From an uncultured delta proteobacterium (GTDB taxonomy: Bacteria; Myxococcota_A; Polyangia; Polyangiales; Polyangiaceae): a stretch of DNA of 64,000 bases. The number at the start of each line of letters is the position of its first letter. The first letter of the stretch is position 1. Location: positions 544,001 to 608,000 of the forward strand of contig CAVQUB010000005.1 in NCBI GenBank assembly GCA_963716725.1, read 5' to 3'. Positions 1 through 64,000 of the stretch are shown piece after piece. Below the pieces are notes generated by a model. That model was not told where the DNA came from and searched no databases. It saw only the letters and a list, made by a program, of their open reading frames with translations. Made by a program: the position numbers and the translations under genes.

Positions 1-990
1 GAAGAAGATCGAATACGACAGGTACTTCGACTCGACGAAGTTCGAGCAGTGCAGCGGGTAGTAGGCGAGGTAGGCGAGGGCGACGGCGACGGCGGCCCAG
101 TCCGAGATGTGGCGTCGAGCGAAGCCGAAGAGCGGCAGCGCGCCCGCACCGAGCAACACGCCCTGGATCACCATCAGCGTCTCCGGCCGAGGCACCAGGG
201 CGTAGATGGGCAAGATCACGTACTGCCCGAGCTTGGCGTGGGTCGCCAGGTACGCGCCCGGAGCGTCGCCGTGCGTGACGGTGCTTTCCATGTGCGCGCC
301 GTGCATTGCGCGGAAGATCAAGTTGTTGTCGATGGCCAGATCGAAGTTGTGCGTCATGAGCTTGTGGTGCCATCTGACGCTGTAGAAGCTCATGAACGCG
401 GCGTAGCCGACCACCGCGAGCAACACGACGGCCAAGGGGCCGTATTTCTGCCACCAGCCCGGAACTCTGTCTCGGAGTCGCGCCAGTCGTTCGTTGAAAG
501 CTTCCGGGATCTCACGGAGCGATCGCGTGACCAACACCTCGGTGGCAAAGGCGAGGCCCAGCACCAAGGGCAGCAAGATATCGTGCCGGTTGATCCAGGG
601 TTTGGCGCGGAACACCTGGGGCAAGAAGGGTAGGAGCATCAGTGGCGAGGCGATCCAGAGTGCGCGCTCGATGCCCGCCGCGGGCCAGCGCTTGAACCGC
701 GCGGCGATCAGCCATCCGACGCCGAGCAGCGCCCCGCCGACTCCCGAGCCGAGGGTCCAGCGGATCAGGCTCATGCGTCGCGCCATGTCGAGCTGGTTGG
801 CCGACAGGAAGGGGGACACCCATCCGCCGCCGAAGCTGAACACGACCCAGGTGGCGACGGCCGCGCCGAGCAAGAATGACAGCGCCACGATGCGCGCCGC
901 CCGCGCGAAGCCCTCGGAGAAGACGCGGCGGCGCTCCGCCTTGTCGGGCTCGACGGGGGCGGAGGGAGGGGCGGTGGGTGCTAGGGACAT
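1..990 (-). CDS. DUF2079-family polytopic membrane protein (GT-C-like), partial, runs off the left edge
   Basis: Not in the ORF track because it has no stop in the window. Manual translation from ATG 990: MSLAPTAPP...HHKLMTHNFDLAIDNNLIFRAMHG...HAKLGQYVILPIYALVPRPETLMVIQGVLLGAGALPLF, resembling DUF2079; overlaps the stop of the upstream gene. Confidence 0.7.
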   Translation of the reverse strand, partial: MSLAPTAPPSAPVEPDKAERRRVFSEGFARAARIVALSFLLGAAVATWVVFSFGGGWVSPFLSANQLDMARRMSLIRWTLGSGVGGALLGVGWLIAARFKRWPAAGIERALWIASPLMLLPFLPQVFRAKPWINRHDILLPLVLGLAFATEVLVTRSLREIPEAFNERLARLRDRVPGWWQKYGPLAVVLLAVVGYAAFMSFYSVRWHHKLMTHNFDLAIDNNLIFRAMHGAHMESTVTHGDAPGAYLATHAKLGQYVILPIYALVPRPETLMVIQGVLLGAGALPLFGFARRHISDWAAVAVALAYLAYYPLHCSNFVESKYLSYSIFF

Positions 991-2645
991 TGGGCGGTTC
1001 CGCGGCGCAGCCAAGGAGTCGCCGCGCGGCCGTCCTTGGCGTGGATTGTGGGCATCTCACAGTAGTGGTCTTTTAGGTGAGCGACCAATTCCGGCACGCT
1101 GTGCAGGGACACACCCTTCAGGTTCTTGGGCATGTCGAGCACGACGCCAGGCTTGCTTTCCGTCAGATCGGCGATCAGCTGTTCTCTTGCCCGTGGGGCC
1201 ACGGCTGCGGCCGAGGGCGGGCGCCAGGACCGATCCGGGACCACTCCAGCGACCATGGTGAGATAGACGAAGCGCGTGGCGGGCGGGCGCCGACAGGTGA
1301 CGTAGACGTCCCCGTCGAATCCCCAGACGAAGATCGGTGATCCCGGTTGGGAGTTCTGGTCCAGGTAGTCGCAGATCGGCTCGGGCAAGACCCCGGACCA
1401 ACCGCCACGATCGCGCGCTTCTCGCAGTCCGCGCATCAGGCGGTCTTGCGCGAACAGCGTCATCAGGAACACAAAAATGATGGCCGTCGCGCTGGCTGCC
1501 ACCAGTGCCCAGCGGCTGCCGCCCGCCCCCGCCATCGCCCGCTCCATGCCGATGCCGACCAGCAGCGCCGCGAAGGGGAATAGGGGGACGAAGTAGTGGT
1601 AGAAGAAGCGCATCGGTGCGAGGGCTCCGACCAGCGTCACGACGGTGAGCAGCGCCACGCTGATCTCGAAACCGCCAGCGCTGATCAGGCTCACGAGGCT
1701 GCGATCTGTCTTGCCAAAGGCAGCGATCCGGGCGCACACCGCGGTGGCAACTGCGAGCCCGAGCGCGAGCAAGGCGTAGTTGCGGTGATCGAACAAGGGA
1801 TCGAAGGCCGTCCGCAGCGAGTCGTCGCGATGCGGGCCCATGTACACCTGCGCGTTGTACACGTAGTACCAGTACCAGAAGGCTCCCAGCCCGCGGCTCA
1901 GTGCGTAGCGGAGGATGACGAGCGCAAACGGCACCACGAAGCCCAGCACCAGAGCGGCGACGAGCCACCAGCGCCGCCGCGCGCCCTCCCTGCGTTCGCT
2001 CAGCGCAGTGGCGAGAGTCCACAACCCCAGCGGAGCCACGGAGAGCAGCGCGGTCTGCTTGGCGAGCCCGCTCATCGCGGCCAGGCAGCCGGCCGCAAAC
2101 AGCAGCCCGGCGCGGGTGCCGAGGCGTTCCGCTCGCATCAACGCGACTGTGGTCAGCGCCAGCGCGCCCACTGTGAGAGGCGTCGAGACTTGTTCTCCCC
2201 CGACCCCGAACACCGCGGAGATCTCGTAGACGCTGACGAGCCAGACGTAGACCAACACGGCGATGGCCGCCGCCACTCGCTGCCGAGCTGCCACCGCCGC
2301 GGCGAAGATCGACAGCAGCGTCGCCACCGACAGCAGGTTGGCCAAGTGCCGCGCGCTGCTCCACTCGAAGCGACCGAAGACGGACTGGGAAATTGCGTGC
2401 GCCCAATAGAGGAGGGGGCCGCGGTGACTGACACCATCGACGTATGGCAGCCAGGCCTTGTCGATGATGCGTTCCGCGAGCGCGACGGTGTAGCCGTCGT
2501 CGAAAGCGACCGGGCTGGGGTGTTTCAGGAAGAAGCGCAGCGGCGCCCACAGCAACACGATGGCCGCCACCAGCGCTGGCAACGACAGCCATGTCCCGAA
2601 GGGAACTCGGCGAATGCCGCGGAGGAACCGCTCGCGAAGCATCAC
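981..2645 (-). CDS. ArnT/PMT-like (GT-C fold) membrane glycosyltransferase
   Basis: N-terminal TM followed by FDDGY...LPYVDGVSHRGP loop, many TM helices, KQ motif, soluble C-terminal domain. Confidence 0.7.
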   Translation of the reverse strand: MMLRERFLRGIRRVPFGTWLSLPALVAAIVLLWAPLRFFLKHPSPVAFDDGYTVALAERIIDKAWLPYVDGVSHRGPLLYWAHAISQSVFGRFEWSSARHLANLLSVATLLSIFAAAVAARQRVAAAIAVLVYVWLVSVYEISAVFGVGGEQVSTPLTVGALALTTVALMRAERLGTRAGLLFAAGCLAAMSGLAKQTALLSVAPLGLWTLATALSERREGARRRWWLVAALVLGFVVPFALVILRYALSRGLGAFWYWYYVYNAQVYMGPHRDDSLRTAFDPLFDHRNYALLALGLAVATAVCARIAAFGKTDRSLVSLISAGGFEISVALLTVVTLVGALAPMRFFYHYFVPLFPFAALLVGIGMERAMAGAGGSRWALVAASATAIIFVFLMTLFAQDRLMRGLREARDRGGWSGVLPEPICDYLDQNSQPGSPIFVWGFDGDVYVTCRRPPATRFVYLTMVAGVVPDRSWRPPSAAAVAPRAREQLIADLTESKPGVVLDMPKNLKGVSLHSVPELVAHLKDHYCEMPTIHAKDGRAATPWLRRGTAQCP

Positions 2646-4312
2646 GGACTCGGCGCGGCGCAGTTCGTGAGATCCCGGCGGACCCAGACCTCGGCCTTAC
2701 GCCCGGTGGCGCTCGTTGCGGCGGGGGCGCTGCAATAGTTCTGATCCAGCCACTTTCCCAACTCAGGGACGGTGCGGATGCCGACATTGCGCATCGTACC
2801 GGGTGAGTCGAGCACGACCGAGGGCTTGCTCGATTCCAGGTCCTCCAGGACGTGGCGTCGTGCATCACGTGCTTCGCGCTCCGGACGAATGTCGTTCCAG
2901 AAGGGCGGTACCGTGCCCGCAACCAGCGTGAGGTACGTGAAGCGCGTGGCTGGGTGCCGCTTGCAGGTCACGTAGTAGTCCCCGTCGAAGCCCCAGATGA
3001 ACACCTTGTCCTGCGGCGTGCCGTACTTGTCGAAGACGTCGCAGATCGGCTCGGGCAGGGCCGCCCTGCGCTTGCCCGACTTGCGGGCTTCGACCAGGTC
3101 GGCCACGCGGAGCCGGGCTCCATTGGCGACCCAGCCGCTGAGCACACCGCCCAGGATCAGCGCGGCGATGAATCGCGCCCAGGGGTGTCCGTCCGAACGC
3201 TCCATGGTCGCCGCCATTTGCACGCCGGCGGCGAGGCCCAGGTAGGGAAACAGCATGACGAAGTAGGGTGGCCAGAAGCGCTGAGGGCTGGCAATTGCGG
3301 CCATCGTCACCAGCACCAAGGCGGACGACGTGACCTCGAGGCCCGCCTTCGAGTAGCCGCTGAAGAACCCACGGATCGAGGTCATGCCCGCGAAGGGGCG
3401 GGCGAGCCCCCAGCTCGAGAACAGCGCGACCGCGAAGAAGGCCCAGTATTGGCCTCTCATCCAGGGATTGAAGTCGTCCCAGAACGATCTGTCGCGGAGC
3501 GGGGCCATGTAGACCTCGCGGTTGTACGTGAAAAACCAGTACCAGAACGTGCGCAGGTGCCCGCCGATCACGTATCGGCTGAGCACCGCGACGACGACCA
3601 GCAGCAGACCGGCCAGGAAGGCCCCAACCAACGCCCAGCGCTGGCGCCGCGGGGTGTCGTCGATGCTCATCGCGCCGGCGAAGACCCACGCGAACAAGGG
3701 CACCGCGAGGGGGAACGCAGTCTGCTTGGTGAAGCCCGCGAGCGCCGTCGACGCTCCCGCCAGCGCGAGCAAGATCGCCCGGTTCCGGAGGCGGCGGGCG
3801 CTGACCAGCGCCCACGCGCAGAAGCAAAGCGCGACCATGCCGAACGCAGCCGCGATAGCCTCGCCGGTCACCGCGAAGGCGCTGTCGGCTTCGTGCGTCA
3901 CGAGCCCGAGGTAGACCCACAAGATGGAACCCAGTGCCCCCGCCAGCGGGAGCCGCGCGGCGATCCCCGTGCCCACCATCGCGAAGAGCGTGACCAACGA
4001 GGTCGCGAACATCAGGCTGCGCGGGCCCAGCCAGTTGAAGCGTCCGGTCAACTTCTCGGCCAGCGCCACCAGCCAATAGAGCATCGGCCCGCGATGGCTA
4101 CAGCCGTCGACGTAAGGCAGCCACTTGCCGTCGATGATCCGCTCAGCGAGCGCGACGGTGTAGCCGTCGTCGAAGCCGACCGCGTTCGGAAGCTTGAGGT
4201 AAAGCCAGTGCAGGTTGACCAGGATCACGAGCGCGGGAATGCTCACCAGCACAGCGGCGATCCAAGGAAGCCAGGGGCGAATCGACCTCACGGTGGGCGG
4301 GAGTATCGACAA
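2642..4312 (-). CDS. ArnT/PMT-like (GT-C fold) membrane glycosyltransferase, paralogue of 981-2645
   Basis: Shares FDDGYTVALAERIID..WLPYVDG.SHRGP, KQTA and LPEPICD...FIWGFDGD.YVTC...PATRF motifs; 4-bp overlap with the next gene. Confidence 0.7.
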   Translation of the reverse strand: MSILPPTVRSIRPWLPWIAAVLVSIPALVILVNLHWLYLKLPNAVGFDDGYTVALAERIIDGKWLPYVDGCSHRGPMLYWLVALAEKLTGRFNWLGPRSLMFATSLVTLFAMVGTGIAARLPLAGALGSILWVYLGLVTHEADSAFAVTGEAIAAAFGMVALCFCAWALVSARRLRNRAILLALAGASTALAGFTKQTAFPLAVPLFAWVFAGAMSIDDTPRRQRWALVGAFLAGLLLVVVAVLSRYVIGGHLRTFWYWFFTYNREVYMAPLRDRSFWDDFNPWMRGQYWAFFAVALFSSWGLARPFAGMTSIRGFFSGYSKAGLEVTSSALVLVTMAAIASPQRFWPPYFVMLFPYLGLAAGVQMAATMERSDGHPWARFIAALILGGVLSGWVANGARLRVADLVEARKSGKRRAALPEPICDVFDKYGTPQDKVFIWGFDGDYYVTCKRHPATRFTYLTLVAGTVPPFWNDIRPEREARDARRHVLEDLESSKPSVVLDSPGTMRNVGIRTVPELGKWLDQNYCSAPAATSATGRKAEVWVRRDLTNCAAPSP

Positions 4313-4498
4313 CGCGCGGGGGCGAGTCCACTCCGGCAGACCGCGTGGGCGCGGGAGGGGCCAGACCGACCCTCCCGGCGGCCCGCTTTCGCGTTGGCCG
4401 CTGGGCCGCTACCCTTCGGTGCATGGTGCGGGGACTCCGGTGCGGCGGCGTTCTCACTTGTCTGATCTCGTTGGCGTCATCGGCGGGGGCCACCGGCG

Positions 4499-4888
4499 GT
4501 GACACCTGACAAGATCGAGCTGCTCTGCGCCCTCGACGACGGCACGCTCGTCGCGCTTGACGCGGCGGGCTCATACCTGAACGACGTGCAGCCCGATCCG
4601 CCCGACGGCGGCGTCGGTGGAGCGGCCGGCGCCGGCGGAACGCCCTCGGGCGGGGGTTCGTCGGGGAGCGATGCGGGCGTGGGCGTCACGGGCGGTGCGA
4701 GCGGCGGAGTCGGCGGCAGCGGCGGAGCAGGGACTGGCGGCGGCGCCGCGGGCGGCAAAAAGGGCGACTCCGATTCGGGTGACGACGGCGGCTGCGGCTG
4801 TCGCGCGGCGGGGCGCGACGGGCCGGGCATGCTGCTGCTCGCCGGGCTGATCCTGCTCATCGGAGCACTGCGTCGACGACGAAGTTAG
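4499..4888 (+). CDS. Short MYXO-CTERM-tagged protein, probably a remnant; a signal-peptide-like segment starts at ATG 4423 in another frame
   Basis: Gly-rich linker then GGCGCRAAG + hydrophobic helix + RRRRS, the MYXO-CTERM pattern. Confidence 0.55.
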   Translation: MTPDKIELLCALDDGTLVALDAAGSYLNDVQPDPPDGGVGGAAGAGGTPSGGGSSGSDAGVGVTGGASGGVGGSGGAGTGGGAAGGKKGDSDSGDDGGCGCRAAGRDGPGMLLLAGLILLIGALRRRRS

Positions 4889-4931
4889 GCGGCCGCTTGT
4901 CCGAGCGCCGGTTCGCCGGCACACTTCGCCC

Positions 4932-6080
4932 ATGTGGCGACTCCGGGCCTTCGCTCTGTCGACTGTGGTGTTTGCGCTGGCGTGCTCCGCGGCGAGCAAT
5001 GAAGGTGGGTCGGAAGGCGGCACCGGCAGCGGCGCTGCCAGCGGCAGCGGTGGCGGCGGCGGTTCGGGCAACGGCGGCGGCAGCGGCGGGCTGGTCGGCA
5101 CTGGAGCGGGCACCGGCACCGGCGGAGGCGGAGGCTTCGCGGGCAACACCTGCGCGGGCGTTTCTCAAGTTGCCGCGAACACGCTGCCCGTCGATGTGAT
5201 CTGGGCCATCGACACCTCGTGCAGCATGTCCGAAGAGACCGCGGCCGTTAAGGCCAACATGAACAAGTTCTCGCAGATCATCTCCAACGTCGGCGTCGAC
5301 GTGCGCATCGTGCTGATCGCCGAGCAGTGGGCGCCCTCGCCCTTCCCGGGCATCATCCCCGAAGAAGGCATCTGCATCGACAAGCCCTTGGGCTCGGGCC
5401 AGTGCCCGGGCGACACCAACTTCCCGAAGTACGCCCACGTCTACGAGACGGTCAACAGCAGCGACGCGCTCGTGAAGTACTTGGAGCAGTACCCGAACTA
5501 CAAGAACATGCTGCGCCCCGAGTCCGTGAAGATCTTCGCGGTGGTGACCGACGACAACTCGCAGATGCCCGCGGCCGAGTTCACCACCAAGGTGAACGCC
5601 CTCGATCCCTCGATGATCAAGCCCTCGCAGTGGCGCATGTACGGCATCTACTGCTTCAGCAAGTGCCCGAGCGCGGCCCAGCCCGGCGCGGTGTACGCCG
5701 AACTCGTCAAGCAGACGAGCGGCGTGGCGAGCGACATGTGCGCGCAGAATTTCGATCCGGTCTTCAACCAGCTCGCGCAGGGCGTGGTCGGAGCGGCGAA
5801 GCTCGATTGCGCCTGGGCGATCCCTACGCCCACCGGTGGCGAGAAGCTCAACCCCAACAAGGTGAACGTGATCTTCACGCCGGGCGGCGGCACGGGTTCG
5901 CCCATCGGCAAGGTTGGCTCCCAGGCGGATTGCGGTGCGGCTGGCGGCTGGTACTTCGACAACGATCAAGCGCCGACCAAGGTCGAGGTCTGCCCCAGCA
6001 CCTGCCAGAGCATCCAGTCGGATCCCAACGGCAAGATCGAGATCCAGTTCGGCTGCGACACGATCTACGTGCCGAAGTGA
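4932..6080 (+). CDS. Myxobacterial vWA-domain lipoprotein
   Basis: Lipobox LAC, Gly/Ser linker, MIDAS-like IDTSCSM, VVTDD, C-terminal GWYFDN...CPSTC...FGC module. Confidence 0.8.
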   Translation: MWRLRAFALSTVVFALACSAASNEGGSEGGTGSGAASGSGGGGGSGNGGGSGGLVGTGAGTGTGGGGGFAGNTCAGVSQVAANTLPVDVIWAIDTSCSMSEETAAVKANMNKFSQIISNVGVDVRIVLIAEQWAPSPFPGIIPEEGICIDKPLGSGQCPGDTNFPKYAHVYETVNSSDALVKYLEQYPNYKNMLRPESVKIFAVVTDDNSQMPAAEFTTKVNALDPSMIKPSQWRMYGIYCFSKCPSAAQPGAVYAELVKQTSGVASDMCAQNFDPVFNQLAQGVVGAAKLDCAWAIPTPTGGEKLNPNKVNVIFTPGGGTGSPIGKVGSQADCGAAGGWYFDNDQAPTKVEVCPSTCQSIQSDPNGKIEIQFGCDTIYVPK

Positions 6081-6097
6081 GGGCGGGCGGGCGGCGC
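6035..6097 (+). repeat. 63-bp direct repeat, copy 1 (3' end of the vWA gene plus downstream bases)
   Basis: gatcgagatccagttcggctgcgacacgatctacgtgccgaagtgagggcgggcgggcggcgc; 61/63 identical to 6752-6814. Confidence 0.95.
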
Positions 6098-6123
6098 GAG
6101 AGGCGTGCTAAGATCCGGAAACG

Positions 6124-6372
6124 ATGGCTCACGCCGATCTCCTCGCCCGCATCTCAATCGACCCGAACATTTGTTTCGGCAAGCCGTGCATCCGCGGCCA
6201 CCGGATCTGGGTTGCGCTGGTCCTCGATCTCTTGGCATCCGGCCAGAGCATGGCGGACATCTTGCGGGACTACCCCGGACTCGAAGAAGCAGACCTGCTC
6301 GCCTGCATCGCTTACGGCGCGGAGACGTCGCGCGCACGCTTCGTCGATCTGCCCGTGAAACGCTCCGCGTGA
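6124..6372 (+). CDS. DUF433 putative antitoxin
   Basis: ISIDPNICFGKPCIRGHRIWV..VLDLLASG....IL.DYP.L. Confidence 0.92.
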   Translation: MAHADLLARISIDPNICFGKPCIRGHRIWVALVLDLLASGQSMADILRDYPGLEEADLLACIAYGAETSRARFVDLPVKRSA

Positions 6373-6746
6373 GGCTCAAGCTCGACGAGAATCTGGGCCG
6401 GCGGGCGGCCGAGGCATTGGAGAGGGCCGGTCACGACGTTGCGACCGTCGTCGGCCAGCAGATGACCTCGGCCAGCGACCTCGTGCTGATCGAGGCATGC
6501 AGAGACGAAGGACGTTGCCTGCTCACCATGGACCTCGACTTCGCCAACCCCTTCCGCTTCGATCCCACCGCACGCCCAGGCATCGCAGTCCTTCGTCCGC
6601 GGGGTGCCAATTCAGTGTTGAGCATCGGCGACTTGGTGCAGACTTTCGTTCGTGCGCTGGAGCATCGTGGCGTCCACGGGCGGCTGTGGATCGTGGAGTT
6701 CGACGGAATTCGAGAGTACGCGCCCGAGTCGAAGGGGCGGGTGTGA
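6369..6746 (+). CDS. DUF5615 PIN-like putative toxin
   Basis: GTG 6369 overlaps the DUF433 stop; LKLDENL...GHDV...D..LI...LLTMDLDF. Confidence 0.9.
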   Translation: MRLKLDENLGRRAAEALERAGHDVATVVGQQMTSASDLVLIEACRDEGRCLLTMDLDFANPFRFDPTARPGIAVLRPRGANSVLSIGDLVQTFVRALEHRGVHGRLWIVEFDGIREYAPESKGRV

Positions 6747-6751
6747 GCCTC

Positions 6752-6814
6752 GATCGAGATCCAGTTCGGCTGCGACACGATCCACGTGCCGAAGTGAGGG
6801 CGTGCGGGCGGCGC
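6752..6814 (+). repeat. 63-bp direct repeat, copy 2
   Basis: Matches 6035-6097 with 2 substitutions. Confidence 0.95.
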
Positions 6815-6824
6815 CAGCCGCGAG

Positions 6825-8153
6825 CTACGCTTCGAAGACCGCGTCGGTGATCTCGAGTCCGCGGTCGACGATGGCAAAGCCTTCCATCAGCTGCTCTTCG
6901 GTGATGGTCAGCGGCGGGTTGCAGGTGAAGCTCGACCAGCGCACGAAGGTGAACAGGCCCTCCTGCTCGAAGAACTTGGCGAGCTGGCCCATGGCCGGGT
7001 GCGTGCCGTTGTAGGGCGCGATCAAGTCGCCTTGCTCGTTCTTCTGCACGTCCATCATGCCGAAGAGGCCGATCACTCGGCCCTCTTTCAGGCTCGGGTG
7101 CTTGGCCGTCAAGCGATCCATCTCGCGGCGCACGACCTTCTCCAGGCGGGCGGCGTTCTCGACCAGGCCTTCGTCGATCATCACGTCGAGCACCGCCTCG
7201 GCCACGGCTAGGCAATAGGGGTGCGAGTTGTAGGTGAGGCCACCCCAGAACACGTTCTTGTGGAAGTAGTCGCGGATCTCGTCGGACACCCCGAGAGCGC
7301 CCAGCGGCACGTAGCTGCTGGTCAGCCCCTTGGCCATGGTGACCATGTCCGGGACGATGTCGAAGTGCTCGAAGGCGTAGAGCTTGCCGGTGCGGCCCAT
7401 GCCCGCCATCACCTCGTCGCAGATCAGCAGGATGCCGTGCTTCTTCAAGAGCGCGCGCAGGCCCTGCATGTAGCCCTTGGGCGGCACCAACATGCCGTTC
7501 GTGCCGGTGACCGTCTCGAGGATCATGGCTGCGATGGTCTGCGGTCCCTCGTACATGATGACCTCTTCGAGGTACTGGAGGTTCCGCGTCGTGATCTCCT
7601 CTTCGCTCTGGCCGAAGCTGAAGTTGTACGGCGTAGGATCCATCACGCGCACCACGCCGGGCATGCCGGGCTCGTTGGCCCAGCGGCGCGGATCGCCAGT
7701 GAGCTGCATGGTGGCGTTGGTGCCGCCGTGATACGCGCGATACCGCGAGATGATCTTCTGCCGGCCGGTGAACTGCTTGGCCGCGCGGATCGCGTTCTCG
7801 TTGGCCTCGGCGCCGCCCAGCGTGTAGTAGAACGTGTTGATGTTGCCGGGCGTCAGTTCGGCCAGGCGCTTGCTGTAGCGCGCGCGCATCTCGGTGGCCG
7901 TCTGCGGGTAGACGTAGATCAGCCCGTCGGCGGCCTTCTTCATCGCTGCGACCACCTTCGGGTGGCTGTGGCCGATGAGCACGCTCATCAGCTGGCTGTT
8001 GAAGTCGAGGATGCGCTTGCCCTCAGGCGTGTAGAGATACACGCCTTCCGCCCGCGCGATCGGCAAAGGGTTGACCGAGTCGGTGGCTGCCCAGGTGTAG
8101 AGCGTGTGCCGCTTGCAGAGATCGATCATTTCCTGGGTGTCCATCGTCGTCAC
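6825..8153 (-). CDS. Class III PLP aminotransferase (likely beta-alanine/omega-amino acid:pyruvate)
   Basis: LLICDEVMAGMGRTG, PDMVTMAKGLTSSY, GLTYNSHP; substrate inferred from context with mmsA and the ureidopropionase-like gene. Confidence 0.88.
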   Translation of the reverse strand: MTTMDTQEMIDLCKRHTLYTWAATDSVNPLPIARAEGVYLYTPEGKRILDFNSQLMSVLIGHSHPKVVAAMKKAADGLIYVYPQTATEMRARYSKRLAELTPGNINTFYYTLGGAEANENAIRAAKQFTGRQKIISRYRAYHGGTNATMQLTGDPRRWANEPGMPGVVRVMDPTPYNFSFGQSEEEITTRNLQYLEEVIMYEGPQTIAAMILETVTGTNGMLVPPKGYMQGLRALLKKHGILLICDEVMAGMGRTGKLYAFEHFDIVPDMVTMAKGLTSSYVPLGALGVSDEIRDYFHKNVFWGGLTYNSHPYCLAVAEAVLDVMIDEGLVENAARLEKVVRREMDRLTAKHPSLKEGRVIGLFGMMDVQKNEQGDLIAPYNGTHPAMGQLAKFFEQEGLFTFVRWSSFTCNPPLTITEEQLMEGFAIVDRGLEITDAVFEA

Positions 8154-8222
8154 CTTTCTTCCGAAAATTCGGCTGATGCTACGCCCGATTGAGCCGGACG
8201 CTCAAGGGTACAAGCCGCTCGA

Positions 8223-8280
8223 GCTGCGTAGGCTGCGTGGGCTGCGTGGGCTGCGTGGGCTGCGTGGGCTGCGTGGGCTG
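8223..8280. repeat. 9-bp tandem repeat (GCTGCGTGG) x6 plus partial
   Basis: Visible directly; intergenic, just after the PIN toxin stop. Confidence 0.95.
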
Positions 8281-8283
8281 GGG

Positions 8284-8706
8284 TCACCGGAACGGGTTTT
8301 CGACCCGCACGCCCTCGATCACCTGGCCGTCGTTCATGTCCTCGCTCAGCAGCACCGCGCAGCCGCTGGAGCCTGCGCTGCGGACGATCAGGGCGTCCCA
8401 GAACGAAATCCGATTCTTCCGGCAGGTCTCCATGGCCTCGAGGACCAGCTGCGTGTCGACTTGGGTCACGGTGAGCTCGCTGGCTTCTCGGACGGCACGC
8501 TCGGCGATGTCCAGGCTGGCGATCGGCGACTTGCCGCGAGTCAGAGCGACGTACAGCTCCTGGAGAACCTGCGTGCTCACGACGAGCTCCCGCTCCCGCT
8601 GCTCTGCCTGGAGGCGCTTCGCGGCCACTGACTGCTTCCGTGGCTCGGAGTCGTCGAACAGGTACACGAATACGTTGGTGTCGACGAAGCTTCGGTCAGC
8701 GCTCAT
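8284..8706 (-). CDS. PIN-domain (VapC-like) toxin
   Basis: FVDTNVFVY...STQVLQE...SFWDALIV...LLSEDM. Confidence 0.92.
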   Translation of the reverse strand: MSADRSFVDTNVFVYLFDDSEPRKQSVAAKRLQAEQRERELVVSTQVLQELYVALTRGKSPIASLDIAERAVREASELTVTQVDTQLVLEAMETCRKNRISFWDALIVRSAGSSGCAVLLSEDMNDGQVIEGVRVENPFR

Positions 8707-8950
8707 GCAGGTCGTCCCGCTTCCAGCCTCGCCCGGCGCGAGCCTTGGCCCGGGTTTTCCCGCCGGCTTTGCTGTTTTCGGTCGCGAGCGCGACGAGCGA
8801 TCGGGTCGCGCGGAGCTGGGTCTGGTTCTCTCCGGCGAAGGATCGCAGGTACTCCGCCAAGATCGCGTTCACGCTCGTGCCCCGCTCGAGAGCCCGGATC
8901 CGTGCCCGCTTCAGCAGCTCGTCGTCGACGGTGATGGTGAGGTTGGCCAC
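8696..8950 (-). CDS. Ribbon-helix-helix antitoxin (DUF6364-like)
   Basis: GTG 8950: ANLTITVDDELLKRARIRALERGTSVNAILAEYL...WKRDDLHER; overlaps the toxin start. Confidence 0.85.
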   Translation of the reverse strand: MANLTITVDDELLKRARIRALERGTSVNAILAEYLRSFAGENQTQLRATRSLVALATENSKAGGKTRAKARAGRGWKRDDLHER

Positions 8951-8976
8951 GGGATCCGTGTAGCACGGATCCCGTG
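8948..8976. promoter_or_regulatory. Perfect 13-bp inverted repeat over the antitoxin start, putative autorepression operator
   Basis: cacgggatccgtg-tag-cacggatcccgtg. Confidence 0.7.
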
Positions 8977-9036
8977 TTGGAGCGATGCCGCCGGCTCGGC
9001 GCTCGGACCGCTGCCAAGGGCGAATGAGCTGGGGCC

Positions 9037-10533
9037 TCAGCCCATCCAGGTCGTGTCGGTCTGAAGCTCCCACTTCACCGTGACCTTGCGCGGTCGCGTC
9101 CAGAAGCGGAAGCCGTCGAGGCCGGTCAGGTTGCCGTGACCGAATTTGCTCTGGTTCCAGCCGCCGAAGCCGAAGGGCTCGCGCGGCACCGGCACGCCGA
9201 TGTTCACGCCGACCATGCCAGCCTCGACCCGACGGATGACGTGCTCGGCGACGGCGCCGCTGGTGGTGAAGATGGCCGCGGCGTTGCCGTAGGGGTGGCT
9301 GTTCTCGAGCGTGATGGCCTCCTCGAGGTTCTTCACGCGCACGATGGAAAGCACGGGTCCGAAGATCTCGTCTTGCCACGCGCCCATCTCGGTCGTCACG
9401 CCGTCGATGACCGACACGCCGGTCCAGTAGCCATCCGGGCCGCCCTTCTTGCCGCGTCCGTCCACCAGCAGTTTGGCGCCGGACTTCTCGGCCTCGCTGA
9501 CGTAGCGCTCGATGCGCTCGCGAGCCGCGGCGTTGATCACCGGTCCGATCTCTTTGCCGGTTTCGAGCTGCTTGGCCTTCTCGACGACGGGGCCGAGTAC
9601 GTGTTCGACGTCGCCGACCGCCACCAGCACGCTGGCCGCCATGCAGCGCTGGCCGGTGGCGCCGGTGAACGAGGCCACGATGTTGTCGACCGAGAGCTTC
9701 GGATCGGCGTCGGGAACCACGATCAAGTGGTTCTTTGCCCCGCCCAGGCAGAGCGCGGACTTGCCGGTGGCAGCCGAGCGCGCGTACACGAGCTTGGCGA
9801 CCTTGGTCGAGCCTACGAAACCGATGGCGCGGATCGTCGGGTGATCACAGAGCGCGTTGACCACATCGACGGACCCGTTGACCACGTTGAACACGCCGTC
9901 GGGCAGGCCCGCTTCCTTCAGAAGCTGAGCGAGCTTCATGCTGCACAGCGGCACTTGCTCGCTTGGCTTGAGCACGAAGGCGTTCCCGCCCACGATCGCC
10001 TGAGGCAGCATCCACAGCGGGACCATCAGCGGGAAGTTGAAGGGCGTGATGCCGGCGACCACGCCCAAGGGCTCGTGGATCTCTTTGCACACCACGCCGC
10101 GGCTCACCTCGAGCAGTTCGCCCGGGCCGCCGCCGTTCGGCAACCCCGCGCCGAATTCTGCGCACTCGATGGCCTTCTCGACGCTGGCTCGCGCGTCTTC
10201 GATGTTCTTGCCGTTCTCGTGGGTCACCAGCCACGCGAGCTCCTCGAGATCGCGTTCGAGCAGCTGCTTCAGTTTGTAGAACACCTGCGCGCGCTCGCGC
10301 ATGGGCGTTTGGCCCCAGCTCTTCTGCGCGCGTTCACCAGCCCTGACCGCGAGATCCACGTCTTCTGCCCCGCTGAGCGGGACGCTCGACAGCGCCTTGC
10401 CCCAGCGCGGGTTCTCCACGGGCATGCTTTTGCCAGTGGTGGCCTCGCGCCACTCTCCAGCGATCCAGTTCTTGACCGGGACGTACTCGACGAAGTCGTA
10501 GCTTCGGGCGGAAAATGCGGGCAGCTTGCTCAT
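9037..10533 (-). CDS. mmsA: CoA-acylating (methyl)malonate-semialdehyde dehydrogenase
   Basis: GITPFNFPLMVPLW, GFVGST, GGAKNH, GQRCMA, EIFGPV, GVNIGVPVP. Confidence 0.9.
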   Translation of the reverse strand: MSKLPAFSARSYDFVEYVPVKNWIAGEWREATTGKSMPVENPRWGKALSSVPLSGAEDVDLAVRAGERAQKSWGQTPMRERAQVFYKLKQLLERDLEELAWLVTHENGKNIEDARASVEKAIECAEFGAGLPNGGGPGELLEVSRGVVCKEIHEPLGVVAGITPFNFPLMVPLWMLPQAIVGGNAFVLKPSEQVPLCSMKLAQLLKEAGLPDGVFNVVNGSVDVVNALCDHPTIRAIGFVGSTKVAKLVYARSAATGKSALCLGGAKNHLIVVPDADPKLSVDNIVASFTGATGQRCMAASVLVAVGDVEHVLGPVVEKAKQLETGKEIGPVINAAARERIERYVSEAEKSGAKLLVDGRGKKGGPDGYWTGVSVIDGVTTEMGAWQDEIFGPVLSIVRVKNLEEAITLENSHPYGNAAAIFTTSGAVAEHVIRRVEAGMVGVNIGVPVPREPFGFGGWNQSKFGHGNLTGLDGFRFWTRPRKVTVKWELQTDTTWMG

Positions 10534-10686
10534 GGCGTGGGTCTCCTGTGCGGACTCGGGTCCCCGGGCCGAGGGGCGATGGCGGGTCCGATCGAGGCGC
10601 GAAGCATGACGCGACGGTCGGCGTCCTTCAAGCTGCGAGACCGTTTAGTGGCGGTGCCACGTGCGCCCCTGGGATACCGTGGCGGG

Positions 10687-11151
10687 ATGAGGTCGCGTCT
10701 CTGGTTGCTCATGTCGTTCGCGTTGATGGCCTGCGGTTCGTCGGGCAGCGGGGGAGGCGGCATTGGTGGGGCGGCCGGCGGTGGCGCATCGAGTGGCGGC
10801 GCGGCGGGTGCCAGCGGCGGCGCATCGAGTGGCGGCGCGGCGGGCGCCAGCGGCGGCGCATCGAGTGGCGGCGCGGCGGGCGCCAGCGGTGGCGCATCGA
10901 GTGGCGGCGCGGCGGGCGCCAGTGGCGGCGCATCGAGTGGCGGCGCGGCGGGTGCCAGCGGCGGGAGCGGTGGCTCCTCCGCCGAGTGCAAGGGCTCCGC
11001 GGACTGTACGGGCGCGACGTGCTGCAAGACGGGATCGGGCCCGGCCCAGTGCGTCAGCTCGTGTGCGGGCCTGGTGATGTGCACCAAGCTGGCCGACTGC
11101 GGCCAAAACGGACCGTGCTGCCCGCAAGGGTTCTGCGGCGGCTGCGACTGA
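10687..11151 (+). CDS. Small lipoprotein with Gly/Ser/Ala repeats and Cys-rich C-terminus
   Basis: MRSRLWLLMSFALMAC lipobox; GGASSGGAAGAS x5; Cys-rich tail. Confidence 0.75.
   Translation: MRSRLWLLMSFALMACGSSGSGGGGIGGAAGGGASSGGAAGASGGASSGGAAGASGGASSGGAAGASGGASSGGAAGASGGASSGGAAGASGGSGGSSAECKGSADCTGATCCKTGSGPAQCVSSCAGLVMCTKLADCGQNGPCCPQGFCGGCD
10780..10959 (+). repeat. 36-bp coding tandem repeat x5
   Basis: ggcggcgcatcgagtggcggcgcggcgggcgccagc units with synonymous variation. Confidence 0.9.
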
Positions 11152-11712
11152 TCAGCCGATCACGCTGTCGACGGCGACCGTGACGTCGGGGAAAGCGTTG
11201 AGCCGCACCAGGTCGCCTGATCGGTAGATCGCGACCTCGGCGTAGACGCCGCCGGTCGGGCGCGTGCGCACTTCGATCACGCGGTCCCGCAGGTTGACGA
11301 TCCAGTACTCGGGCACGCCCGCCTCGGCGTAGAGGCGCGCCTTGAGGCCACGGTCTTTCGACAGCGACGAGTCCGCGACCTCGATGGCGCAGAGTAGCGC
11401 AGGCGGGTGGTCGCGGCGGTAGTCTTCGCGCGCCGCGATGGCGACGTCCGGCTGGGGCTCGGACTCGTCGCTGGCGGCGTAGGGCAGCCCGATGCGCACC
11501 GAGGCGCGACCCAGGAGCGGGGGCAGGAGCAGCTCGTTCAAGACCTGCACGCTCCAGCAGTGGGGCGCTCCGATGGGCGACATTCGGACGATCAGCCCGT
11601 AGAGGAGCTCGAGGCGCTCGTCCTCGAACACGCCCAGCTCGACGAGCTTGTCGTATTCGGCTCGCTTGAGCGGACGAACCTGATCCGGCGTGATGGCGTG
11701 CAAGTCCGACAC
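11152..11712 (-). CDS. Uma2-family (DUF820) PD-(D/E)XK nuclease-like protein
   Basis: ELLYGLIVRMSPIGAPH, EPQPDV, IEVADSSLSKDR..KARLYAEAGVPEYWIVNL; start is GTG 11712 or ATG 11775. Confidence 0.9.
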   Translation of the reverse strand: MSDLHAITPDQVRPLKRAEYDKLVELGVFEDERLELLYGLIVRMSPIGAPHCWSVQVLNELLLPPLLGRASVRIGLPYAASDESEPQPDVAIAAREDYRRDHPPALLCAIEVADSSLSKDRGLKARLYAEAGVPEYWIVNLRDRVIEVRTRPTGGVYAEVAIYRSGDLVRLNAFPDVTVAVDSVIG

Positions 11713-11783
11713 CTCCCTGAAAATAGCATGACGGCCCCCAATCGGCTGCCAGTCCAGGGAGTTGCCGGATTTCATCGCGGCGC

Positions 11784-12654
11784 TCAGGGCCGAACCAGCT
11801 CGTCGTAGGCGTCAGGCCGGCGATCGCGGAAGAACTGCCACGACTGCCGGACCTCGTCGATCAGATTCAGATCGAGGTCGGCCACCACCAGCTCGTCCTT
11901 GTCTTCGCTGGCCTCAGCGAGGATCTGACCGCGCGGGTTCACGAAGTAGCTGGTCCCGTAGAACTTGCCGATGTTCCAGGGCGGCTCGGTGCCCACGCGG
12001 TTCGAGGCCGCGACGAAATAGCCGTTGGCCACCGCGTGGGCGGGTTGCTCGATCTTCCACAGATACTGCGAGACGCCGGCGACGGTGGCGCTTGGGTTGA
12101 AGACGATCTCGGCGCCGTTGAGGCCCAGGCAACGCGCGCCCTCGGGGAAGTGGCGGTCGTAGCAGATGTAGACGCCGACCTTGGCGAAGCGCGGTCTGGA
12201 ACACCGGGATAGCCGCCGTTGCCGGGGCGGAAGAAGTACTTCTCCCAGAAGCCCGCGACCTGCGGGATGTGCTGCTTGCGGTACTTGCCCAGGTACTTGC
12301 CGTCGGCGTCGATGACCGCGGCGGTGTTGTAGAACACGCCGCGCATCTCTTGCTCGTAGAGCGGCACCACGATGACCATGCCGTGCTTCTTGGCGATGGC
12401 CTGGAACATCTCGGTGCGTGGGACCGGGAATGCTCTCGGCGGCCTCGTACCAACGCTTGTCTTGGCTCGGGCAGAAGTAGGGCCCGTTGAAGATCTCCTG
12501 CAGGCCCAGGATCTGCACGCCCTTCTTGGCGGCCTCCTCGATGAAGGGCATGTGCCGGGCGAGCATCGCCTCCTGGATCCTCTTCGACGGGCGCGCCCTC
12601 GTCGTTGAGCGCGTTCGCGCATTGGATCAGTCCGCACCGAACAATTTGGGCCAT
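11784..12654 (-). CDS. Nitrilase-family C-N hydrolase (beta-ureidopropionase-like), frameshifted
   Basis: Stitched across three frames: MAQIVRCGLIQ / LQEIFNGPYFC / YNTAAVIDADGKYLGKYRKQHIP / ICYDRHFPEG; E-K-C triad present; indels may be sequencing errors. Confidence 0.85.
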
Positions 12655-12759
12655 GCTTCGAGTCCTCCCTCGCAAAATGAGAGGCGCGCAGGATAGCCAG
12701 AGTGCCGCGCGAGCGTCAGCGGACCGATGTTCAGTGCGGTCCGCCGCCCGAAACCCAAC

Positions 12760-12999
12760 TCATCCGTTGTTGCTCTCCCGGATCAACGGGTCGAGCAAGG
12801 GCATGAGGCCGTTGTGTTTGATCTCGAGCACCAACGCGAGCTGCCGGCCGAGCTTGCCCGGCGGGAACCCCTGACGCGAGAACCACACCAGGTAGGCCTC
12901 CGGCAGCGCGTAGAGCGGAGACCCCTGGTAGCGACCGAAGGGCATCCTGGTCGCCACGAGCGCTCGCAGGATCTGGGGATCGAGCTCGTGGGGCTGCAT
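12760..12999 (-). CDS. DUF3820-family protein
   Basis: MPFGRYQG..L..LPEAYLVWF...GFPPGKLG..L....EIK.NGL. Confidence 0.9.
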   Translation of the reverse strand: MQPHELDPQILRALVATRMPFGRYQGSPLYALPEAYLVWFSRQGFPPGKLGRQLALVLEIKHNGLMPLLDPLIRESNNG

Positions 13000-13011
13000 G
13001 AGCGGCTCAGG

Positions 13012-13416
13012 TCAAGACCAACTCTCGACGCGGAGCCCGGGCATCCGCGCGAAGTGGCGGACGTTGTCGGTGACGATCGTCGCGTCGCCGGCGAGCGCGT
13101 GGGCCGCGATGGCCACGTCGAAATCGTCGACTCGGACGCCGCGTCGTTCGAGTGTGGACTTGAGCTCTCCAAAGCGGCGACTGACTTCGTCGGTCCATGG
13201 AGCGCGAGCCAACGCGAGCAAGATGACGTTCAGGCGCGCTTCGAGTTGCTCCCGCCGCCGCGACCGAGGAAGTCGGCTGATCCCGTAGCGGAGTTCGGCC
13301 AACACCGGCTGAGGGACCGCCAGCTCCGCGGGACGGTGTGCGAGGAGGCGCCGGGCCGGCTCGGGATCGGAGCGCATCAATGCGGAGACCGTCGTGGTGT
13401 CCAATACGTAGCTCAA
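13012..13416 (-). CDS. vapC: VapC PIN toxin
   Basis: YVLDTTTVS...LAELRYG...DDFDVAIAAHAL...IVTDNVRHF. Confidence 0.9.
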   Translation of the reverse strand: MSYVLDTTTVSALMRSDPEPARRLLAHRPAELAVPQPVLAELRYGISRLPRSRRREQLEARLNVILLALARAPWTDEVSRRFGELKSTLERRGVRVDDFDVAIAAHALAGDATIVTDNVRHFARMPGLRVESWS

Positions 13417-13667
13417 AGCTTCGGTCCCCGGCGACGATTGACTCGCCGCGAACGAACCACCGCCAGCGATTCGTCCAGCGCATCAGCAGCCTGCTGGTCG
13501 AGCGGTTCCTTCATCATTCGAACCAGCTCGGGCGCCCAGTCCGCCGTCGGCCCCAGGCTGGCCTCTATCGCAGCGGTGATCAACCGATTGCGGCTGACGC
13601 CGAGCGCCATGGCCCGCGCATCGACGCGAGCCAGCAGAGGTGGCGGGATGTGAACGGTGGTGGGCAT
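13413..13667 (-). CDS. CopG/RHH antitoxin
   Basis: TTVHIPPPLLARVDARAMALGVSRNRLI; 4-bp overlap with vapC. Confidence 0.85.
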   Translation of the reverse strand: MPTTVHIPPPLLARVDARAMALGVSRNRLITAAIEASLGPTADWAPELVRMMKEPLDQQAADALDESLAVVRSRRVNRRRGPKL

Positions 13668-13683
13668 GAATAGGAGTATATTC
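13668..13683 (-). promoter_or_regulatory. -10 box (TATACT) 7 nt before the antitoxin ATG, inside a short inverted repeat; likely leaderless autoregulated promoter
   Basis: Minus strand gaata-tactcc-tattc-ATG; no SD sequence. Confidence 0.6.
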
Positions 13684-13698
13684 GGAGCGGCCGTTCGG

Positions 13699-14976
13699 TC
13701 AATTGCCCCCGAACACCTCGAGCTCCACCAGCGCGATGGCCATCACGGCGGTCGCGCGCACCAGATCGTCGATCACGATGTGCTCGTCCGGTTGGTGCGC
13801 GAGCTCCAGCGTGCCGGGCCCGTAGGCGACGCAGTGGTCGATGCCGCCCAGGCGCGCGAAGTGTTTGCGATCGTAGGTGCCCGGGCTCGCCACCAGGGTT
13901 GCGGGTCGATCGTACACGCCGCCGATGGCGCGCTCGAGGGCCGCGACCAGCGGCGAGCCCTCCGGCGTCTGGACCGGGTGGAAGACCAGGAGGTCCTCGA
14001 GGGTGTAGCGGCGGGCTGGATCTTCGGCCTGCGCCCGCGCCAGCAGGTCGACGATCTCTTGCTTCGCGCTGTCGAAGCCTTCTTCGAGCAAGAAGCGCCG
14101 GTCGAAGATCGCCTCGGCGAGGTCAGCGACGCAGGGCGTCTGCGGCTCCCGCCCGGCCTGCCCGCCGATGATCGAGTTCACGTTGAGGGTGGCGTGGCGC
14201 GCGTCGCCGGGCACCACGGGCATCTGGGTCGTTCGCCGTCGGAGCCCGGGCTGAAGCTCGGTGCGCATGCGCTCGACCAGATGGGCCAGGTGATCGATGG
14301 CACTCGTGCCCAAGAAGGGCATGCTGCCGTGGGACACGCGACCGTGCGCCGTGACCTTGAACCAGTAGACGCCGCGGTGGCCGACGCAGATGCGATCCGG
14401 ATTCAAGGGCTCGGGGATGATCACGTGATCGACGCGGTCGCGACGGATCACTCCGCGCTCGCACAGCCACGCCACTCCGGCCTGTCCGCCGCTCTCTTCG
14501 TCGACTGTGCCGGAGATCTCCACGCTGCCCTGGAGCGACAGGCCGGCACGCCGCGCCACTTCGACCGCGATCACCGCCGCCGCAAGCCCTGCTTTCATGT
14601 CGGCGGTCCCACGGCCAAAGATCTTTCCGTCTCGGACCACGGCAGCGAAGGGATCGACGGTCCAACCCGCGCTCGCGGGCACGACGTCGAGGTGGCCGTT
14701 GAGGTGGACGGCGGGGTGAGCGCTCTTTCCCAGGCGACCCAGCACGTTGACGCGCGGATGGGCGCGCGTGTGCTCGGGACGCCCCTCCGCTTCGTGCAAG
14801 CGCACGTCGTAGCCGTTCTTGCTCAGCTCGGCGCCCAGCGCTTCGGCCGCGTCGCGATAGTACTCGCCCGGCGGGTTGACGGTCGGGATCCGAACCAGTC
14901 GCGCGGTGAGCTCGCACAGCTCGTCGCGAGCGCGCTCCGCTTCGTCGAGGAGGCGCGTGCGGAGCTCCGGTGTCAT
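13699..14976 (-). CDS. M20 ArgE/DapE-family Zn amidohydrolase
   Basis: NGHLDVVP, GRGTADMKAG, DEESGG, HGSMP, AHQPDE. Confidence 0.9.
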   Translation of the reverse strand: MTPELRTRLLDEAERARDELCELTARLVRIPTVNPPGEYYRDAAEALGAELSKNGYDVRLHEAEGRPEHTRAHPRVNVLGRLGKSAHPAVHLNGHLDVVPASAGWTVDPFAAVVRDGKIFGRGTADMKAGLAAAVIAVEVARRAGLSLQGSVEISGTVDEESGGQAGVAWLCERGVIRRDRVDHVIIPEPLNPDRICVGHRGVYWFKVTAHGRVSHGSMPFLGTSAIDHLAHLVERMRTELQPGLRRRTTQMPVVPGDARHATLNVNSIIGGQAGREPQTPCVADLAEAIFDRRFLLEEGFDSAKQEIVDLLARAQAEDPARRYTLEDLLVFHPVQTPEGSPLVAALERAIGGVYDRPATLVASPGTYDRKHFARLGGIDHCVAYGPGTLELAHQPDEHIVIDDLVRATAVMAIALVELEVFGGN

Positions 14977-14984
14977 CGCGGTGA

Positions 14985-16541
<1,557 letters not shown>

Positions 16542-16654
16542 GCCGCCTCCCAGAGAGGAGGCCGCGTACCACGTGGCCCGTCGGCGAGACAACCGCCGCG
16601 CGTGGACGCACGTGGACCGCGAGTGGGTCGAGCGCAGCGGTGGCGCTCAGCGAG

Positions 16655-18937
16655 TCACTTGGGCGAGCTGCAGACTGCGCTGGCCGCAGCCGAGCTGTTG
16701 TTGTCGGTGCGGCACTCGACGACGCCGCCCGGTGGGGTGATGGTCGCGTAGACCGGCGTCGCGCCGCTCTTCACGTCGGCCGGGGCGGCCGAGAGATCGA
16801 CCACCAAGACTTCAGCCTGCGCCGCGTAGAGCGGCACCGTCGTGACCGTGGACGCGAGCAAGGTGCCGCTCGGCGGACTGCCCGAGTAGACGTCGACCTT
16901 GATCCCGGCAGGCAGCGGCGCGCTGCCGAGGTTGCGGACTTCGACCAGCACGCCAAACGCGCCCGAGCAACGCGGCTTGACCGTCACTGTCGCGTCCGGC
17001 GCGCTGAGCTCGTTGCCAGGCTGCTTGTTTTGGCGGAAGTTGTTCAGACCCGGCACGGTCCAGTTCGCGACCTCTTTGGTCGGGATGGTGCCGTCCTCGC
17101 CCACGTTGGTCACGTGGTAGGTGTGCTGGTTCCAGACGCGGCGCGTGCGCACCCACGACTTGCTCTTGCTCTGGATCACCCGGATGCCGCTCTGCTTGGT
17201 GCCGCCGCAGTTGAAGGCGTAGGCGTTCGAGGCGACGACGATGTCGGCCTGCCCGTCGTTGTCCACGTCGGCGATCACCGGGTACTCGATCAGCGTGCCG
17301 GTGGTGTTGCAGGTCTTCCAGAGCTCGTTGCCGGTCGCTCCGTCGTAGACGCGCAGATAGAGCTCATCGGAGTACACGGCCTCGGCCTTGCCGTCGCCGT
17401 TGAAGTCGAAGACGGAGCTGCCGGTCGCCGCCGACGAGCAGTCTTGGGTGATGCTCTGCCAGAGCAGGGTGTCCTTGCTCGCCACGGTCGAGTCCATCAG
17501 CTTCTTGCCGTCGAAGATCACGTAGGCGATGGAGCCGGCCAGGGCGACGTCGGGCGTGCCGTCGCCGTTGAAGTCGGCGATGGTGGGCGGTCCGCCGCCG
17601 GCGGTGTGGCCGCAGGGGTTCGAGGGGGCCGTCTCGTGGATGTCGAAGGGCTGACGCACGACCTCGTAGCCAGGAGCCCCGGCCTTCACCCGCCAGATGT
17701 GCATGCGCCGGCTGCCCGTCGAGGGGTTGATGCCCACGATCTCGGGCTTGCCGTCTTTGTCCAGATCGCCGACGGCCGACCACGACGACGGGTGGGTCGA
17801 GTCCGCGAGCAGGGTGGCGTCGGCGCGATAGGCGAGGTGGCCGTTGGTGATGTCGAGCTTGCCGTCGCCGTCCAGATCCGACACCGACGGAATGCTCACC
17901 CCGGTGGGGAACGCCTTCTTCAAAGTCCCGTCTTTGCCGTTGAGGATGCCGCCCTCGACGATCACCTCCACGTCGCCGTCACCCTCCAGATCCGCCAGCG
18001 CGGGCGCGCGACAGGCGATGGACGGGCTGGTCCAGAGCACGTTGCCCTTGCCGTCGAAGGCGGTGACCGTGCTGCCGGAGCAACCGACCACCTCGTTGCC
18101 GGGCTTGCCGTCGATATTGCCGCCAGCCAGCTCGCTCATGGCGTTGACCACGCCCGGCACGCTGAACTTGTCCACGACCTTCTTGTCCACGATGGAGATG
18201 GCGTGCAGCGTTCCGATGCCGGTGTAGGCCCCGCCAGCGAAGGTCACGAAGAGGATCTCCGGGATGTCCTGCTCGGTGATCTTGCCGTCGCAGTTGTCGT
18301 CGTCGAGCTGCACGACGATGGGCGTCATCATCACGTCGCTGCTGAAGGGCGACGACGTCACTCCGCCCCAGGTGTAGGTGATCTCTGGATCGAAGGCCGC
18401 CGTGCTCGGCGGCAACTCGCATTTGGGCAAGCAGTCCGGCTTGGGCTCGGTGCCCGAGCACACCGGCGGGGTGGGCAGGCACTTGCCCTCGGCCAGCGCG
18501 AAGCCCCCGGTGCAGCTGCCCGCATCGCTCGGCGTGCCGCCGTCGCTGCCCGAGCCGAGGGCGAGCTCACAATACTCGGTGGCGGCGCAGTCGGAGCTCT
18601 CGGTGCAGGTCTTGCCCGGGGTCACGCACTTCTGAAAGCTGCACACCTCGCTGGTCGAGCAACAAGCGCCGCCGCAGGCGTTGGCCTTGTCGCAACAGAC
18701 GCCGCCGGCGCAGATGCCGCCGTCGCCGCAGGCGTTGCCAGTCTGACAGCTGCTCGAGTCGAGGTTGACCGACGCATCTCCGCCGGTTCCACCCCCGGAG
18801 CCGCCGCTCCCGCCCGTGTTTCCCGCGCCACCTGCGTTCGACGCGGTGCCGCCCGAGTCGTCGCCGCAGCTCGCGAAGATCGGAATCGACAGGATGAGAA
18901 CCGCCGCCGCCCGTCCGAGCCCCGTGACTGCCTTCAT
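16655..18937 (-). CDS. FG-GAP repeat lipoprotein with Cys-rich segment and C-terminal CARDB-like domain
   Basis: Lipobox ASC; repeated DLDGDG/DFNGDG motifs; WNQHTYHVTNV; EVRNLG...ECRTDNN. Confidence 0.85.
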   Translation of the reverse strand: MKAVTGLGRAAAVLILSIPIFASCGDDSGGTASNAGGAGNTGGSGGSGGGTGGDASVNLDSSSCQTGNACGDGGICAGGVCCDKANACGGACCSTSEVCSFQKCVTPGKTCTESSDCAATEYCELALGSGSDGGTPSDAGSCTGGFALAEGKCLPTPPVCSGTEPKPDCLPKCELPPSTAAFDPEITYTWGGVTSSPFSSDVMMTPIVVQLDDDNCDGKITEQDIPEILFVTFAGGAYTGIGTLHAISIVDKKVVDKFSVPGVVNAMSELAGGNIDGKPGNEVVGCSGSTVTAFDGKGNVLWTSPSIACRAPALADLEGDGDVEVIVEGGILNGKDGTLKKAFPTGVSIPSVSDLDGDGKLDITNGHLAYRADATLLADSTHPSSWSAVGDLDKDGKPEIVGINPSTGSRRMHIWRVKAGAPGYEVVRQPFDIHETAPSNPCGHTAGGGPPTIADFNGDGTPDVALAGSIAYVIFDGKKLMDSTVASKDTLLWQSITQDCSSAATGSSVFDFNGDGKAEAVYSDELYLRVYDGATGNELWKTCNTTGTLIEYPVIADVDNDGQADIVVASNAYAFNCGGTKQSGIRVIQSKSKSWVRTRRVWNQHTYHVTNVGEDGTIPTKEVANWTVPGLNNFRQNKQPGNELSAPDATVTVKPRCSGAFGVLVEVRNLGSAPLPAGIKVDVYSGSPPSGTLLASTVTTVPLYAAQAEVLVVDLSAAPADVKSGATPVYATITPPGGVVECRTDNNSSAAASAVCSSPK

Positions 18938-18981
18938 GGGGAAAGATGATGGCACGCTCCCCGATGCGTGGCCACGGGCGA

Positions 18982-19803
18982 TCAGAAGCGCCGGGCCCAG
19001 CGGTAGCGCACGCCGAGAAACCCGTAGCTGCCGGCGTAGGCGCCCAGCTCGTCGGGACCGGACACCACGACGGTGGTGGTGAACAGCCCCTCGAAGTCTT
19101 TGCGGAAGCTCACCACCGCCAGCGGCCCGATCCGTGTGGTGTTCATCGGGCGCCCGGGCGTGACCAGGTACTCGACCATGGCGCCGAACTTCACGTCTTG
19201 CGAGTCACCGGCGCCGTACACGTAGCCGAGCCGCGTGCGCATCGCGAAGGGCGGCACGACTACGGTGCGCATGACCTCTTCGAACACGTTCTTGTCTTGC
19301 GGCGCGTCGAACCACATCGGGTGAAATTCGACGAAGACCGCACCGTGCAGCACCGGCGCGAGCAGCGTGAGCTCTCCCTCCGTCACCGCGTACGCCGAGC
19401 GTTCGGCGCCGTCGGTCAGCTCGAGGTCCCGAGGCCGGTACTTGTCTTTCTTCGGCAAGTAGCGCCGGTTGAAAGGGTAGTTCCAGCGGCGGCCGAACTG
19501 CACGTCCAGGAACGGCAGGCTCGCCCGCCAGCCGGCGTAAGCGGCGGCGAATCCGGGGGTCGAGATCAGATAGCCGTCGAAGCCCGAGAACTGCCAGAAG
19601 GGCGCGCCGTAACCCAGGGTGAGCTGTGGTCGCGCGTAGACGATGCCCGCGTCGCTGGCGCTCGAAGCGTAGAAGGTGTGTTTGTCAGACTGCCAGGCCG
19701 AGTACTTTTGCTCGTCGTGCTCGAGCGGCGTCCCGCTTGCGCCGCGGGCGAACGTCACGCCGGCGAGGCACGCCACCCATCTCGAGGATCCCCGCACTCC
19801 CAC
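18982..19803 (-). CDS. Hypothetical, possibly outer-membrane beta-barrel protein (start uncertain)
   Basis: Aromatic-rich alternating strands, C-terminal GVRYRWARRF. Confidence 0.55.
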   Translation of the reverse strand: MGVRGSSRWVACLAGVTFARGASGTPLEHDEQKYSAWQSDKHTFYASSASDAGIVYARPQLTLGYGAPFWQFSGFDGYLISTPGFAAAYAGWRASLPFLDVQFGRRWNYPFNRRYLPKKDKYRPRDLELTDGAERSAYAVTEGELTLLAPVLHGAVFVEFHPMWFDAPQDKNVFEEVMRTVVVPPFAMRTRLGYVYGAGDSQDVKFGAMVEYLVTPGRPMNTTRIGPLAVVSFRKDFEGLFTTTVVVSGPDELGAYAGSYGFLGVRYRWARRF

Positions 19804-19843
19804 GCGCGGCTGGTTAGTCCGTCGGCGCTGAGCTGGCAACCGT

Positions 19844-20350
19844 TCAGCGCTTCTTGCGGCGCGGGCGCGTGGTGGAGAGCGCTTCGAGGTGCTCGACGTC
19901 GTCCAGATCTTTGTGCCGACCCGCGTCACGCTTGCTCTGAATCAAGTCGCGAGCGCCGATCAGGTGGATACGACAGCGCTTCCCCGATGCGGTCGTCAGC
20001 GACTCGGACGATCTGCGCGTCCACGCTCGCGCGAAGCTGACCGTTCCAAGTTGTCCCAGCAGGTCGATGCGGTTCGGCGGACGACCGAACTGAACGACGA
20101 CACCGGGGGGGAGAAGTTCGTCGGCGCTCTCCAGCGCTGGGACCTCGCCACCCCAGAACTCCTGGAGCGCGAGAAAGAGGCGTTTCACGTTTGCCGGGGT
20201 CCGCTCGTAGAAAAGGTCGACGTCGCCGGTGAGCCTCGGATACCCGTGAAAGATCACGGCCTCACCGCCGACGATCAAGTAGCGCACCCGATGACGCTGG
20301 AGCAGCTGGAGCAGCTCCTGAACGTCGGCGGAGAGGTGTTCGCCCGTCAT
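19844..20350 (-). CDS. Nucleotidyltransferase-fold protein (DUF6036-like)
   Basis: YLIVGGEAVIFHGYPRLTGDVDL...RIDLL...LIQSKRDAGRHKDLDD. Confidence 0.85.
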   Translation of the reverse strand: MTGEHLSADVQELLQLLQRHRVRYLIVGGEAVIFHGYPRLTGDVDLFYERTPANVKRLFLALQEFWGGEVPALESADELLPPGVVVQFGRPPNRIDLLGQLGTVSFARAWTRRSSESLTTASGKRCRIHLIGARDLIQSKRDAGRHKDLDDVEHLEALSTTRPRRKKR

Positions 20351-20574
20351 GGTTCGCCGCGCGTGCGGCGGGACCCCGCGAACACGCTGCGCACGTCCGG
20401 CGCGTCGCTGCCGTAGTACCGGACTCGCAGCGTGCGGGCGACGCGGCGGCGCTCTTCAACGCTCATGCTTCGGTACTGCTCGAGCTCCCACGCCCGAGCC
20501 TCGGCGAACGAGCTGGACTTCTTGGCGACGCGCTCCACGTCCGAAGCTTCGCATGCGTTCCGCCTCACGTCCAC
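20347..20574 (-). CDS. Small hypothetical partner of the nucleotidyltransferase (TA-like pair)
   Basis: SFAEARAWELEQYRSMSVEERRRVARTLR; 4-bp overlap with the NTase. Confidence 0.65.
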   Translation of the reverse strand: MDVRRNACEASDVERVAKKSSSFAEARAWELEQYRSMSVEERRRVARTLRVRYYGSDAPDVRSVFAGSRRTRGEP

Positions 20575-20580
20575 GCCAGC

Positions 20581-22029
20581 TCAGCCCGCGAGCGCGGCCA
20601 GCACCCGCTGGTGGATCCCACCGAAGGCCCCGTTCGATAGCAGGGCAACCACGTCACCCGCTTCGACCCGCTGTGCGAGCGCCGTGATGATGGTGTCGAT
20701 GTTTGCGTGGGCCTCCGCGCGCGGTCCGCGCCGCGAGAGCTCTTCACAAAGCCGCGTGGTGTCGAGGCGTTCTTCGGGCGCGAGGTTGTCGCGGCCGAGC
20801 GGCGCGAAGTGAACCTCGTGGGCCAAGTCGAAGCTCTTCACGTATTCGGCTTGGTGAAGGTTGCGACAGGCCGTCGCGCTGCGGGGCTCGAAGACCACGA
20901 ACAGCCGGCCCGCCGGGTGTTTCTGTCGGAAGGCAGCCAGGGTCTCGCGCACCGCGGTCGGGTGGTGCGCGAAGTCGTCGTACACAAACACGCCGCGGGG
21001 CTCGCCGAGCAGATCCTGCCGCCGGCGCACGCCCTCGAAGCGAGAGAGCGCGTGGGCGAGCTCGCCGAGCTTCGCGCCGTAGCCCTGGGCGCAGGCGGCC
21101 AACGCTCCCAGAGCGTTCTCGAGGTTGTGACGGCCCGGCACCCGAAGCGCGAAGCGACCCGCCGCCACGCCGCCGGCGAAGAGATCGAAGGTCGTGCCCT
21201 CGGGCTTCTGTTCGGCCGGCGCCGCGAGCCAGTGCGGGGGCATGCCGTGGGTGTCTGCGCCTTCGAGCGCGTACCAGGCGACGGGCGCGCGGGCGTTCGC
21301 GTTGACCACCTCGACCACCAGGGGATCCGAGGCCGCCGCCACGATCAGCCCGGACTCGGGGATGCCCGCGACGAACCTGCGGAACGCATCCAGATACGAG
21401 TCGAGGGTCGGGTAGATGTCGATGTGATCGTGCTCGATGCTGGTGATGATCGCGACCTCCGCCGAGTAGTGGAGGAATTTGGCGGTCTTCTCGAAGAACG
21501 CGGTGTCGTACTCGTCGCCTTCGATCACGAAGGGCGCCCGGCGCAGCGCGCCCTGGGCCGGCAGCGTCGTGCGCGATGGCGGCGCGCGGAAGCTCTGGCT
21601 GAAGTTCTTCGGCAACCCGCCGATCAAGAAGCCCGGCTCACGCCCGACGGCGTCGAGCAGCCAGGCGGCCATGGCGCTGGTGGTGGTCTTGCCATGCGTG
21701 CCCGCGACGACCAGCGGCGAGGTCTTCGAGAGCACGAACTCTTGCAGCGCGCCCGCGATGTGCGTGTAGCGCAGGCCGCCTTCCATCGCCGCCATGGCCT
21801 CGGGGTTGTTCCGGCGGCACACGTTGCCGATCACCACCAGATCGGGCTCGGGATCGAGGTGCTTCGGATCGAAGCCGGTCAGCTTGCGCACGCCCCAGGC
21901 GTCCAAGGCCGGGCCCATCGGCGGATCGAAGGCCACGTCGCTGCCCGAGACGTCGTGCCCCAGCGCTTTGAGCAAACCGGCCAACGCCCCCATGCCCGTA
22001 CCGGCGACCGCGACCACGTGAATGTGCAT
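20581..22029 (-). CDS. mpl: Murein peptide ligase (UDP-MurNAc:L-Ala-gamma-D-Glu-mDAP ligase)
   Basis: GTGMGALA, VAGTHGKTTT, EGDEYDTAFF.K..KF.HY, DDFAHHPTA, FEPRS, SNGAFGGIH. Confidence 0.9.
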   Translation of the reverse strand: MHIHVVAVAGTGMGALAGLLKALGHDVSGSDVAFDPPMGPALDAWGVRKLTGFDPKHLDPEPDLVVIGNVCRRNNPEAMAAMEGGLRYTHIAGALQEFVLSKTSPLVVAGTHGKTTTSAMAAWLLDAVGREPGFLIGGLPKNFSQSFRAPPSRTTLPAQGALRRAPFVIEGDEYDTAFFEKTAKFLHYSAEVAIITSIEHDHIDIYPTLDSYLDAFRRFVAGIPESGLIVAAASDPLVVEVVNANARAPVAWYALEGADTHGMPPHWLAAPAEQKPEGTTFDLFAGGVAAGRFALRVPGRHNLENALGALAACAQGYGAKLGELAHALSRFEGVRRRQDLLGEPRGVFVYDDFAHHPTAVRETLAAFRQKHPAGRLFVVFEPRSATACRNLHQAEYVKSFDLAHEVHFAPLGRDNLAPEERLDTTRLCEELSRRGPRAEAHANIDTIITALAQRVEAGDVVALLSNGAFGGIHQRVLAALAG

Positions 22030-22190
22030 GCCTTCTCTCGCTCCCTGGTGCTCGGGACTTTGCCCTGCTAAACGCTTCGGCTTCTCATGAAGATCATCGA
22101 GAAGCTGGCCGCCAAGAAGCCCTCGTTCTCGTTCGAGTTCTTCCCCCCGAAGGACGAAGAAGGCAAGCAGCGTCTGTTCGAGACGGTGGC
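21900..22190 (+). repeat. 291-bp direct repeat, copy 1 (mpl 5' end, divergent intergenic region, metF 5' end)
   Basis: Matches 26034-26332 except one substitution and an 8-bp duplication (cccatcgg) in copy 2. Confidence 0.95.
22087..22190 (+). pseudogene. Truncated 5' duplicate of metF
   Basis: MKIIEKLAAKKPSFSFEFFPPKDEEGKQRLFETVA identical to metF at 26229, then unrelated sequence. Confidence 0.9.
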
Positions 22191-22361
22191 TGATTTGGGC
22201 CGGAGCGTGTCCGCTCCGACAGGCAAGCGCATGGTCGACCGGGCGAAATCGAGAGATGGTCGCGGCCGGGCGTCAGGGGCGACGTCGGCGCGCCTTCCGT
22301 CGCCAGCGCGAGCGCTGATGGCTCATCGCCGCCAGTGCTCGCGCGTGCGCCCGGCAATTGC

Positions 22362-23313
22362 TCAGTGGTAGGTCCACCCGTTCGGACTGGAGTGGTAGAA
22401 GTCCCCCGAGTAGACGGTGGTGGTGCTCGCCATGGAAACCGGAGTCACTCTTAGCTGTAGCCGGCGCCCCCAAATCTCGGAATCTCGCAACTGAACACGC
22501 TTGGTCATGCTCGAGCTGTAGTCGCCGCGGATCACCGCGCCCGTGTCTGCATTGATCACCTCGATGGTGATTCTCGGTACAGCGACGAAGTCGGCGTCCT
22601 CGAAGTACAGCACCCAGTTGTACTGACGAACCGAGCTTGGCATGGGATTGCACCCGTTGATGCAGCCCCATGCCGTCACGCCCGGCGGACACGCCCAATA
22701 CGTCGGCGGACTCGGCCAGGCTCGCTGCCGCGACGGACGATAGCCGGAGAGTTACCAGGTTCGCGAGCCAGCTCCTGCCGACCTCGGATCCTCCACGGGC
22801 TCGTGCTCGAGCGACGAGTGCGTCTTGGATTGGGGCAAGCGAGCGCGCCCGACCAGCGATGGCAGCCTCTCGTGCCGAAGCCCCCGGTGGCAGGGGGCGG
22901 AGCGGTGGAATTCCGTTTTCCGAGAGTTCGAAGGTCACGGATATCTCCTGGGAGGGGTCAAGTCCCCTCAATGTCGCAATCGCGTCGGCGACCGGGGAAA
23001 GCCTGCTCGGCGAGTCGCTTCTCGGCCCGGTTTCCGCCAGCTCTCGGAGCCGCTCTAGGTCGCCATCGGACGTGCGGGTGAACGCCCAGCGCGGAGTGTG
23101 CCCGAAGACCTGCCCGCGTCCGTCGTTGTCGTCCGTCACGAAGAAAGACGTCGCATCCTGCTCCACGTCTGCTTTTTCGCCCGCGAGCAACCCAGCGCTC
23201 GTCTCGCTGTTGCCCCCCTCGTCGTCCATCGAGCAGGCCAGAAACACGAATGCCACTCCAAAGCATCCATGCCGTATGTTCGACTTGAACCAATTGCGCG
23301 TTGTATTTCGCAT
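22362..23313 (-). pseudogene. Broken secreted lipoprotein gene; subtilase pro-domain-like N-part joined out of frame to a beta-rich C-terminal part
   Basis: Lipobox FLAC; QDALVAR...SWLANLVTLRL...LAESADVLGVS; frame switch near 22680 into ORF 22362-22679. Confidence 0.45.
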
Positions 23314-23507
23314 CGCGAACTCCTGTTTCTTCACGACCGGCGCGGTCGCGAGTCCCGCGATGATGGTCGGGACGCCTCGAGCGTCAGCGTTAAGAAGGCG
23401 TTTGATTGCCCCCTCATGTTTGCCTGTTGGGCTTGGACCGAGCGCCGCAGCAGGGCGCCCCGTGCGTCGCCCACGGGCGCCCGTGATGGAGCGAAACCGA
23501 CCTTCGC

Positions 23508-25202
23508 TTGAGTTTCGCGACCGGACGTGCGACTGACGGGCGGATTGCGGAACGCCCGCCGCGCTGGGGAAGCATCGGCTGCCAGGAGGCTGGCGCGAAT
23601 TCGGTTTGGCCGAATCGTTGCGCTGTTCTCGGTGGGAACGGTCGTCCGACGCTCACATGGGTGGTGGCGTTGACGAGCGTCAGCATCGCGAAGCGAGCTG
23701 CCTTCCCCTTCGACCTGCTCTACTGGCCTGACGATTACTTCATGACGGTGTTGATGAAGATCGACGCTGGTCGGTCGCCGTATTCGCCCCCGGCAGAGGC
23801 CAATTCCTGGATCTACGCGCCGGGTGGCCCCTATCTCCACTGGTTGCTGCTGGCGCCGTTGGGCCTCGTGCGGAGCTTCGCGGCGAACAAGGCCCTCGCG
23901 TTGACGTGGCTGGTTGGCGCCGTTGGCCTCGGCACCTGGGCCGGCTGGCAACTTGCATCTGCGCTGGCGTGGCTTCCCGTCGGAAGGGTCTCACGCGCTC
24001 TGTTCGCCGTGGTCCTGGCGTTGATGTTGGCGCTGGCCGCGTGTACCAATCCGGTCGCCGACTCGCTCCACCCGACGAATCTCGAGCTCATGTTCATCAC
24101 GGGCGCCGTCGGCCTCGCAGCGCGATGGCCTTCCCTCACCGAAAAACAGCGCGTGGTCATCGCGTTGGTGTTGCCCGCGCTGGCCGTCGCCGCGAAGCAG
24201 ACGGCCGGGCTCGTGACGGCCGGCACCTTCACCGCGCTCGCGCTCCTGACAGGCGGCTCGTGGCGATCCCGAGTCGCCGGAGCATTGCTCCCTGCGGCGG
24301 GCGTGGGTGCGATGCTCGCGCTACTCACGCTCACGAGCAGAGGCTGGTTTTGGGTGTGGTGCTACACCATGCCGCGGGGCGCCCCCTGGGAGATGTGGAA
24401 GACGCGCGACCTCACGCACGGCATGGGGCTGTGGCTGTACCCCTCACTGGCTGTGATTGCCGCCAAGTCGCTTCATGCGCTGGCTCAGCGTCCACGCGAG
24501 TGGGCCTGGTTTCGCGGGCTCTTGCCGATCGCTGCGTACACCCCGCTCGCGCTGATTGCTCTGCTCAAGGCTCTCGGCGGCCCCAACAACCTGACAGTCC
24601 TGTCGTTTCTCTACGCTGTGCCAACGGGGACCGTCCTCGCGCGCCACATGACGACAGGGGCGACCTTGCGGCGCGTGCTCGCGTGCAACCTTGCGGCGCT
24701 ATTGGCCTTCGCGATTTGGCTGCCGCAAAAGCGAGTCCCCGCCGCCAGGGACTATGAGCATGGTGAGACGGTGTGTCGGTATTTCGAAGCCAGAACACGC
24801 TGTGGCGAGCGAGTCCTCCTGCCCCGCGGGGCGGCCTGTTTCGCTCGCACCGCCATCGCATTTCCCCGCGATCGAGCCATGCCAGCGATGGATGCGGCCG
24901 TGGCGGGGCACGGGCTTCAGATGACGGAACGCTTGCTTCGACGGGAGTACGACATCGTGATCTTGGAAGAGACCGATTTGCGCTCGGCTTGGCTCCGCGG
25001 CGCGCTCGCCCCGCTCCGGACTCACTACGCGGAGTTCGGACAAATTGAAGGCGGCCAGGCTGGCGACCTCTGGCTCGAGGGCTGGGGCGACCTCATGGCT
25101 GGTCCCGTCTCGCTCTTCGAGAGGAACACCGAGGCGGGACGGCACCGGGTGGACCAGAGCGCCTTCGAATGCCCCACTCAGCCCCCGCCGACCAGGCGTT
25201 AA
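23508..25202 (+). CDS. Polytopic membrane protein, GT-C-like (start uncertain)
   Basis: YWPDDY loop after first TM, YAPG, AAKQTAG, many TM helices, soluble C-terminal domain. Confidence 0.6.
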   Translation: MSFATGRATDGRIAERPPRWGSIGCQEAGANSVWPNRCAVLGGNGRPTLTWVVALTSVSIAKRAAFPFDLLYWPDDYFMTVLMKIDAGRSPYSPPAEANSWIYAPGGPYLHWLLLAPLGLVRSFAANKALALTWLVGAVGLGTWAGWQLASALAWLPVGRVSRALFAVVLALMLALAACTNPVADSLHPTNLELMFITGAVGLAARWPSLTEKQRVVIALVLPALAVAAKQTAGLVTAGTFTALALLTGGSWRSRVAGALLPAAGVGAMLALLTLTSRGWFWVWCYTMPRGAPWEMWKTRDLTHGMGLWLYPSLAVIAAKSLHALAQRPREWAWFRGLLPIAAYTPLALIALLKALGGPNNLTVLSFLYAVPTGTVLARHMTTGATLRRVLACNLAALLAFAIWLPQKRVPAARDYEHGETVCRYFEARTRCGERVLLPRGAACFARTAIAFPRDRAMPAMDAAVAGHGLQMTERLLRREYDIVILEETDLRSAWLRGALAPLRTHYAEFGQIEGGQAGDLWLEGWGDLMAGPVSLFERNTEAGRHRVDQSAFECPTQPPPTRR

Positions 25203-25267
25203 GACGGCGTTAGGCCGAGGCTCGCCCTGGTCGCTGCGAGCCCACCCGGCTACGATCCCGCGGTCAC

Positions 25268-26032
25268 ATGGGGAGACCGGCTTCGGGCGAATTTCACTCC
25301 CGGCTTCCGGTGCTGATCGCGGAGGGAGTCGGCGAGTACCGTCCGCTCTTGGACGAAGTCGTGGCGTGCACTCGTCCGGCATTCGGTCCGGACCGCCTGA
25401 TAGTCGAGTGCGACGACGCCGTGGCCCCCGGTGACGCACCGAGCGGTGACGGCGTGATCCTGCTCGATGCGAAGTGCGGGCGCTGGGCCGTTGAACGGGC
25501 TGCCGCGCTGGCGTCGCTCCGATTTCACGGCGTGGTGGTCGTCGTCGGGCTCCCGCGGGCGGAACCCATGGCGATCGACGGCTGGCGCGCCGGCGCCCAC
25601 CTGTGGGAGACGGTCCCGCTGAGCCACGCTCGGTTTGCTGCGAACATCCGCGCGCTCGCAAGGCGCTTGGTCTTCGATGACCCCGACGACGAAGTCCCCG
25701 TCGGTGTCCACGCGGCATCGTGCTCGCTCCTCGTCGAAGAAAGAAGAGTTCGGTTGACGCCGCGCGAGTTCGCGATCGCGCACTTCCTGCTCGAACGCGG
25801 TGGCCACTGGACGAGTCAGCGGCAAATCGTCGCGGGTGCGTTCGGGACGCACCACGCGAACGACACGTCGGTGGTGCGTGTGCACGTCTTCTCGATCCGA
25901 GCGAAGCTCGGCAACGAGTTTGCGTGGATCGTAGAAAGCAGGGAAAACTTTGGCTATCGGATTGTGCTGAGGCGCGACTGCACGCCGGCGCGATTGCGGC
26001 TGCCGCATGCTAGGTATGGCCGTCGGCACTGA
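25268..26032 (+). CDS. OmpR/PhoB-type winged-helix regulator with degenerate receiver
   Basis: VRLTPREFAIAHFL...VVRVHVFSIRAKLG...VES...FGYR. Confidence 0.75.
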   Translation: MGRPASGEFHSRLPVLIAEGVGEYRPLLDEVVACTRPAFGPDRLIVECDDAVAPGDAPSGDGVILLDAKCGRWAVERAAALASLRFHGVVVVVGLPRAEPMAIDGWRAGAHLWETVPLSHARFAANIRALARRLVFDDPDDEVPVGVHAASCSLLVEERRVRLTPREFAIAHFLLERGGHWTSQRQIVAGAFGTHHANDTSVVRVHVFSIRAKLGNEFAWIVESRENFGYRIVLRRDCTPARLRLPHARYGRRH

Positions 26033-26033
26033 C

Positions 26034-26332
26034 CGTCCAAGGCCGGGCCCATCGGCCCATCGGCGGATCGAAGGCCACGTCGCTGCCCGAGACGTCGTGC
26101 CCCAGCGCTTTGAGCAAACCGGCCAGCGCCCCCATGCCCGTACCGGCGACCGCGACCACGTGAATGTGCATGCCTTCTCTCGCTCCCTGGTGCTCGGGAC
26201 TTTGCCCTGCTAAACGCTTCGGCTTCTCATGAAGATCATCGAGAAGCTGGCCGCCAAGAAGCCCTCGTTCTCGTTCGAGTTCTTCCCCCCGAAGGACGAA
26301 GAAGGCAAGCAGCGTCTGTTCGAGACGGTGGC
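26034..26332 (+). repeat. Direct repeat copy 2, containing a truncated mpl 5' end (minus strand, ATG 26171) and the true metF start
   Basis: Matches 21900-22190. Confidence 0.95.
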
Positions 26333-27089
26333 GCAGCTGTCGCCCTACGCGCCGACCTTCGTCTCCGTGACCTATGGCGCGGGTGGCAGCACGCGGCGGC
26401 TGACGGTGGAGCTCACCCTGCGCATCGAGCGCGAGACCGGCATCGAGTGCATGGCTCACCTGACCTGCGTGGGCGCCACCCAGGCCGATCTGCACGGCGT
26501 GCTCGGGCAGCTCCGGGACGGCGGCGTGCAGAACGTGCTGGCTCTGCGCGGCGATCCGCCCCAAGGCGAGACCGGCTTCGTGGTCACCGACGGTGGCTTC
26601 TCCCACGCCTCCGAGCTGATCGAGTTCATCCGGAGCCAGTACGATTTCTGCCTCGCCGGGGCGTGTTACCCCGAGAAGCACCCCGAGGCCTCGAGTGCCG
26701 AGGCCGACCTCGCGAACCTGAAGAAGAAAGTCGATGCCGGCGCCGAGTTCTTGGTGAGCCAGCTCTTCTTCGACGCCAAGGACTACTTCGACTTCGTCGG
26801 GCGGGCCCGCGCCATCGGCATCCAGGTGCCCATCTTTGCGGGCATCATGCCCGTCACCAACGTCAATCAGGTCAAGCGCTTCACGGCCATGTGCGGCGCG
26901 CACATGCCCGGCGATCTGATGGCTCGCCTCGAAGCGGTCCACGGCGACGCACGGGAAGTCCGCCGCGTGGGGGTCGACCACGCCATCGGTCAGTGCCGCG
27001 CGCTGCTCGACGGCGGCGCCCCCGGGATCCATTTCTATACGCTGAACCGATCGACGGCGACGGTGGAGATCCTGGAAGCCCTGCGCTGA
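26229..27089 (+). CDS. metF: 5,10-methylenetetrahydrofolate reductase
   Basis: SFEFFPPK, VSVTYGAGGS, AHLTC, LALRGDPP, YPEKHP, SQLFFD, HFYTLNR. Confidence 0.97.
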   Translation: MKIIEKLAAKKPSFSFEFFPPKDEEGKQRLFETVAQLSPYAPTFVSVTYGAGGSTRRLTVELTLRIERETGIECMAHLTCVGATQADLHGVLGQLRDGGVQNVLALRGDPPQGETGFVVTDGGFSHASELIEFIRSQYDFCLAGACYPEKHPEASSAEADLANLKKKVDAGAEFLVSQLFFDAKDYFDFVGRARAIGIQVPIFAGIMPVTNVNQVKRFTAMCGAHMPGDLMARLEAVHGDAREVRRVGVDHAIGQCRALLDGGAPGIHFYTLNRSTATVEILEALR

Positions 27090-27290
27090 AGTTGGCGGGA
27101 CGCTGCGAGCCCGCCCAGCCCGCCCAGCCCGCCCAATTCGCCGGTGCCGACAGGCGGCCAGGAGCCTCGCGATCACGGCGCTGGTGATCGCTGGAGAAGT
27201 GTCGCCTGGAGCCGACAGCGCAGCTGCTTTCGTCGGCTCTTGCCTACAGGCGTGGACGAGGAGAGGCGCGAGAACCTCGCGAACCTGCTG

Positions 27291-27306
27291 CGGCACGCCT
27301 GTTGCT
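27291..27306 (+). promoter_or_regulatory. sigma-54 -24/-12 promoter for the TraB-like/adhesin operon
   Basis: CGGCACGCCTGTTGCT (GG-N10-GC), ~50 bp upstream of ATG 27357. Confidence 0.7.
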
Positions 27307-27356
27307 GAGCCTGCTCGAAGCGGGCGAGGTGGGCCCCACGACCACGGTACATCCCC

Positions 27357-29090
27357 ATGCGACGAACTCTCCTCACTGCTCTGTCTTCGCTTTGCTTCCT
27401 TTCCGCCGCCACGGCGTCGGCGCAGTCGAGCGGTTTCTCCCTCGATCGCTACGAACCTTCGGAGCGTGGCAGCGACTGGTTCGCAAACGAATCGCTGGAT
27501 CTGCGCGGACACCTGCGCCCGGCCTTCGGTGTCGTGGGCGACTACGCGTACAAGCCACTGGTCCTCTACGATGCCAGCGGCGACGAGCAAGCGGCCATCG
27601 TCGAGCATCAGCTGTTCGTGCACATCGGCGGCGCCCTCGTGCTCTTCGACCGCCTGCGCCTCGGGGCCAACTTGCCGCTACTCGCCTTCAGCAAGGGCGA
27701 GTCGCTGAAGGTCGCGAATTCGTCGTTCGAGACCAAGGACGGCACCACTATCGGTGACCCGCGCCTGAGCGCCGATCTGCGCCTGCTCGGCGACTATCGA
27801 GGCCCCTTCTCGCTGGCGCTCGGCATTCAGGGGTTCATTCCGGTGGGCAGCCAAGACTCCTTCGCGGGCGACGGCAAGCTGCGCCTGCGGCCGCGTCTGA
27901 TGGCGGCGGGTGACATTGGTGCCCTGGCCTACGCCGGACAGCTCGCTTTCAACTACCGCGCACGTGGCGAGGACATCGGTGGTGACCCCTTCGGCAGCGA
28001 GGTCACGTTCAGCGCCGCCGTCGGCGTTCGCGCGCTGGACGACAAACTGATCGTCGGCCCCGAGGTGTTTGGCTCCACGGTGGTCAGCGACTCCGGCGAC
28101 GGCGCGTTGAAGAAGCGCACGACGCCGCTCGAGGTCATCCTCGGCGCCAAGTACCGCGTGACGCCCGAGTGGCGCGTCGGTGCCGGTGTCGGTCCGGGCC
28201 TGACCCGCGGCGTGGGAGCTCCCGCTGTGCGCGGTCTGCTCAGCATCGAGTGGTTTCCCGAGGCCCAGAAGCTCGCGGCCAAGCCCGGCGACCGCGACGG
28301 TGACGGCGTGCTCGACCGCGATGACGCTTGCCCCGATCAGGCGGGCATCCGTACCGACGATCCTCGCACCAACGGCTGTCCGGCGCCGCCCTCGGACCGC
28401 GATGCGGACGGCATCTTGGACGAGCAGGACGCCTGCCCCGACCTGCCCGGCGTGGCCAGCGCCGAACCCGCCAAGAACGGTTGTCCGGCGCCGAAGGACA
28501 GCGACGGCGACGGCATCATCGACGAGCAAGACGCTTGTCCGACGGTACCGGGAGTGGCGAACGCCGATGCTGCGAAGCACGGCTGCCCGCCGCCCAAGGA
28601 CACGGACGGCGACGGCATCCTCGATCCCGAGGACGCCTGCCCGACCGAGGCCGGACCGGCCGACCCGAACCCTGCGAAGCACGGCTGCCCCAAGGCGCAG
28701 ATCTCCGGCGGCCAGATCAAGATCATCGAGCAGGTGCAGTTTGCCACGGCGAGCGCCAGGATCCTGCCCGCCAGCGACTCGGTGCTCCAGGCGGTCCTGA
28801 AGATCATGCAGGACCACCCGGAGATCACCCGGATTGGCGTCGAGGGTCACACCGACAACCGCGGCGCCAAGGGCTACAACAAGAACCTGAGCAAGCAGCG
28901 CGCGGCCAGCGTGGCCAAGTGGCTCGTCGATCACGGCATCGACAAGCAGCGGCTCGAATCTGCCGGCTTTGGCCAAGACAAGCCCATCGACAGCAACGAC
29001 ACCGAAGCCGGACGCCAGAACAACCGCCGCGTCGAGTTCCACCTCAAGGAACAGACGAAATCAGGCTCGACCGAGATCAAGAGCAAGTGA
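27357..29090 (+). CDS. TraB-like outer-membrane protein: beta-barrel + thrombospondin type 3 repeats + OmpA peptidoglycan-binding domain
   Basis: Signal peptide; four DxDGDG..D..DACP repeats; EGHTDNRG..YN..LS..RA, GFG, NRRVEF. Confidence 0.88.
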   Translation: MRRTLLTALSSLCFLSAATASAQSSGFSLDRYEPSERGSDWFANESLDLRGHLRPAFGVVGDYAYKPLVLYDASGDEQAAIVEHQLFVHIGGALVLFDRLRLGANLPLLAFSKGESLKVANSSFETKDGTTIGDPRLSADLRLLGDYRGPFSLALGIQGFIPVGSQDSFAGDGKLRLRPRLMAAGDIGALAYAGQLAFNYRARGEDIGGDPFGSEVTFSAAVGVRALDDKLIVGPEVFGSTVVSDSGDGALKKRTTPLEVILGAKYRVTPEWRVGAGVGPGLTRGVGAPAVRGLLSIEWFPEAQKLAAKPGDRDGDGVLDRDDACPDQAGIRTDDPRTNGCPAPPSDRDADGILDEQDACPDLPGVASAEPAKNGCPAPKDSDGDGIIDEQDACPTVPGVANADAAKHGCPPPKDTDGDGILDPEDACPTEAGPADPNPAKHGCPKAQISGGQIKIIEQVQFATASARILPASDSVLQAVLKIMQDHPEITRIGVEGHTDNRGAKGYNKNLSKQRAASVAKWLVDHGIDKQRLESAGFGQDKPIDSNDTEAGRQNNRRVEFHLKEQTKSGSTEIKSK

Positions 29091-29103
29091 CGGAGATTGA
29101 ATC

Positions 29104-32100
29104 ATGAGACAGCTTTCGATTCTCAGCGGGTTGGTGGGTCTGGGCATTCTGGCTGCGGCCAGCGCTGCCAACGCGGTGCCAAAGCTGCGGGCGCAGGTCG
29201 ACCAAAAGGGTGATTTCTTGTTGATCGGCAACACGCTCGGTCACGACTGCCGCAGCGGCTTGCCCGCGCCGATCGTGGGCACCGTCGGCAACTGCGGGAG
29301 CAACACCAACGACTCGTCACCGGACGTGTTCTGGCGTGCCGACGACCCGGCCGCCGGTCAGGCCAGCGCCAACCAAGCCGTCACGCTGGCCCAGGCTCGC
29401 TCCACGGCCGTACTCACGGTCCCCGCGGGGGCCACGGTCACCAAGGCCTGGCTCTACTGGGGTGCGCGCCGCACCGGCAGCTCGGCGGACACCAGCGTGA
29501 CCGTTGAGCGTCAGGGCGGTTTCAGCCAGTCGGTGAGCTCGCTGGAGACCTACACCAGCACCGCGGGCGGCGGCGAGGTGTACTACCAGTCGGTCGCGGA
29601 CGTGACGACGCTCGTGCAAGCCAACGGTTCGGGTGGCTACCGCATCGCAGGCGTCGACTCGGTCAATCTGCCTGGCCTAAACCAGAACGTGGCCTTCACC
29701 GGCTGGTACATGGTCGTGTTCTATCAGCTGGCCAGCGAACCGCCTCGGAACCTGGCGCTCTTCGACGGCTTGGATTTGGTGGACGGTGCGACCAGCCAGT
29801 CAGCGACGCTCTCGGGCTTCTTGGTGCCGGCGGCGGGCTTCGACGCCAAGCTCGGCGTGATCACCTACGAAGGCGATCCAGACGTGACGGGGGACTCGCT
29901 GCGCTTTGGCAAGACGCCGCTTGGCAACGCCGACCGGCTCACGGACGCAGTCAATCCCATCGACAACTTCTTCAACAGCTCGCGCTCGCGCCTCGGTGCT
30001 CCGGTCTCGGTGGCGGGCGATCTGCCGCGGCTGACCGGCGGCCAGGGCAGCATGTCGAGCTTCGACCTCGACGTGGTCAACATCACCAATCGGGTGACGG
30101 CGGGCCAGACTGCGGCCGACATCCAGGCGACCAGCACCGGCGACGTCTACCTGCTCGGCGCGTTCATCACCTCGATCTCGACCTTCAAGCCGGATTTCAG
30201 CACTTCTGGCAAGACGGTGACGGATCTGAACGGTGGCTCCGCGCTGCCCGGTGACGTGTTCGAGTACACGATCACGGTCACGAATACCGGCAACGACACC
30301 TCGGTGGGCACGCAGCTGACAGACGTGATCCCGACTGGCGTCACCTACGTTCCGGGCTCGACTCAGATCGTGAGCGGACCCAACGCGGGTGCCAAGACCG
30401 ACACCGCAGGCGACGACCAAGCCCAGTTCACCACCGGAACCAAGACCCTGACCGTTCGCCTTGGAACCGGCGCGAACGCCACCACCGGCGGCAGCGTGGC
30501 GCCGGGTGCGAGCAGCGTCATCAAGTTCCGGGTCACGCTGGACGCCACGGCCAGCGGCAACATCGAGAACCAGGCCAACATCTCGGCCTCCGGTCAGCAA
30601 GGCGCGCCGCAAACGACGACACCGACCGACGGCAACAACGCAACGCCGGGAGCCCAGTCGACGCCCATCGACACCGACGCCACCGACACCGACAAAGACG
30701 GAGTCAGCGACTTCGACGAGACCGTCGCGGGAACCGATCCCAATGACGCAGACAGCGACGACGACGGCGTGATCGATGGCGACGAGCCGGACTGGAACAA
30801 GGATTCGGACGGCGACGGACTGATCAACGCCCTCGATCCCGACAGCGACGACGACGGCCTGTATGACGGTACCGAGTTGGGGCTCGACTGCGCCGCGACC
30901 GGCACCGACCCGTTGAAGGGTCACTGCATCGCGGACGCCGACAAGGGCGCCACCAAGACCGACCCGCTGCTCTGGGATACCGACGGCGGCGGCGCCAGCG
31001 ACGGCAGCGAGGGCGCCAACCTGAACGGCGCGAAGGACTCCGGCGAGGGCGATCCGACCCTCGGCAATGGGGCCGACGACGCCAGCGTCGTCGACACCGA
31101 CAAGGACGGCCTGTCGGACGCGCTGGAGAAGTTCCTTGGCTCTGGCGTCAACGACGCCGACAGCGACGACGACGGCTTGCTCGACGGTGACGAGCACAAC
31201 CCCGCGGACGACACCGATGGCGATGGTCTCCGGAACGTGATCGACGTCGACAGTGACGACGATGGCCTCTACGACGGGACCGAGAACGGAGCAGGCTGCG
31301 ACGATCCGGCCACCGACAAGACCGCCAAGCACTGCGTCGCCGACGGCGACAAGGGCGCCACCGTCACCTCCAGCCTGATGAAGGACACCGATCGCGGCGG
31401 CGTCAGCGACGGCAGCGAGGACATCAACCTCAACGGCGTCATCGATGCCGGCGAGTCCAACCCCACGCTCGGTCACGGCGCCGACGACGGCACAGGCAAC
31501 AAAGACTCCGACAAGGACGGCCTCTCGGACGGCCTGGAAGCGACACTGGGCTCCGATCCCAACGACGCTGACAGTGACGACGACGGCGTGCTCGACGGCG
31601 ACGAGCTGAACCCCGCGGATGACACCGACGGCGATGGCCTGAAGAACATCGTCGATCCGGACAGCGACGGCGACGGCCTGTTCGACGGGACCGAGCTTGG
31701 TAAGGACTGCGGCAACGCTGCGACGAACGCAGCTGCGGGCAAGTGCATTGCCGATGGCGACAGCGGCGCCACCACCACGAGCCCCCTCATCTCCGACACC
31801 GACACGGGCGGTGTGAGGGACGGCGACGAGGACACCAACAAGAACGGCGTCGTCGACGCGGGCGAACGCGACCCGAACGATCCAAGCGATGACAACACCG
31901 GAACTGGCGGCACGGGCGGTCAAGCCGGCGCTGGCGGCGCGGGCGCGACGGCCGGAAGCGGTGGCGGCGCGGGCACGGGCGCGACCGCCGGCAGCGGCGG
32001 CGTAGGCGGCGGCGGTGGCAGCGCAGCCCAGGGTGGCAATCCGACCTCCGACCCCACCGGCACGCTCGAAGGCGGCGGCTGCAAGTGCTCGGTGCCCGGC

Positions 32101-32181
32101 TCGAGCTCCAACACGCCAGGTGCGCTGGTGCTCGCCGGCCTCGCGCTCGCGGCCTTCGGCGGCAGGCGTCGTCGGCGCTAG
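29104..32181 (+). CDS. Large surface adhesin-like protein: N-terminal globular domain, DUF11, Asp-rich Ca-binding repeats, Gly linker, MYXO-CTERM
   Basis: KTVTDLNGG...PGD..EYTITVTNTG (DUF11); three modules of DxDxDGxxD repeats; GGGCKCSV + TM + RRRRR. Confidence 0.85.
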   Translation: MRQLSILSGLVGLGILAAASAANAVPKLRAQVDQKGDFLLIGNTLGHDCRSGLPAPIVGTVGNCGSNTNDSSPDVFWRADDPAAGQASANQAVTLAQARSTAVLTVPAGATVTKAWLYWGARRTGSSADTSVTVERQGGFSQSVSSLETYTSTAGGGEVYYQSVADVTTLVQANGSGGYRIAGVDSVNLPGLNQNVAFTGWYMVVFYQLASEPPRNLALFDGLDLVDGATSQSATLSGFLVPAAGFDAKLGVITYEGDPDVTGDSLRFGKTPLGNADRLTDAVNPIDNFFNSSRSRLGAPVSVAGDLPRLTGGQGSMSSFDLDVVNITNRVTAGQTAADIQATSTGDVYLLGAFITSISTFKPDFSTSGKTVTDLNGGSALPGDVFEYTITVTNTGNDTSVGTQLTDVIPTGVTYVPGSTQIVSGPNAGAKTDTAGDDQAQFTTGTKTLTVRLGTGANATTGGSVAPGASSVIKFRVTLDATASGNIENQANISASGQQGAPQTTTPTDGNNATPGAQSTPIDTDATDTDKDGVSDFDETVAGTDPNDADSDDDGVIDGDEPDWNKDSDGDGLINALDPDSDDDGLYDGTELGLDCAATGTDPLKGHCIADADKGATKTDPLLWDTDGGGASDGSEGANLNGAKDSGEGDPTLGNGADDASVVDTDKDGLSDALEKFLGSGVNDADSDDDGLLDGDEHNPADDTDGDGLRNVIDVDSDDDGLYDGTENGAGCDDPATDKTAKHCVADGDKGATVTSSLMKDTDRGGVSDGSEDINLNGVIDAGESNPTLGHGADDGTGNKDSDKDGLSDGLEATLGSDPNDADSDDDGVLDGDELNPADDTDGDGLKNIVDPDSDGDGLFDGTELGKDCGNAATNAAAGKCIADGDSGATTTSPLISDTDTGGVRDGDEDTNKNGVVDAGERDPNDPSDDNTGTGGTGGQAGAGGAGATAGSGGGAGTGATAGSGGVGGGGGSAAQGGNPTSDPTGTLEGGGCKCSVPGSSSNTPGALVLAGLALAAFGGRRRRR

Positions 32182-32377
32182 CTCTGCGCGCAGCCGCTGG
32201 CGGCTTTTGGCCCTCGACGTCCCGGCGGCGTCGGGGGCCGAGTCGCTCGCCGCCTGTAGGCTGCAAACGGCAGCCGTTGCCAACAGCCCGCAAGAGCGAA
32301 GCGGGAAGGAGGCGAGTTTGCCGGCGCTGCCAGTTTGGGCCCGGGTGGCACGCAACTTGAAGTGCTCACCGGCACTA

Positions 32378-32393
32378 CGCAGAATGCGTGCCA
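32378..32393 (-). promoter_or_regulatory. sigma-54 -24/-12 motif downstream of the activator gene
   Basis: Minus strand TGGCACGCATTCTGCG. Confidence 0.5.
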
Positions 32394-32510
32394 AGGGAGG
32401 TGGCGTGCTTGCGCCGGATCAGCCCACCCAAGCGTCGCATCGAGCCTGCACTTGTGGGCCGTTGACGACAACTTCGCGTCCCCGCGAGCACGAACTTCGA
32501 GCGAAGCGTC

Positions 32511-32526
32511 TGGCACGCGCGCTGCA
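32511..32526 (+). promoter_or_regulatory. sigma-54 -24/-12 motif with no large ORF downstream
   Basis: TGGCACGCGCGCTGCA. Confidence 0.5.
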
Positions 32527-32627
32527 AGGCACGGGCGACATCCAATGGAGCAACCGGATCGCCAACTCGCTCAGAAGTCCCGAATCGGCCAGGAGCAAGC
32601 CTCACCGCGGAAATGAACTTCCGGGCT

Positions 32628-33977
32628 TCAGTCGGTCCCGTCCGGGGGCAGCGAGGAGCGCTGGTCCCGGAAGCCATGTCGTTGGAGCAGCTTGATCAGG
32701 TAGCTGCGATCCATCCGGGCCTTGCGCGCAGCTTCGCTCACATTCCCGTTCGACGCGGCCAGCAAGTGCTCCAGATACTGATGTTCGAAGCTGTTGAGTA
32801 CCGCGTTGCGCGCGTCCTTGTAGGGCAGGTCGAGGGGCGCTGCGACCTCGCTCGGGGCAGGAGCGACCGAGTCGTGGCGAAACAGATCCGGCGCCTCGCC
32901 CATGGCGACGGTGGCCTCCACCCAGTTGCGCAGCTCGCGTACATTTCCCGGCCAGCGATAGGTCCGCAGCGCCTCGAAAACGTCGGGTTTCACGATCTCC
33001 GACCGGGGCCCGTCGTGGCCGCACTCCTTCAAGAAATGGTCGACCAGCAAGGACAAGTCATCGGGCCGCTCGCGCAGCGGGGGGATGCGCACCTCGACCA
33101 CGCCCAAGCGGTAGTACAGGTCCAGGCGGAAGGTCCCGGCGTTGACCTCGGCGCGCAGATCTCGGTTCGTCGCGCTCACGATCCGCACGTCGACGCTGAT
33201 GTCGGCTCTTCCGCCGACGCGACGAAAACGCCGGCGCTCGAGCGCGCCGAGCAGTTGTGGTTGGAGCTCGGGCGGCAGCTCGCCGATCTCGTCCAGAAAC
33301 AGCGTGCCTCCGTCGGCTCTTTCGAAGGCTCCGACGTGGGTGCGCTCCGCTCCGGTGAAGGCACCCCGGTCGTGACCGAAGAGCTCGCTCGCGACCACGC
33401 CGGGGGCGAGCGCTCCGCAGTCCACGACGACCAGCGGCTTGTTTGCCCGAGGGCTCTGCTCGTGCAGCGCGCGGGCGACGAGCTCCTTACCGGTGCCCGA
33501 CTCACCGACGAGCAGCACCGGGACGGTGGTCTTGGCGACGCGGTCGACCTGGGCCATCAACCGGCGCATGGTGGGGGTGGCGCCGAGCAGATTGCACAAG
33601 CGATCGCTGCCGTGCATCTCCACCGTAGTGCCACCGCCGTCGGCCACCCGGATCGAGGTGCGACCGAGCTGAAGCGTCGTGCCGGGGCTGACGATGCCAC
33701 GCAGCAGGCGGATACCCCCGGCCTCCGTGCCGTTGGTGCTCTCGAGATCCGTCACGATGATGCCGCGATCGTCCCGCGCGAGCTCCAGGTGGAAGCGCGA
33801 AACCGTCGGATCCGTCAGCATCAGCACGTTGCCGTTGGCTGTCCCGATGCTCATCAGCTCGCTGTCGGCTTCCGCGCGCACGCCACTGTCCGGACCCGAG
33901 ATGACCTCCACGGCCAGCGTGCGCACGGGGATGCGAGTTCCAGCACTCGAAAGGGGGGACGTTGCGATGGACGGCAC
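32628..33977 (-). CDS. FHA-domain sigma-54-dependent enhancer-binding protein
   Basis: FHA (IGT...DPTVSRFH...DLESTNGT), GESGTGKE, GAFTGA, FLDEIGEL, WPGNVREL, Fis HTH. Confidence 0.95.
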   Translation of the reverse strand: MPSIATSPLSSAGTRIPVRTLAVEVISGPDSGVRAEADSELMSIGTANGNVLMLTDPTVSRFHLELARDDRGIIVTDLESTNGTEAGGIRLLRGIVSPGTTLQLGRTSIRVADGGGTTVEMHGSDRLCNLLGATPTMRRLMAQVDRVAKTTVPVLLVGESGTGKELVARALHEQSPRANKPLVVVDCGALAPGVVASELFGHDRGAFTGAERTHVGAFERADGGTLFLDEIGELPPELQPQLLGALERRRFRRVGGRADISVDVRIVSATNRDLRAEVNAGTFRLDLYYRLGVVEVRIPPLRERPDDLSLLVDHFLKECGHDGPRSEIVKPDVFEALRTYRWPGNVRELRNWVEATVAMGEAPDLFRHDSVAPAPSEVAAPLDLPYKDARNAVLNSFEHQYLEHLLAASNGNVSEAARKARMDRSYLIKLLQRHGFRDQRSSLPPDGTD

Positions 33978-34045
33978 GGCGCGGTTATACCACGGGCCAG
34001 GATCACCGATGGTGGGCTAGCCCGGCGAGATCGAGAGCAATTGCA

Positions 34046-35731
34046 ATGATGCCATTGGGTCTACGTTCCGGTCTCGCGTTGCTCGTTTCGACGTCGGTAG
34101 CCGTCGCGGCGCCGAGCATTCCGTTGGACCGCTTCGAGCCAGCTCCGACAGGCGACGCGTTGATGGCGGTCCCCGATGCGCGGGCCGACGGCCGACTCGA
34201 ATTCGGCCTCGGGGCTCGCTTCGTCTACGCGCGCGATCCCCTCGTGATGCGCGTGGTCGATGGCAGCGGGAACGAAACCTCGACCACCATCGTGGACCAC
34301 CAACTGATCGTTCATGCCTTGGTCGCGGCCACGCTCGGACAGCGCTTGGTCCTCGACCTGGACCTGCCCGGACTCCTCAGCCAAGGCGGCAATGACGGCC
34401 GGTTCGGTCAACTGGATCTCAGCGGACCGAGCGGAGCCGACTTGGGGGATCTGCGCTTGGGAGCACGCATCGCCTTGGTCGAGCAGCGCGACAGCTTCCC
34501 CGGTCTCGCGCTCGCGACTCGCGTCTGGCTCCCGACCAGCTCCGGCGCTTTTGCCGGCTCTGACACCGCCCGCCTGAGCTCGCAGGTCGTGGTTGGTCAC
34601 GACTCGTCGACCTGGCTCTGGCGCGCGACTGCCGGCGCATTGGCCGGCGCTTCCCAGAGCGGATACTCTGGCCTGTTCGGCAGCGAGGTCTTCGCCCAGC
34701 TCGGGCTCGGCTATCGGCTGGGGCCAACTCAGCTGGGCGCCGAGCTCTCGGGCGCGACGGGCGTCGACGTCCCGTGGTTGCGGCGAAACTCGACGCACGT
34801 CGAGGCACTGGCCTCGGTGAGGCAGCGCTTCGGCCCGCTCTCGGCCTTCGTGGCGGCGGGTCCCGGGCTCACTCCCGGCGCCGGCACGCCTGCGTATCGC
34901 GTGTTGATTGGTGCCGACCTGAGCTTTGAGTTCGCCCCGGAGGGTTCGGGCGCTGGTGCTGCTGGTCCTGGTGGTGGCCAGCCGACTCCCGTCGCTCCCG
35001 CATCCGGATCGCTGCCTGGCGCCTCCGGCGGCGCGGCCGATCGGGACTCCGACGGCGTGGTCGACGCGCTCGACGCGTGCCCGGATGCACCCGGAGATCC
35101 CGCGGCTCTGCGCCCCGGCTGTCCGCCCGACCGCGACAGCGACGGCGTCGCCGATCTCGACGACCATTGCCCCGATGTCCCCGGCGTGAAGAGCGCCGAT
35201 CCCGAGCGCCACGGCTGCCCGGCGGATCGCGACGGCGACGGGATCTACGACGGCGAGGACGCCTGTCCCAACGAGCAGGGCGCGCGCACGGCCGATACCA
35301 AGACCAGCGGTTGCCCCGAGTCGGTGCGGGTGGTCGGCAGGCAGATTGTCATCAGCGGTCAGGTCAACTTTGCGACGGCCAGCGACGTGCTCGCGGCCGA
35401 AAGCTCGAAGGTGCTCGAGCAAGTGGCGGGCGTGCTGCGCGATCACCCGGACATCGCGCGTCTCGCCGTTGACGGGCATACCGACGACGTCGGTCGTGAT
35501 CCGACGAACCTGGATCTGTCCCGGCGCCGAGCCATCGCGGTCGTTCGTTGGCTCGTCGATCACGGAATCGACGAGCGCCGCCTGGAAGCCCGCGGCTTCG
35601 GAGCACGGCAGCCGCTGATTCGCGAAAAGACCGCCGAGGCTCGCGCCAAGAACCGACGGGTCGAGTTCCAGATTCTGAAGCGCAGCGACAAGGGCGAGCG
35701 AGGGTGGAAAGACGGGCCGATCGATGAGTGA
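34046..35731 (+). CDS. Second TraB-like OmpA/TSP3 outer-membrane protein
   Basis: LDRFEPAP start similar to LDRYEPS of 27357; three TSP3 repeats; DGHTDD, LS..RA, NRRVEF. Confidence 0.87.
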   Translation: MMPLGLRSGLALLVSTSVAVAAPSIPLDRFEPAPTGDALMAVPDARADGRLEFGLGARFVYARDPLVMRVVDGSGNETSTTIVDHQLIVHALVAATLGQRLVLDLDLPGLLSQGGNDGRFGQLDLSGPSGADLGDLRLGARIALVEQRDSFPGLALATRVWLPTSSGAFAGSDTARLSSQVVVGHDSSTWLWRATAGALAGASQSGYSGLFGSEVFAQLGLGYRLGPTQLGAELSGATGVDVPWLRRNSTHVEALASVRQRFGPLSAFVAAGPGLTPGAGTPAYRVLIGADLSFEFAPEGSGAGAAGPGGGQPTPVAPASGSLPGASGGAADRDSDGVVDALDACPDAPGDPAALRPGCPPDRDSDGVADLDDHCPDVPGVKSADPERHGCPADRDGDGIYDGEDACPNEQGARTADTKTSGCPESVRVVGRQIVISGQVNFATASDVLAAESSKVLEQVAGVLRDHPDIARLAVDGHTDDVGRDPTNLDLSRRRAIAVVRWLVDHGIDERRLEARGFGARQPLIREKTAEARAKNRRVEFQILKRSDKGERGWKDGPIDE

Positions 35732-37490
35732 AGTCCGGCTGTCGATCCGTGTTCGGGCCGCGATACTTCTGGTCGCGATCGCGGCGGTGCCAGCCGCGGC
35801 GGTCGCATGGCGTCTCACCGGCATCAACCAGAACGCCGTGGAGCTCAGCGAAGCCAATTTGCAGGCGGCTGTCGTTGGGGAGGTCGCGAACGCAGTCTTG
35901 GGTCACGTCCGGTCGGCCGAAGAGGACACCCGAGCGGTTGCCCTGGCCATTTCCCTCGCCGCAGCGAAGCCGGATGCAGGCGCGAAGGGCGTCGACGCGA
36001 TGCTGAGTGGGCTGCTTGCCAGTCGGCGCAACCTCGCGGCGTTTCGCTTCGAAGTGCCGTCGGCGAACGTTGATACCGTCGTCAAGAAGCCAGGCGTTGC
36101 CGCCTCGGAGGTGCCGCGATCCACCCCGGAGATGCGACGGCGAGCCAGTGAGAGTGGGGTGAGTTTCGAGTTGCTGAGCCCGGGCGTCGGGGCGGTCGTC
36201 GTGCCAGTGCCCAAGGTCGATCCCGCGGGTGCCGACGGCTTCGTGACGACCGCTGCCGACTTGGCCGGGCTCTCGGGAACTCTCGAACAAGCCGCCGGTG
36301 CTCGCTTCCGCGCAGGCGGCGTTTCGATCGTCGTTGCGGACGGGACGAAGCGCGCCGTTGCCGCCCGGGGGGCCGACCTACGTGCCGGCTCCGACGTCGC
36401 GGAGTTGCCGGTCTTCGCCTTGATCCCCGCTGGTGCATCCTGGATGACCCGAACCGCGGTCGTGAGTACATTTTCGCAGGGCGGAGAGCCGCAGGTCGGG
36501 GCGGTAGAGACGGTCGAAGATCTTGGTTGGGCGGTCGGACTTTGGCGGCCGGAGCGCATCGCCTACTCCACGCTCTACGACATGCGGCGCACTAGCGCGT
36601 GGGTCGTCGGGGGCACGCTGTTCATCGCCCTCGTCGTCGGGCTATTTGCCGGTAGCGCCATCACCCGACCCGTGATGCGGCTCGCCAGCCAGGCGAGGCT
36701 GATCGGGCAGCGCCGCTGGCGCGAGGTCGCGCTCGACAGCAATCGACGTGACGAGCTCGGCACGCTCTCCCGAGCTATCGGGCAAATGGCACAGGATCTC
36801 GAGAGTGGCGAGACCGAGATCGAACGTCAGGCCAAGCTGCGCGGCGACTTGAGCCGCTTTTTGAGCAAAGACTTGGTCGATGCCATCGTGCGCGGCGAGC
36901 ACTCGCTGGCGCTCGGGGGACAACGCCGCGAGGTGTCCGTCCTGTTCGCGGACGTCGTCGCTTTCACGCCTCTGGCCGAGAGCCGTCCCGCCGAAGAGGT
37001 CGTCACCATCCTCAACGAGCTGTTCTCGATCTTGAGCGAGATCGTGTTCCGACACGAGGGCACGGTCGACAAGTTCATCGGAGATTGCATCATGGCGGTC
37101 TGGGGCGCTCCGCAGAGCCAGCCCGACCACGCGCGTCTCGCGCTGGCGGCTGCCGAGGACATGCAGCGCTTCTTGGAGAGTGCGAACCAGATGTGGTCGG
37201 AGAAATACGGTACGGAGCTGCGCCTCGCGATCGGCATCAACAGCGGCGAAGCCATTGTCGGGAACATCGGATCGGACAAGCGCATGGAGTACACCGTCAT
37301 CGGTGACGTCGTGAACGTGGCGGCTCGGCTCGAAGCAGTCGCCAAGCCCGACCAGGTGCTGGTGGCGGAGCGAACCCACGAGCTCGCGGGAGATGGTTTC
37401 GAGCTGCGTTCGCTCGGCTCTCAACAACTGACGGGCCGCAAGACTGCGACCGCTGTGTACGAGCTGCTTTTGGATGTGGGCGATGCGTGA
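35724..37490 (+). CDS. Membrane class III adenylate cyclase (2 TM, periplasmic sensor, HAMP)
   Basis: VLFADVVAFT, DKFIGDCIMAVWGAP, EYTVIGDVVNVAARLE; HAMP RRDELGTL. Confidence 0.92.
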   Translation: MSEVRLSIRVRAAILLVAIAAVPAAAVAWRLTGINQNAVELSEANLQAAVVGEVANAVLGHVRSAEEDTRAVALAISLAAAKPDAGAKGVDAMLSGLLASRRNLAAFRFEVPSANVDTVVKKPGVAASEVPRSTPEMRRRASESGVSFELLSPGVGAVVVPVPKVDPAGADGFVTTAADLAGLSGTLEQAAGARFRAGGVSIVVADGTKRAVAARGADLRAGSDVAELPVFALIPAGASWMTRTAVVSTFSQGGEPQVGAVETVEDLGWAVGLWRPERIAYSTLYDMRRTSAWVVGGTLFIALVVGLFAGSAITRPVMRLASQARLIGQRRWREVALDSNRRDELGTLSRAIGQMAQDLESGETEIERQAKLRGDLSRFLSKDLVDAIVRGEHSLALGGQRREVSVLFADVVAFTPLAESRPAEEVVTILNELFSILSEIVFRHEGTVDKFIGDCIMAVWGAPQSQPDHARLALAAAEDMQRFLESANQMWSEKYGTELRLAIGINSGEAIVGNIGSDKRMEYTVIGDVVNVAARLEAVAKPDQVLVAERTHELAGDGFELRSLGSQQLTGRKTATAVYELLLDVGDA

Positions 37491-39780
37491 ACGAATGCTG
37501 TTGAGGAGATTCGTGCCGCTCGTGGCGGTCGTGACCACGATTCGGCCGGTGTTCGCCGCGGACGACGTCACCCCCGGCTATCCGGAGCGCGTCTTGCAAT
37601 GGACGGTCAAGAACAAGGAGAGCTGCGACGACGTTGCTTCGGCGCTCTATGGCTCGGCCAAGCATCGTGCGCTGCTCGAGCGCTACAACTCGGTGAAGTG
37701 TGGCACCAAGACGCCCCTCCCGGACGGCATGACCCTGGTGGTGCCGGCCAAGGTGACGAATCTTCCTTCGGCCAGGCTGCGCTCCCTGCAGCCTGACGTG
37801 CGCGAGCGACCCTCTGGCGGCGCCTGGCAAGAAGCGTCACCTGGTATGCCGCTCTACAAGAACCACAGCGTCAACACGATGGAGAAGGCGCGGGCCGACA
37901 TCCTGTTCGTCGATAGAACGCGCGTCGTGCTCGCCGAGCACACGCTCGTGATCATCTACGGCACGGCGAAGCAGACGGCCGTGGCGAAGGCGCCGCCCAC
38001 CATCGAACTCGAGAGCGGCGAAGTTCAGGCGGGGCTCGCAGCGCTCCGAGGCAAGCCCGTCCAAGTCGGAGTGCAGGGCGGCGAAGTCACGGCCGAGTCG
38101 CGAGACACCGCAGTCCGCGCGAAGCAAAAGCGCGCGACCGTGTCGGTGTTCGACGGCAAGGCCAGCGTCTCGTCGGCTGGTAAGAAGGTGCAGGTCCCTC
38201 AGAACTTCGGTAGCTCCTTCCAGCAAGCGAAGGCGCCGACGCCGCCGCGACCGCTGCCGCCGGGACCCAAGTGGCTGCCGTCCAGCGTTTCGGGCGTGGT
38301 GTTGTTTCCGCACGGCAAGGGCGTCGTGAAAGCGGGTTGGGAGACGGTGCCGAAAGCGGCGGTCTACCGCGTCGAGATCGCCAAAGACTCCGACTTCACC
38401 GACTTGATCGCGCGCGAAGAAGTGCCGAGCGACGTGCGTAGTTTCCGGGGCGAGAAACTGCCGCCGGGCGCCTACTTCATGCGCGTGCGCGCGGTCGACA
38501 CCGAGGACTTCCTGGGCATCGCGTCCGACGTGCGAGCCTTCGCCATCGTCGCAGCGCAGCCGAAAGCGGGTGCGATCGACGGGGGTACCATCGAGGTGAG
38601 CCCCTACGGCGAGCTCCAGCTCGCCGCCTTCGCTGGCCTCGAACTCGCGGTGGACGAGGGGCCCTTTGGCGCGGTCCCGTCCAAGATCGATTTTCTGACG
38701 CTCTCTCCCCGTGCGCTGTCGCTTCAGGTTGCGGGCGCCAATGCGGCGACGCGTTACGAGGTGAAGTACCTCATCCCCGAGCTGAAGATTTCGCTCGAGC
38801 AGCAAGGTCCTCGCTCGGCGGCGGTGGTCGTCCGCTTCGCAGAGGTGGAGGGCATCGACGTAGCCACCCGGGTTCAGCCTTCACTCCGAGTGCGCCGCGG
38901 CAATCAAACGCGGCGCTTGCCGCTGTCGGCCGCGGCTGACGCCACCACCTGGCGAGCGAACGTCACGGGCTTGCAGCCGGGTCCGGTCTTGGTCGAGGTC
39001 GTGGATCGGCGCGGGCGACTTCTCGCGTCGACCGAGGCGACGATCGGCGAGCCGGAGCGGGCTCCCGGTGCACCGCCCGCTCAGCGGCGCTTCATCGGGA
39101 TCAGTGCGCCGCTGGTGCAGCCGTCTCCGCTGACCAACGTCGTTTGGTGGAGTCCCACTCCCGACAGCTCGGGTGCGATCAGCGGGACCGCCTACAGCGA
39201 TCATGGAAAGCCCGGCGAGCAGCTGGCGATCCGAGCGTCGGGGGCTGTCGGACCGATTGGAGTGGATGGGCTGGTCACGACGCGTGAGCTCGGCGGCTCC
39301 GCCGCCGACGGCAGCGCGTGGTTCACGCTGCGCTGGCGCTCGGCACGCCTGGGCGAGATCGAGCTGGGACCGGCGCTTCAGCTCGCGCTGCCAACCACGG
39401 CCCACAGCCCCGCCTCGCGGGTGGGTGGCGGCATCGCCATCGGCAGCATTGGCGACAAGCTCGGCTGGCTCATAGACGTCGGCGGTCGGGCGCCGCTCGA
39501 GGCCAGCGCCGAGCGACAGCCGGCGCCGGATGGGCAAGGTTTCGTGCTGGCCGGCGCCACCTACGACGTCGTGCCCTGGCTGAGGGGCTACGCGCTGCTC
39601 GACGCTCACGGGCTGCTCGACCCTCGCTCCGACGACCTCATCGGTCGCGGTGGCCTGAGCCTTGGTGTGGAAGCTGGCGGTCGCCTTTACGGCGGCCTGT
39701 CGCTTCGTGGCTCGGCGTGGGACGATGCTGGCGGCTACTTCATGGGGCAGCTCGCCGTGGGAGTCCGCGACCGGCCATGA
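37483..39780 (+). CDS. LysM + FecR + FN3-like protein with probable C-terminal beta-barrel
   Basis: WTVKNKESCDDVASALYG (LysM-like); VNT...RADILFVDRTRVVLAEHT, VSVFDGKASV (FecR); YRVEIAKDSDF, GAYFMRVRAVD (FN3). Confidence 0.75.
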   Translation: MRERMLLRRFVPLVAVVTTIRPVFAADDVTPGYPERVLQWTVKNKESCDDVASALYGSAKHRALLERYNSVKCGTKTPLPDGMTLVVPAKVTNLPSARLRSLQPDVRERPSGGAWQEASPGMPLYKNHSVNTMEKARADILFVDRTRVVLAEHTLVIIYGTAKQTAVAKAPPTIELESGEVQAGLAALRGKPVQVGVQGGEVTAESRDTAVRAKQKRATVSVFDGKASVSSAGKKVQVPQNFGSSFQQAKAPTPPRPLPPGPKWLPSSVSGVVLFPHGKGVVKAGWETVPKAAVYRVEIAKDSDFTDLIAREEVPSDVRSFRGEKLPPGAYFMRVRAVDTEDFLGIASDVRAFAIVAAQPKAGAIDGGTIEVSPYGELQLAAFAGLELAVDEGPFGAVPSKIDFLTLSPRALSLQVAGANAATRYEVKYLIPELKISLEQQGPRSAAVVVRFAEVEGIDVATRVQPSLRVRRGNQTRRLPLSAAADATTWRANVTGLQPGPVLVEVVDRRGRLLASTEATIGEPERAPGAPPAQRRFIGISAPLVQPSPLTNVVWWSPTPDSSGAISGTAYSDHGKPGEQLAIRASGAVGPIGVDGLVTTRELGGSAADGSAWFTLRWRSARLGEIELGPALQLALPTTAHSPASRVGGGIAIGSIGDKLGWLIDVGGRAPLEASAERQPAPDGQGFVLAGATYDVVPWLRGYALLDAHGLLDPRSDDLIGRGGLSLGVEAGGRLYGGLSLRGSAWDDAGGYFMGQLAVGVRDRP

Positions 39781-41261
39781 GCGGAGCAGACTCGGACGAC
39801 TCGCAGGGCAGGCCTCCCGCCGCAGAAGCGGAAACCGAGCTTGGCAGCTTCGAGTCCGCGGCGGCACGACCGGTCGCACTGCCGTCGGCCGTCACACAGC
39901 TCTCCAACGCGGCTTCGATCCCCGATCAGACGCCGGCCGCGGGGTTCGTGCTCGCAGGCAAGTACCGCCTGACGGAGATGTTGGGGCAGGGCGGGATGGG
40001 AACGGTGTACGCGGCCGAGCAAATTGAGCTCGCCGTGCCCGTCGCGATCAAGCTGATGCACCCCCACGTCGCCGCCCACGCCGAGTACGTCGAGCGCTTC
40101 CGGCGCGAGGCACGGGCGGCGATGCTACTGAATCACCCCAAAGTCGTGCGCGTCATCGACTTCGGGCAGCACGACAAGACCTTCTTCATCGTCATGGAGC
40201 TGATTGAGGGTGAGCCACTCGATCATTGGATCTTCGCGCATCCGGGACCGCCGCCCTTCGCAGACGTCGTTTCCATCATGTGCGATGTGCTCGAAGCGCT
40301 GGAGGCCGCCCACGCGCTCGGCATCGTGCACCGGGATCTGAAGCCAGAAAATATCCTACTGACCCACGACAGCCAGGGTCATCGCTACGCCAAAGTCGTC
40401 GACTTCGGACTGGCGCACGTGGACGCCCCCGACGATGGAAGACCGACGCTGACGCGGGCCGACGCGGTGGCCGGCACTCCCGCCTACATGAGCCCGGAGC
40501 AGAGCCGTTCGCTGCGTGTCAGTCCAGCGGCGGATCTCTACTCGATGGGCTGCATCCTCACCGAGCTCCTGCAGATGTCTCCGCCCTTCGACGGCGCGCC
40601 CATGGAGATCGTTTCGCAGCACTTGTTCATGGCGCCTCCTGCCCTGAAGCGCCCCGATGGCGCCGAGCCGGTGCCGGCGCTGCTCGAGAAGCTACGGCTC
40701 GAGCTCTTGGCCAAGCACCCTCACCAACGTCCGGCAGACGCGGCCGCCGTTCGGGAGCGCTTGCTCGAGGCAATGGACCCAGCGGCCCACGCCAAGCGCC
40801 TTCCGAGTCGCAAGGGCGAGCTCTCCGGCGGCGGACGGCAGGACCGCATCCCCGACTGGAACGAAGCCGAGGCCGCCGGTCCTTCGACCCCGGAGCCCCG
40901 CGAGAGCACCGCCCTCTTGGTCGCCGCCTCGAACTCCAGCCTGCACGACGTCGCGGTCGCCACCGGGCTCGCCGCCCACGGGATCCGGCCGGCGCGAGCA
41001 GAATCAATGGTCGATGCCCTGGCGGCGTCTCCAGACGTCATCGTGCTCGACGCAGTGGGTGACATTGATGCGGCCGTCGCCGCCCTCGCGGCCGGATCCG
41101 CCGGTGTTCCGGTGGTCATCCTGGTCCGGCAGCTCGACCCAGGCTCCATGCGACGCCTGATCGAGGCCGGCGCCGCGGACGTGATCGCTCAGCCCGTGGC
41201 GCCGGACGTGCTGTCGAAGAAGCTGGCCCGCTTGCTGCGGCGCCGCGCTCACAAGAGCTGA
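39777..41261 (+). CDS. Hanks-type Ser/Thr kinase with C-terminal pseudo-receiver domain
   Basis: LGQGGMGTVY, VAIK, HRDLKPEN, DFG, GTPAYMSPE; tail PDVIVLD...PVVIL...AGAADVIAQP; ATGA overlap with the previous gene. Confidence 0.92.
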   Translation: MSGADSDDSQGRPPAAEAETELGSFESAAARPVALPSAVTQLSNAASIPDQTPAAGFVLAGKYRLTEMLGQGGMGTVYAAEQIELAVPVAIKLMHPHVAAHAEYVERFRREARAAMLLNHPKVVRVIDFGQHDKTFFIVMELIEGEPLDHWIFAHPGPPPFADVVSIMCDVLEALEAAHALGIVHRDLKPENILLTHDSQGHRYAKVVDFGLAHVDAPDDGRPTLTRADAVAGTPAYMSPEQSRSLRVSPAADLYSMGCILTELLQMSPPFDGAPMEIVSQHLFMAPPALKRPDGAEPVPALLEKLRLELLAKHPHQRPADAAAVRERLLEAMDPAAHAKRLPSRKGELSGGGRQDRIPDWNEAEAAGPSTPEPRESTALLVAASNSSLHDVAVATGLAAHGIRPARAESMVDALAASPDVIVLDAVGDIDAAVAALAAGSAGVPVVILVRQLDPGSMRRLIEAGAADVIAQPVAPDVLSKKLARLLRRRAHKS

Positions 41262-42127
41262 TACACCAAGCTGACGGCGGTGGACGTGTCGAGCTCCTTC
41301 ACGCCGGGCAGCGGCGCATGGTCGTACTTCAGGCTGAAGGTGGTGCTCAGCGAGAAGTCGCCGCCGATGGCCGAGGTGAGACCGGCGTCCCAGTTCAGGC
41401 GCCAGCGCTCTGTCTCGGGAAGGCCTTGCAGATACTCCAGACCGGTAGTGAATTTGACGTGCTCGTTGAGGGCGTTGTTGTAGCCCGCGAACAGACGACC
41501 GCTGTGCTGCACGTCGGTTTTGTCGACGGGATCGCCACTGGCCTGGGCGGCCGCGACGTTCTCGTCGCGTCGCACGTCGTACTGCAAGTCGTAGCCAATT
41601 TCGGACCAGAGCTGCTGGCTCTTTTGATCGACGAAGTAGTAGGCGACGCCAGGGTCGAGGTTGAGTCGCAAGTCGAGGCCTTGGAAGCGATCACGTCGGG
41701 CCGAGGTCGCCATGAACAGCGCCAGATTACCCGCGATGAAGCGATCGTACCTGACCTTGCCCTGATAGTTCTCGACCGTAGTCTCCATGTCGCCGGCGGG
41801 GTTGGGCGCCGAGCGCGAATAGTTGACGGCTGCGGCAGCGCTCAGCTGGTTCTTCTCACGTCGCACGCGCATGGTGCCGGCGCCGGTTGCCGCCAGCGAG
41901 CGCGAGTTGCCGGTCGTGAGCAGGGCGCCGGCCGAGATCTTTGCCTCCGTCGCGTCCTTCGCTTCGGGGTCGTCCTTGGCGACCGCTTCGAAGCCACTCG
42001 TGGCGACGTCCGTCTTGCCGCTCGTAGCGGCGTCCTGTTTCATCAGCCCCTCAGCTTGAGCAAGCGCTTGTGGAGAGAGAGCGAGCGATGCGCCGAGCGC
42101 GCCGGCAGCGAGGATGAGTTTGTTCAT
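41249..42127 (-). CDS. DUF481 (YdiY-like) outer-membrane beta-barrel
   Basis: TTGNSRS, RYDRF, DRFQGLDLR...GVAYY, DTST.VSLVYQL. Confidence 0.85.
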   Translation of the reverse strand: MNKLILAAGALGASLALSPQALAQAEGLMKQDAATSGKTDVATSGFEAVAKDDPEAKDATEAKISAGALLTTGNSRSLAATGAGTMRVRREKNQLSAAAAVNYSRSAPNPAGDMETTVENYQGKVRYDRFIAGNLALFMATSARRDRFQGLDLRLNLDPGVAYYFVDQKSQQLWSEIGYDLQYDVRRDENVAAAQASGDPVDKTDVQHSGRLFAGYNNALNEHVKFTTGLEYLQGLPETERWRLNWDAGLTSAIGGDFSLSTTFSLKYDHAPLPGVKELDTSTAVSLVYQLL

Positions 42128-42290
42128 GGGGCTTCCGAACGTACGCGAGTCCTAGAGCAATCCCCATGCCGTCCGCGATCCGGCTCTGAATCGGCGGCGC
42201 CAGGACTGGGCTGTTGGCTGGGGGCGCCAGCCTGTCGCATCCAGCCAGCAAGTCCGGCCCGGCCGCGCAGGTCCGCAGCGCTATTGGGCC

Positions 42291-42306
42291 AGGCACGCGG
42301 CTTGCT
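42291..42306 (+). promoter_or_regulatory. sigma-54 -24/-12 motif divergent from the DUF481 gene
   Basis: AGGCACGCGGCTTGCT. Confidence 0.5.
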
Positions 42307-42320
42307 CACCCCGAGCGCCA

Positions 42321-42371
42321 GCCGGTCAGCAGAAGAACAGACGCATCGAGTTCAAGCTGCTCTCGAAGTGA
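42321..42371 (+). pseudogene. Isolated 3' end of an OmpA-domain gene
   Basis: Translates AGQQKNRRIEFKLLSK*, the OmpA C-terminal NRR(I/V)EF motif. Confidence 0.65.
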
Positions 42372-42438
42372 GGCCAGCGCCAGCAGGCGCCGGCAATCAT
42401 CGGCCCCGGGTGTCTTCGCGCTGGGAACGCCCCCGCCC

Positions 42439-43257
42439 TCACCGCCCGCGGGCGACCTTCGCTTCGAGTTCCAGCACCCGGCGCTCGAGTTCTTCGGCGC
42501 GTGCGCGCTCTTGTTCCTTGGCAGCGCGCTCTTGTTCCTTGGCAGCGCGCTCTTGTTCCTTGGCAGCGCGCTCTTGTTCCTTGGCAGCGCGCTCTTGTTC
42601 CTTGGCAGCGCGCTCGATCTCGAGGGGCGTCTGCCAGCGCTGCACAAACCCGGGATCGTCGGCGATCTCGACGCTCTCGCCCGCGACGCGCACCCAGGCG
42701 CCGAGGGCTTCGATCTCGACGGGCCCCCCTCCGCGGTAAACGCAGCGGAACGGTCCGCCGCGATCGCTGCGCCAGAGCTGCAGCGGAACCGGTCCGCCGT
42801 GGGAGCGCGGCCCCTGCAATCGGGCGTCGATCACCCACAGCTCCCGGACGCCCGACACGGCGTACTTGTCTTGCACGACCGCGTAGTCTTTGTACGGGTG
42901 GCCGGGGCTCACGACCTCGATGGCCAGGCGCGGCACGCTGTGGCCTGGCGTCCAGGTGCACAGGCTGGTCAGGTCAGCCGCGCCCGGCGGCGTGGGCTCG
43001 ATCAGGCACAGATCGGGATCCACGCCGACCTTGGGGCGCTCCTGGATCCATCGGAACGCGAGGTTGCGGGCCACGATTGCGTCGCGCTCGGTGCGCTCCA
43101 CCCAGGCCACGAGCAACCCCTTCAAATGCTCGACCAACAGCTCATGAGGGCGCGACTCGGGCACGAGGATCTCCGGCAGCTCCCACGCGTCCGGCACGGA
43201 CCGCACTTCGTAGTGAAGCTCGATCCGCGCGCTCGTTCCGATACCGCTGACCATCAT
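42439..43257 (-). CDS. Uma2-family nuclease-like protein with C-terminal coiled-coil repeats
   Basis: VPESRPH, GVDPDL, LAIEVVS, YAVSGVRELWVID; RAAKEQE x5. Confidence 0.88.
   Translation of the reverse strand: MMVSGIGTSARIELHYEVRSVPDAWELPEILVPESRPHELLVEHLKGLLVAWVERTERDAIVARNLAFRWIQERPKVGVDPDLCLIEPTPPGAADLTSLCTWTPGHSVPRLAIEVVSPGHPYKDYAVVQDKYAVSGVRELWVIDARLQGPRSHGGPVPLQLWRSDRGGPFRCVYRGGGPVEIEALGAWVRVAGESVEIADDPGFVQRWQTPLEIERAAKEQERAAKEQERAAKEQERAAKEQERAAKEQERARAEELERRVLELEAKVARGR
42503..42615. repeat. 21-bp coding tandem repeat x5 plus partial
   Basis: gcgcgctcttgttccttggca, identical units. Confidence 0.95.
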
Positions 43258-43457
43258 CGGTAGCTTACCTCGCCTGGGGAGCGACTTCACGGGCCGCTCG
43301 CCCCCTGCGCAGTGCAGCGCGCATGCCAGGGCGGAGGGCCCGAATTTTCAGCCACGGCGCGCGCTCGCCTGCGCTGGCCGCCGCTGGCCGCCGCTGGCCA
43401 CGCCCTGGCGGTCACCACGCTTGCGTCGCTGCGCTACCCGGGAGAAGACCGCGAGGC

Positions 43458-43670
43458 ATGCTCTGGAACGAAATCCCCCCCGACGCCAAGGGCCCCGTCT
43501 TCGAAGCCCTCGAGCGCGAGGCCGATCGGCTCGAGCGCGACGCGGTTCACCTTCAGAACGCGGCTCAGCAGCTCGGTCGACCCTCGCTCGTCGAGCGGAC
43601 CGAGCTCAGAGCCAATGCCTTCCGTGCCGCCATCGAGGCGCTGGGCGGCCCCGGCATCTTCGACGATTGA
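43458..43670 (+). CDS. Small hypothetical helical protein (70 aa)
   Basis: GAGG before ATG 43458; MLWNEIPPDAKGPVFEALERE...; fills the intergenic gap. Confidence 0.55.
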   Translation: MLWNEIPPDAKGPVFEALEREADRLERDAVHLQNAAQQLGRPSLVERTELRANAFRAAIEALGGPGIFDD

Positions 43671-43697
43671 CCAACCGCCGCGCCTGCCGCCCGCTCG

Positions 43698-45038
43698 CTA
43701 CTTGCGAACGACGACGTGAACCTTCTTCTCGCCGGGCAGGGACACCCCGTGCCAGCCCTCGGGCACCTCTGGCTCGACCCACTGCCAGACGCGCAGCGCG
43801 TCGTGCGGTGACATTTGGATCTGGCCCTGACCGTTCTCGATCCCAAAGCGGTTGTGCCAGGGCGCCCCGATCAGCATCTGCCCGCTCGTGAGCTGGATGG
43901 CCCACGGCGCGTCGTAGACGTCGAACAGCTCCTCGATGCCCTTGGGATTGAACTTGGAGGCCGTCACGTGCTTCCCGCTCAGCTCGAAGCTGCCCTGGGC
44001 CGTCGAGGCTGTGGCTTTGGGATCTCCCAGGCGGTCGCGGCCGGTGCTGACCAGGGTGACGAAGACCGGCTTCTTGCCTTCGTAGAGCACCATCGTGTTG
44101 GTCACGATGCTGACGTCGATCCACTTCTGATCGCCCTCGGCGAAGTCCGGCCAAGCGTTGCGCCGGCGCACGGTGATCACGTCACGGTGTCGCGCGTAGC
44201 GCCCGTCTGCAGTGCCCCAGTATTTGAGCGGGCCGACGGTCCGGAACTTCCCGGTCAGGTGCAAGACCTGATGGAACTCGAGCGGATCGAGCTTGTCGGC
44301 CTCGCCCTTCTCGACCTGCCACGCCCGAACGCCGCGCTTGACCACGAAGGCCACGGGCAGCTCCGTCTTGTCGTTGAGCTCGACGCCTTTGAACTCGCTG
44401 CCGGCGACGGGCTCGAGATCGGTGGCCTTCACGAACTGTCCGCTGGGCGTCAGCGCGAGACGCTGCATCTTGCCCTCGGGGTCCATGGCGTTCCACGAGC
44501 CGACCACCGCAATGATGCTGCGACGCCGGAGCTTGCCGACCTCCTTGACCGCGCTCTCTTTGTCGGTGTCGCGCTCGAAGAGGCCGCTCTCGTTCTTGAG
44601 CCTGCCGTAGACGAAGGGCGCGGGCTGATCGAGCTTGGGCCCCTGAGCCATGGCGACCAGAGTGGGGTGCTTCAGATCGACCGTCGCGGTGTCACCCGCG
44701 CAGACGAAACCCCGGGGTCGCACCGGGTACCAGCCCCCCGGGCACTTGTCGTTGTTGAAGGGCTTCTCTGCCCGCGCGACCAGCGCTCCGGCGTGCAGGT
44801 AGCCGAGCTGCTTGCCGGTCGTCGACGGGCGGTCCATCACCGGCGTCACCTCGGCGACGGCGCCGAGCTTCGGGCCATTGGCTGGCGGGATCGGCACGCT
44901 GGGCACCTCGACCTCCTCCGTCTTCGAGAGCGACGGCAGGTCGTCGTGCTTCTTCGAACAGGCGGGTGCGGTGGCGAAAACGACCAACGCGAGCGTCAGA
45001 GCCCCGGAGGGGACGGCGGTGAACATGCGACGGGCCAT
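43698..45038 (-). CDS. L,D-transpeptidase (YkuD) family lipoprotein lacking the catalytic His and Cys
   Basis: KWIDVSI....VLYEG.KPVFVTLVSTG, T.QG.F....KH, DAPW; active-site region reads LIGAPWHNRFGIENGQGQIQMSP. Confidence 0.8.
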   Translation of the reverse strand: MARRMFTAVPSGALTLALVVFATAPACSKKHDDLPSLSKTEEVEVPSVPIPPANGPKLGAVAEVTPVMDRPSTTGKQLGYLHAGALVARAEKPFNNDKCPGGWYPVRPRGFVCAGDTATVDLKHPTLVAMAQGPKLDQPAPFVYGRLKNESGLFERDTDKESAVKEVGKLRRRSIIAVVGSWNAMDPEGKMQRLALTPSGQFVKATDLEPVAGSEFKGVELNDKTELPVAFVVKRGVRAWQVEKGEADKLDPLEFHQVLHLTGKFRTVGPLKYWGTADGRYARHRDVITVRRRNAWPDFAEGDQKWIDVSIVTNTMVLYEGKKPVFVTLVSTGRDRLGDPKATASTAQGSFELSGKHVTASKFNPKGIEELFDVYDAPWAIQLTSGQMLIGAPWHNRFGIENGQGQIQMSPHDALRVWQWVEPEVPEGWHGVSLPGEKKVHVVVRK

Positions 45039-45139
45039 GCCCTCCGGTGGCATGCGCAGCGCAGATTGGCCCAATTTGCTGCCGAGAACTCCCGAAACTT
45101 TCCCGGGGCCGCGCACGATCCGACCGGCGAAGCCCCAGC

Positions 45140-45994
45140 TCAGTCGCCCGGCACCGGATTTGCGCAGCAACGGATGCCGACGTACTCGTCCCCGGCGCCC
45201 GCGGACATCGTCGCGTCCGACTGGCAACGCGCGTCCTCGAGCGGCGAGACCACGCTGCCTCCACGCAGCCGGCAGGTGCCGTTGCCAGAGTCCGCGGTGT
45301 TGCAGGAGTCCTCCCACTCTGCCACGTTGCCGCTCAGGTCGAGCAAGCCGGTGAAGCCGCCTTCGCACGCGCTGTTCCAGCCGACGTAGTTCGCCTTCTT
45401 GGCGGTCGGGTGCTCCGCCGTAAAGCACCTCATGCTTTCGAAGGTATTGCCGTAGGGGTACGTGCGCTCACCGCCGCGGCTGCACGCGAAATACCACTCG
45501 CTCTCGCCGGGAGCGGCGAACTTGCTGAACTTCGCGGCGCCTCCGCCGGGGCGTCCGCACAGCCGCTGACCCGCCCACTGGCAATACGCCCGAGCATCGC
45601 ACCAGTCCACGTTGACCCGCGGGCGCAGCGAGCGGGGCGTCTTGGAGGCCCACGGGATTTCGTAGTGGGTGTTCGAGGCACAGCCCGCCGGCTGACCGGC
45701 GATGGAGGGATTCTGGTCCAGGAAGTCGGCGTAGTCGTGCTCGGTCACCTCGGTCGAGCCGACGCAGAACCAGCCCGCCGGTGACTCGACGGCGACCAGC
45801 TCCGGCCCCGGGCCGTCCGGGCAGAAGACCGCGAGCCCACCCGAGCCGCCGACGCCGCCCTGTCCGCCGCTCGCACCGGCCGCGCCGCCGTCCGGCGCGC
45901 CGCCTGCGCCTCCGGCCACGACGATGGTCTCCGTCCGGCCGGAACACGCGGCGCCAAACAGGCCGAGCGGCAGCAGCCAAGCGCAGCGCCACAT
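45140..45994 (-). CDS. Formylglycine-generating enzyme-like (SUMF1/PvdO) lipoprotein
   Basis: TEVT, NVDWCDARAYCQWAGQRLC, EW..AC, DLSGNVAEW, RGGS, GIRCC. Confidence 0.9.
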   Translation of the reverse strand: MWRCAWLLPLGLFGAACSGRTETIVVAGGAGGAPDGGAAGASGGQGGVGGSGGLAVFCPDGPGPELVAVESPAGWFCVGSTEVTEHDYADFLDQNPSIAGQPAGCASNTHYEIPWASKTPRSLRPRVNVDWCDARAYCQWAGQRLCGRPGGGAAKFSKFAAPGESEWYFACSRGGERTYPYGNTFESMRCFTAEHPTAKKANYVGWNSACEGGFTGLLDLSGNVAEWEDSCNTADSGNGTCRLRGGSVVSPLEDARCQSDATMSAGAGDEYVGIRCCANPVPGD

Positions 45995-45995
45995 G

Positions 45996-46696
45996 TCAGC
46001 CTCCCCCGCTCAGGTAGGCGTCTCGGTATTTCAGCGCCCAGGCTCTGGCCTCGTCGCACTCGAGGTCGAAGTCGATCTTCGGAGCGAGCTTCCCGACGGT
46101 CTCGCACATCAGCCACTTCTCCGTGGAACACTCGGACTTTGGCCGGTGGTTCATGGACAGCACGTGCCCAAGCTCGTGCGACAGGACCAAGTCGGCGTTT
46201 ACCCCGCCGAGGTTCTCCAGACCAACCACCACAAACCCGGCGTCCGAGCAGCCCGAGTCCTCGGGGTCGCACGCGACGTCTACGACGGGAATGGCCTCGT
46301 GGCACGCTGTGGGCTGCACAGTCCAGTTGAAGATGACCCGCGGGAGGTCGCTGCGCACGCCAGGCAGCGCGTTTGCGAGCGCATCCAGGGAATACAGGCG
46401 GGGGCGGATCTCGTAGGCGGAGTCGCAGAGCAGCTTCTCGGCGCGCCCGTCGAGCCGCTTCAGCTCGAAGCGCTCCCCACTTCGTGTCGTTCAGGCGCTT
46501 CGCCTGCTCCCCGAATGGCGTGTTGGTCAGAAGAACGTCCTCGCTGAGCACCGGGTTGTCCCGATCCACCACGATGCAGTCGCATCCTGGATCCTCGTCG
46601 GCGTTGCCGTTGGCGGCGACGTTCTCGTTGGTCTGACAAGCGCTAGCCCCCAACGCCAGCGCCACTACCCCCCCCCTGCAATAGACGTGCTCGCAT
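45996..46696 (-). CDS. Metzincin-like Zn metalloprotease lipoprotein, frameshifted at two G runs
   Basis: HELGHVLSMNH + WLMC Met-turn; lipobox ASAC; frame changes near 46670 and 46477. Confidence 0.6.
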
Positions 46697-46864
46697 TCTG
46701 ACCTCCCAGTTGGAATGCTACGCGCATGTGAGCGCTTCATCAAGCGAGGGCGCGTGGTCGGCGTCTTGGATGCCTTCGCGCTGGGCTCGAGTGGTGAGAC
46801 CCCAAATGCAGCACGGCCACGCGAGCCGAGACCCACGTGGCCGAGTTGCACCGAGAGCTGGAGC

Positions 46865-47599
46865 TCAGTTGTTGCGCGGGCGCGCCTCGCTCCAGGGCGT
46901 CTTCGGATCACGCACCGCGGTCCGGTCGTAGTTCCACATCACCCGCTGGTAGGGCCGGTTGATGTAGTGCAGGGGTGCCACGATGATGTGCACCAGCCGC
47001 GTGAACGGGAAGAGCGCGAGGATCAGGAAGGCGTTGATGATGTGCAGCTGGATCATCAGCGGCATGGCGCTGACGGCCGTGATCTGCGGATCGAGCTTGA
47101 ACAGCGACCACAGGTAGGGCGAGAGATCCGCGGCAAACCACGAGGCGCCCCAGCGGTACGCCCAGCGCGATCCACAGGCCGAGCACCATCTGCACGAGCA
47201 GCAGCAGCTCGAGCACGACGTCCATGCCGCGTCGTGACCATCTTCACGCGCGGGTTGGTGAGCCGGCGCATGATCAGGCCCAGCAGGCCCACCAGCACGC
47301 TCAGGCCGAAGGCCGAACGCGGTGACCTCGCAGCACGATCAGTCGCAGCGGGTTGCTGTTCCAAGCCAGGATGCCGCTCGGGATCAAGAAGGCGATCAGG
47401 TGGCCGAAGAACACCACCAGGATGCCCGAAGTGAAAGGGCACCGAGCCCCAGAACAGCTGCTTGCCCTCGAGGAACTGCGAGGACAGGGACGAGACCTTG
47501 AAGCCCGTGTTCCGATAGCGCTGAATCGTGCCGATCAGGAAGATGAGCAAGGCGGCGTAGGGGAGGCCTACGAAGAGGAACAGGTTCGGCAGAGTTCAT
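46865..47599 (-). CDS. narI: Respiratory nitrate reductase gamma subunit (cytochrome b), frameshifted
   Basis: SSLSSQFLEGKQLFWGSVPFHFG; LFPFTRLVHI..APLHYI.RPYQ. Confidence 0.9.
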
Positions 47600-47610
47600 C
47601 GTCGTACCTC

Positions 47611-48308
47611 TCACGCGCCCGTGGCGCAGGTGCCGCTGGCTTCGATCCCCATCTCGGCATCGACGGAGCGCTACGAAAGTCGACTTCCTGCTCCATGGGC
47701 AGGCTCGACCTTCAGGCCGAAATCCGCTTGCAGCACCTCGTAGCAGCGCCTCGAGGGCGTGGCGGTAAGCGGTGCGCTGAGCTCGCCCTCGGCGGCTCGA
47801 TGATGGTCTTGTGGTGCTTCTTGTAGATCTCTTCCTTCTTGGCGATGCGTGCGGGCTCGAACTCCCGAATCATCTCGCGCAGCGCCGGCGCCGAGGAGCA
47901 CGCGCACCAGCTCCTCCCGCACCTCACCTGTCCGCCATCTTCGGCAGCAGGCGCAGCACGTTGGGCAGGTGGTCCGCCAGCTCGATGCCGCAGTCGTTGC
48001 TCGGCCTGCGTGTGCTCGGCGCTCAGGTTGGCCAAGAGCGCGCCGCGCTTGTAGTCCTCGCCGAAGAGCGTGTAGCCGATGTCGAGCGAGGTGATGGCCT
48101 GGACGTCGAAGGTGCGCGGTGCAGCTCCTGCAGCGCGAGCAGATCTCCCTGGGCAACAGCCCGCGAGAGTCTCGATGGAGCTCGCGGCGGCGCGGGTAGG
48201 TCGCCCGGCAGATCCGCGGCGATGCCACGGATCCGCTCGGGGAAGCCCGGCGTCGGGCGCCTCGAAGAGAGGCGCCAGCCGCGCGTAGTGTTCGAGATTG
48301 ACGGTCAT
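47611..48308 (-). CDS. narJ: Nitrate reductase chaperone (delta subunit), frameshifted, 3' end uncertain
   Basis: RTFDVQAITSLDIGYTLFGEDYKRGALLA; ELADHLPNVLRLL. Confidence 0.8.
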
Positions 48309-48309
48309 C

Positions 48310-49867
<1,558 letters not shown>

Positions 49868-49884
49868 TTCGTTTCTCCCTGTCC

Positions 49885-53528
<3,644 letters not shown>

Positions 53529-53582
53529 GGCTCTAAATCTCCGTCTCGAATGACTTGGTTCGGGTGAGCGTCAGTGGGGCGC

Positions 53583-54428
53583 TTACTGGGATTTGACCTG
53601 GCGGTCGAAGATGGCTTGGTTGACCGGGCCCGACTTGCGGCGGCGCCAAGTGAACGAGTAGAGGCCCATGAGGACCAGGAACATGGCGACGCCGCCGATG
53701 ACCAGCTTGTTGCCGTAGTCCACCGGCGTCTGCATCGCGCGCTTCTTGTCGACGTCTTGCAGGAACGCCACCAGCGCACGGGTCTCTTCCGGAGTGATCT
53801 GGGCGTTCTTGTAGGCGGCCTCCATCACTGGGAAGGGCGGCTTGCCGAGGATCGCGCTCATGCCGGGCGCGCCCATGCGAGTGAACACCTCGGTGAGGTC
53901 TTTGGCCAACACGCCGCCGCCGATTACGGCGTCGTTCGTCACGTGGTGGCACGAGTTGCAGGCCGCGCCGCCGTTCTTGAGCCGCGTGAGCCCCTGGAAC
54001 AGGCGACCGCCGAGCTCGATGTCCGCCGGCGTGACGGGCGTGGCCGCCGGAGCCGCGCCTGCCGCGTCGCCGGAGCCGCCCGCCTTGATGAATCCGAGGA
54101 CCTCTTTGATCTCCGCTTCCGAGAGCGCCACGTCCGGCATGGGCGTCTTGTTGTGTTCCTCGAAGAGCTTCACCGCGACCGGATCGCCCGAGGCGATCAC
54201 GGTTTGCGACGACTTGATGAATTTGAGCAGCCAGGCCTCGTCCCGGCGTTCGGTCACGCCCTTGAGGTCGGGCCCAACCCGCTTGCCGCCGCCGATGGTG
54301 TGACAAGCGGCGCAGGTGCCGTTGAAACTCTGCTCGCCGGTGGCCTGGGCGGTGCCCATGCCGAGCGAGAAAACCAGGGCCAGAGCGGCGCTCGAAACGA
54401 GCGTGCGCAAGAGCGTGTTCAGATTCAT
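53583..54428 (-). CDS. Membrane-anchored dihaem cytochrome c (NarC-like)
   Basis: Signal peptide, CAACH and CNSCH, GPDL, C-terminal TM; SD GGAGG; 54 bp upstream of narG. Confidence 0.88.
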   Translation of the reverse strand: MNLNTLLRTLVSSAALALVFSLGMGTAQATGEQSFNGTCAACHTIGGGKRVGPDLKGVTERRDEAWLLKFIKSSQTVIASGDPVAVKLFEEHNKTPMPDVALSEAEIKEVLGFIKAGGSGDAAGAAPAATPVTPADIELGGRLFQGLTRLKNGGAACNSCHHVTNDAVIGGGVLAKDLTEVFTRMGAPGMSAILGKPPFPVMEAAYKNAQITPEETRALVAFLQDVDKKRAMQTPVDYGNKLVIGGVAMFLVLMGLYSFTWRRRKSGPVNQAIFDRQVKSQ

Positions 54429-54593
54429 CTTCAGGCCTCCGTTGAGCGGCGTCGCTGCAAGCTCGTCGCCGTCGCTTGGAGGCATAGCCCCGGGCACTTA
54501 CACGGCGCTTACGGCAGATCCTGGCCAAAAGCGCCGTCCATCGGGTGTCAACGGGGTGTCGAGGACGAAGGGAGCGCCCGGCCGAGGGGCCAG

Positions 54594-54607
54594 TTGACGG
54601 ATATCAT
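54594..54607. promoter_or_regulatory. FNR/Crp-like box
   Basis: TTGAC-GGAT-ATCAT versus consensus TTGAT-N4-ATCAA, upstream of the nar operon. Confidence 0.4.
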
Positions 54608-54646
54608 GGGTGGCGGGCACCGGAGGTCGAGGTACCATCGTCAGCC

Positions 54647-55330
54647 ATGAGGGTGCTCAGGGGATCATTGGTCGCAGCGCTCGGGCTGGCGACGCTCCAG
54701 TCCTGCTCGGAAGACGAATCCAAGAAGGCGGTCAAGGACGCCGGCAGTGACACCAACGTCGGTGGTAGCGGTGGCAGCGTCGGTGGCGCCGGCGGGACCA
54801 GCGGCAGTGGCGGGACCAGCGGCAGCGGCGGGACCAGCGGCAGCGGCGGGGTGACGGACGCCAGCGTCGATGCGGACGCCGGGCCCGCTTGCGCCGATCC
54901 GGATGCGACCACGGCTCAGTGGCGCGATTGGGCGGCCAACGTCTGCAAGCCTTGCCCTGCCTCCAAGGCGACATGCAAGGATCTCGTCCTGGCGAGCTCC
55001 GCGTTCGATGCGTCCGCGAAGCAGCTCACGCTCAGCTTGAACTCTGGCGTGACGGAGATCGTATCGGGGACGGTCTCGTTCACCTGGAACACGATGGCGA
55101 CCGATGGAAGCGTGAACACCGGGACGGTGACGAACCACGTGCTCGGGGTGAACAAGAACACGCTCACGGCAGATCTGAAGAGCCCGCTCCCCGCTGGCGT
55201 GACCAGCCTGACCCAGCTCACCGCATCGCTCACCGACGCCTGCGGCCAGACGTACACGGTCTCCGACTTCGGCGCGGTCATCGACTCGGATGACGGCGGC
55301 ACGACGTTGAACATCTACTGCGAGCAGTAG
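54647..55330 (+). CDS. Hypothetical lipoprotein with GGTSGS linker
   Basis: MRVLRGSLVAALGLATLQSC lipobox. Confidence 0.7.
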   Translation: MRVLRGSLVAALGLATLQSCSEDESKKAVKDAGSDTNVGGSGGSVGGAGGTSGSGGTSGSGGTSGSGGVTDASVDADAGPACADPDATTAQWRDWAANVCKPCPASKATCKDLVLASSAFDASAKQLTLSLNSGVTEIVSGTVSFTWNTMATDGSVNTGTVTNHVLGVNKNTLTADLKSPLPAGVTSLTQLTASLTDACGQTYTVSDFGAVIDSDDGGTTLNIYCEQ

Positions 55331-56664
55331 CCGCCCGCGATCTGGCACACGAAATCCTCGAACTTGCCGCCAGGCGAGCGCGCGATGGTCTCGCGGTACG
55401 CGATGTCGAGCGAGAACGGGTGGCCCAGCGTCTCGAGCACGAAGCTGCGCAGGCGCTGCTCTTCGTCCGGGTCGAGGGGCCGGTCTGCCACGATCTCCAG
55501 GACCAGGGATTCTATGCCGGTCTGAACCAGCCGGAACTGCCGCAGGGGAAACAGCTTGCCCAGCACCGGCGAGCCGTAGCGGGGCCAGAGCACGTCGCCA
55601 TCCGGTAGCCGCAGCATGTTGCGTGCGCGTCCCAAGATGCGCTCGATCACCGGCAGGCCGCGCCCGCAGGGGCAGGGGGCGCCCACGGTGGCGTAGTCGC
55701 CGAGGTCGTAGCGAATGAGCGGCATCGCGAAGGCATGCAGGGCAGTGGCCACGACGCGCCCCGACTCCCCAATGGCGCACGGCGCGCCATCGTCGCGCAG
55801 GATCTCCACGAAGACGTGCTCCGACTGCACGTGGTAGTGCTCGTGCTCGGGGCACTGCAACGCGACGTAGCCGAGCTCGACCGTGGAATAGGCGTCGACC
55901 AGCGGCACGCCGAGGACGCGTTGGCAGCTCTCCCGCAAGTCCGCTGGGAGCACCTCGCCGAGAGTACCCAGCTCGAGCAGATCGGGTAGCTCCGTTCCTT
56001 GGTCTTCGATCTCGGCGATCAAGGCAGCGGCGTTGTTGGGATAGGTCACGAGGTACGAAGGGGCCTCGCGCTCGAGCCACGCCAGCTGATCGCGCACGGG
56101 CGTGTGCACGTCCAAGAGGGCTAGCGGTCCGCTGCCCGTGCTCGGAGCCCAACGCGGCTCGTGCTTGCCGTGCGGAGCGCGTGCGCCGGATTTGATGGCG
56201 CGGATCCCCGCTGCCTTGCGACCGAGGTCGCGTCCGTGCCAGCGGTGATCGCGCAGCGCCAGCGCCTCACCGATGGCGGCGCTGATCGCGTCGATCTTCA
56301 CCGTCACGTGCTTGCCGGTGGAGCCCGAGGTGTTGGCCTCGTGGAGCACGCGGTGAGCCGCCGGGGTGTCGCTGCTCACCAGGGCGTCGGCGTGATCGCG
56401 CAGGGATTCGCGCGTCAGGAGCGGGATTTCACGAAAGCGTCCGGGGTCCCGTGCATCGGTCGGCAAGTTCGCATAGTGCGGCACGGTCGCTCGCGCGTGG
56501 GCGAGGAGACGCCCCAGCCGCGCCCGTTGGTGGGTCTCCAGCTCCCGCGCGCTCAGGCGCTCGGTGGCTGTCAGGAGCTCCGCCATGTGTGCTCGCGAGC
56601 TGCCTCGAGCCGCGAGCTCGGCCAAGACCTCGAGCACCGAATCCCCGGAGCCGACCTCGGGCAC
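55315..56664 (-). CDS. Phenylacetate-CoA ligase-like (PaaK/CapK) adenylate-forming enzyme
   Basis: TSGSTG, YSTVELG, MPLIRYDLGD, ILGR, GKF. Confidence 0.88.
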   Translation of the reverse strand: MPEVGSGDSVLEVLAELAARGSSRAHMAELLTATERLSARELETHQRARLGRLLAHARATVPHYANLPTDARDPGRFREIPLLTRESLRDHADALVSSDTPAAHRVLHEANTSGSTGKHVTVKIDAISAAIGEALALRDHRWHGRDLGRKAAGIRAIKSGARAPHGKHEPRWAPSTGSGPLALLDVHTPVRDQLAWLEREAPSYLVTYPNNAAALIAEIEDQGTELPDLLELGTLGEVLPADLRESCQRVLGVPLVDAYSTVELGYVALQCPEHEHYHVQSEHVFVEILRDDGAPCAIGESGRVVATALHAFAMPLIRYDLGDYATVGAPCPCGRGLPVIERILGRARNMLRLPDGDVLWPRYGSPVLGKLFPLRQFRLVQTGIESLVLEIVADRPLDPDEEQRLRSFVLETLGHPFSLDIAYRETIARSPGGKFEDFVCQIAGGYCSQ

Positions 56665-56667
56665 GGG

Positions 56668-58842
56668 TCATCGCACCATCGCCGGCGGGCGGCTCGTGGG
56701 GCGGAAGACTTTCCGGCGGAAATCTTCCAGAGCGCGAGAGGGTTCGGCGCCCAGCTCTCGCTCCAGGATCTTGCGGAACTCGTCGTACTGCGCCCGCGCT
56801 TCACCCGGGCGTCCCATGTGCACGAGCGTATCGAGCAGCGACACCAGGAGGTCTTCGCGGTAGGGAGCGAGGCGTACCGCGCGGCGCATCAGCTCGAGTG
56901 AACGCTCGGCCTCGCCCTGGGTGGCGAGCACGGCGGCCAAACGCTCGAGGGCGGTGACCTGTTGTTCCGCGAGCTCGCGGCGGTCGAGCTCGCACCACTC
57001 GGCGTAGGGCTCGTCCTCGAAGAGCTCGCCGCGGTAGAGCGCGACCGCTTGCTCGAGAGCGTCGATGCTCTGGGGCGCGAAGTCGTGGACCGCGCGGAGC
57101 CCCCGGTTCAAGAGCGAGCGGTAGCGCAGAAGATCGATGTCCAGGGGCGCCTCGAGGTCCAGGTAATAGAGCTCGCCGCGGTTGCGCACGTAGAGCCAGG
57201 TTCGTTCGGCGCGATGTGGCTCGATCACGGATCTGAGCGCGTGCACGACCCCGTGCAAGCGGTTGGCGCCGCTCTGAGGATCGGCGTCCGGCCAGAGGTG
57301 CTCGATCAGGAAGTCTTTACTGAGCGGCGTGCCCGCCTTGAGCGCTAGCAGCTTGAGCAGGCCCAGGGCCTTGCTCCGTGGGAACTGCTCGGCCGGGATC
57401 GGTGTGCCGCGCTGAAGCAGCTCGAAGGGGCCCAGACAGCGGATCTCGAGGTCGGGCGGGGGGGCGCTGGTCACGACCACCTCGTCGCTGGCCGGATTGA
57501 GCTTCAGCCCTGGGTGGGTGCTGGCCAGGTGGATGGCCGCTTGTTGGGACATCACGAGCAGCGGCACCAGGCCCGCGGCGGCATTCGACTCGCCCTTGCG
57601 ACCCAAGTCCAAGGTGAGGAGCCCGTGAAAGCGTCCATTTTCCATCAGCGGCAAGCAGCAGGGGCTCACGACCCGGCGCGGCACGCCGCGCCGACACGGC
57701 ACTGGCCAGGCCCGACGCCCGGGATCCGGAGCGAAGCCGTGCCCATCGAGCACCGAGGGACACTCGGCCCACGCGCCGGCCTCGGCGTGGGCGCAGAGGA
57801 GGGTTGCCGGACCGGTGGAGACGACTCGTGCCGGCAATCCGGTGTTCGGATCCACCAGCGCGATGCTGCCGTAGGTGGCGTCGGCCGAACGACGGACGCA
57901 CTCGAGCAGCGCGCGCAGCTGAGCCGATGACCCGGACTCATGGGGAGCGCAGGCCTCGTCGACCGACTGACGCAACGACGCCAGGCCGGCGCGCACTGCG
58001 CTGGCCAGGGGCACCGCTACCTGCTCCAAGAGCGCGACCGCGCGGTCTGCCGGGAAGTCCTCCCGGCGAGACAGCAGGTGGATCGATCCGAAGGATCCGC
58101 GCGGTTCTTTCAGCGGAGAGCAGGCGTAGGATTTGATGCCGGAGTCGAGCACGCGTCTGCGCAGGTATCGGGGATCGTCTGCCAGGTCACCCTGCTTGAA
58201 GAACGACTCTCCCGTTGCCGTGACGATGCCGGGGTAGCCGGCCCCCGGCTCGAAGCGCGTGCGCTCGACGAGGGCCTCGCCATCGGTTCCCACCCACACC
58301 GAGAGCAGGACGTCCTTGCCGTCGGGTTCGGACAAGAAGAGCTCGCAGTCGTCGGCTCCCGCGGCGCTGCGCAGGGTCTCCAGCGCGTTCGTCAGGCTGT
58401 TGAACAGGTCGTCGGGCGAGAGGTGGGCCGCGACGGCGGCCACCACGGCTGGGATGTCGAACTCGTCGGCGCTGAGCGCAGCGCTCAGGTTCCGCTGCAC
58501 CACGTCGATCAGCGCCGCATTGTCGAAGGGCTTGGTGAGGTAGTCGCTGGCGCCCTCTTTCATCGCCTCGACGGCCGAGTCGATGCTGCCGAAGGCCGTG
58601 AGCAACACGACTCGCGTCCGTGGCCAGCGCTGCTTGATCTCGGAGAGCAGTTCCACGCCGTCCATGTACGGCATGCGGATGTCACTCAAGACCAGCGCGA
58701 ACTCACTCGACTCGAGGCGAGCGAGGGCGTCGCTCGCGGAGTACGCGACGTTGACCGTGAGCGGCAGCTCGCCCAGCAGCATGCCAATGCCGTCCGCCAT
58801 GTCACGGTTGTCGTCGACGACGAGGACGTTCGGGCCCGTCAT
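56668..58842 (-). CDS. Response regulator: REC + GAF + Cys-rich segment + winged helix + BTAD (SARP-like output)
   Basis: VVDD, LSDIRMP, LTKP; GAF GAGYPG; LGPFEL, LWPD, LYRGELFED..YAEW, PYRED, ELGAEPS. Confidence 0.85.
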   Translation of the reverse strand: MTGPNVLVVDDNRDMADGIGMLLGELPLTVNVAYSASDALARLESSEFALVLSDIRMPYMDGVELLSEIKQRWPRTRVVLLTAFGSIDSAVEAMKEGASDYLTKPFDNAALIDVVQRNLSAALSADEFDIPAVVAAVAAHLSPDDLFNSLTNALETLRSAAGADDCELFLSEPDGKDVLLSVWVGTDGEALVERTRFEPGAGYPGIVTATGESFFKQGDLADDPRYLRRRVLDSGIKSYACSPLKEPRGSFGSIHLLSRREDFPADRAVALLEQVAVPLASAVRAGLASLRQSVDEACAPHESGSSAQLRALLECVRRSADATYGSIALVDPNTGLPARVVSTGPATLLCAHAEAGAWAECPSVLDGHGFAPDPGRRAWPVPCRRGVPRRVVSPCCLPLMENGRFHGLLTLDLGRKGESNAAAGLVPLLVMSQQAAIHLASTHPGLKLNPASDEVVVTSAPPPDLEIRCLGPFELLQRGTPIPAEQFPRSKALGLLKLLALKAGTPLSKDFLIEHLWPDADPQSGANRLHGVVHALRSVIEPHRAERTWLYVRNRGELYYLDLEAPLDIDLLRYRSLLNRGLRAVHDFAPQSIDALEQAVALYRGELFEDEPYAEWCELDRRELAEQQVTALERLAAVLATQGEAERSLELMRRAVRLAPYREDLLVSLLDTLVHMGRPGEARAQYDEFRKILERELGAEPSRALEDFRRKVFRPTSRPPAMVR

Positions 58843-60620
58843 GCCTTGGTTTCCATGGCGCGGGACTCGGCAGTCGGCAAGAGGATGCGGAACGTTGTCC
58901 CGCGATTTTCGGCACTATCGACCGTCATCCGCCCGTGGTGAGCCTTGACGATGTTGTCAGCGACGGCGAGGCCGAGGCCGGTTCCCGAGGGTTTCGTGGT
59001 GAAGAAGGGCTGGAAGATCTGCGCGAGCTGATCCGGCGGGATGCCGCTCCCGGTGTCGCTGACCTCGACCACGCGGGCGGTCGCGTCCCGGTCTTGGGTC
59101 TCGTACGCGCGAATCGAGACACGATCCCCCTCCTGAGAGGCTTCGACGGCGTTCAGCGCGAGGTTCAGCAGCGCCTGGCGGAGCTGCCCGGCGTCCCCTT
59201 CGGCCCACAGCGGGGCGGCGTTGGAGCGGCTCTCGTCCGCGACCTGTACTCCGTAGGTCGCCGCCAGCGCCTCCACCGACTGCGCCACGTCTTTGCACAG
59301 TAGCCGGAGATCGACCCGCTCGTGCTCGGGAGTTCGCGGCCGCGCCAGCTCCAGCAGATCACCGGTGATCTTGCGGCAGCTCTCGGCGTTGCGGCGGATG
59401 GTCTCGAGGTGTTTCTGAATGGGGCTGCCCGGCGGCAGCTTCGCCAAGGCGTGCTGCGCGTAGAGCGAGACCACGCCGATGGGGTTGTTGATCTCGTGGG
59501 CCACGGCCGCGGCGATCTTGCCCACCACGGCCATGCGCTCGTCGTGCATCAGGTGACGCTCGAGCGCCAAGCGGTCCGTGATGTCGCGAGTGACGGTGAC
59601 CAGACCGAGCGGTGCCTCGTGGTGGTCGCGCACCACGGAGCAGGTGGCCTCGTAGCTCATGCCACTCCGCGTGAACGCAGGCTGCGTCTTCGAGCCCCGC
59701 CCGCGCGCCACGGACTCGAAGAGCGCTGCCAGCGTCTCGGGGCCGTTGGGATCGGTTTCGTCACTGGGGCCCGCCCCGCGGCGGAGTTCGCGCGCCCGCT
59801 CGTTGCTCAGCAGCACACGCCCTTCGGGATCCGAAAACGTCACTGCGTCTGCCATGCAGTCGATGATGGCCTGAAGACGCGAGCGTTCGAGCTCGATGGC
59901 CGTTCTGGTCTCGGCCAGACGCTCCTTTTCGACCGACAAGTCGTCGACCGTGGTGGCCAGGCGCAGCTCGCTGTCGTGGAGCCGCGCCGTCAGATAGCGC
60001 GCAGTGTACGAGCTCGCGACCAGGGTGAGGCCTAGACCTCCCAGGGCACCCAAGGACCAGGGGCTCAGCGTCCGACCCCAGCAAGCGTGCCCGCCGCGCA
60101 GACAATGATGCGGCAGCCAGCCGGCGCCTTCGCCGACCACGACGACGACCGCCAAGGCCAAGGCCACCAGCAGAAGCGCGGAGGCAGCGCGGGGTCGAAG
60201 CACGATGTTCGCGTTGACGACGTGCAGCACGAACAGAGAGAGGAACGGGTTTTCGACGCCGCCGGAGAAGTGCACGAGCGCCGCCAGCGCCAGGCAGTCG
60301 ATCACGATCTGGCCGGCGAAGTGCGTCAGCCAGGGGCGGCCCCAGCTCCTGCCGAGCAGCGTCAGCGCGGTGTTGTACGAGGCCAATGCGGCGAGCACCG
60401 TCCAGAGCGCGGGCGCCGAGTTCGGCGGCAGGATGCCCATGACCGGGCCCGTGACGCCGAGCACGATCGCGACGCCGACGATGGCGATCCAGCGCAGGCC
60501 CACCAGCCATCGAAAGACGGCGTCACCCGGCTCGGAGCCCGACAGCGGCGTGACGCCCCAGCGGGAGATCGCGTCGCGCAGTGTCCGTCCGGCCGTGGCC
60601 ATCGGCGCGCGGGCGGGCAT
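58839..60620 (-). CDS. Sensor histidine kinase with RegB-like membrane domain, PAS, HisKA and HATPase (start uncertain)
   Basis: LRWIAIVG, FSGGVENPF (GGxxNPF), AHEINNP, NLALNA, DTGSGI, FFTTK..GTGLGL. Confidence 0.9.
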   Translation of the reverse strand: MPARAPMATAGRTLRDAISRWGVTPLSGSEPGDAVFRWLVGLRWIAIVGVAIVLGVTGPVMGILPPNSAPALWTVLAALASYNTALTLLGRSWGRPWLTHFAGQIVIDCLALAALVHFSGGVENPFLSLFVLHVVNANIVLRPRAASALLLVALALAVVVVVGEGAGWLPHHCLRGGHACWGRTLSPWSLGALGGLGLTLVASSYTARYLTARLHDSELRLATTVDDLSVEKERLAETRTAIELERSRLQAIIDCMADAVTFSDPEGRVLLSNERARELRRGAGPSDETDPNGPETLAALFESVARGRGSKTQPAFTRSGMSYEATCSVVRDHHEAPLGLVTVTRDITDRLALERHLMHDERMAVVGKIAAAVAHEINNPIGVVSLYAQHALAKLPPGSPIQKHLETIRRNAESCRKITGDLLELARPRTPEHERVDLRLLCKDVAQSVEALAATYGVQVADESRSNAAPLWAEGDAGQLRQALLNLALNAVEASQEGDRVSIRAYETQDRDATARVVEVSDTGSGIPPDQLAQIFQPFFTTKPSGTGLGLAVADNIVKAHHGRMTVDSAENRGTTFRILLPTAESRAMETKA

Positions 60621-60994
60621 CTGAGAAGGAGCGTGCCACCCGCCCCCGGTGCGATCAAGTCGCGATCCGACCGATGGCGCCCCAGCGTGCATCGAGGCCG
60701 AAACGCCAGGACATTCCCTGGGGGGGAAGGAGCCGTCTCACCCGGACACGCACCGGGCGCGAACTCAGAGCCTGTGAGGGGGTCCCCGCCGCCCACGAAG
60801 GAAGGAGCACCGGCAGCGCTTCGGGGTCGCCGGCATGGGGGCGAGGCGCGCGAGAGACGCTGGGTCGGGTCTGTGCGGAGCCGCGAGCAGCAGTGTCGCG
60901 GACTGGGCGCGAGCGCTTCCGACCTGGACGCCTTCCCGCCCGGAGCTCTACCGCGCTCGAAGGCGAAACGGTCCTGCCAAGCGTCAGTTCCGGA

Positions 60995-61263
60995 CCCACT
61001 GCGCTGCCGCTGACAAGGACCTGAGGGGGCGTCCCGTGCACGACCCTTGGAAGTCCCTGGCGAGGGACGACCCTTGGAAGTCCCTGGCGAGGGACGACCC
61101 TTGGAAGTCCCTGGCGAGGGACGACCCTTGGAAGTCCCTGGCGAGGGACGACCCTTGGAAGTCCCTGGCGAGGGACGACCCTTGGAAGTCCCTGGCGAGG
61201 GACGACCCTTGGAAGTCCCTGGCGAGGGACGACCCTTGGAGGGGGGCGTGCAAGCACCGTCCC
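60995..61263. repeat. Left copy of an ~80-bp hairpin element, inverted relative to 62778-62857, with a tandem array in its loop
   Basis: 60995-61041 matches revcomp of 62812-62857 at 39/47; 61242-61263 matches revcomp of 62778-62799 at 18/22 (hand alignment). Confidence 0.8.
61040..61240. repeat. 27-bp tandem repeat, 7 identical copies plus 12 bp, no spacers
   Basis: acgacccttggaagtccctggcgaggg. Confidence 0.97.
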
Positions 61264-61495
61264 ACGCTCGGCGTCACGAGGGAAAGAGCACCGCATCCCC
61301 ATTTCTTTCTTGACGCGTTTCCAGGCGACTCGGGCTCGCACTTCGCCGGGCATGTCACCGAAGGCCTCTCTGTTGCGCGACGAAGCTCGCCCATCGTGTT
61401 TCGCTCGAGCGACGACGCGCGACGCGTTTGGACGCGTGAAACGCGCTCACCGTGTCGGCCGCGAGGCCAAAAAACAGCGTGTTATGCCAGAAAGC

Positions 61496-62779
61496 ATGCA
61501 CGCTCTCTCTTCGGTCTCCGATCGCGAGCTTCGCGAGCGCCTCTCCTCCGCCGTGAGCGCCGAGCAGCTGGCTTCTGCCGACGTCATCTTCCACCTGGCG
61601 GAGCTCGACCGCCGAAAGCTCTACCTCGAGGACGCCTGCTCCTCACTCTTCGCGTACTGCGTGGAGCGGCTCGGCTACTCCGAGGACGGCGCGAGCAAGC
61701 GAGTCCGTGTCGCCCGCTTGGTTCTGCGTTTTCCCCAGGCCCTCGACGAGCTCGCGAGCGGCGCCATCCACCTGACCGGACTGTTCCTGCTCTCCGGGCA
61801 CCTCACGGAAGACAACGCCGATCGACTCATCGCCGAGGCTCGCGGCAAGTCGAAGCGGCAGCTCGAGGAGCTGCTCGCTCGGTGGGCGCCCCGGTCCGAC
61901 GTACCGGCGACCATCACCCCGAGCGGGCCCGAGCCAGCTCGAGCGGAGTTATCAACAATGTCCGGGACAGGTGGCTCCGAGCTGTCGGCGCCGCCGCCAT
62001 CGGCGCACCGTCCTCGTGTCGAGCCGCTCTCGGCCACGAGCTTCCGCGTGGAATTCACCGCCAGTGCCACGCTCCGCGACAAGCTCGAACCCGCCCGGAA
62101 CCTCCTCAGCCACGCCGTGCCGAGCGGGGATCTCGCGACCCTGATCGAGCGAGCCATCGATCAGCTCATCGCCGTGGAGACGAAGCGCCGCGCGGGCGCG
62201 GGCCAGCCACGCAAGCGCCGTGAAACTCGCGCCGGCTCGCGCCACGTGCCGGTGGAGGTCCAGCGCGCGGTGCGGGAGCGGGATGGCAACCAGTGCACCT
62301 TCGTCGATGCCGAGGGACGCCGCTGCTCCGAAAATAGACCGTCCGGCCGGGCCGGAGGAGCGCCGTCCGCTGATGCGAACAGTCGCAAGGAGCCATCTCG
62401 AGTCAGGACGCTGAACACGAGTGGTTTCCTGACCATCGAGCACGTCGACCCGTACGCGATGGGAGGACCAACGACAGTGGATAACTGCTGCCTGCTTTGT
62501 TCGGCTCACAACGCCCACCGGGCGCGACAGGTCTACGGCGAGCAGCACGTCCGGAAGAAGGTCTCGGAGGCTCGCGCGGGCCGGGAAGCGAGCGGTGTGT
62601 CTGCGGGGACTGCGGCCGAGCTGAAGAGCGAAGTGTTCGAGAAGGTGCTGGCGGCTCTGCTTCACTCGGGGTTCAAGCGGCACGAGGCGCGGCGAGCCCT
62701 CGAACAGGTGCGCTCGCTCGGAGTCGAGCCGCAGCTCGAGCCCGTGCTGCGCGGAGCGCTGGCGGTACTCACTCCCTGA
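61496..62779 (+). CDS. HNH endonuclease with DUF222-like N-terminus and RuvA C-terminal-like tail
   Basis: SDREL...HLAELDRRKLY...SSLFAYC..RLGYSE; RHVP..V.R.V.ERDG.QC...C; EHVDP...GG..TVDN..LLCSAHN; tail LAALLHSGFKRHEARRAL...VLRGALAVL. Confidence 0.85.
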   Translation: MHALSSVSDRELRERLSSAVSAEQLASADVIFHLAELDRRKLYLEDACSSLFAYCVERLGYSEDGASKRVRVARLVLRFPQALDELASGAIHLTGLFLLSGHLTEDNADRLIAEARGKSKRQLEELLARWAPRSDVPATITPSGPEPARAELSTMSGTGGSELSAPPPSAHRPRVEPLSATSFRVEFTASATLRDKLEPARNLLSHAVPSGDLATLIERAIDQLIAVETKRRAGAGQPRKRRETRAGSRHVPVEVQRAVRERDGNQCTFVDAEGRRCSENRPSGRAGGAPSADANSRKEPSRVRTLNTSGFLTIEHVDPYAMGGPTTVDNCCLLCSAHNAHRARQVYGEQHVRKKVSEARAGREASGVSAGTAAELKSEVFEKVLAALLHSGFKRHEARRALEQVRSLGVEPQLEPVLRGALAVLTP

Positions 62780-62857
62780 GACGGTTCGTGCACACCCCCG
62801 ACAAAGGGGGGGTGCACGGGATGCCGCCTTTGGTCCCGGCAGCGGCAGCGCCGTGGG
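62778..62857. repeat. Right copy of the hairpin element; may also be the left end of the IS1182-like element
   Basis: gtgcacaccccc-gacaaa-gggggggtgcac stem-loop; starts within the HNH stop codon. Confidence 0.75.
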
Positions 62858-62887
62858 CACGAATGCCGACGGGTAGAAGTGTTCGTG

Positions 62888-64000
62888 ATGAGCTCTTCAC
62901 ACTCAGATCCGAAACGCGGCGCCCGACTTCGACAGGCCCATCGTGAGCAACTCGGCTGGGGGCGCATCGATCTGGACGCGCAGGTACCTCACGACCACCC
63001 CGTGCGTGCCATCGCCGCGGTGATCGACCGCCTGGACCTCTCGAAGCTCTACGCTCGCATCGATGCACGCGACTCGAACCCCGGAGCGCCGGCCATCGAC
63101 CCCAAGCTCTTGCTCAGCCTGTGGGTGTACGCCACCAGCGACGGCGAGAACAGCGCTCGGGAGATCCAGCGCCTGACCGAGCTGCACGCCGCCTATCGGT
63201 GGCTGTGCGGCGGGGTGAGGCTCAACCACCACACGCTCAGCGACTTTCGCAGCCACAACGCCGAGGTGTTCGACGACCTGATCACGCAGGTGCTGGCCTT
63301 GCTCATGAGCCACGACCTGGTGGACCTCATGCGTGTCGCGCAGGACGGCACGCGCGTACGGGCCAGTGCTGGGGCGAGTTCTTTTCGCAAGGGCACCACG
63401 CTGGAGGCTCTGCGCCAGGAGGCTCTTCTCCCATCTGGCCGCGGTCACGGCAGACACCGAGAGCAGCTCACGCCGAGCCGCGGCGCAGAAGCGTGCAGCC
63501 CAGGATCGCCTCGACCGGCTCGACGCGGCGCTCGCGCAGTTGCCCGGGGCCGCGAAGACCAAAAGCAAGAGCGGCGCCAAGGACCCGACCCCTCGAGTGT
63601 CGACGACCGATCCGCAGGCACGGGTGATGAAAATGGGCGACGGAGGATTCCGGCCCGCCCACAACGTGCAGCTCGCCACGACCGCCGACGACGCGCGGGT
63701 CATCGTCGGTGTCGCCGGCACCCACCGCGGCAGCGACATGGCCGAATCGACTCCGATGCTCGAGCAGATCGAGAAGCGGACTGGCGTCCGGCCACGAGAG
63801 CTCCTCGTCGATGGGGGATACGCGAAGCATGAAGCCATCGACGAAGCAGCCGCGCGCAACGTCACCGTCTACGCTCCGCTGCCCAAGCCCCGCAACGACG
63901 ACGGCTCTGACCCTCATCGGCCGAGGGATACCGACAGCTCAGCCGTTGCCGCCTGGAGACACCGCATGGCCACCGACGAGGCCAAGCAGATCTACCGGCA
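62888..64000 (+). mobile_element. IS1182-family transposase, frameshift near 63430, runs off the right edge
   Basis: DHPVRAI...G.PAIDPKLLLSLWVYA...SAREI...AYRWLCG...HHTLSDFR; QDGTRVRASA; after the shift STTDPQARVMK, HNVQLAT, LVDGGY. Confidence 0.9.

Follow-up and report, generated by a model that had tools for sequence, protein, structure and literature searches.

NsrA is an outer-membrane protein of Sinorhizobium that carries a FecR domain, and the activator described below has relatives in kind in FHA switches of the GarA/OdhI type and in Myxococcus enhancer-binding proteins of the FHA type. Sections of the published work on NsrA report that its outer-membrane barrel is needed for signalling via the CyaK and CyaD1/D2 cyclases (PMC7529298, PMC13001267), and in Campylobacterota a gene cluster is reported that pairs an outer-membrane protein bearing a FecR domain with a CHASE2 cyclase (PMC9239204). 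In the passages that describe it, TraB of Myxococcus xanthus contains a signal peptide, an outer-membrane barrel, TSP3 repeats and an OmpA domain, and acts 1:1 with a MYXO-CTERM surface protein from the same operon (PMC3325183, PMC12045341). Here we describe a locus within a 64,000-nt stretch of DNA (the window) that can be compared with each of these systems. A sequence-only reading of the window knew of no description of the combined module, and our literature search likewise found none.

Open reading frames were called and their translations searched against Pfam and NCBIfam; coordinates are positions within the window. All eight genes named in the sequence-only reading are real, with minor coordinate corrections (Table 1). 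Operon A consists of TraB-like 1 and the adhesin. Operon B, as proposed, consists of four overlapping genes (TraB-like 2, the HAMP cyclase, the FecR protein and the kinase) whose junctions overlap by 8, 17 and 4 nt in that order, the kinase ATG overlapping the FecR stop, and it is divergent from the FHA-sigma54 activator across a 68-nt gap. The true ATG of TraB-like 2 lies downstream of the longest-ORF start. An L,D-transpeptidase (YkuD) gene is found nearby (43698-45428).

Table 1. Features of the locus, in window coordinates.
Feature	Position	Strand	Description
Sigma-54-type promoter motif CGGCACGCCTGTTGC	27291..27305	+	52 nt before the TraB-like 1 ATG
TraB-like 1	27357..29090	+	Signal peptide, N-terminal outer-membrane barrel, TSP3 calcium-binding repeats, OmpA peptidoglycan-binding domain
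Surface adhesin	29104..32181	+	Signal peptide, DUF3344, DUF11, Asp-rich TSP3-type repeats, Gly-rich linker, MYXO-CTERM sorting tag
FHA-sigma54 enhancer-binding protein	32628..33977	-	N-terminal Thr-Ser-Pro (T6), non-canonical FHA, AAA+ with GAFTGA, HTH_8
TraB-like 2	34046..35731	+	Signal peptide, barrel, TSP3 repeats, OmpA domain; sensor operon gene 1
Receptor adenylate cyclase	35724..37490	+	TM1, periplasmic dCache-fold domain (approximately residues 31-290), TM2, HAMP, class IIIb catalytic domain
FecR-barrel protein	37474..39780	+	Signal peptide, LysM-like unit, FecR domain, Pro-rich linker, three Ig/FN3-like domains, C-terminal 12-stranded outer-membrane barrel
Cytoplasmic Hanks-type Ser/Thr kinase	39777..41261	+	C-terminal receiver-like (pseudo-receiver) domain

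We found that a TraB-like OmpA barrel, a cyclase, a FecR protein and a Ser/Thr kinase are co-located in approximately 80 fetched Myxococcota loci, where the same four genes are kept together in three different gene orders. Homologues of the FecR protein occur in at least 77 of the 401 phylum genomes searched (a lower bound; the first look used a stricter criterion). Every one of the 14 wide loci from the phylum contains the cyclase, 13 contain the kinase and 12 the barrel. The corresponding counts are 38, 35 and 38 among 41 non-duplicate loci (records from the named genera Sorangium, Minicystis, Chondromyces and Byssovorax and, for the rest, MAGs mostly labelled Polyangiaceae), and the misses fall mostly in short loci cut by contig ends. 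Furthermore, the kinase or the barrel is the immediate neighbour of the FecR gene in 28 of 29 short loci. Our data indicate that the four core genes are very probably functionally coupled. The conserved synteny on which the sequence-only reading had staked its proposal holds for this core, to which activator and adhesin pair are accessory.

The motif upstream of operon A is one mismatch from TGGCAC-N5-TTGC. Since the window contains 11 matches with one mismatch or fewer against 4.4 expected by chance, a single motif is weak evidence, and the argument is carried by the comparative data. Within 300 nt upstream and with at most one mismatch, a motif precedes six of the seven activator-linked TraB-like 1 genes (the window, L031, L032, L062, L066 and L081; L034 is negative) and none of the five unlinked copies (the own-genome paralogue L089, L096, L097 and L099 of So ce56, and L098 of Minicystis). 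This evidence is thinner than such counts imply, with three of the six positive promoters coming from one genus and L062 and L081 having TTGA, not TTGC, at -12. No sigma-54 motif was seen upstream of the adhesin gene in L076 and L087, or at the operon B promoter. The activator is present in all 10 sensor loci with an adhesin homologue (3/3 and 7/7), and the adjacency is kept through at least four rearrangements: the window type, L034, L062/L081/L066, where the activator diverges from TraB-like 1 itself, and L048/L076/L087, with the adhesin gene of L048 starting a few tens of bases past the kinase stop. The link from activator to adhesin operon that had been proposed thus gains comparative support (the 10 loci and the motif distribution), and we consider it reasonably likely that the activator drives the adhesin operon.

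The upstream step, from kinase to activator, is more tentative and, on balance, less likely than not. The kinase matches Pkinase (153.2 bits) with intact GxGxxG, VAIK, HRDLKPEN, DFG and SPE motifs, whereas its proposed pseudo-receiver tail is a weak match (Response_reg, 18.3 bits, below the cut-off of 30.2). The activator matches Sigma54_activat (220.9 bits), FHA (36.6 bits), Yop-YscD_cpl (43.3 bits) and HTH_8, and its activator motifs are intact; its FHA region thus scores higher on the non-phosphopeptide YscD-type model than on the FHA model. Thr or Ser stands where the FHA 'GR' motif would have its canonical Arg, both in the activator of the window and in each of its 19 orthologues, and this substitution is shared by 8 of 10 aligned FHA-activator paralogues from the same genome (11 were fetched and one gave no match). 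Since the canonical Arg is absent, the phosphothreonine step from kinase to FHA domain that had been proposed is uncertain. All 17 non-duplicate orthologues have a Thr at a constant spacing N-terminal to the FHA core; this Thr lies within Thr-x-Pro in 15 of them and corresponds to T6 in the window. The arrangement resembles GarA/OdhI in that an FHA domain follows a short N-terminal tail with a conserved Thr and the gene adjoins that of a Hanks-type kinase; it differs in that the phosphate-binding Arg is Thr or Ser, the FHA domain is fused to a sigma-54 AAA+ activator, and phosphorylation is a prediction. In L040 and L041 an OmpR-type regulator occupies the place of the activator, and therefore the kinase has a role independent of it.

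The locus might instead comprise two separate units, in which the sensor signals via cAMP and its own kinase substrates while activator and adhesin form an independent sigma-54 regulon that merely adjoins it in some Polyangiaceae. Of the 41 loci, 27 lack the activator beside the module and 34 lack the adhesin, among them those of all Sorangium genomes, and TraB-like/adhesin pairs are also found elsewhere in the same genome (L089) and in Sorangium. The altered FHA domain fits this explanation too, as do the many kinases and approximately 47 sigma-54 activators encoded in the genome, any of which activators could serve the 27291 promoter. However, the adhesin never occurs at a sensor locus without the activator, their adjacency outlasts the rearrangements, the adhesin gene of L048 directly follows the kinase, and the sigma-54 motif is found on linked copies only. 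We regard separate units as rather unlikely. The activator and TraB-like/adhesin pair are add-ons to the conserved core, found mainly in Polyangiaceae.

We next consider what the core may sense. The model of the FecR-barrel protein (pLDDT 87.2) predicts an outer-membrane 12-stranded barrel with a periplasmic LysM-like unit, FecR domain and three Ig-like domains. Its barrel (residues 565-767) matches KdgM (Z 20.0, rmsd 1.8, 167 aligned), FapF (Z 19.7) and NanC (Z 19.6), and residues 172-262 match the C-terminal signalling domain of PupR (Z 10.5). The FecR domain (Pfam FecR, 36.8 bits), FN3 domains (Ig-like in the model) and barrel of the sequence-only reading were recovered by Pfam and the model, whereas its LysM had no Pfam match; the putative LysM-like unit rests on a beta-alpha-alpha-beta unit in the model and a YTVxxGDTC motif in homologues. 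The cyclase matches Guanylate_cyc (107.7 bits) and HAMP (model pLDDT 88.7). Its catalytic domain matches CyaB (Z 28.6) and is an intact class IIIb domain, with D410, K450, D454, T524, N531 and R535 invariant in 33 homologues. Residues approximately 31-290 match more than 15 dCache sensor domains (Z 12-15), marking the sensor as dCache rather than CHASE2.

Here, as in the NsrA system (PMC7529298, PMC13001267), a receptor class III cyclase of the inner membrane has as its genomic neighbour an outer-membrane beta-barrel protein whose N-terminal part is periplasmic. The analogy drawn in the sequence-only reading stands for this architecture, a FecR domain and outer-membrane barrel adjoining a receptor cyclase. 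Since the cyclase sensor is dCache with HAMP rather than the CHASE2 of NsrA-system cyclases, the resemblance to NsrA/CyaK is one of architecture only, with a kinase and an OmpA barrel added. The barrel is also smaller (12 strands, approximately 200 residues) than that of NsrA, given as residues 600-1200 in part of the source (PMC7529298). Where the NsrA system has a phosphodiesterase and a TPR protein as partners, this module has a Hanks-type kinase together with a TraB-like OmpA barrel, and its output includes a sigma-54 activator, unlike that of the NsrA system. By this analogy, a relay from the FecR protein to the cyclase may operate, with somewhat less than an even chance. Likeness to FecA/FecR/FecI lies in the FecR-type periplasmic domain with its PupR fold and in a pathway starting at an outer-membrane barrel. 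The FecR-barrel protein differs in having a signal peptide and its own outer-membrane barrel, and no cytoplasmic anti-sigma domain or inner-membrane helix; a Pfam scan of 19 ORFs in and around the operons gave no match to ECF sigma factor or TonB-dependent receptor families.

These proteins might monitor envelope integrity, the barrels tying the outer membrane to peptidoglycan so that altered spacing or wall damage, not an external cue, changes cyclase and kinase activity in a stress response. Consistent with this, each of the two outer-membrane proteins bears a peptidoglycan-binding module (OmpA-C or LysM-like), the modelled Ig-like stalk has a fixed length and a YkuD gene lies nearby. However, ligand handling is suggested by the dCache fold and by a barrel like those of the specific porins KdgM and NanC, and the genes that would be induced are for an adhesin and not for repair, which makes a damage sensor improbable.

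Both TraB-like proteins have the build of TraB, and TraB-like 1 is paired with a MYXO-CTERM adhesin in every locus compared. TraB-like 1 (OmpA 78.4 bits, TSP_3 45.4, Phenol_MetA_deg barrel 28.2) and TraB-like 2 (OmpA 71.7 bits, TSP_3) share 38% identity over their full length, and score 248 and 176.7 bits on the NCBIfam TraB model, both below its cut-off of 700. The adhesin matches DUF3344 (39.4 bits), DUF11 and TSP3_bac in Pfam, and MYXO-CTERM (29.6 bits, cut-off 20) and CglD-like repeats (119.9 bits, below the cut-off of 400) in NCBIfam. The partner is indeed DUF11/Asp-rich and not TraA-like, as had been read: it has DUF3344, DUF11 and Asp-rich repeats, whereas TraA has a PA14-like variable domain and Cys-rich repeats. 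Gene order is reversed relative to TraA/TraB, and the pair is multicopy, with two in this genome and three in So ce56. The proposal that cell-cell or surface contact is sensed and switches on a kin or contact adhesin pair analogous to TraAB draws on the shared barrel-TSP3-OmpA build (described in part of PMC12045341), on the MYXO-CTERM partner and on two peptidoglycan-binding modules (OmpA and LysM-like) that could pass on mechanical load, but is highly doubtful given that dCache domains are typically small-ligand sensors, that both TraB scores fall short, that the adhesin is unlike TraA and that most sensor-holding lineages lack the adhesin output.

The preferred reading is a core module with a sigma-54/adhesin output in Polyangiaceae. 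From the gene content, folds, intact catalytic residues, conserved linkage and motif distribution, we infer that the TraB-like outer-membrane barrel would be tethered to peptidoglycan through its OmpA domain, beside the 12-stranded barrel with its periplasmic stalk of three Ig-like domains, FecR domain and LysM-like unit. The FecR-barrel protein would pass an outer-membrane or periplasmic cue on to the periplasmic domain of the cyclase in the manner of NsrA, and cAMP and Ser/Thr phosphorylation would be the module's two outputs. In Polyangiaceae, the divergently encoded activator would read the kinase output, likely by way of T6 in the conserved Thr-x-Pro site near its N terminus, as in GarA/OdhI switches, and fire the 27291 promoter, switching on the TraAB-like pair of barrel and MYXO-CTERM adhesin. 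Taken as a whole, we hold this explanation to be evenly balanced between right and wrong; the interpretation in the sequence-only reading is partly supported. Our data suggest that the locus is a trans-envelope signalling module conserved across Myxococcota with a lineage-specific output, and in Polyangiaceae the sensor set adjoins a regulator and a surface-adhesin pair over which it probably has control.

We found that the unit conserved across genomes is a four-gene sensor, made up of a TraB-like barrel protein, an adenylate cyclase, a FecR-domain protein, and a Hanks-type kinase, and that the FHA-sigma54 activator and the TraB-like/adhesin pair lie outside this core. In the window, the region (GC content approximately 67-69%) holds two co-directional plus-strand operons with a single minus-strand gene between them. 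Open reading frames together with Pfam and NCBIfam matches confirmed every gene that the sequence-only reading had named for operon A (TraB-like 1 and the adhesin), for operon B (TraB-like 2, the cyclase, the FecR protein, and the kinase), and for the activator. The three junctions of operon B overlap by 8, 17, and 4 nt, and TraB-like 2 shares 38% identity with TraB-like 1 along its full length. The window is located on contig 5 of 35 in a 7.9-Mb assembly that is 84% complete, and the FecR protein is single-copy in this genome.

Features of the sensor region, with related features elsewhere in the same genome and in other genomes
Feature	Position	Strand	Content
Tandem repeat CCCGCCCAG, three copies	27107-27135		third copy ends in A
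Palindrome GCGATCAC-N7-GTGATCGC	near 27170		
Sigma-54-type motif CGGCACGCCTGTTGC	27291		52 nt 5' of the operon A start codon
TraB-like 1	27357-29090	+	signal peptide; Phenol_MetA_deg-type barrel 28.2 bits; TSP_3; OmpA 78.4 bits
Adhesin	29104-32181	+	1025 residues; DUF3344, DUF11, Asp-rich TSP3_bac, MYXO-CTERM
Sigma-54-like motif	32346	+	TGGCACGC core
Sigma-54-like motif	32379	-	TGGCACGC core
Sigma-54-like motif	32511	+	TGGCACGC core
FHA-sigma54 activator	32628-33977	-	Sigma54_activat 220.9 bits; FHA 36.6 bits (Pfam cut-off 20.7); Yop-YscD_cpl 43.3 bits; HTH_8 21.5 bits, slightly below cut-off 22
TraB-like 2	34046-35731	+	OmpA, TSP_3
Cyclase	35724-37490	+	HAMP, Guanylate_cyc
FecR-domain protein	37474-39780	+	Pfam FecR domain
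Hanks-type kinase	39777-41261	+	Pkinase 153.2 bits
DUF481 gene	41249-42127	-	141.8 bits
Uma2-family endonuclease-like gene	42439-43290	-	
YkuD L,D-transpeptidase-domain protein	43698-45428	-	576 residues
Second TraB-like 1/adhesin pair, same genome	contig 8, 72817-77350 (10818-15349 of fetched locus L089)		
OmpR-type response regulator, locus L040	15587-16288	+	Response_reg, Trans_reg_C
OmpR-type response regulator, locus L041	3346-4062	-	Response_reg, Trans_reg_C

Homologues of the FecR protein were found in 77 of the 401 genomes sampled across the phylum, a lower bound because a stricter first look was used, and in 66 of the 339 high-quality ones. Full-length matches are limited to the same family, and elsewhere the match covers only residues ~30-370. 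A search with a five-sequence alignment of FecR-protein orthologues reached almost only records labelled Polyangiaceae, including Sorangium cellulosum So ce56, other Sorangium, Minicystis rosea, Chondromyces apiculatus, and a Byssovorax MAG; the other records carry broader Myxococcota or delta-proteobacterial labels, and Myxococcus xanthus was not among the genomes identified.

We compared gene content in 14 loci from the phylum sample (~18 kb each) and in 44 alignment-derived loci, which were reduced to 41 by dropping duplicates (L046, L055, and L073, identical to L032, L033, and L035, respectively). Components were counted by tblastn at 80 bits or more in flanks of up to ~9 kb. The cyclase was present in all 14 phylum loci and in 38/41 alignment-derived loci, the kinase in 13/14 and 35/41, and the TraB-like barrel in 12/14 and 38/41; the FHA activator was found in 7/14 and 14/41, and the adhesin in 3/14 and 7/41. 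Most of the core genes missed among the 41 fall in loci shortened by contig ends to less than 12 kb (L065, L066, L070, L072, L076, and L083-L085), while L068 is full-length yet has no barrel and only a partial cyclase. In a further 29 short loci (1.5 kb to either side), a kinase or TraB-like barrel adjoins the FecR gene in 28, the exception (L021) being a 1.7-kb contig end. Gene order takes three forms. The window has barrel, cyclase, FecR, and kinase; in Sorangium and others, cyclase and barrel are divergent from FecR and kinase; other families have barrel, cyclase, kinase, and FecR, or barrel and FecR followed by cyclase and kinase. That these four genes are kept together despite repeated reshuffling is the strongest evidence here for joint function, and the conserved synteny expected by the sequence-only reading holds for the core.

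We next consider the core proteins. A model of the FecR protein built with 34 homologues (mean pLDDT 87.2) places a signal peptide before a beta-alpha-alpha-beta unit at residues 40-91 and a beta-rich FecR domain; after an invariant linker rich in Pro (PPRPLPPxPxW) come three Ig/FN3-like domains (274-524), a loose linker, and a C-terminal barrel at residues 566-765. This agrees with the FecR-FN3-barrel architecture read earlier from sequence. For residues 172-262, VIA-align gives a match to the cell-surface-signalling domain at the C-terminus of PupR, a FecR-type regulator (Z 10.5). The barrel is predicted to be a 12-stranded outer-membrane barrel: by VIA-align, residues 565-767 match KdgM best (Z 20.0, rmsd 1.8, 167 aligned), with further matches to FapF (Z 19.7), NanC (Z 19.6), the COG4313 channel (Z 18.9), and autotransporter barrels (Z 15-17), all of them 12-stranded outer-membrane barrels. 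A Foldseek search with the full-length protein listed mostly Ig chains, so that the barrel was identified by VIA-align, although Foldseek also matched FapF (target-normalised TM-score 0.61). Outer-membrane proteins usually end in Phe or Trp, and distant homologues of the FecR protein have one of these as the C-terminal residue. Pfam searches on single domains (E up to 5) gave no match for the barrel, whose fold is therefore a prediction of the model, and no LysM match; residues 40-91 are taken as LysM-like because homologues carry YTVxxGDTCxxIA.

Since FecR domains and LysM act in the periplasm, we read the N-terminal part of the FecR protein as probably periplasmic. Alternatively, this part may be exposed on the surface, because autotransporters, too, have a 12-stranded barrel at the C-terminus. 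Co-folding of FecR residues 28-370, the part read as periplasmic, with cyclase residues 31-292 gave an ipSAE of 0.00 in two runs made without controls, a value that weighs on neither side of the question whether they bind.

In its model (33 homologues, pLDDT 88.7), the cyclase starts with a long helix, which is followed by two alpha/beta modules, by a second membrane helix joined to HAMP, and by the catalytic domain. VIA-align matched residues ~31-290 to over 15 double-Cache sensor domains (Z 12-15), among them those of Tlp1, PctD, PctA, Tlp3, Mlp24, TlpC, and DctB; Foldseek returned mostly catalytic domains. The periplasmic domain has no Pfam match at E up to 5, CHASE2 included, so its predicted dCache fold derives from the model. 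The catalytic domain aligns with those of Pseudomonas aeruginosa CyaB (Z 28.6) and S. platensis CyaC (Z 28.1). Six residues are invariant across the 33 homologues and are presumably the two metal-binding Asp (D410 and D454), the substrate-specifying Lys and Thr (K450 and T524), and the transition-state Asn and Arg (N531 and R535). Given these invariant residues, and since the positions of Glu and Gly in the guanylate cyclase Cya2 are occupied by Lys and Thr in the alignment, the protein looks like an active subclass IIIb adenylate cyclase.

Every Hanks motif is present in the kinase, which has no membrane segment. The receiver-like domain at its C-terminus scores 18.3 bits against the Pfam Response_reg cut-off of 30.2 and, by eye, lacks the Asp-Asp acidic pocket and has Gln in place of the conserved Lys; it is therefore a pseudo-receiver, as had been proposed. 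Downstream, a gene of DUF481, a family of outer-membrane barrels, runs towards the kinase gene and shares 13 nt with its end; L042 and L082 likewise have DUF481 homologues close to the module. The Uma2-family endonuclease-like gene and the YkuD-domain gene follow just downstream of the module.

The operon A proteins had been likened to the TraAB system. TraB is described as having a signal peptide and, at the N-terminus, an outer-membrane barrel, together with TSP3 repeats and an OmpA domain (PMC12045341). Both TraB-like proteins share this build in having OmpA and TSP_3, with a barrel match in TraB-like 1, but their scores against the NCBIfam TraB model (NF033763), 248.4 bits for TraB-like 1 and 176.7 bits for TraB-like 2, are far below its cut-off of 700. 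The TraA-type receptor is described by a PA14-like variable domain, Cys-rich repeats, and MYXO-CTERM (PMC3325183). The adhesin has only MYXO-CTERM in common with it (TIGR03901, 29.6 bits against a cut-off of 20, residues 990-1025): its C-terminal end, GGCKCS...LVLAGLALAAFGGRRRRR, contains the invariant Cys, the hydrophobic stretch, and the Arg-rich end. In place of the other TraA features it carries DUF3344 (39.4 bits in Pfam when the N-terminal part is scanned by itself), DUF11, and TSP3_bac repeats, which match the NCBIfam CglD model at 119.9 bits, far under the cut-off of 400. PA14 and TIGR04201 are absent from the Pfam and NCBIfam matches of the operon proteins. The partner of TraB-like 1 is thus DUF11/Asp-rich rather than TraA-like, in agreement with the first reading.

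The TraB-like 1/adhesin pair is a multicopy cassette. A second pair in the same genome, approximately 74% identical to that of the window, has no FHA activator or sensor adjoining it and no sigma-54 motif upstream. Three pairs are present in So ce56 and at least one in So ce26, and in Minicystis an adhesin match abuts a TraB-like match; in the flanks that were fetched, none of these copies has an FHA activator as neighbour.

Upstream of operon A, the sigma-54-type motif noted in the first reading is present. With one mismatch or fewer allowed, TGGCAC-N5-TTGC has 11 matches in the whole window against 4.4 expected, and a single motif at 27291 is therefore only suggestive. No sigma-54 motif was found on the plus strand upstream of operon B. 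The CCCGCCCAG repeat lies between the MTHFR gene and the operon A motif, and the palindrome is found nearby; the orthologous genes of L031 and L032 have neither in their upstream regions, and the palindrome was rejected as a binding site of the activator on this ground. Neither an Rfam match nor a convincing small ORF was found in the 446-nt spacer between the convergent adhesin and activator genes, whose stretch 32346-32525 contains three sigma-54-like motifs within 180 nt, of which those at 32346 and 32379 make an inverted repeat, TGGCACGCA...TGCGTGCCA. In the four related loci used for motif comparison, the stretches compared with this spacer are adhesin C-terminal coding sequence. An Rfam scan of 27000-42300 (E up to 1) gave no matches, and a scan for sigma-70 promoters and terminators gave nothing exceeding shuffled expectation.

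We asked whether the sensor controls operon A. The activator is absent beside the module in 27 of the 41 alignment-derived loci and the adhesin in 34, every Sorangium genome included. All sensor loci with an adhesin homologue nevertheless have the FHA activator (3/3 phylum and 7/7 alignment-derived loci). The association of sensor and operon A is kept in several arrangements: the window type, L034, loci in which the activator is divergent from TraB-like 1 right after the kinase (L062, L066, and L081), and adhesin-alone forms (L048, L076, and L087). A sigma-54 motif (one mismatch or fewer, no more than 300 nt ahead of TraB-like 1) occurs at 6/7 activator-linked copies (the window, L031, L032, L062, L066, and L081, with L034 negative) and at 0/5 unlinked copies (L089 in the same genome, three from So ce56, and one from Minicystis). 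Three of the six positives come from one genus, and counting this genus once gives 4/5 linked against 0/5 unlinked copies; in L062 and L081 the motif reads TTGA rather than TTGC at -12. Among the adhesin-alone forms, no motif precedes the adhesin gene in L076 and L087, and in L048 the adhesin gene directly follows the kinase, beginning a few tens of bases past its stop. Based on co-occurrence, persistence through rearrangement, and motif distribution, we consider it probable, with moderate support, that the FHA activator drives the 27291 promoter. The earlier proposal that the activator switches on the adhesin pair is plausible in this respect, but neither activator nor pair belongs to the conserved core.

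The activator itself is a sigma-54 enhancer-binding protein by sequence, with GAFTGA and GESGTGKE. It starts 68 nt from the operon B ATG, and it has the GTG start and the N-terminus VPSIATSP in common with the same-genus orthologues L031, L032, and L045-L047. A canonical FHA phosphopeptide site comprises Gly-Arg, Ser-x-x-His, and Asn-Gly residues. The activator has Ser-Arg-Phe-His and Ser-Thr-Asn-Gly-Thr, but the window and 19/19 orthologues have Thr or Ser instead of the Arg of Gly-Arg, so the full set of canonical residues is absent. Eleven FHA-activator paralogues were fetched from the same genome, one of which had no match; of the 10 aligned, 8 lack the canonical Arg and 2 (L109 and L110) keep Gly-Arg, and many FHA activators of myxobacteria, a large subfamily, may therefore bind in a non-canonical mode.

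Signalling from the kinase to the activator is possible, but we regard it as rather doubtful. The genes are linked, and a Thr (T6 of VPSIATSP in the window) stands at a constant distance before the first FHA strand in 17/17 non-duplicate orthologues, as Thr-x-Pro in 15/17, which recalls the N-terminal phospho-switch of GarA and OdhI. Against this step, the Arg is replaced and the YscD-type model scores higher than FHA (43.3 vs 36.6 bits); the YscD-type domain family is not known to bind phosphopeptides. The kinase must have a further role, since it is conserved in lineages without the FHA activator. In two genomes of another Myxococcota family (L040 and L041), the position held by the activator in the window, divergent from the module's TraB-like gene, is taken by an OmpR-type response regulator, with no histidine kinase beside it among the ORFs scanned; in L042, the neighbour of the module is a receiver-type sigma-54 activator.

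FecR anti-sigma factors combine an anti-sigma domain in the cytoplasm with a single inner-membrane helix, and they are encoded next to an ECF sigma factor and a TonB-dependent transducer. We rejected a FecAIR-type system for this module, where the FecR protein instead has an N-terminal signal peptide and a predicted outer-membrane barrel without an anti-sigma domain, and where ECF sigma factor and TonB-receptor families had no match among the 19 ORFs scanned around the operons. The nearest precedent, likened by architecture and gene context, is NsrA of Sinorhizobium meliloti, which the first reading had also invoked. NsrA is described as an outer-membrane barrel protein needed for perception of a plant signal via the inner-membrane cyclases CyaK and CyaD1/D2 (PMC7529298, PMC13001267), which sense through CHASE2 (PMC13001267). 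The likeness consists of a predicted C-terminal outer-membrane barrel and periplasmic N-terminal part, beside an inner-membrane class III cyclase. The module differs in its cyclase sensor (a predicted dCache with HAMP vs CHASE2), in the size of the barrel, and in the accompanying proteins, which are a Hanks-type kinase and a TraB-like OmpA barrel. We classify it, by this analogy, as a probable variation on an outer-membrane FecR-barrel protein signalling to a receptor cyclase. A search of the full-text literature, with subscription journals largely outside it, found no description of a myxobacterial FecR/cyclase/kinase/OmpA module.

Taken together, we tentatively propose a trans-envelope machine of Myxococcota, a joint reading about which our doubts somewhat outweigh our confidence. 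Its four components would be a TraB-like barrel tethered to peptidoglycan, a barrel with a FecR stalk, an adenylate cyclase with a dCache domain, and a Hanks-type kinase, by which one outer-membrane event would give rise to both cAMP and protein phosphorylation. Its transcription factors would be swapped by lineage, among an FHA-sigma54 activator, an OmpR-type regulator, and an NtrC-type regulator. In Polyangiaceae, the machine would gate a second, TraAB-like surface adhesin system and so couple surface perception to cell-cell or cell-substrate adhesion. The contact sensing named in the first reading is a conjecture.

To our knowledge, bacterial routes from the outer membrane to the cytoplasm are few: FecA/FecR cell-surface signalling, the Rcs system, and NsrA with CyaK. 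Myxococcota are noted for social behaviour, and myxobacteria have many orphan FHA-type sigma-54 activators, for which few input signals are known. Cultivated Sorangium, Minicystis, and Chondromyces strains carry the module, which is thereby open to experiment. Our data point to a family of TraAB-like barrel/adhesin pairs outside kin recognition. If the proposed machine holds, it would supply an upstream input and a target promoter for one orphan myxobacterial FHA-type sigma-54 activator, would join cyclic-nucleotide and Ser/Thr-kinase outputs in a single operon, and would add a further outer membrane-to-cytoplasm route that is widespread in the phylum.
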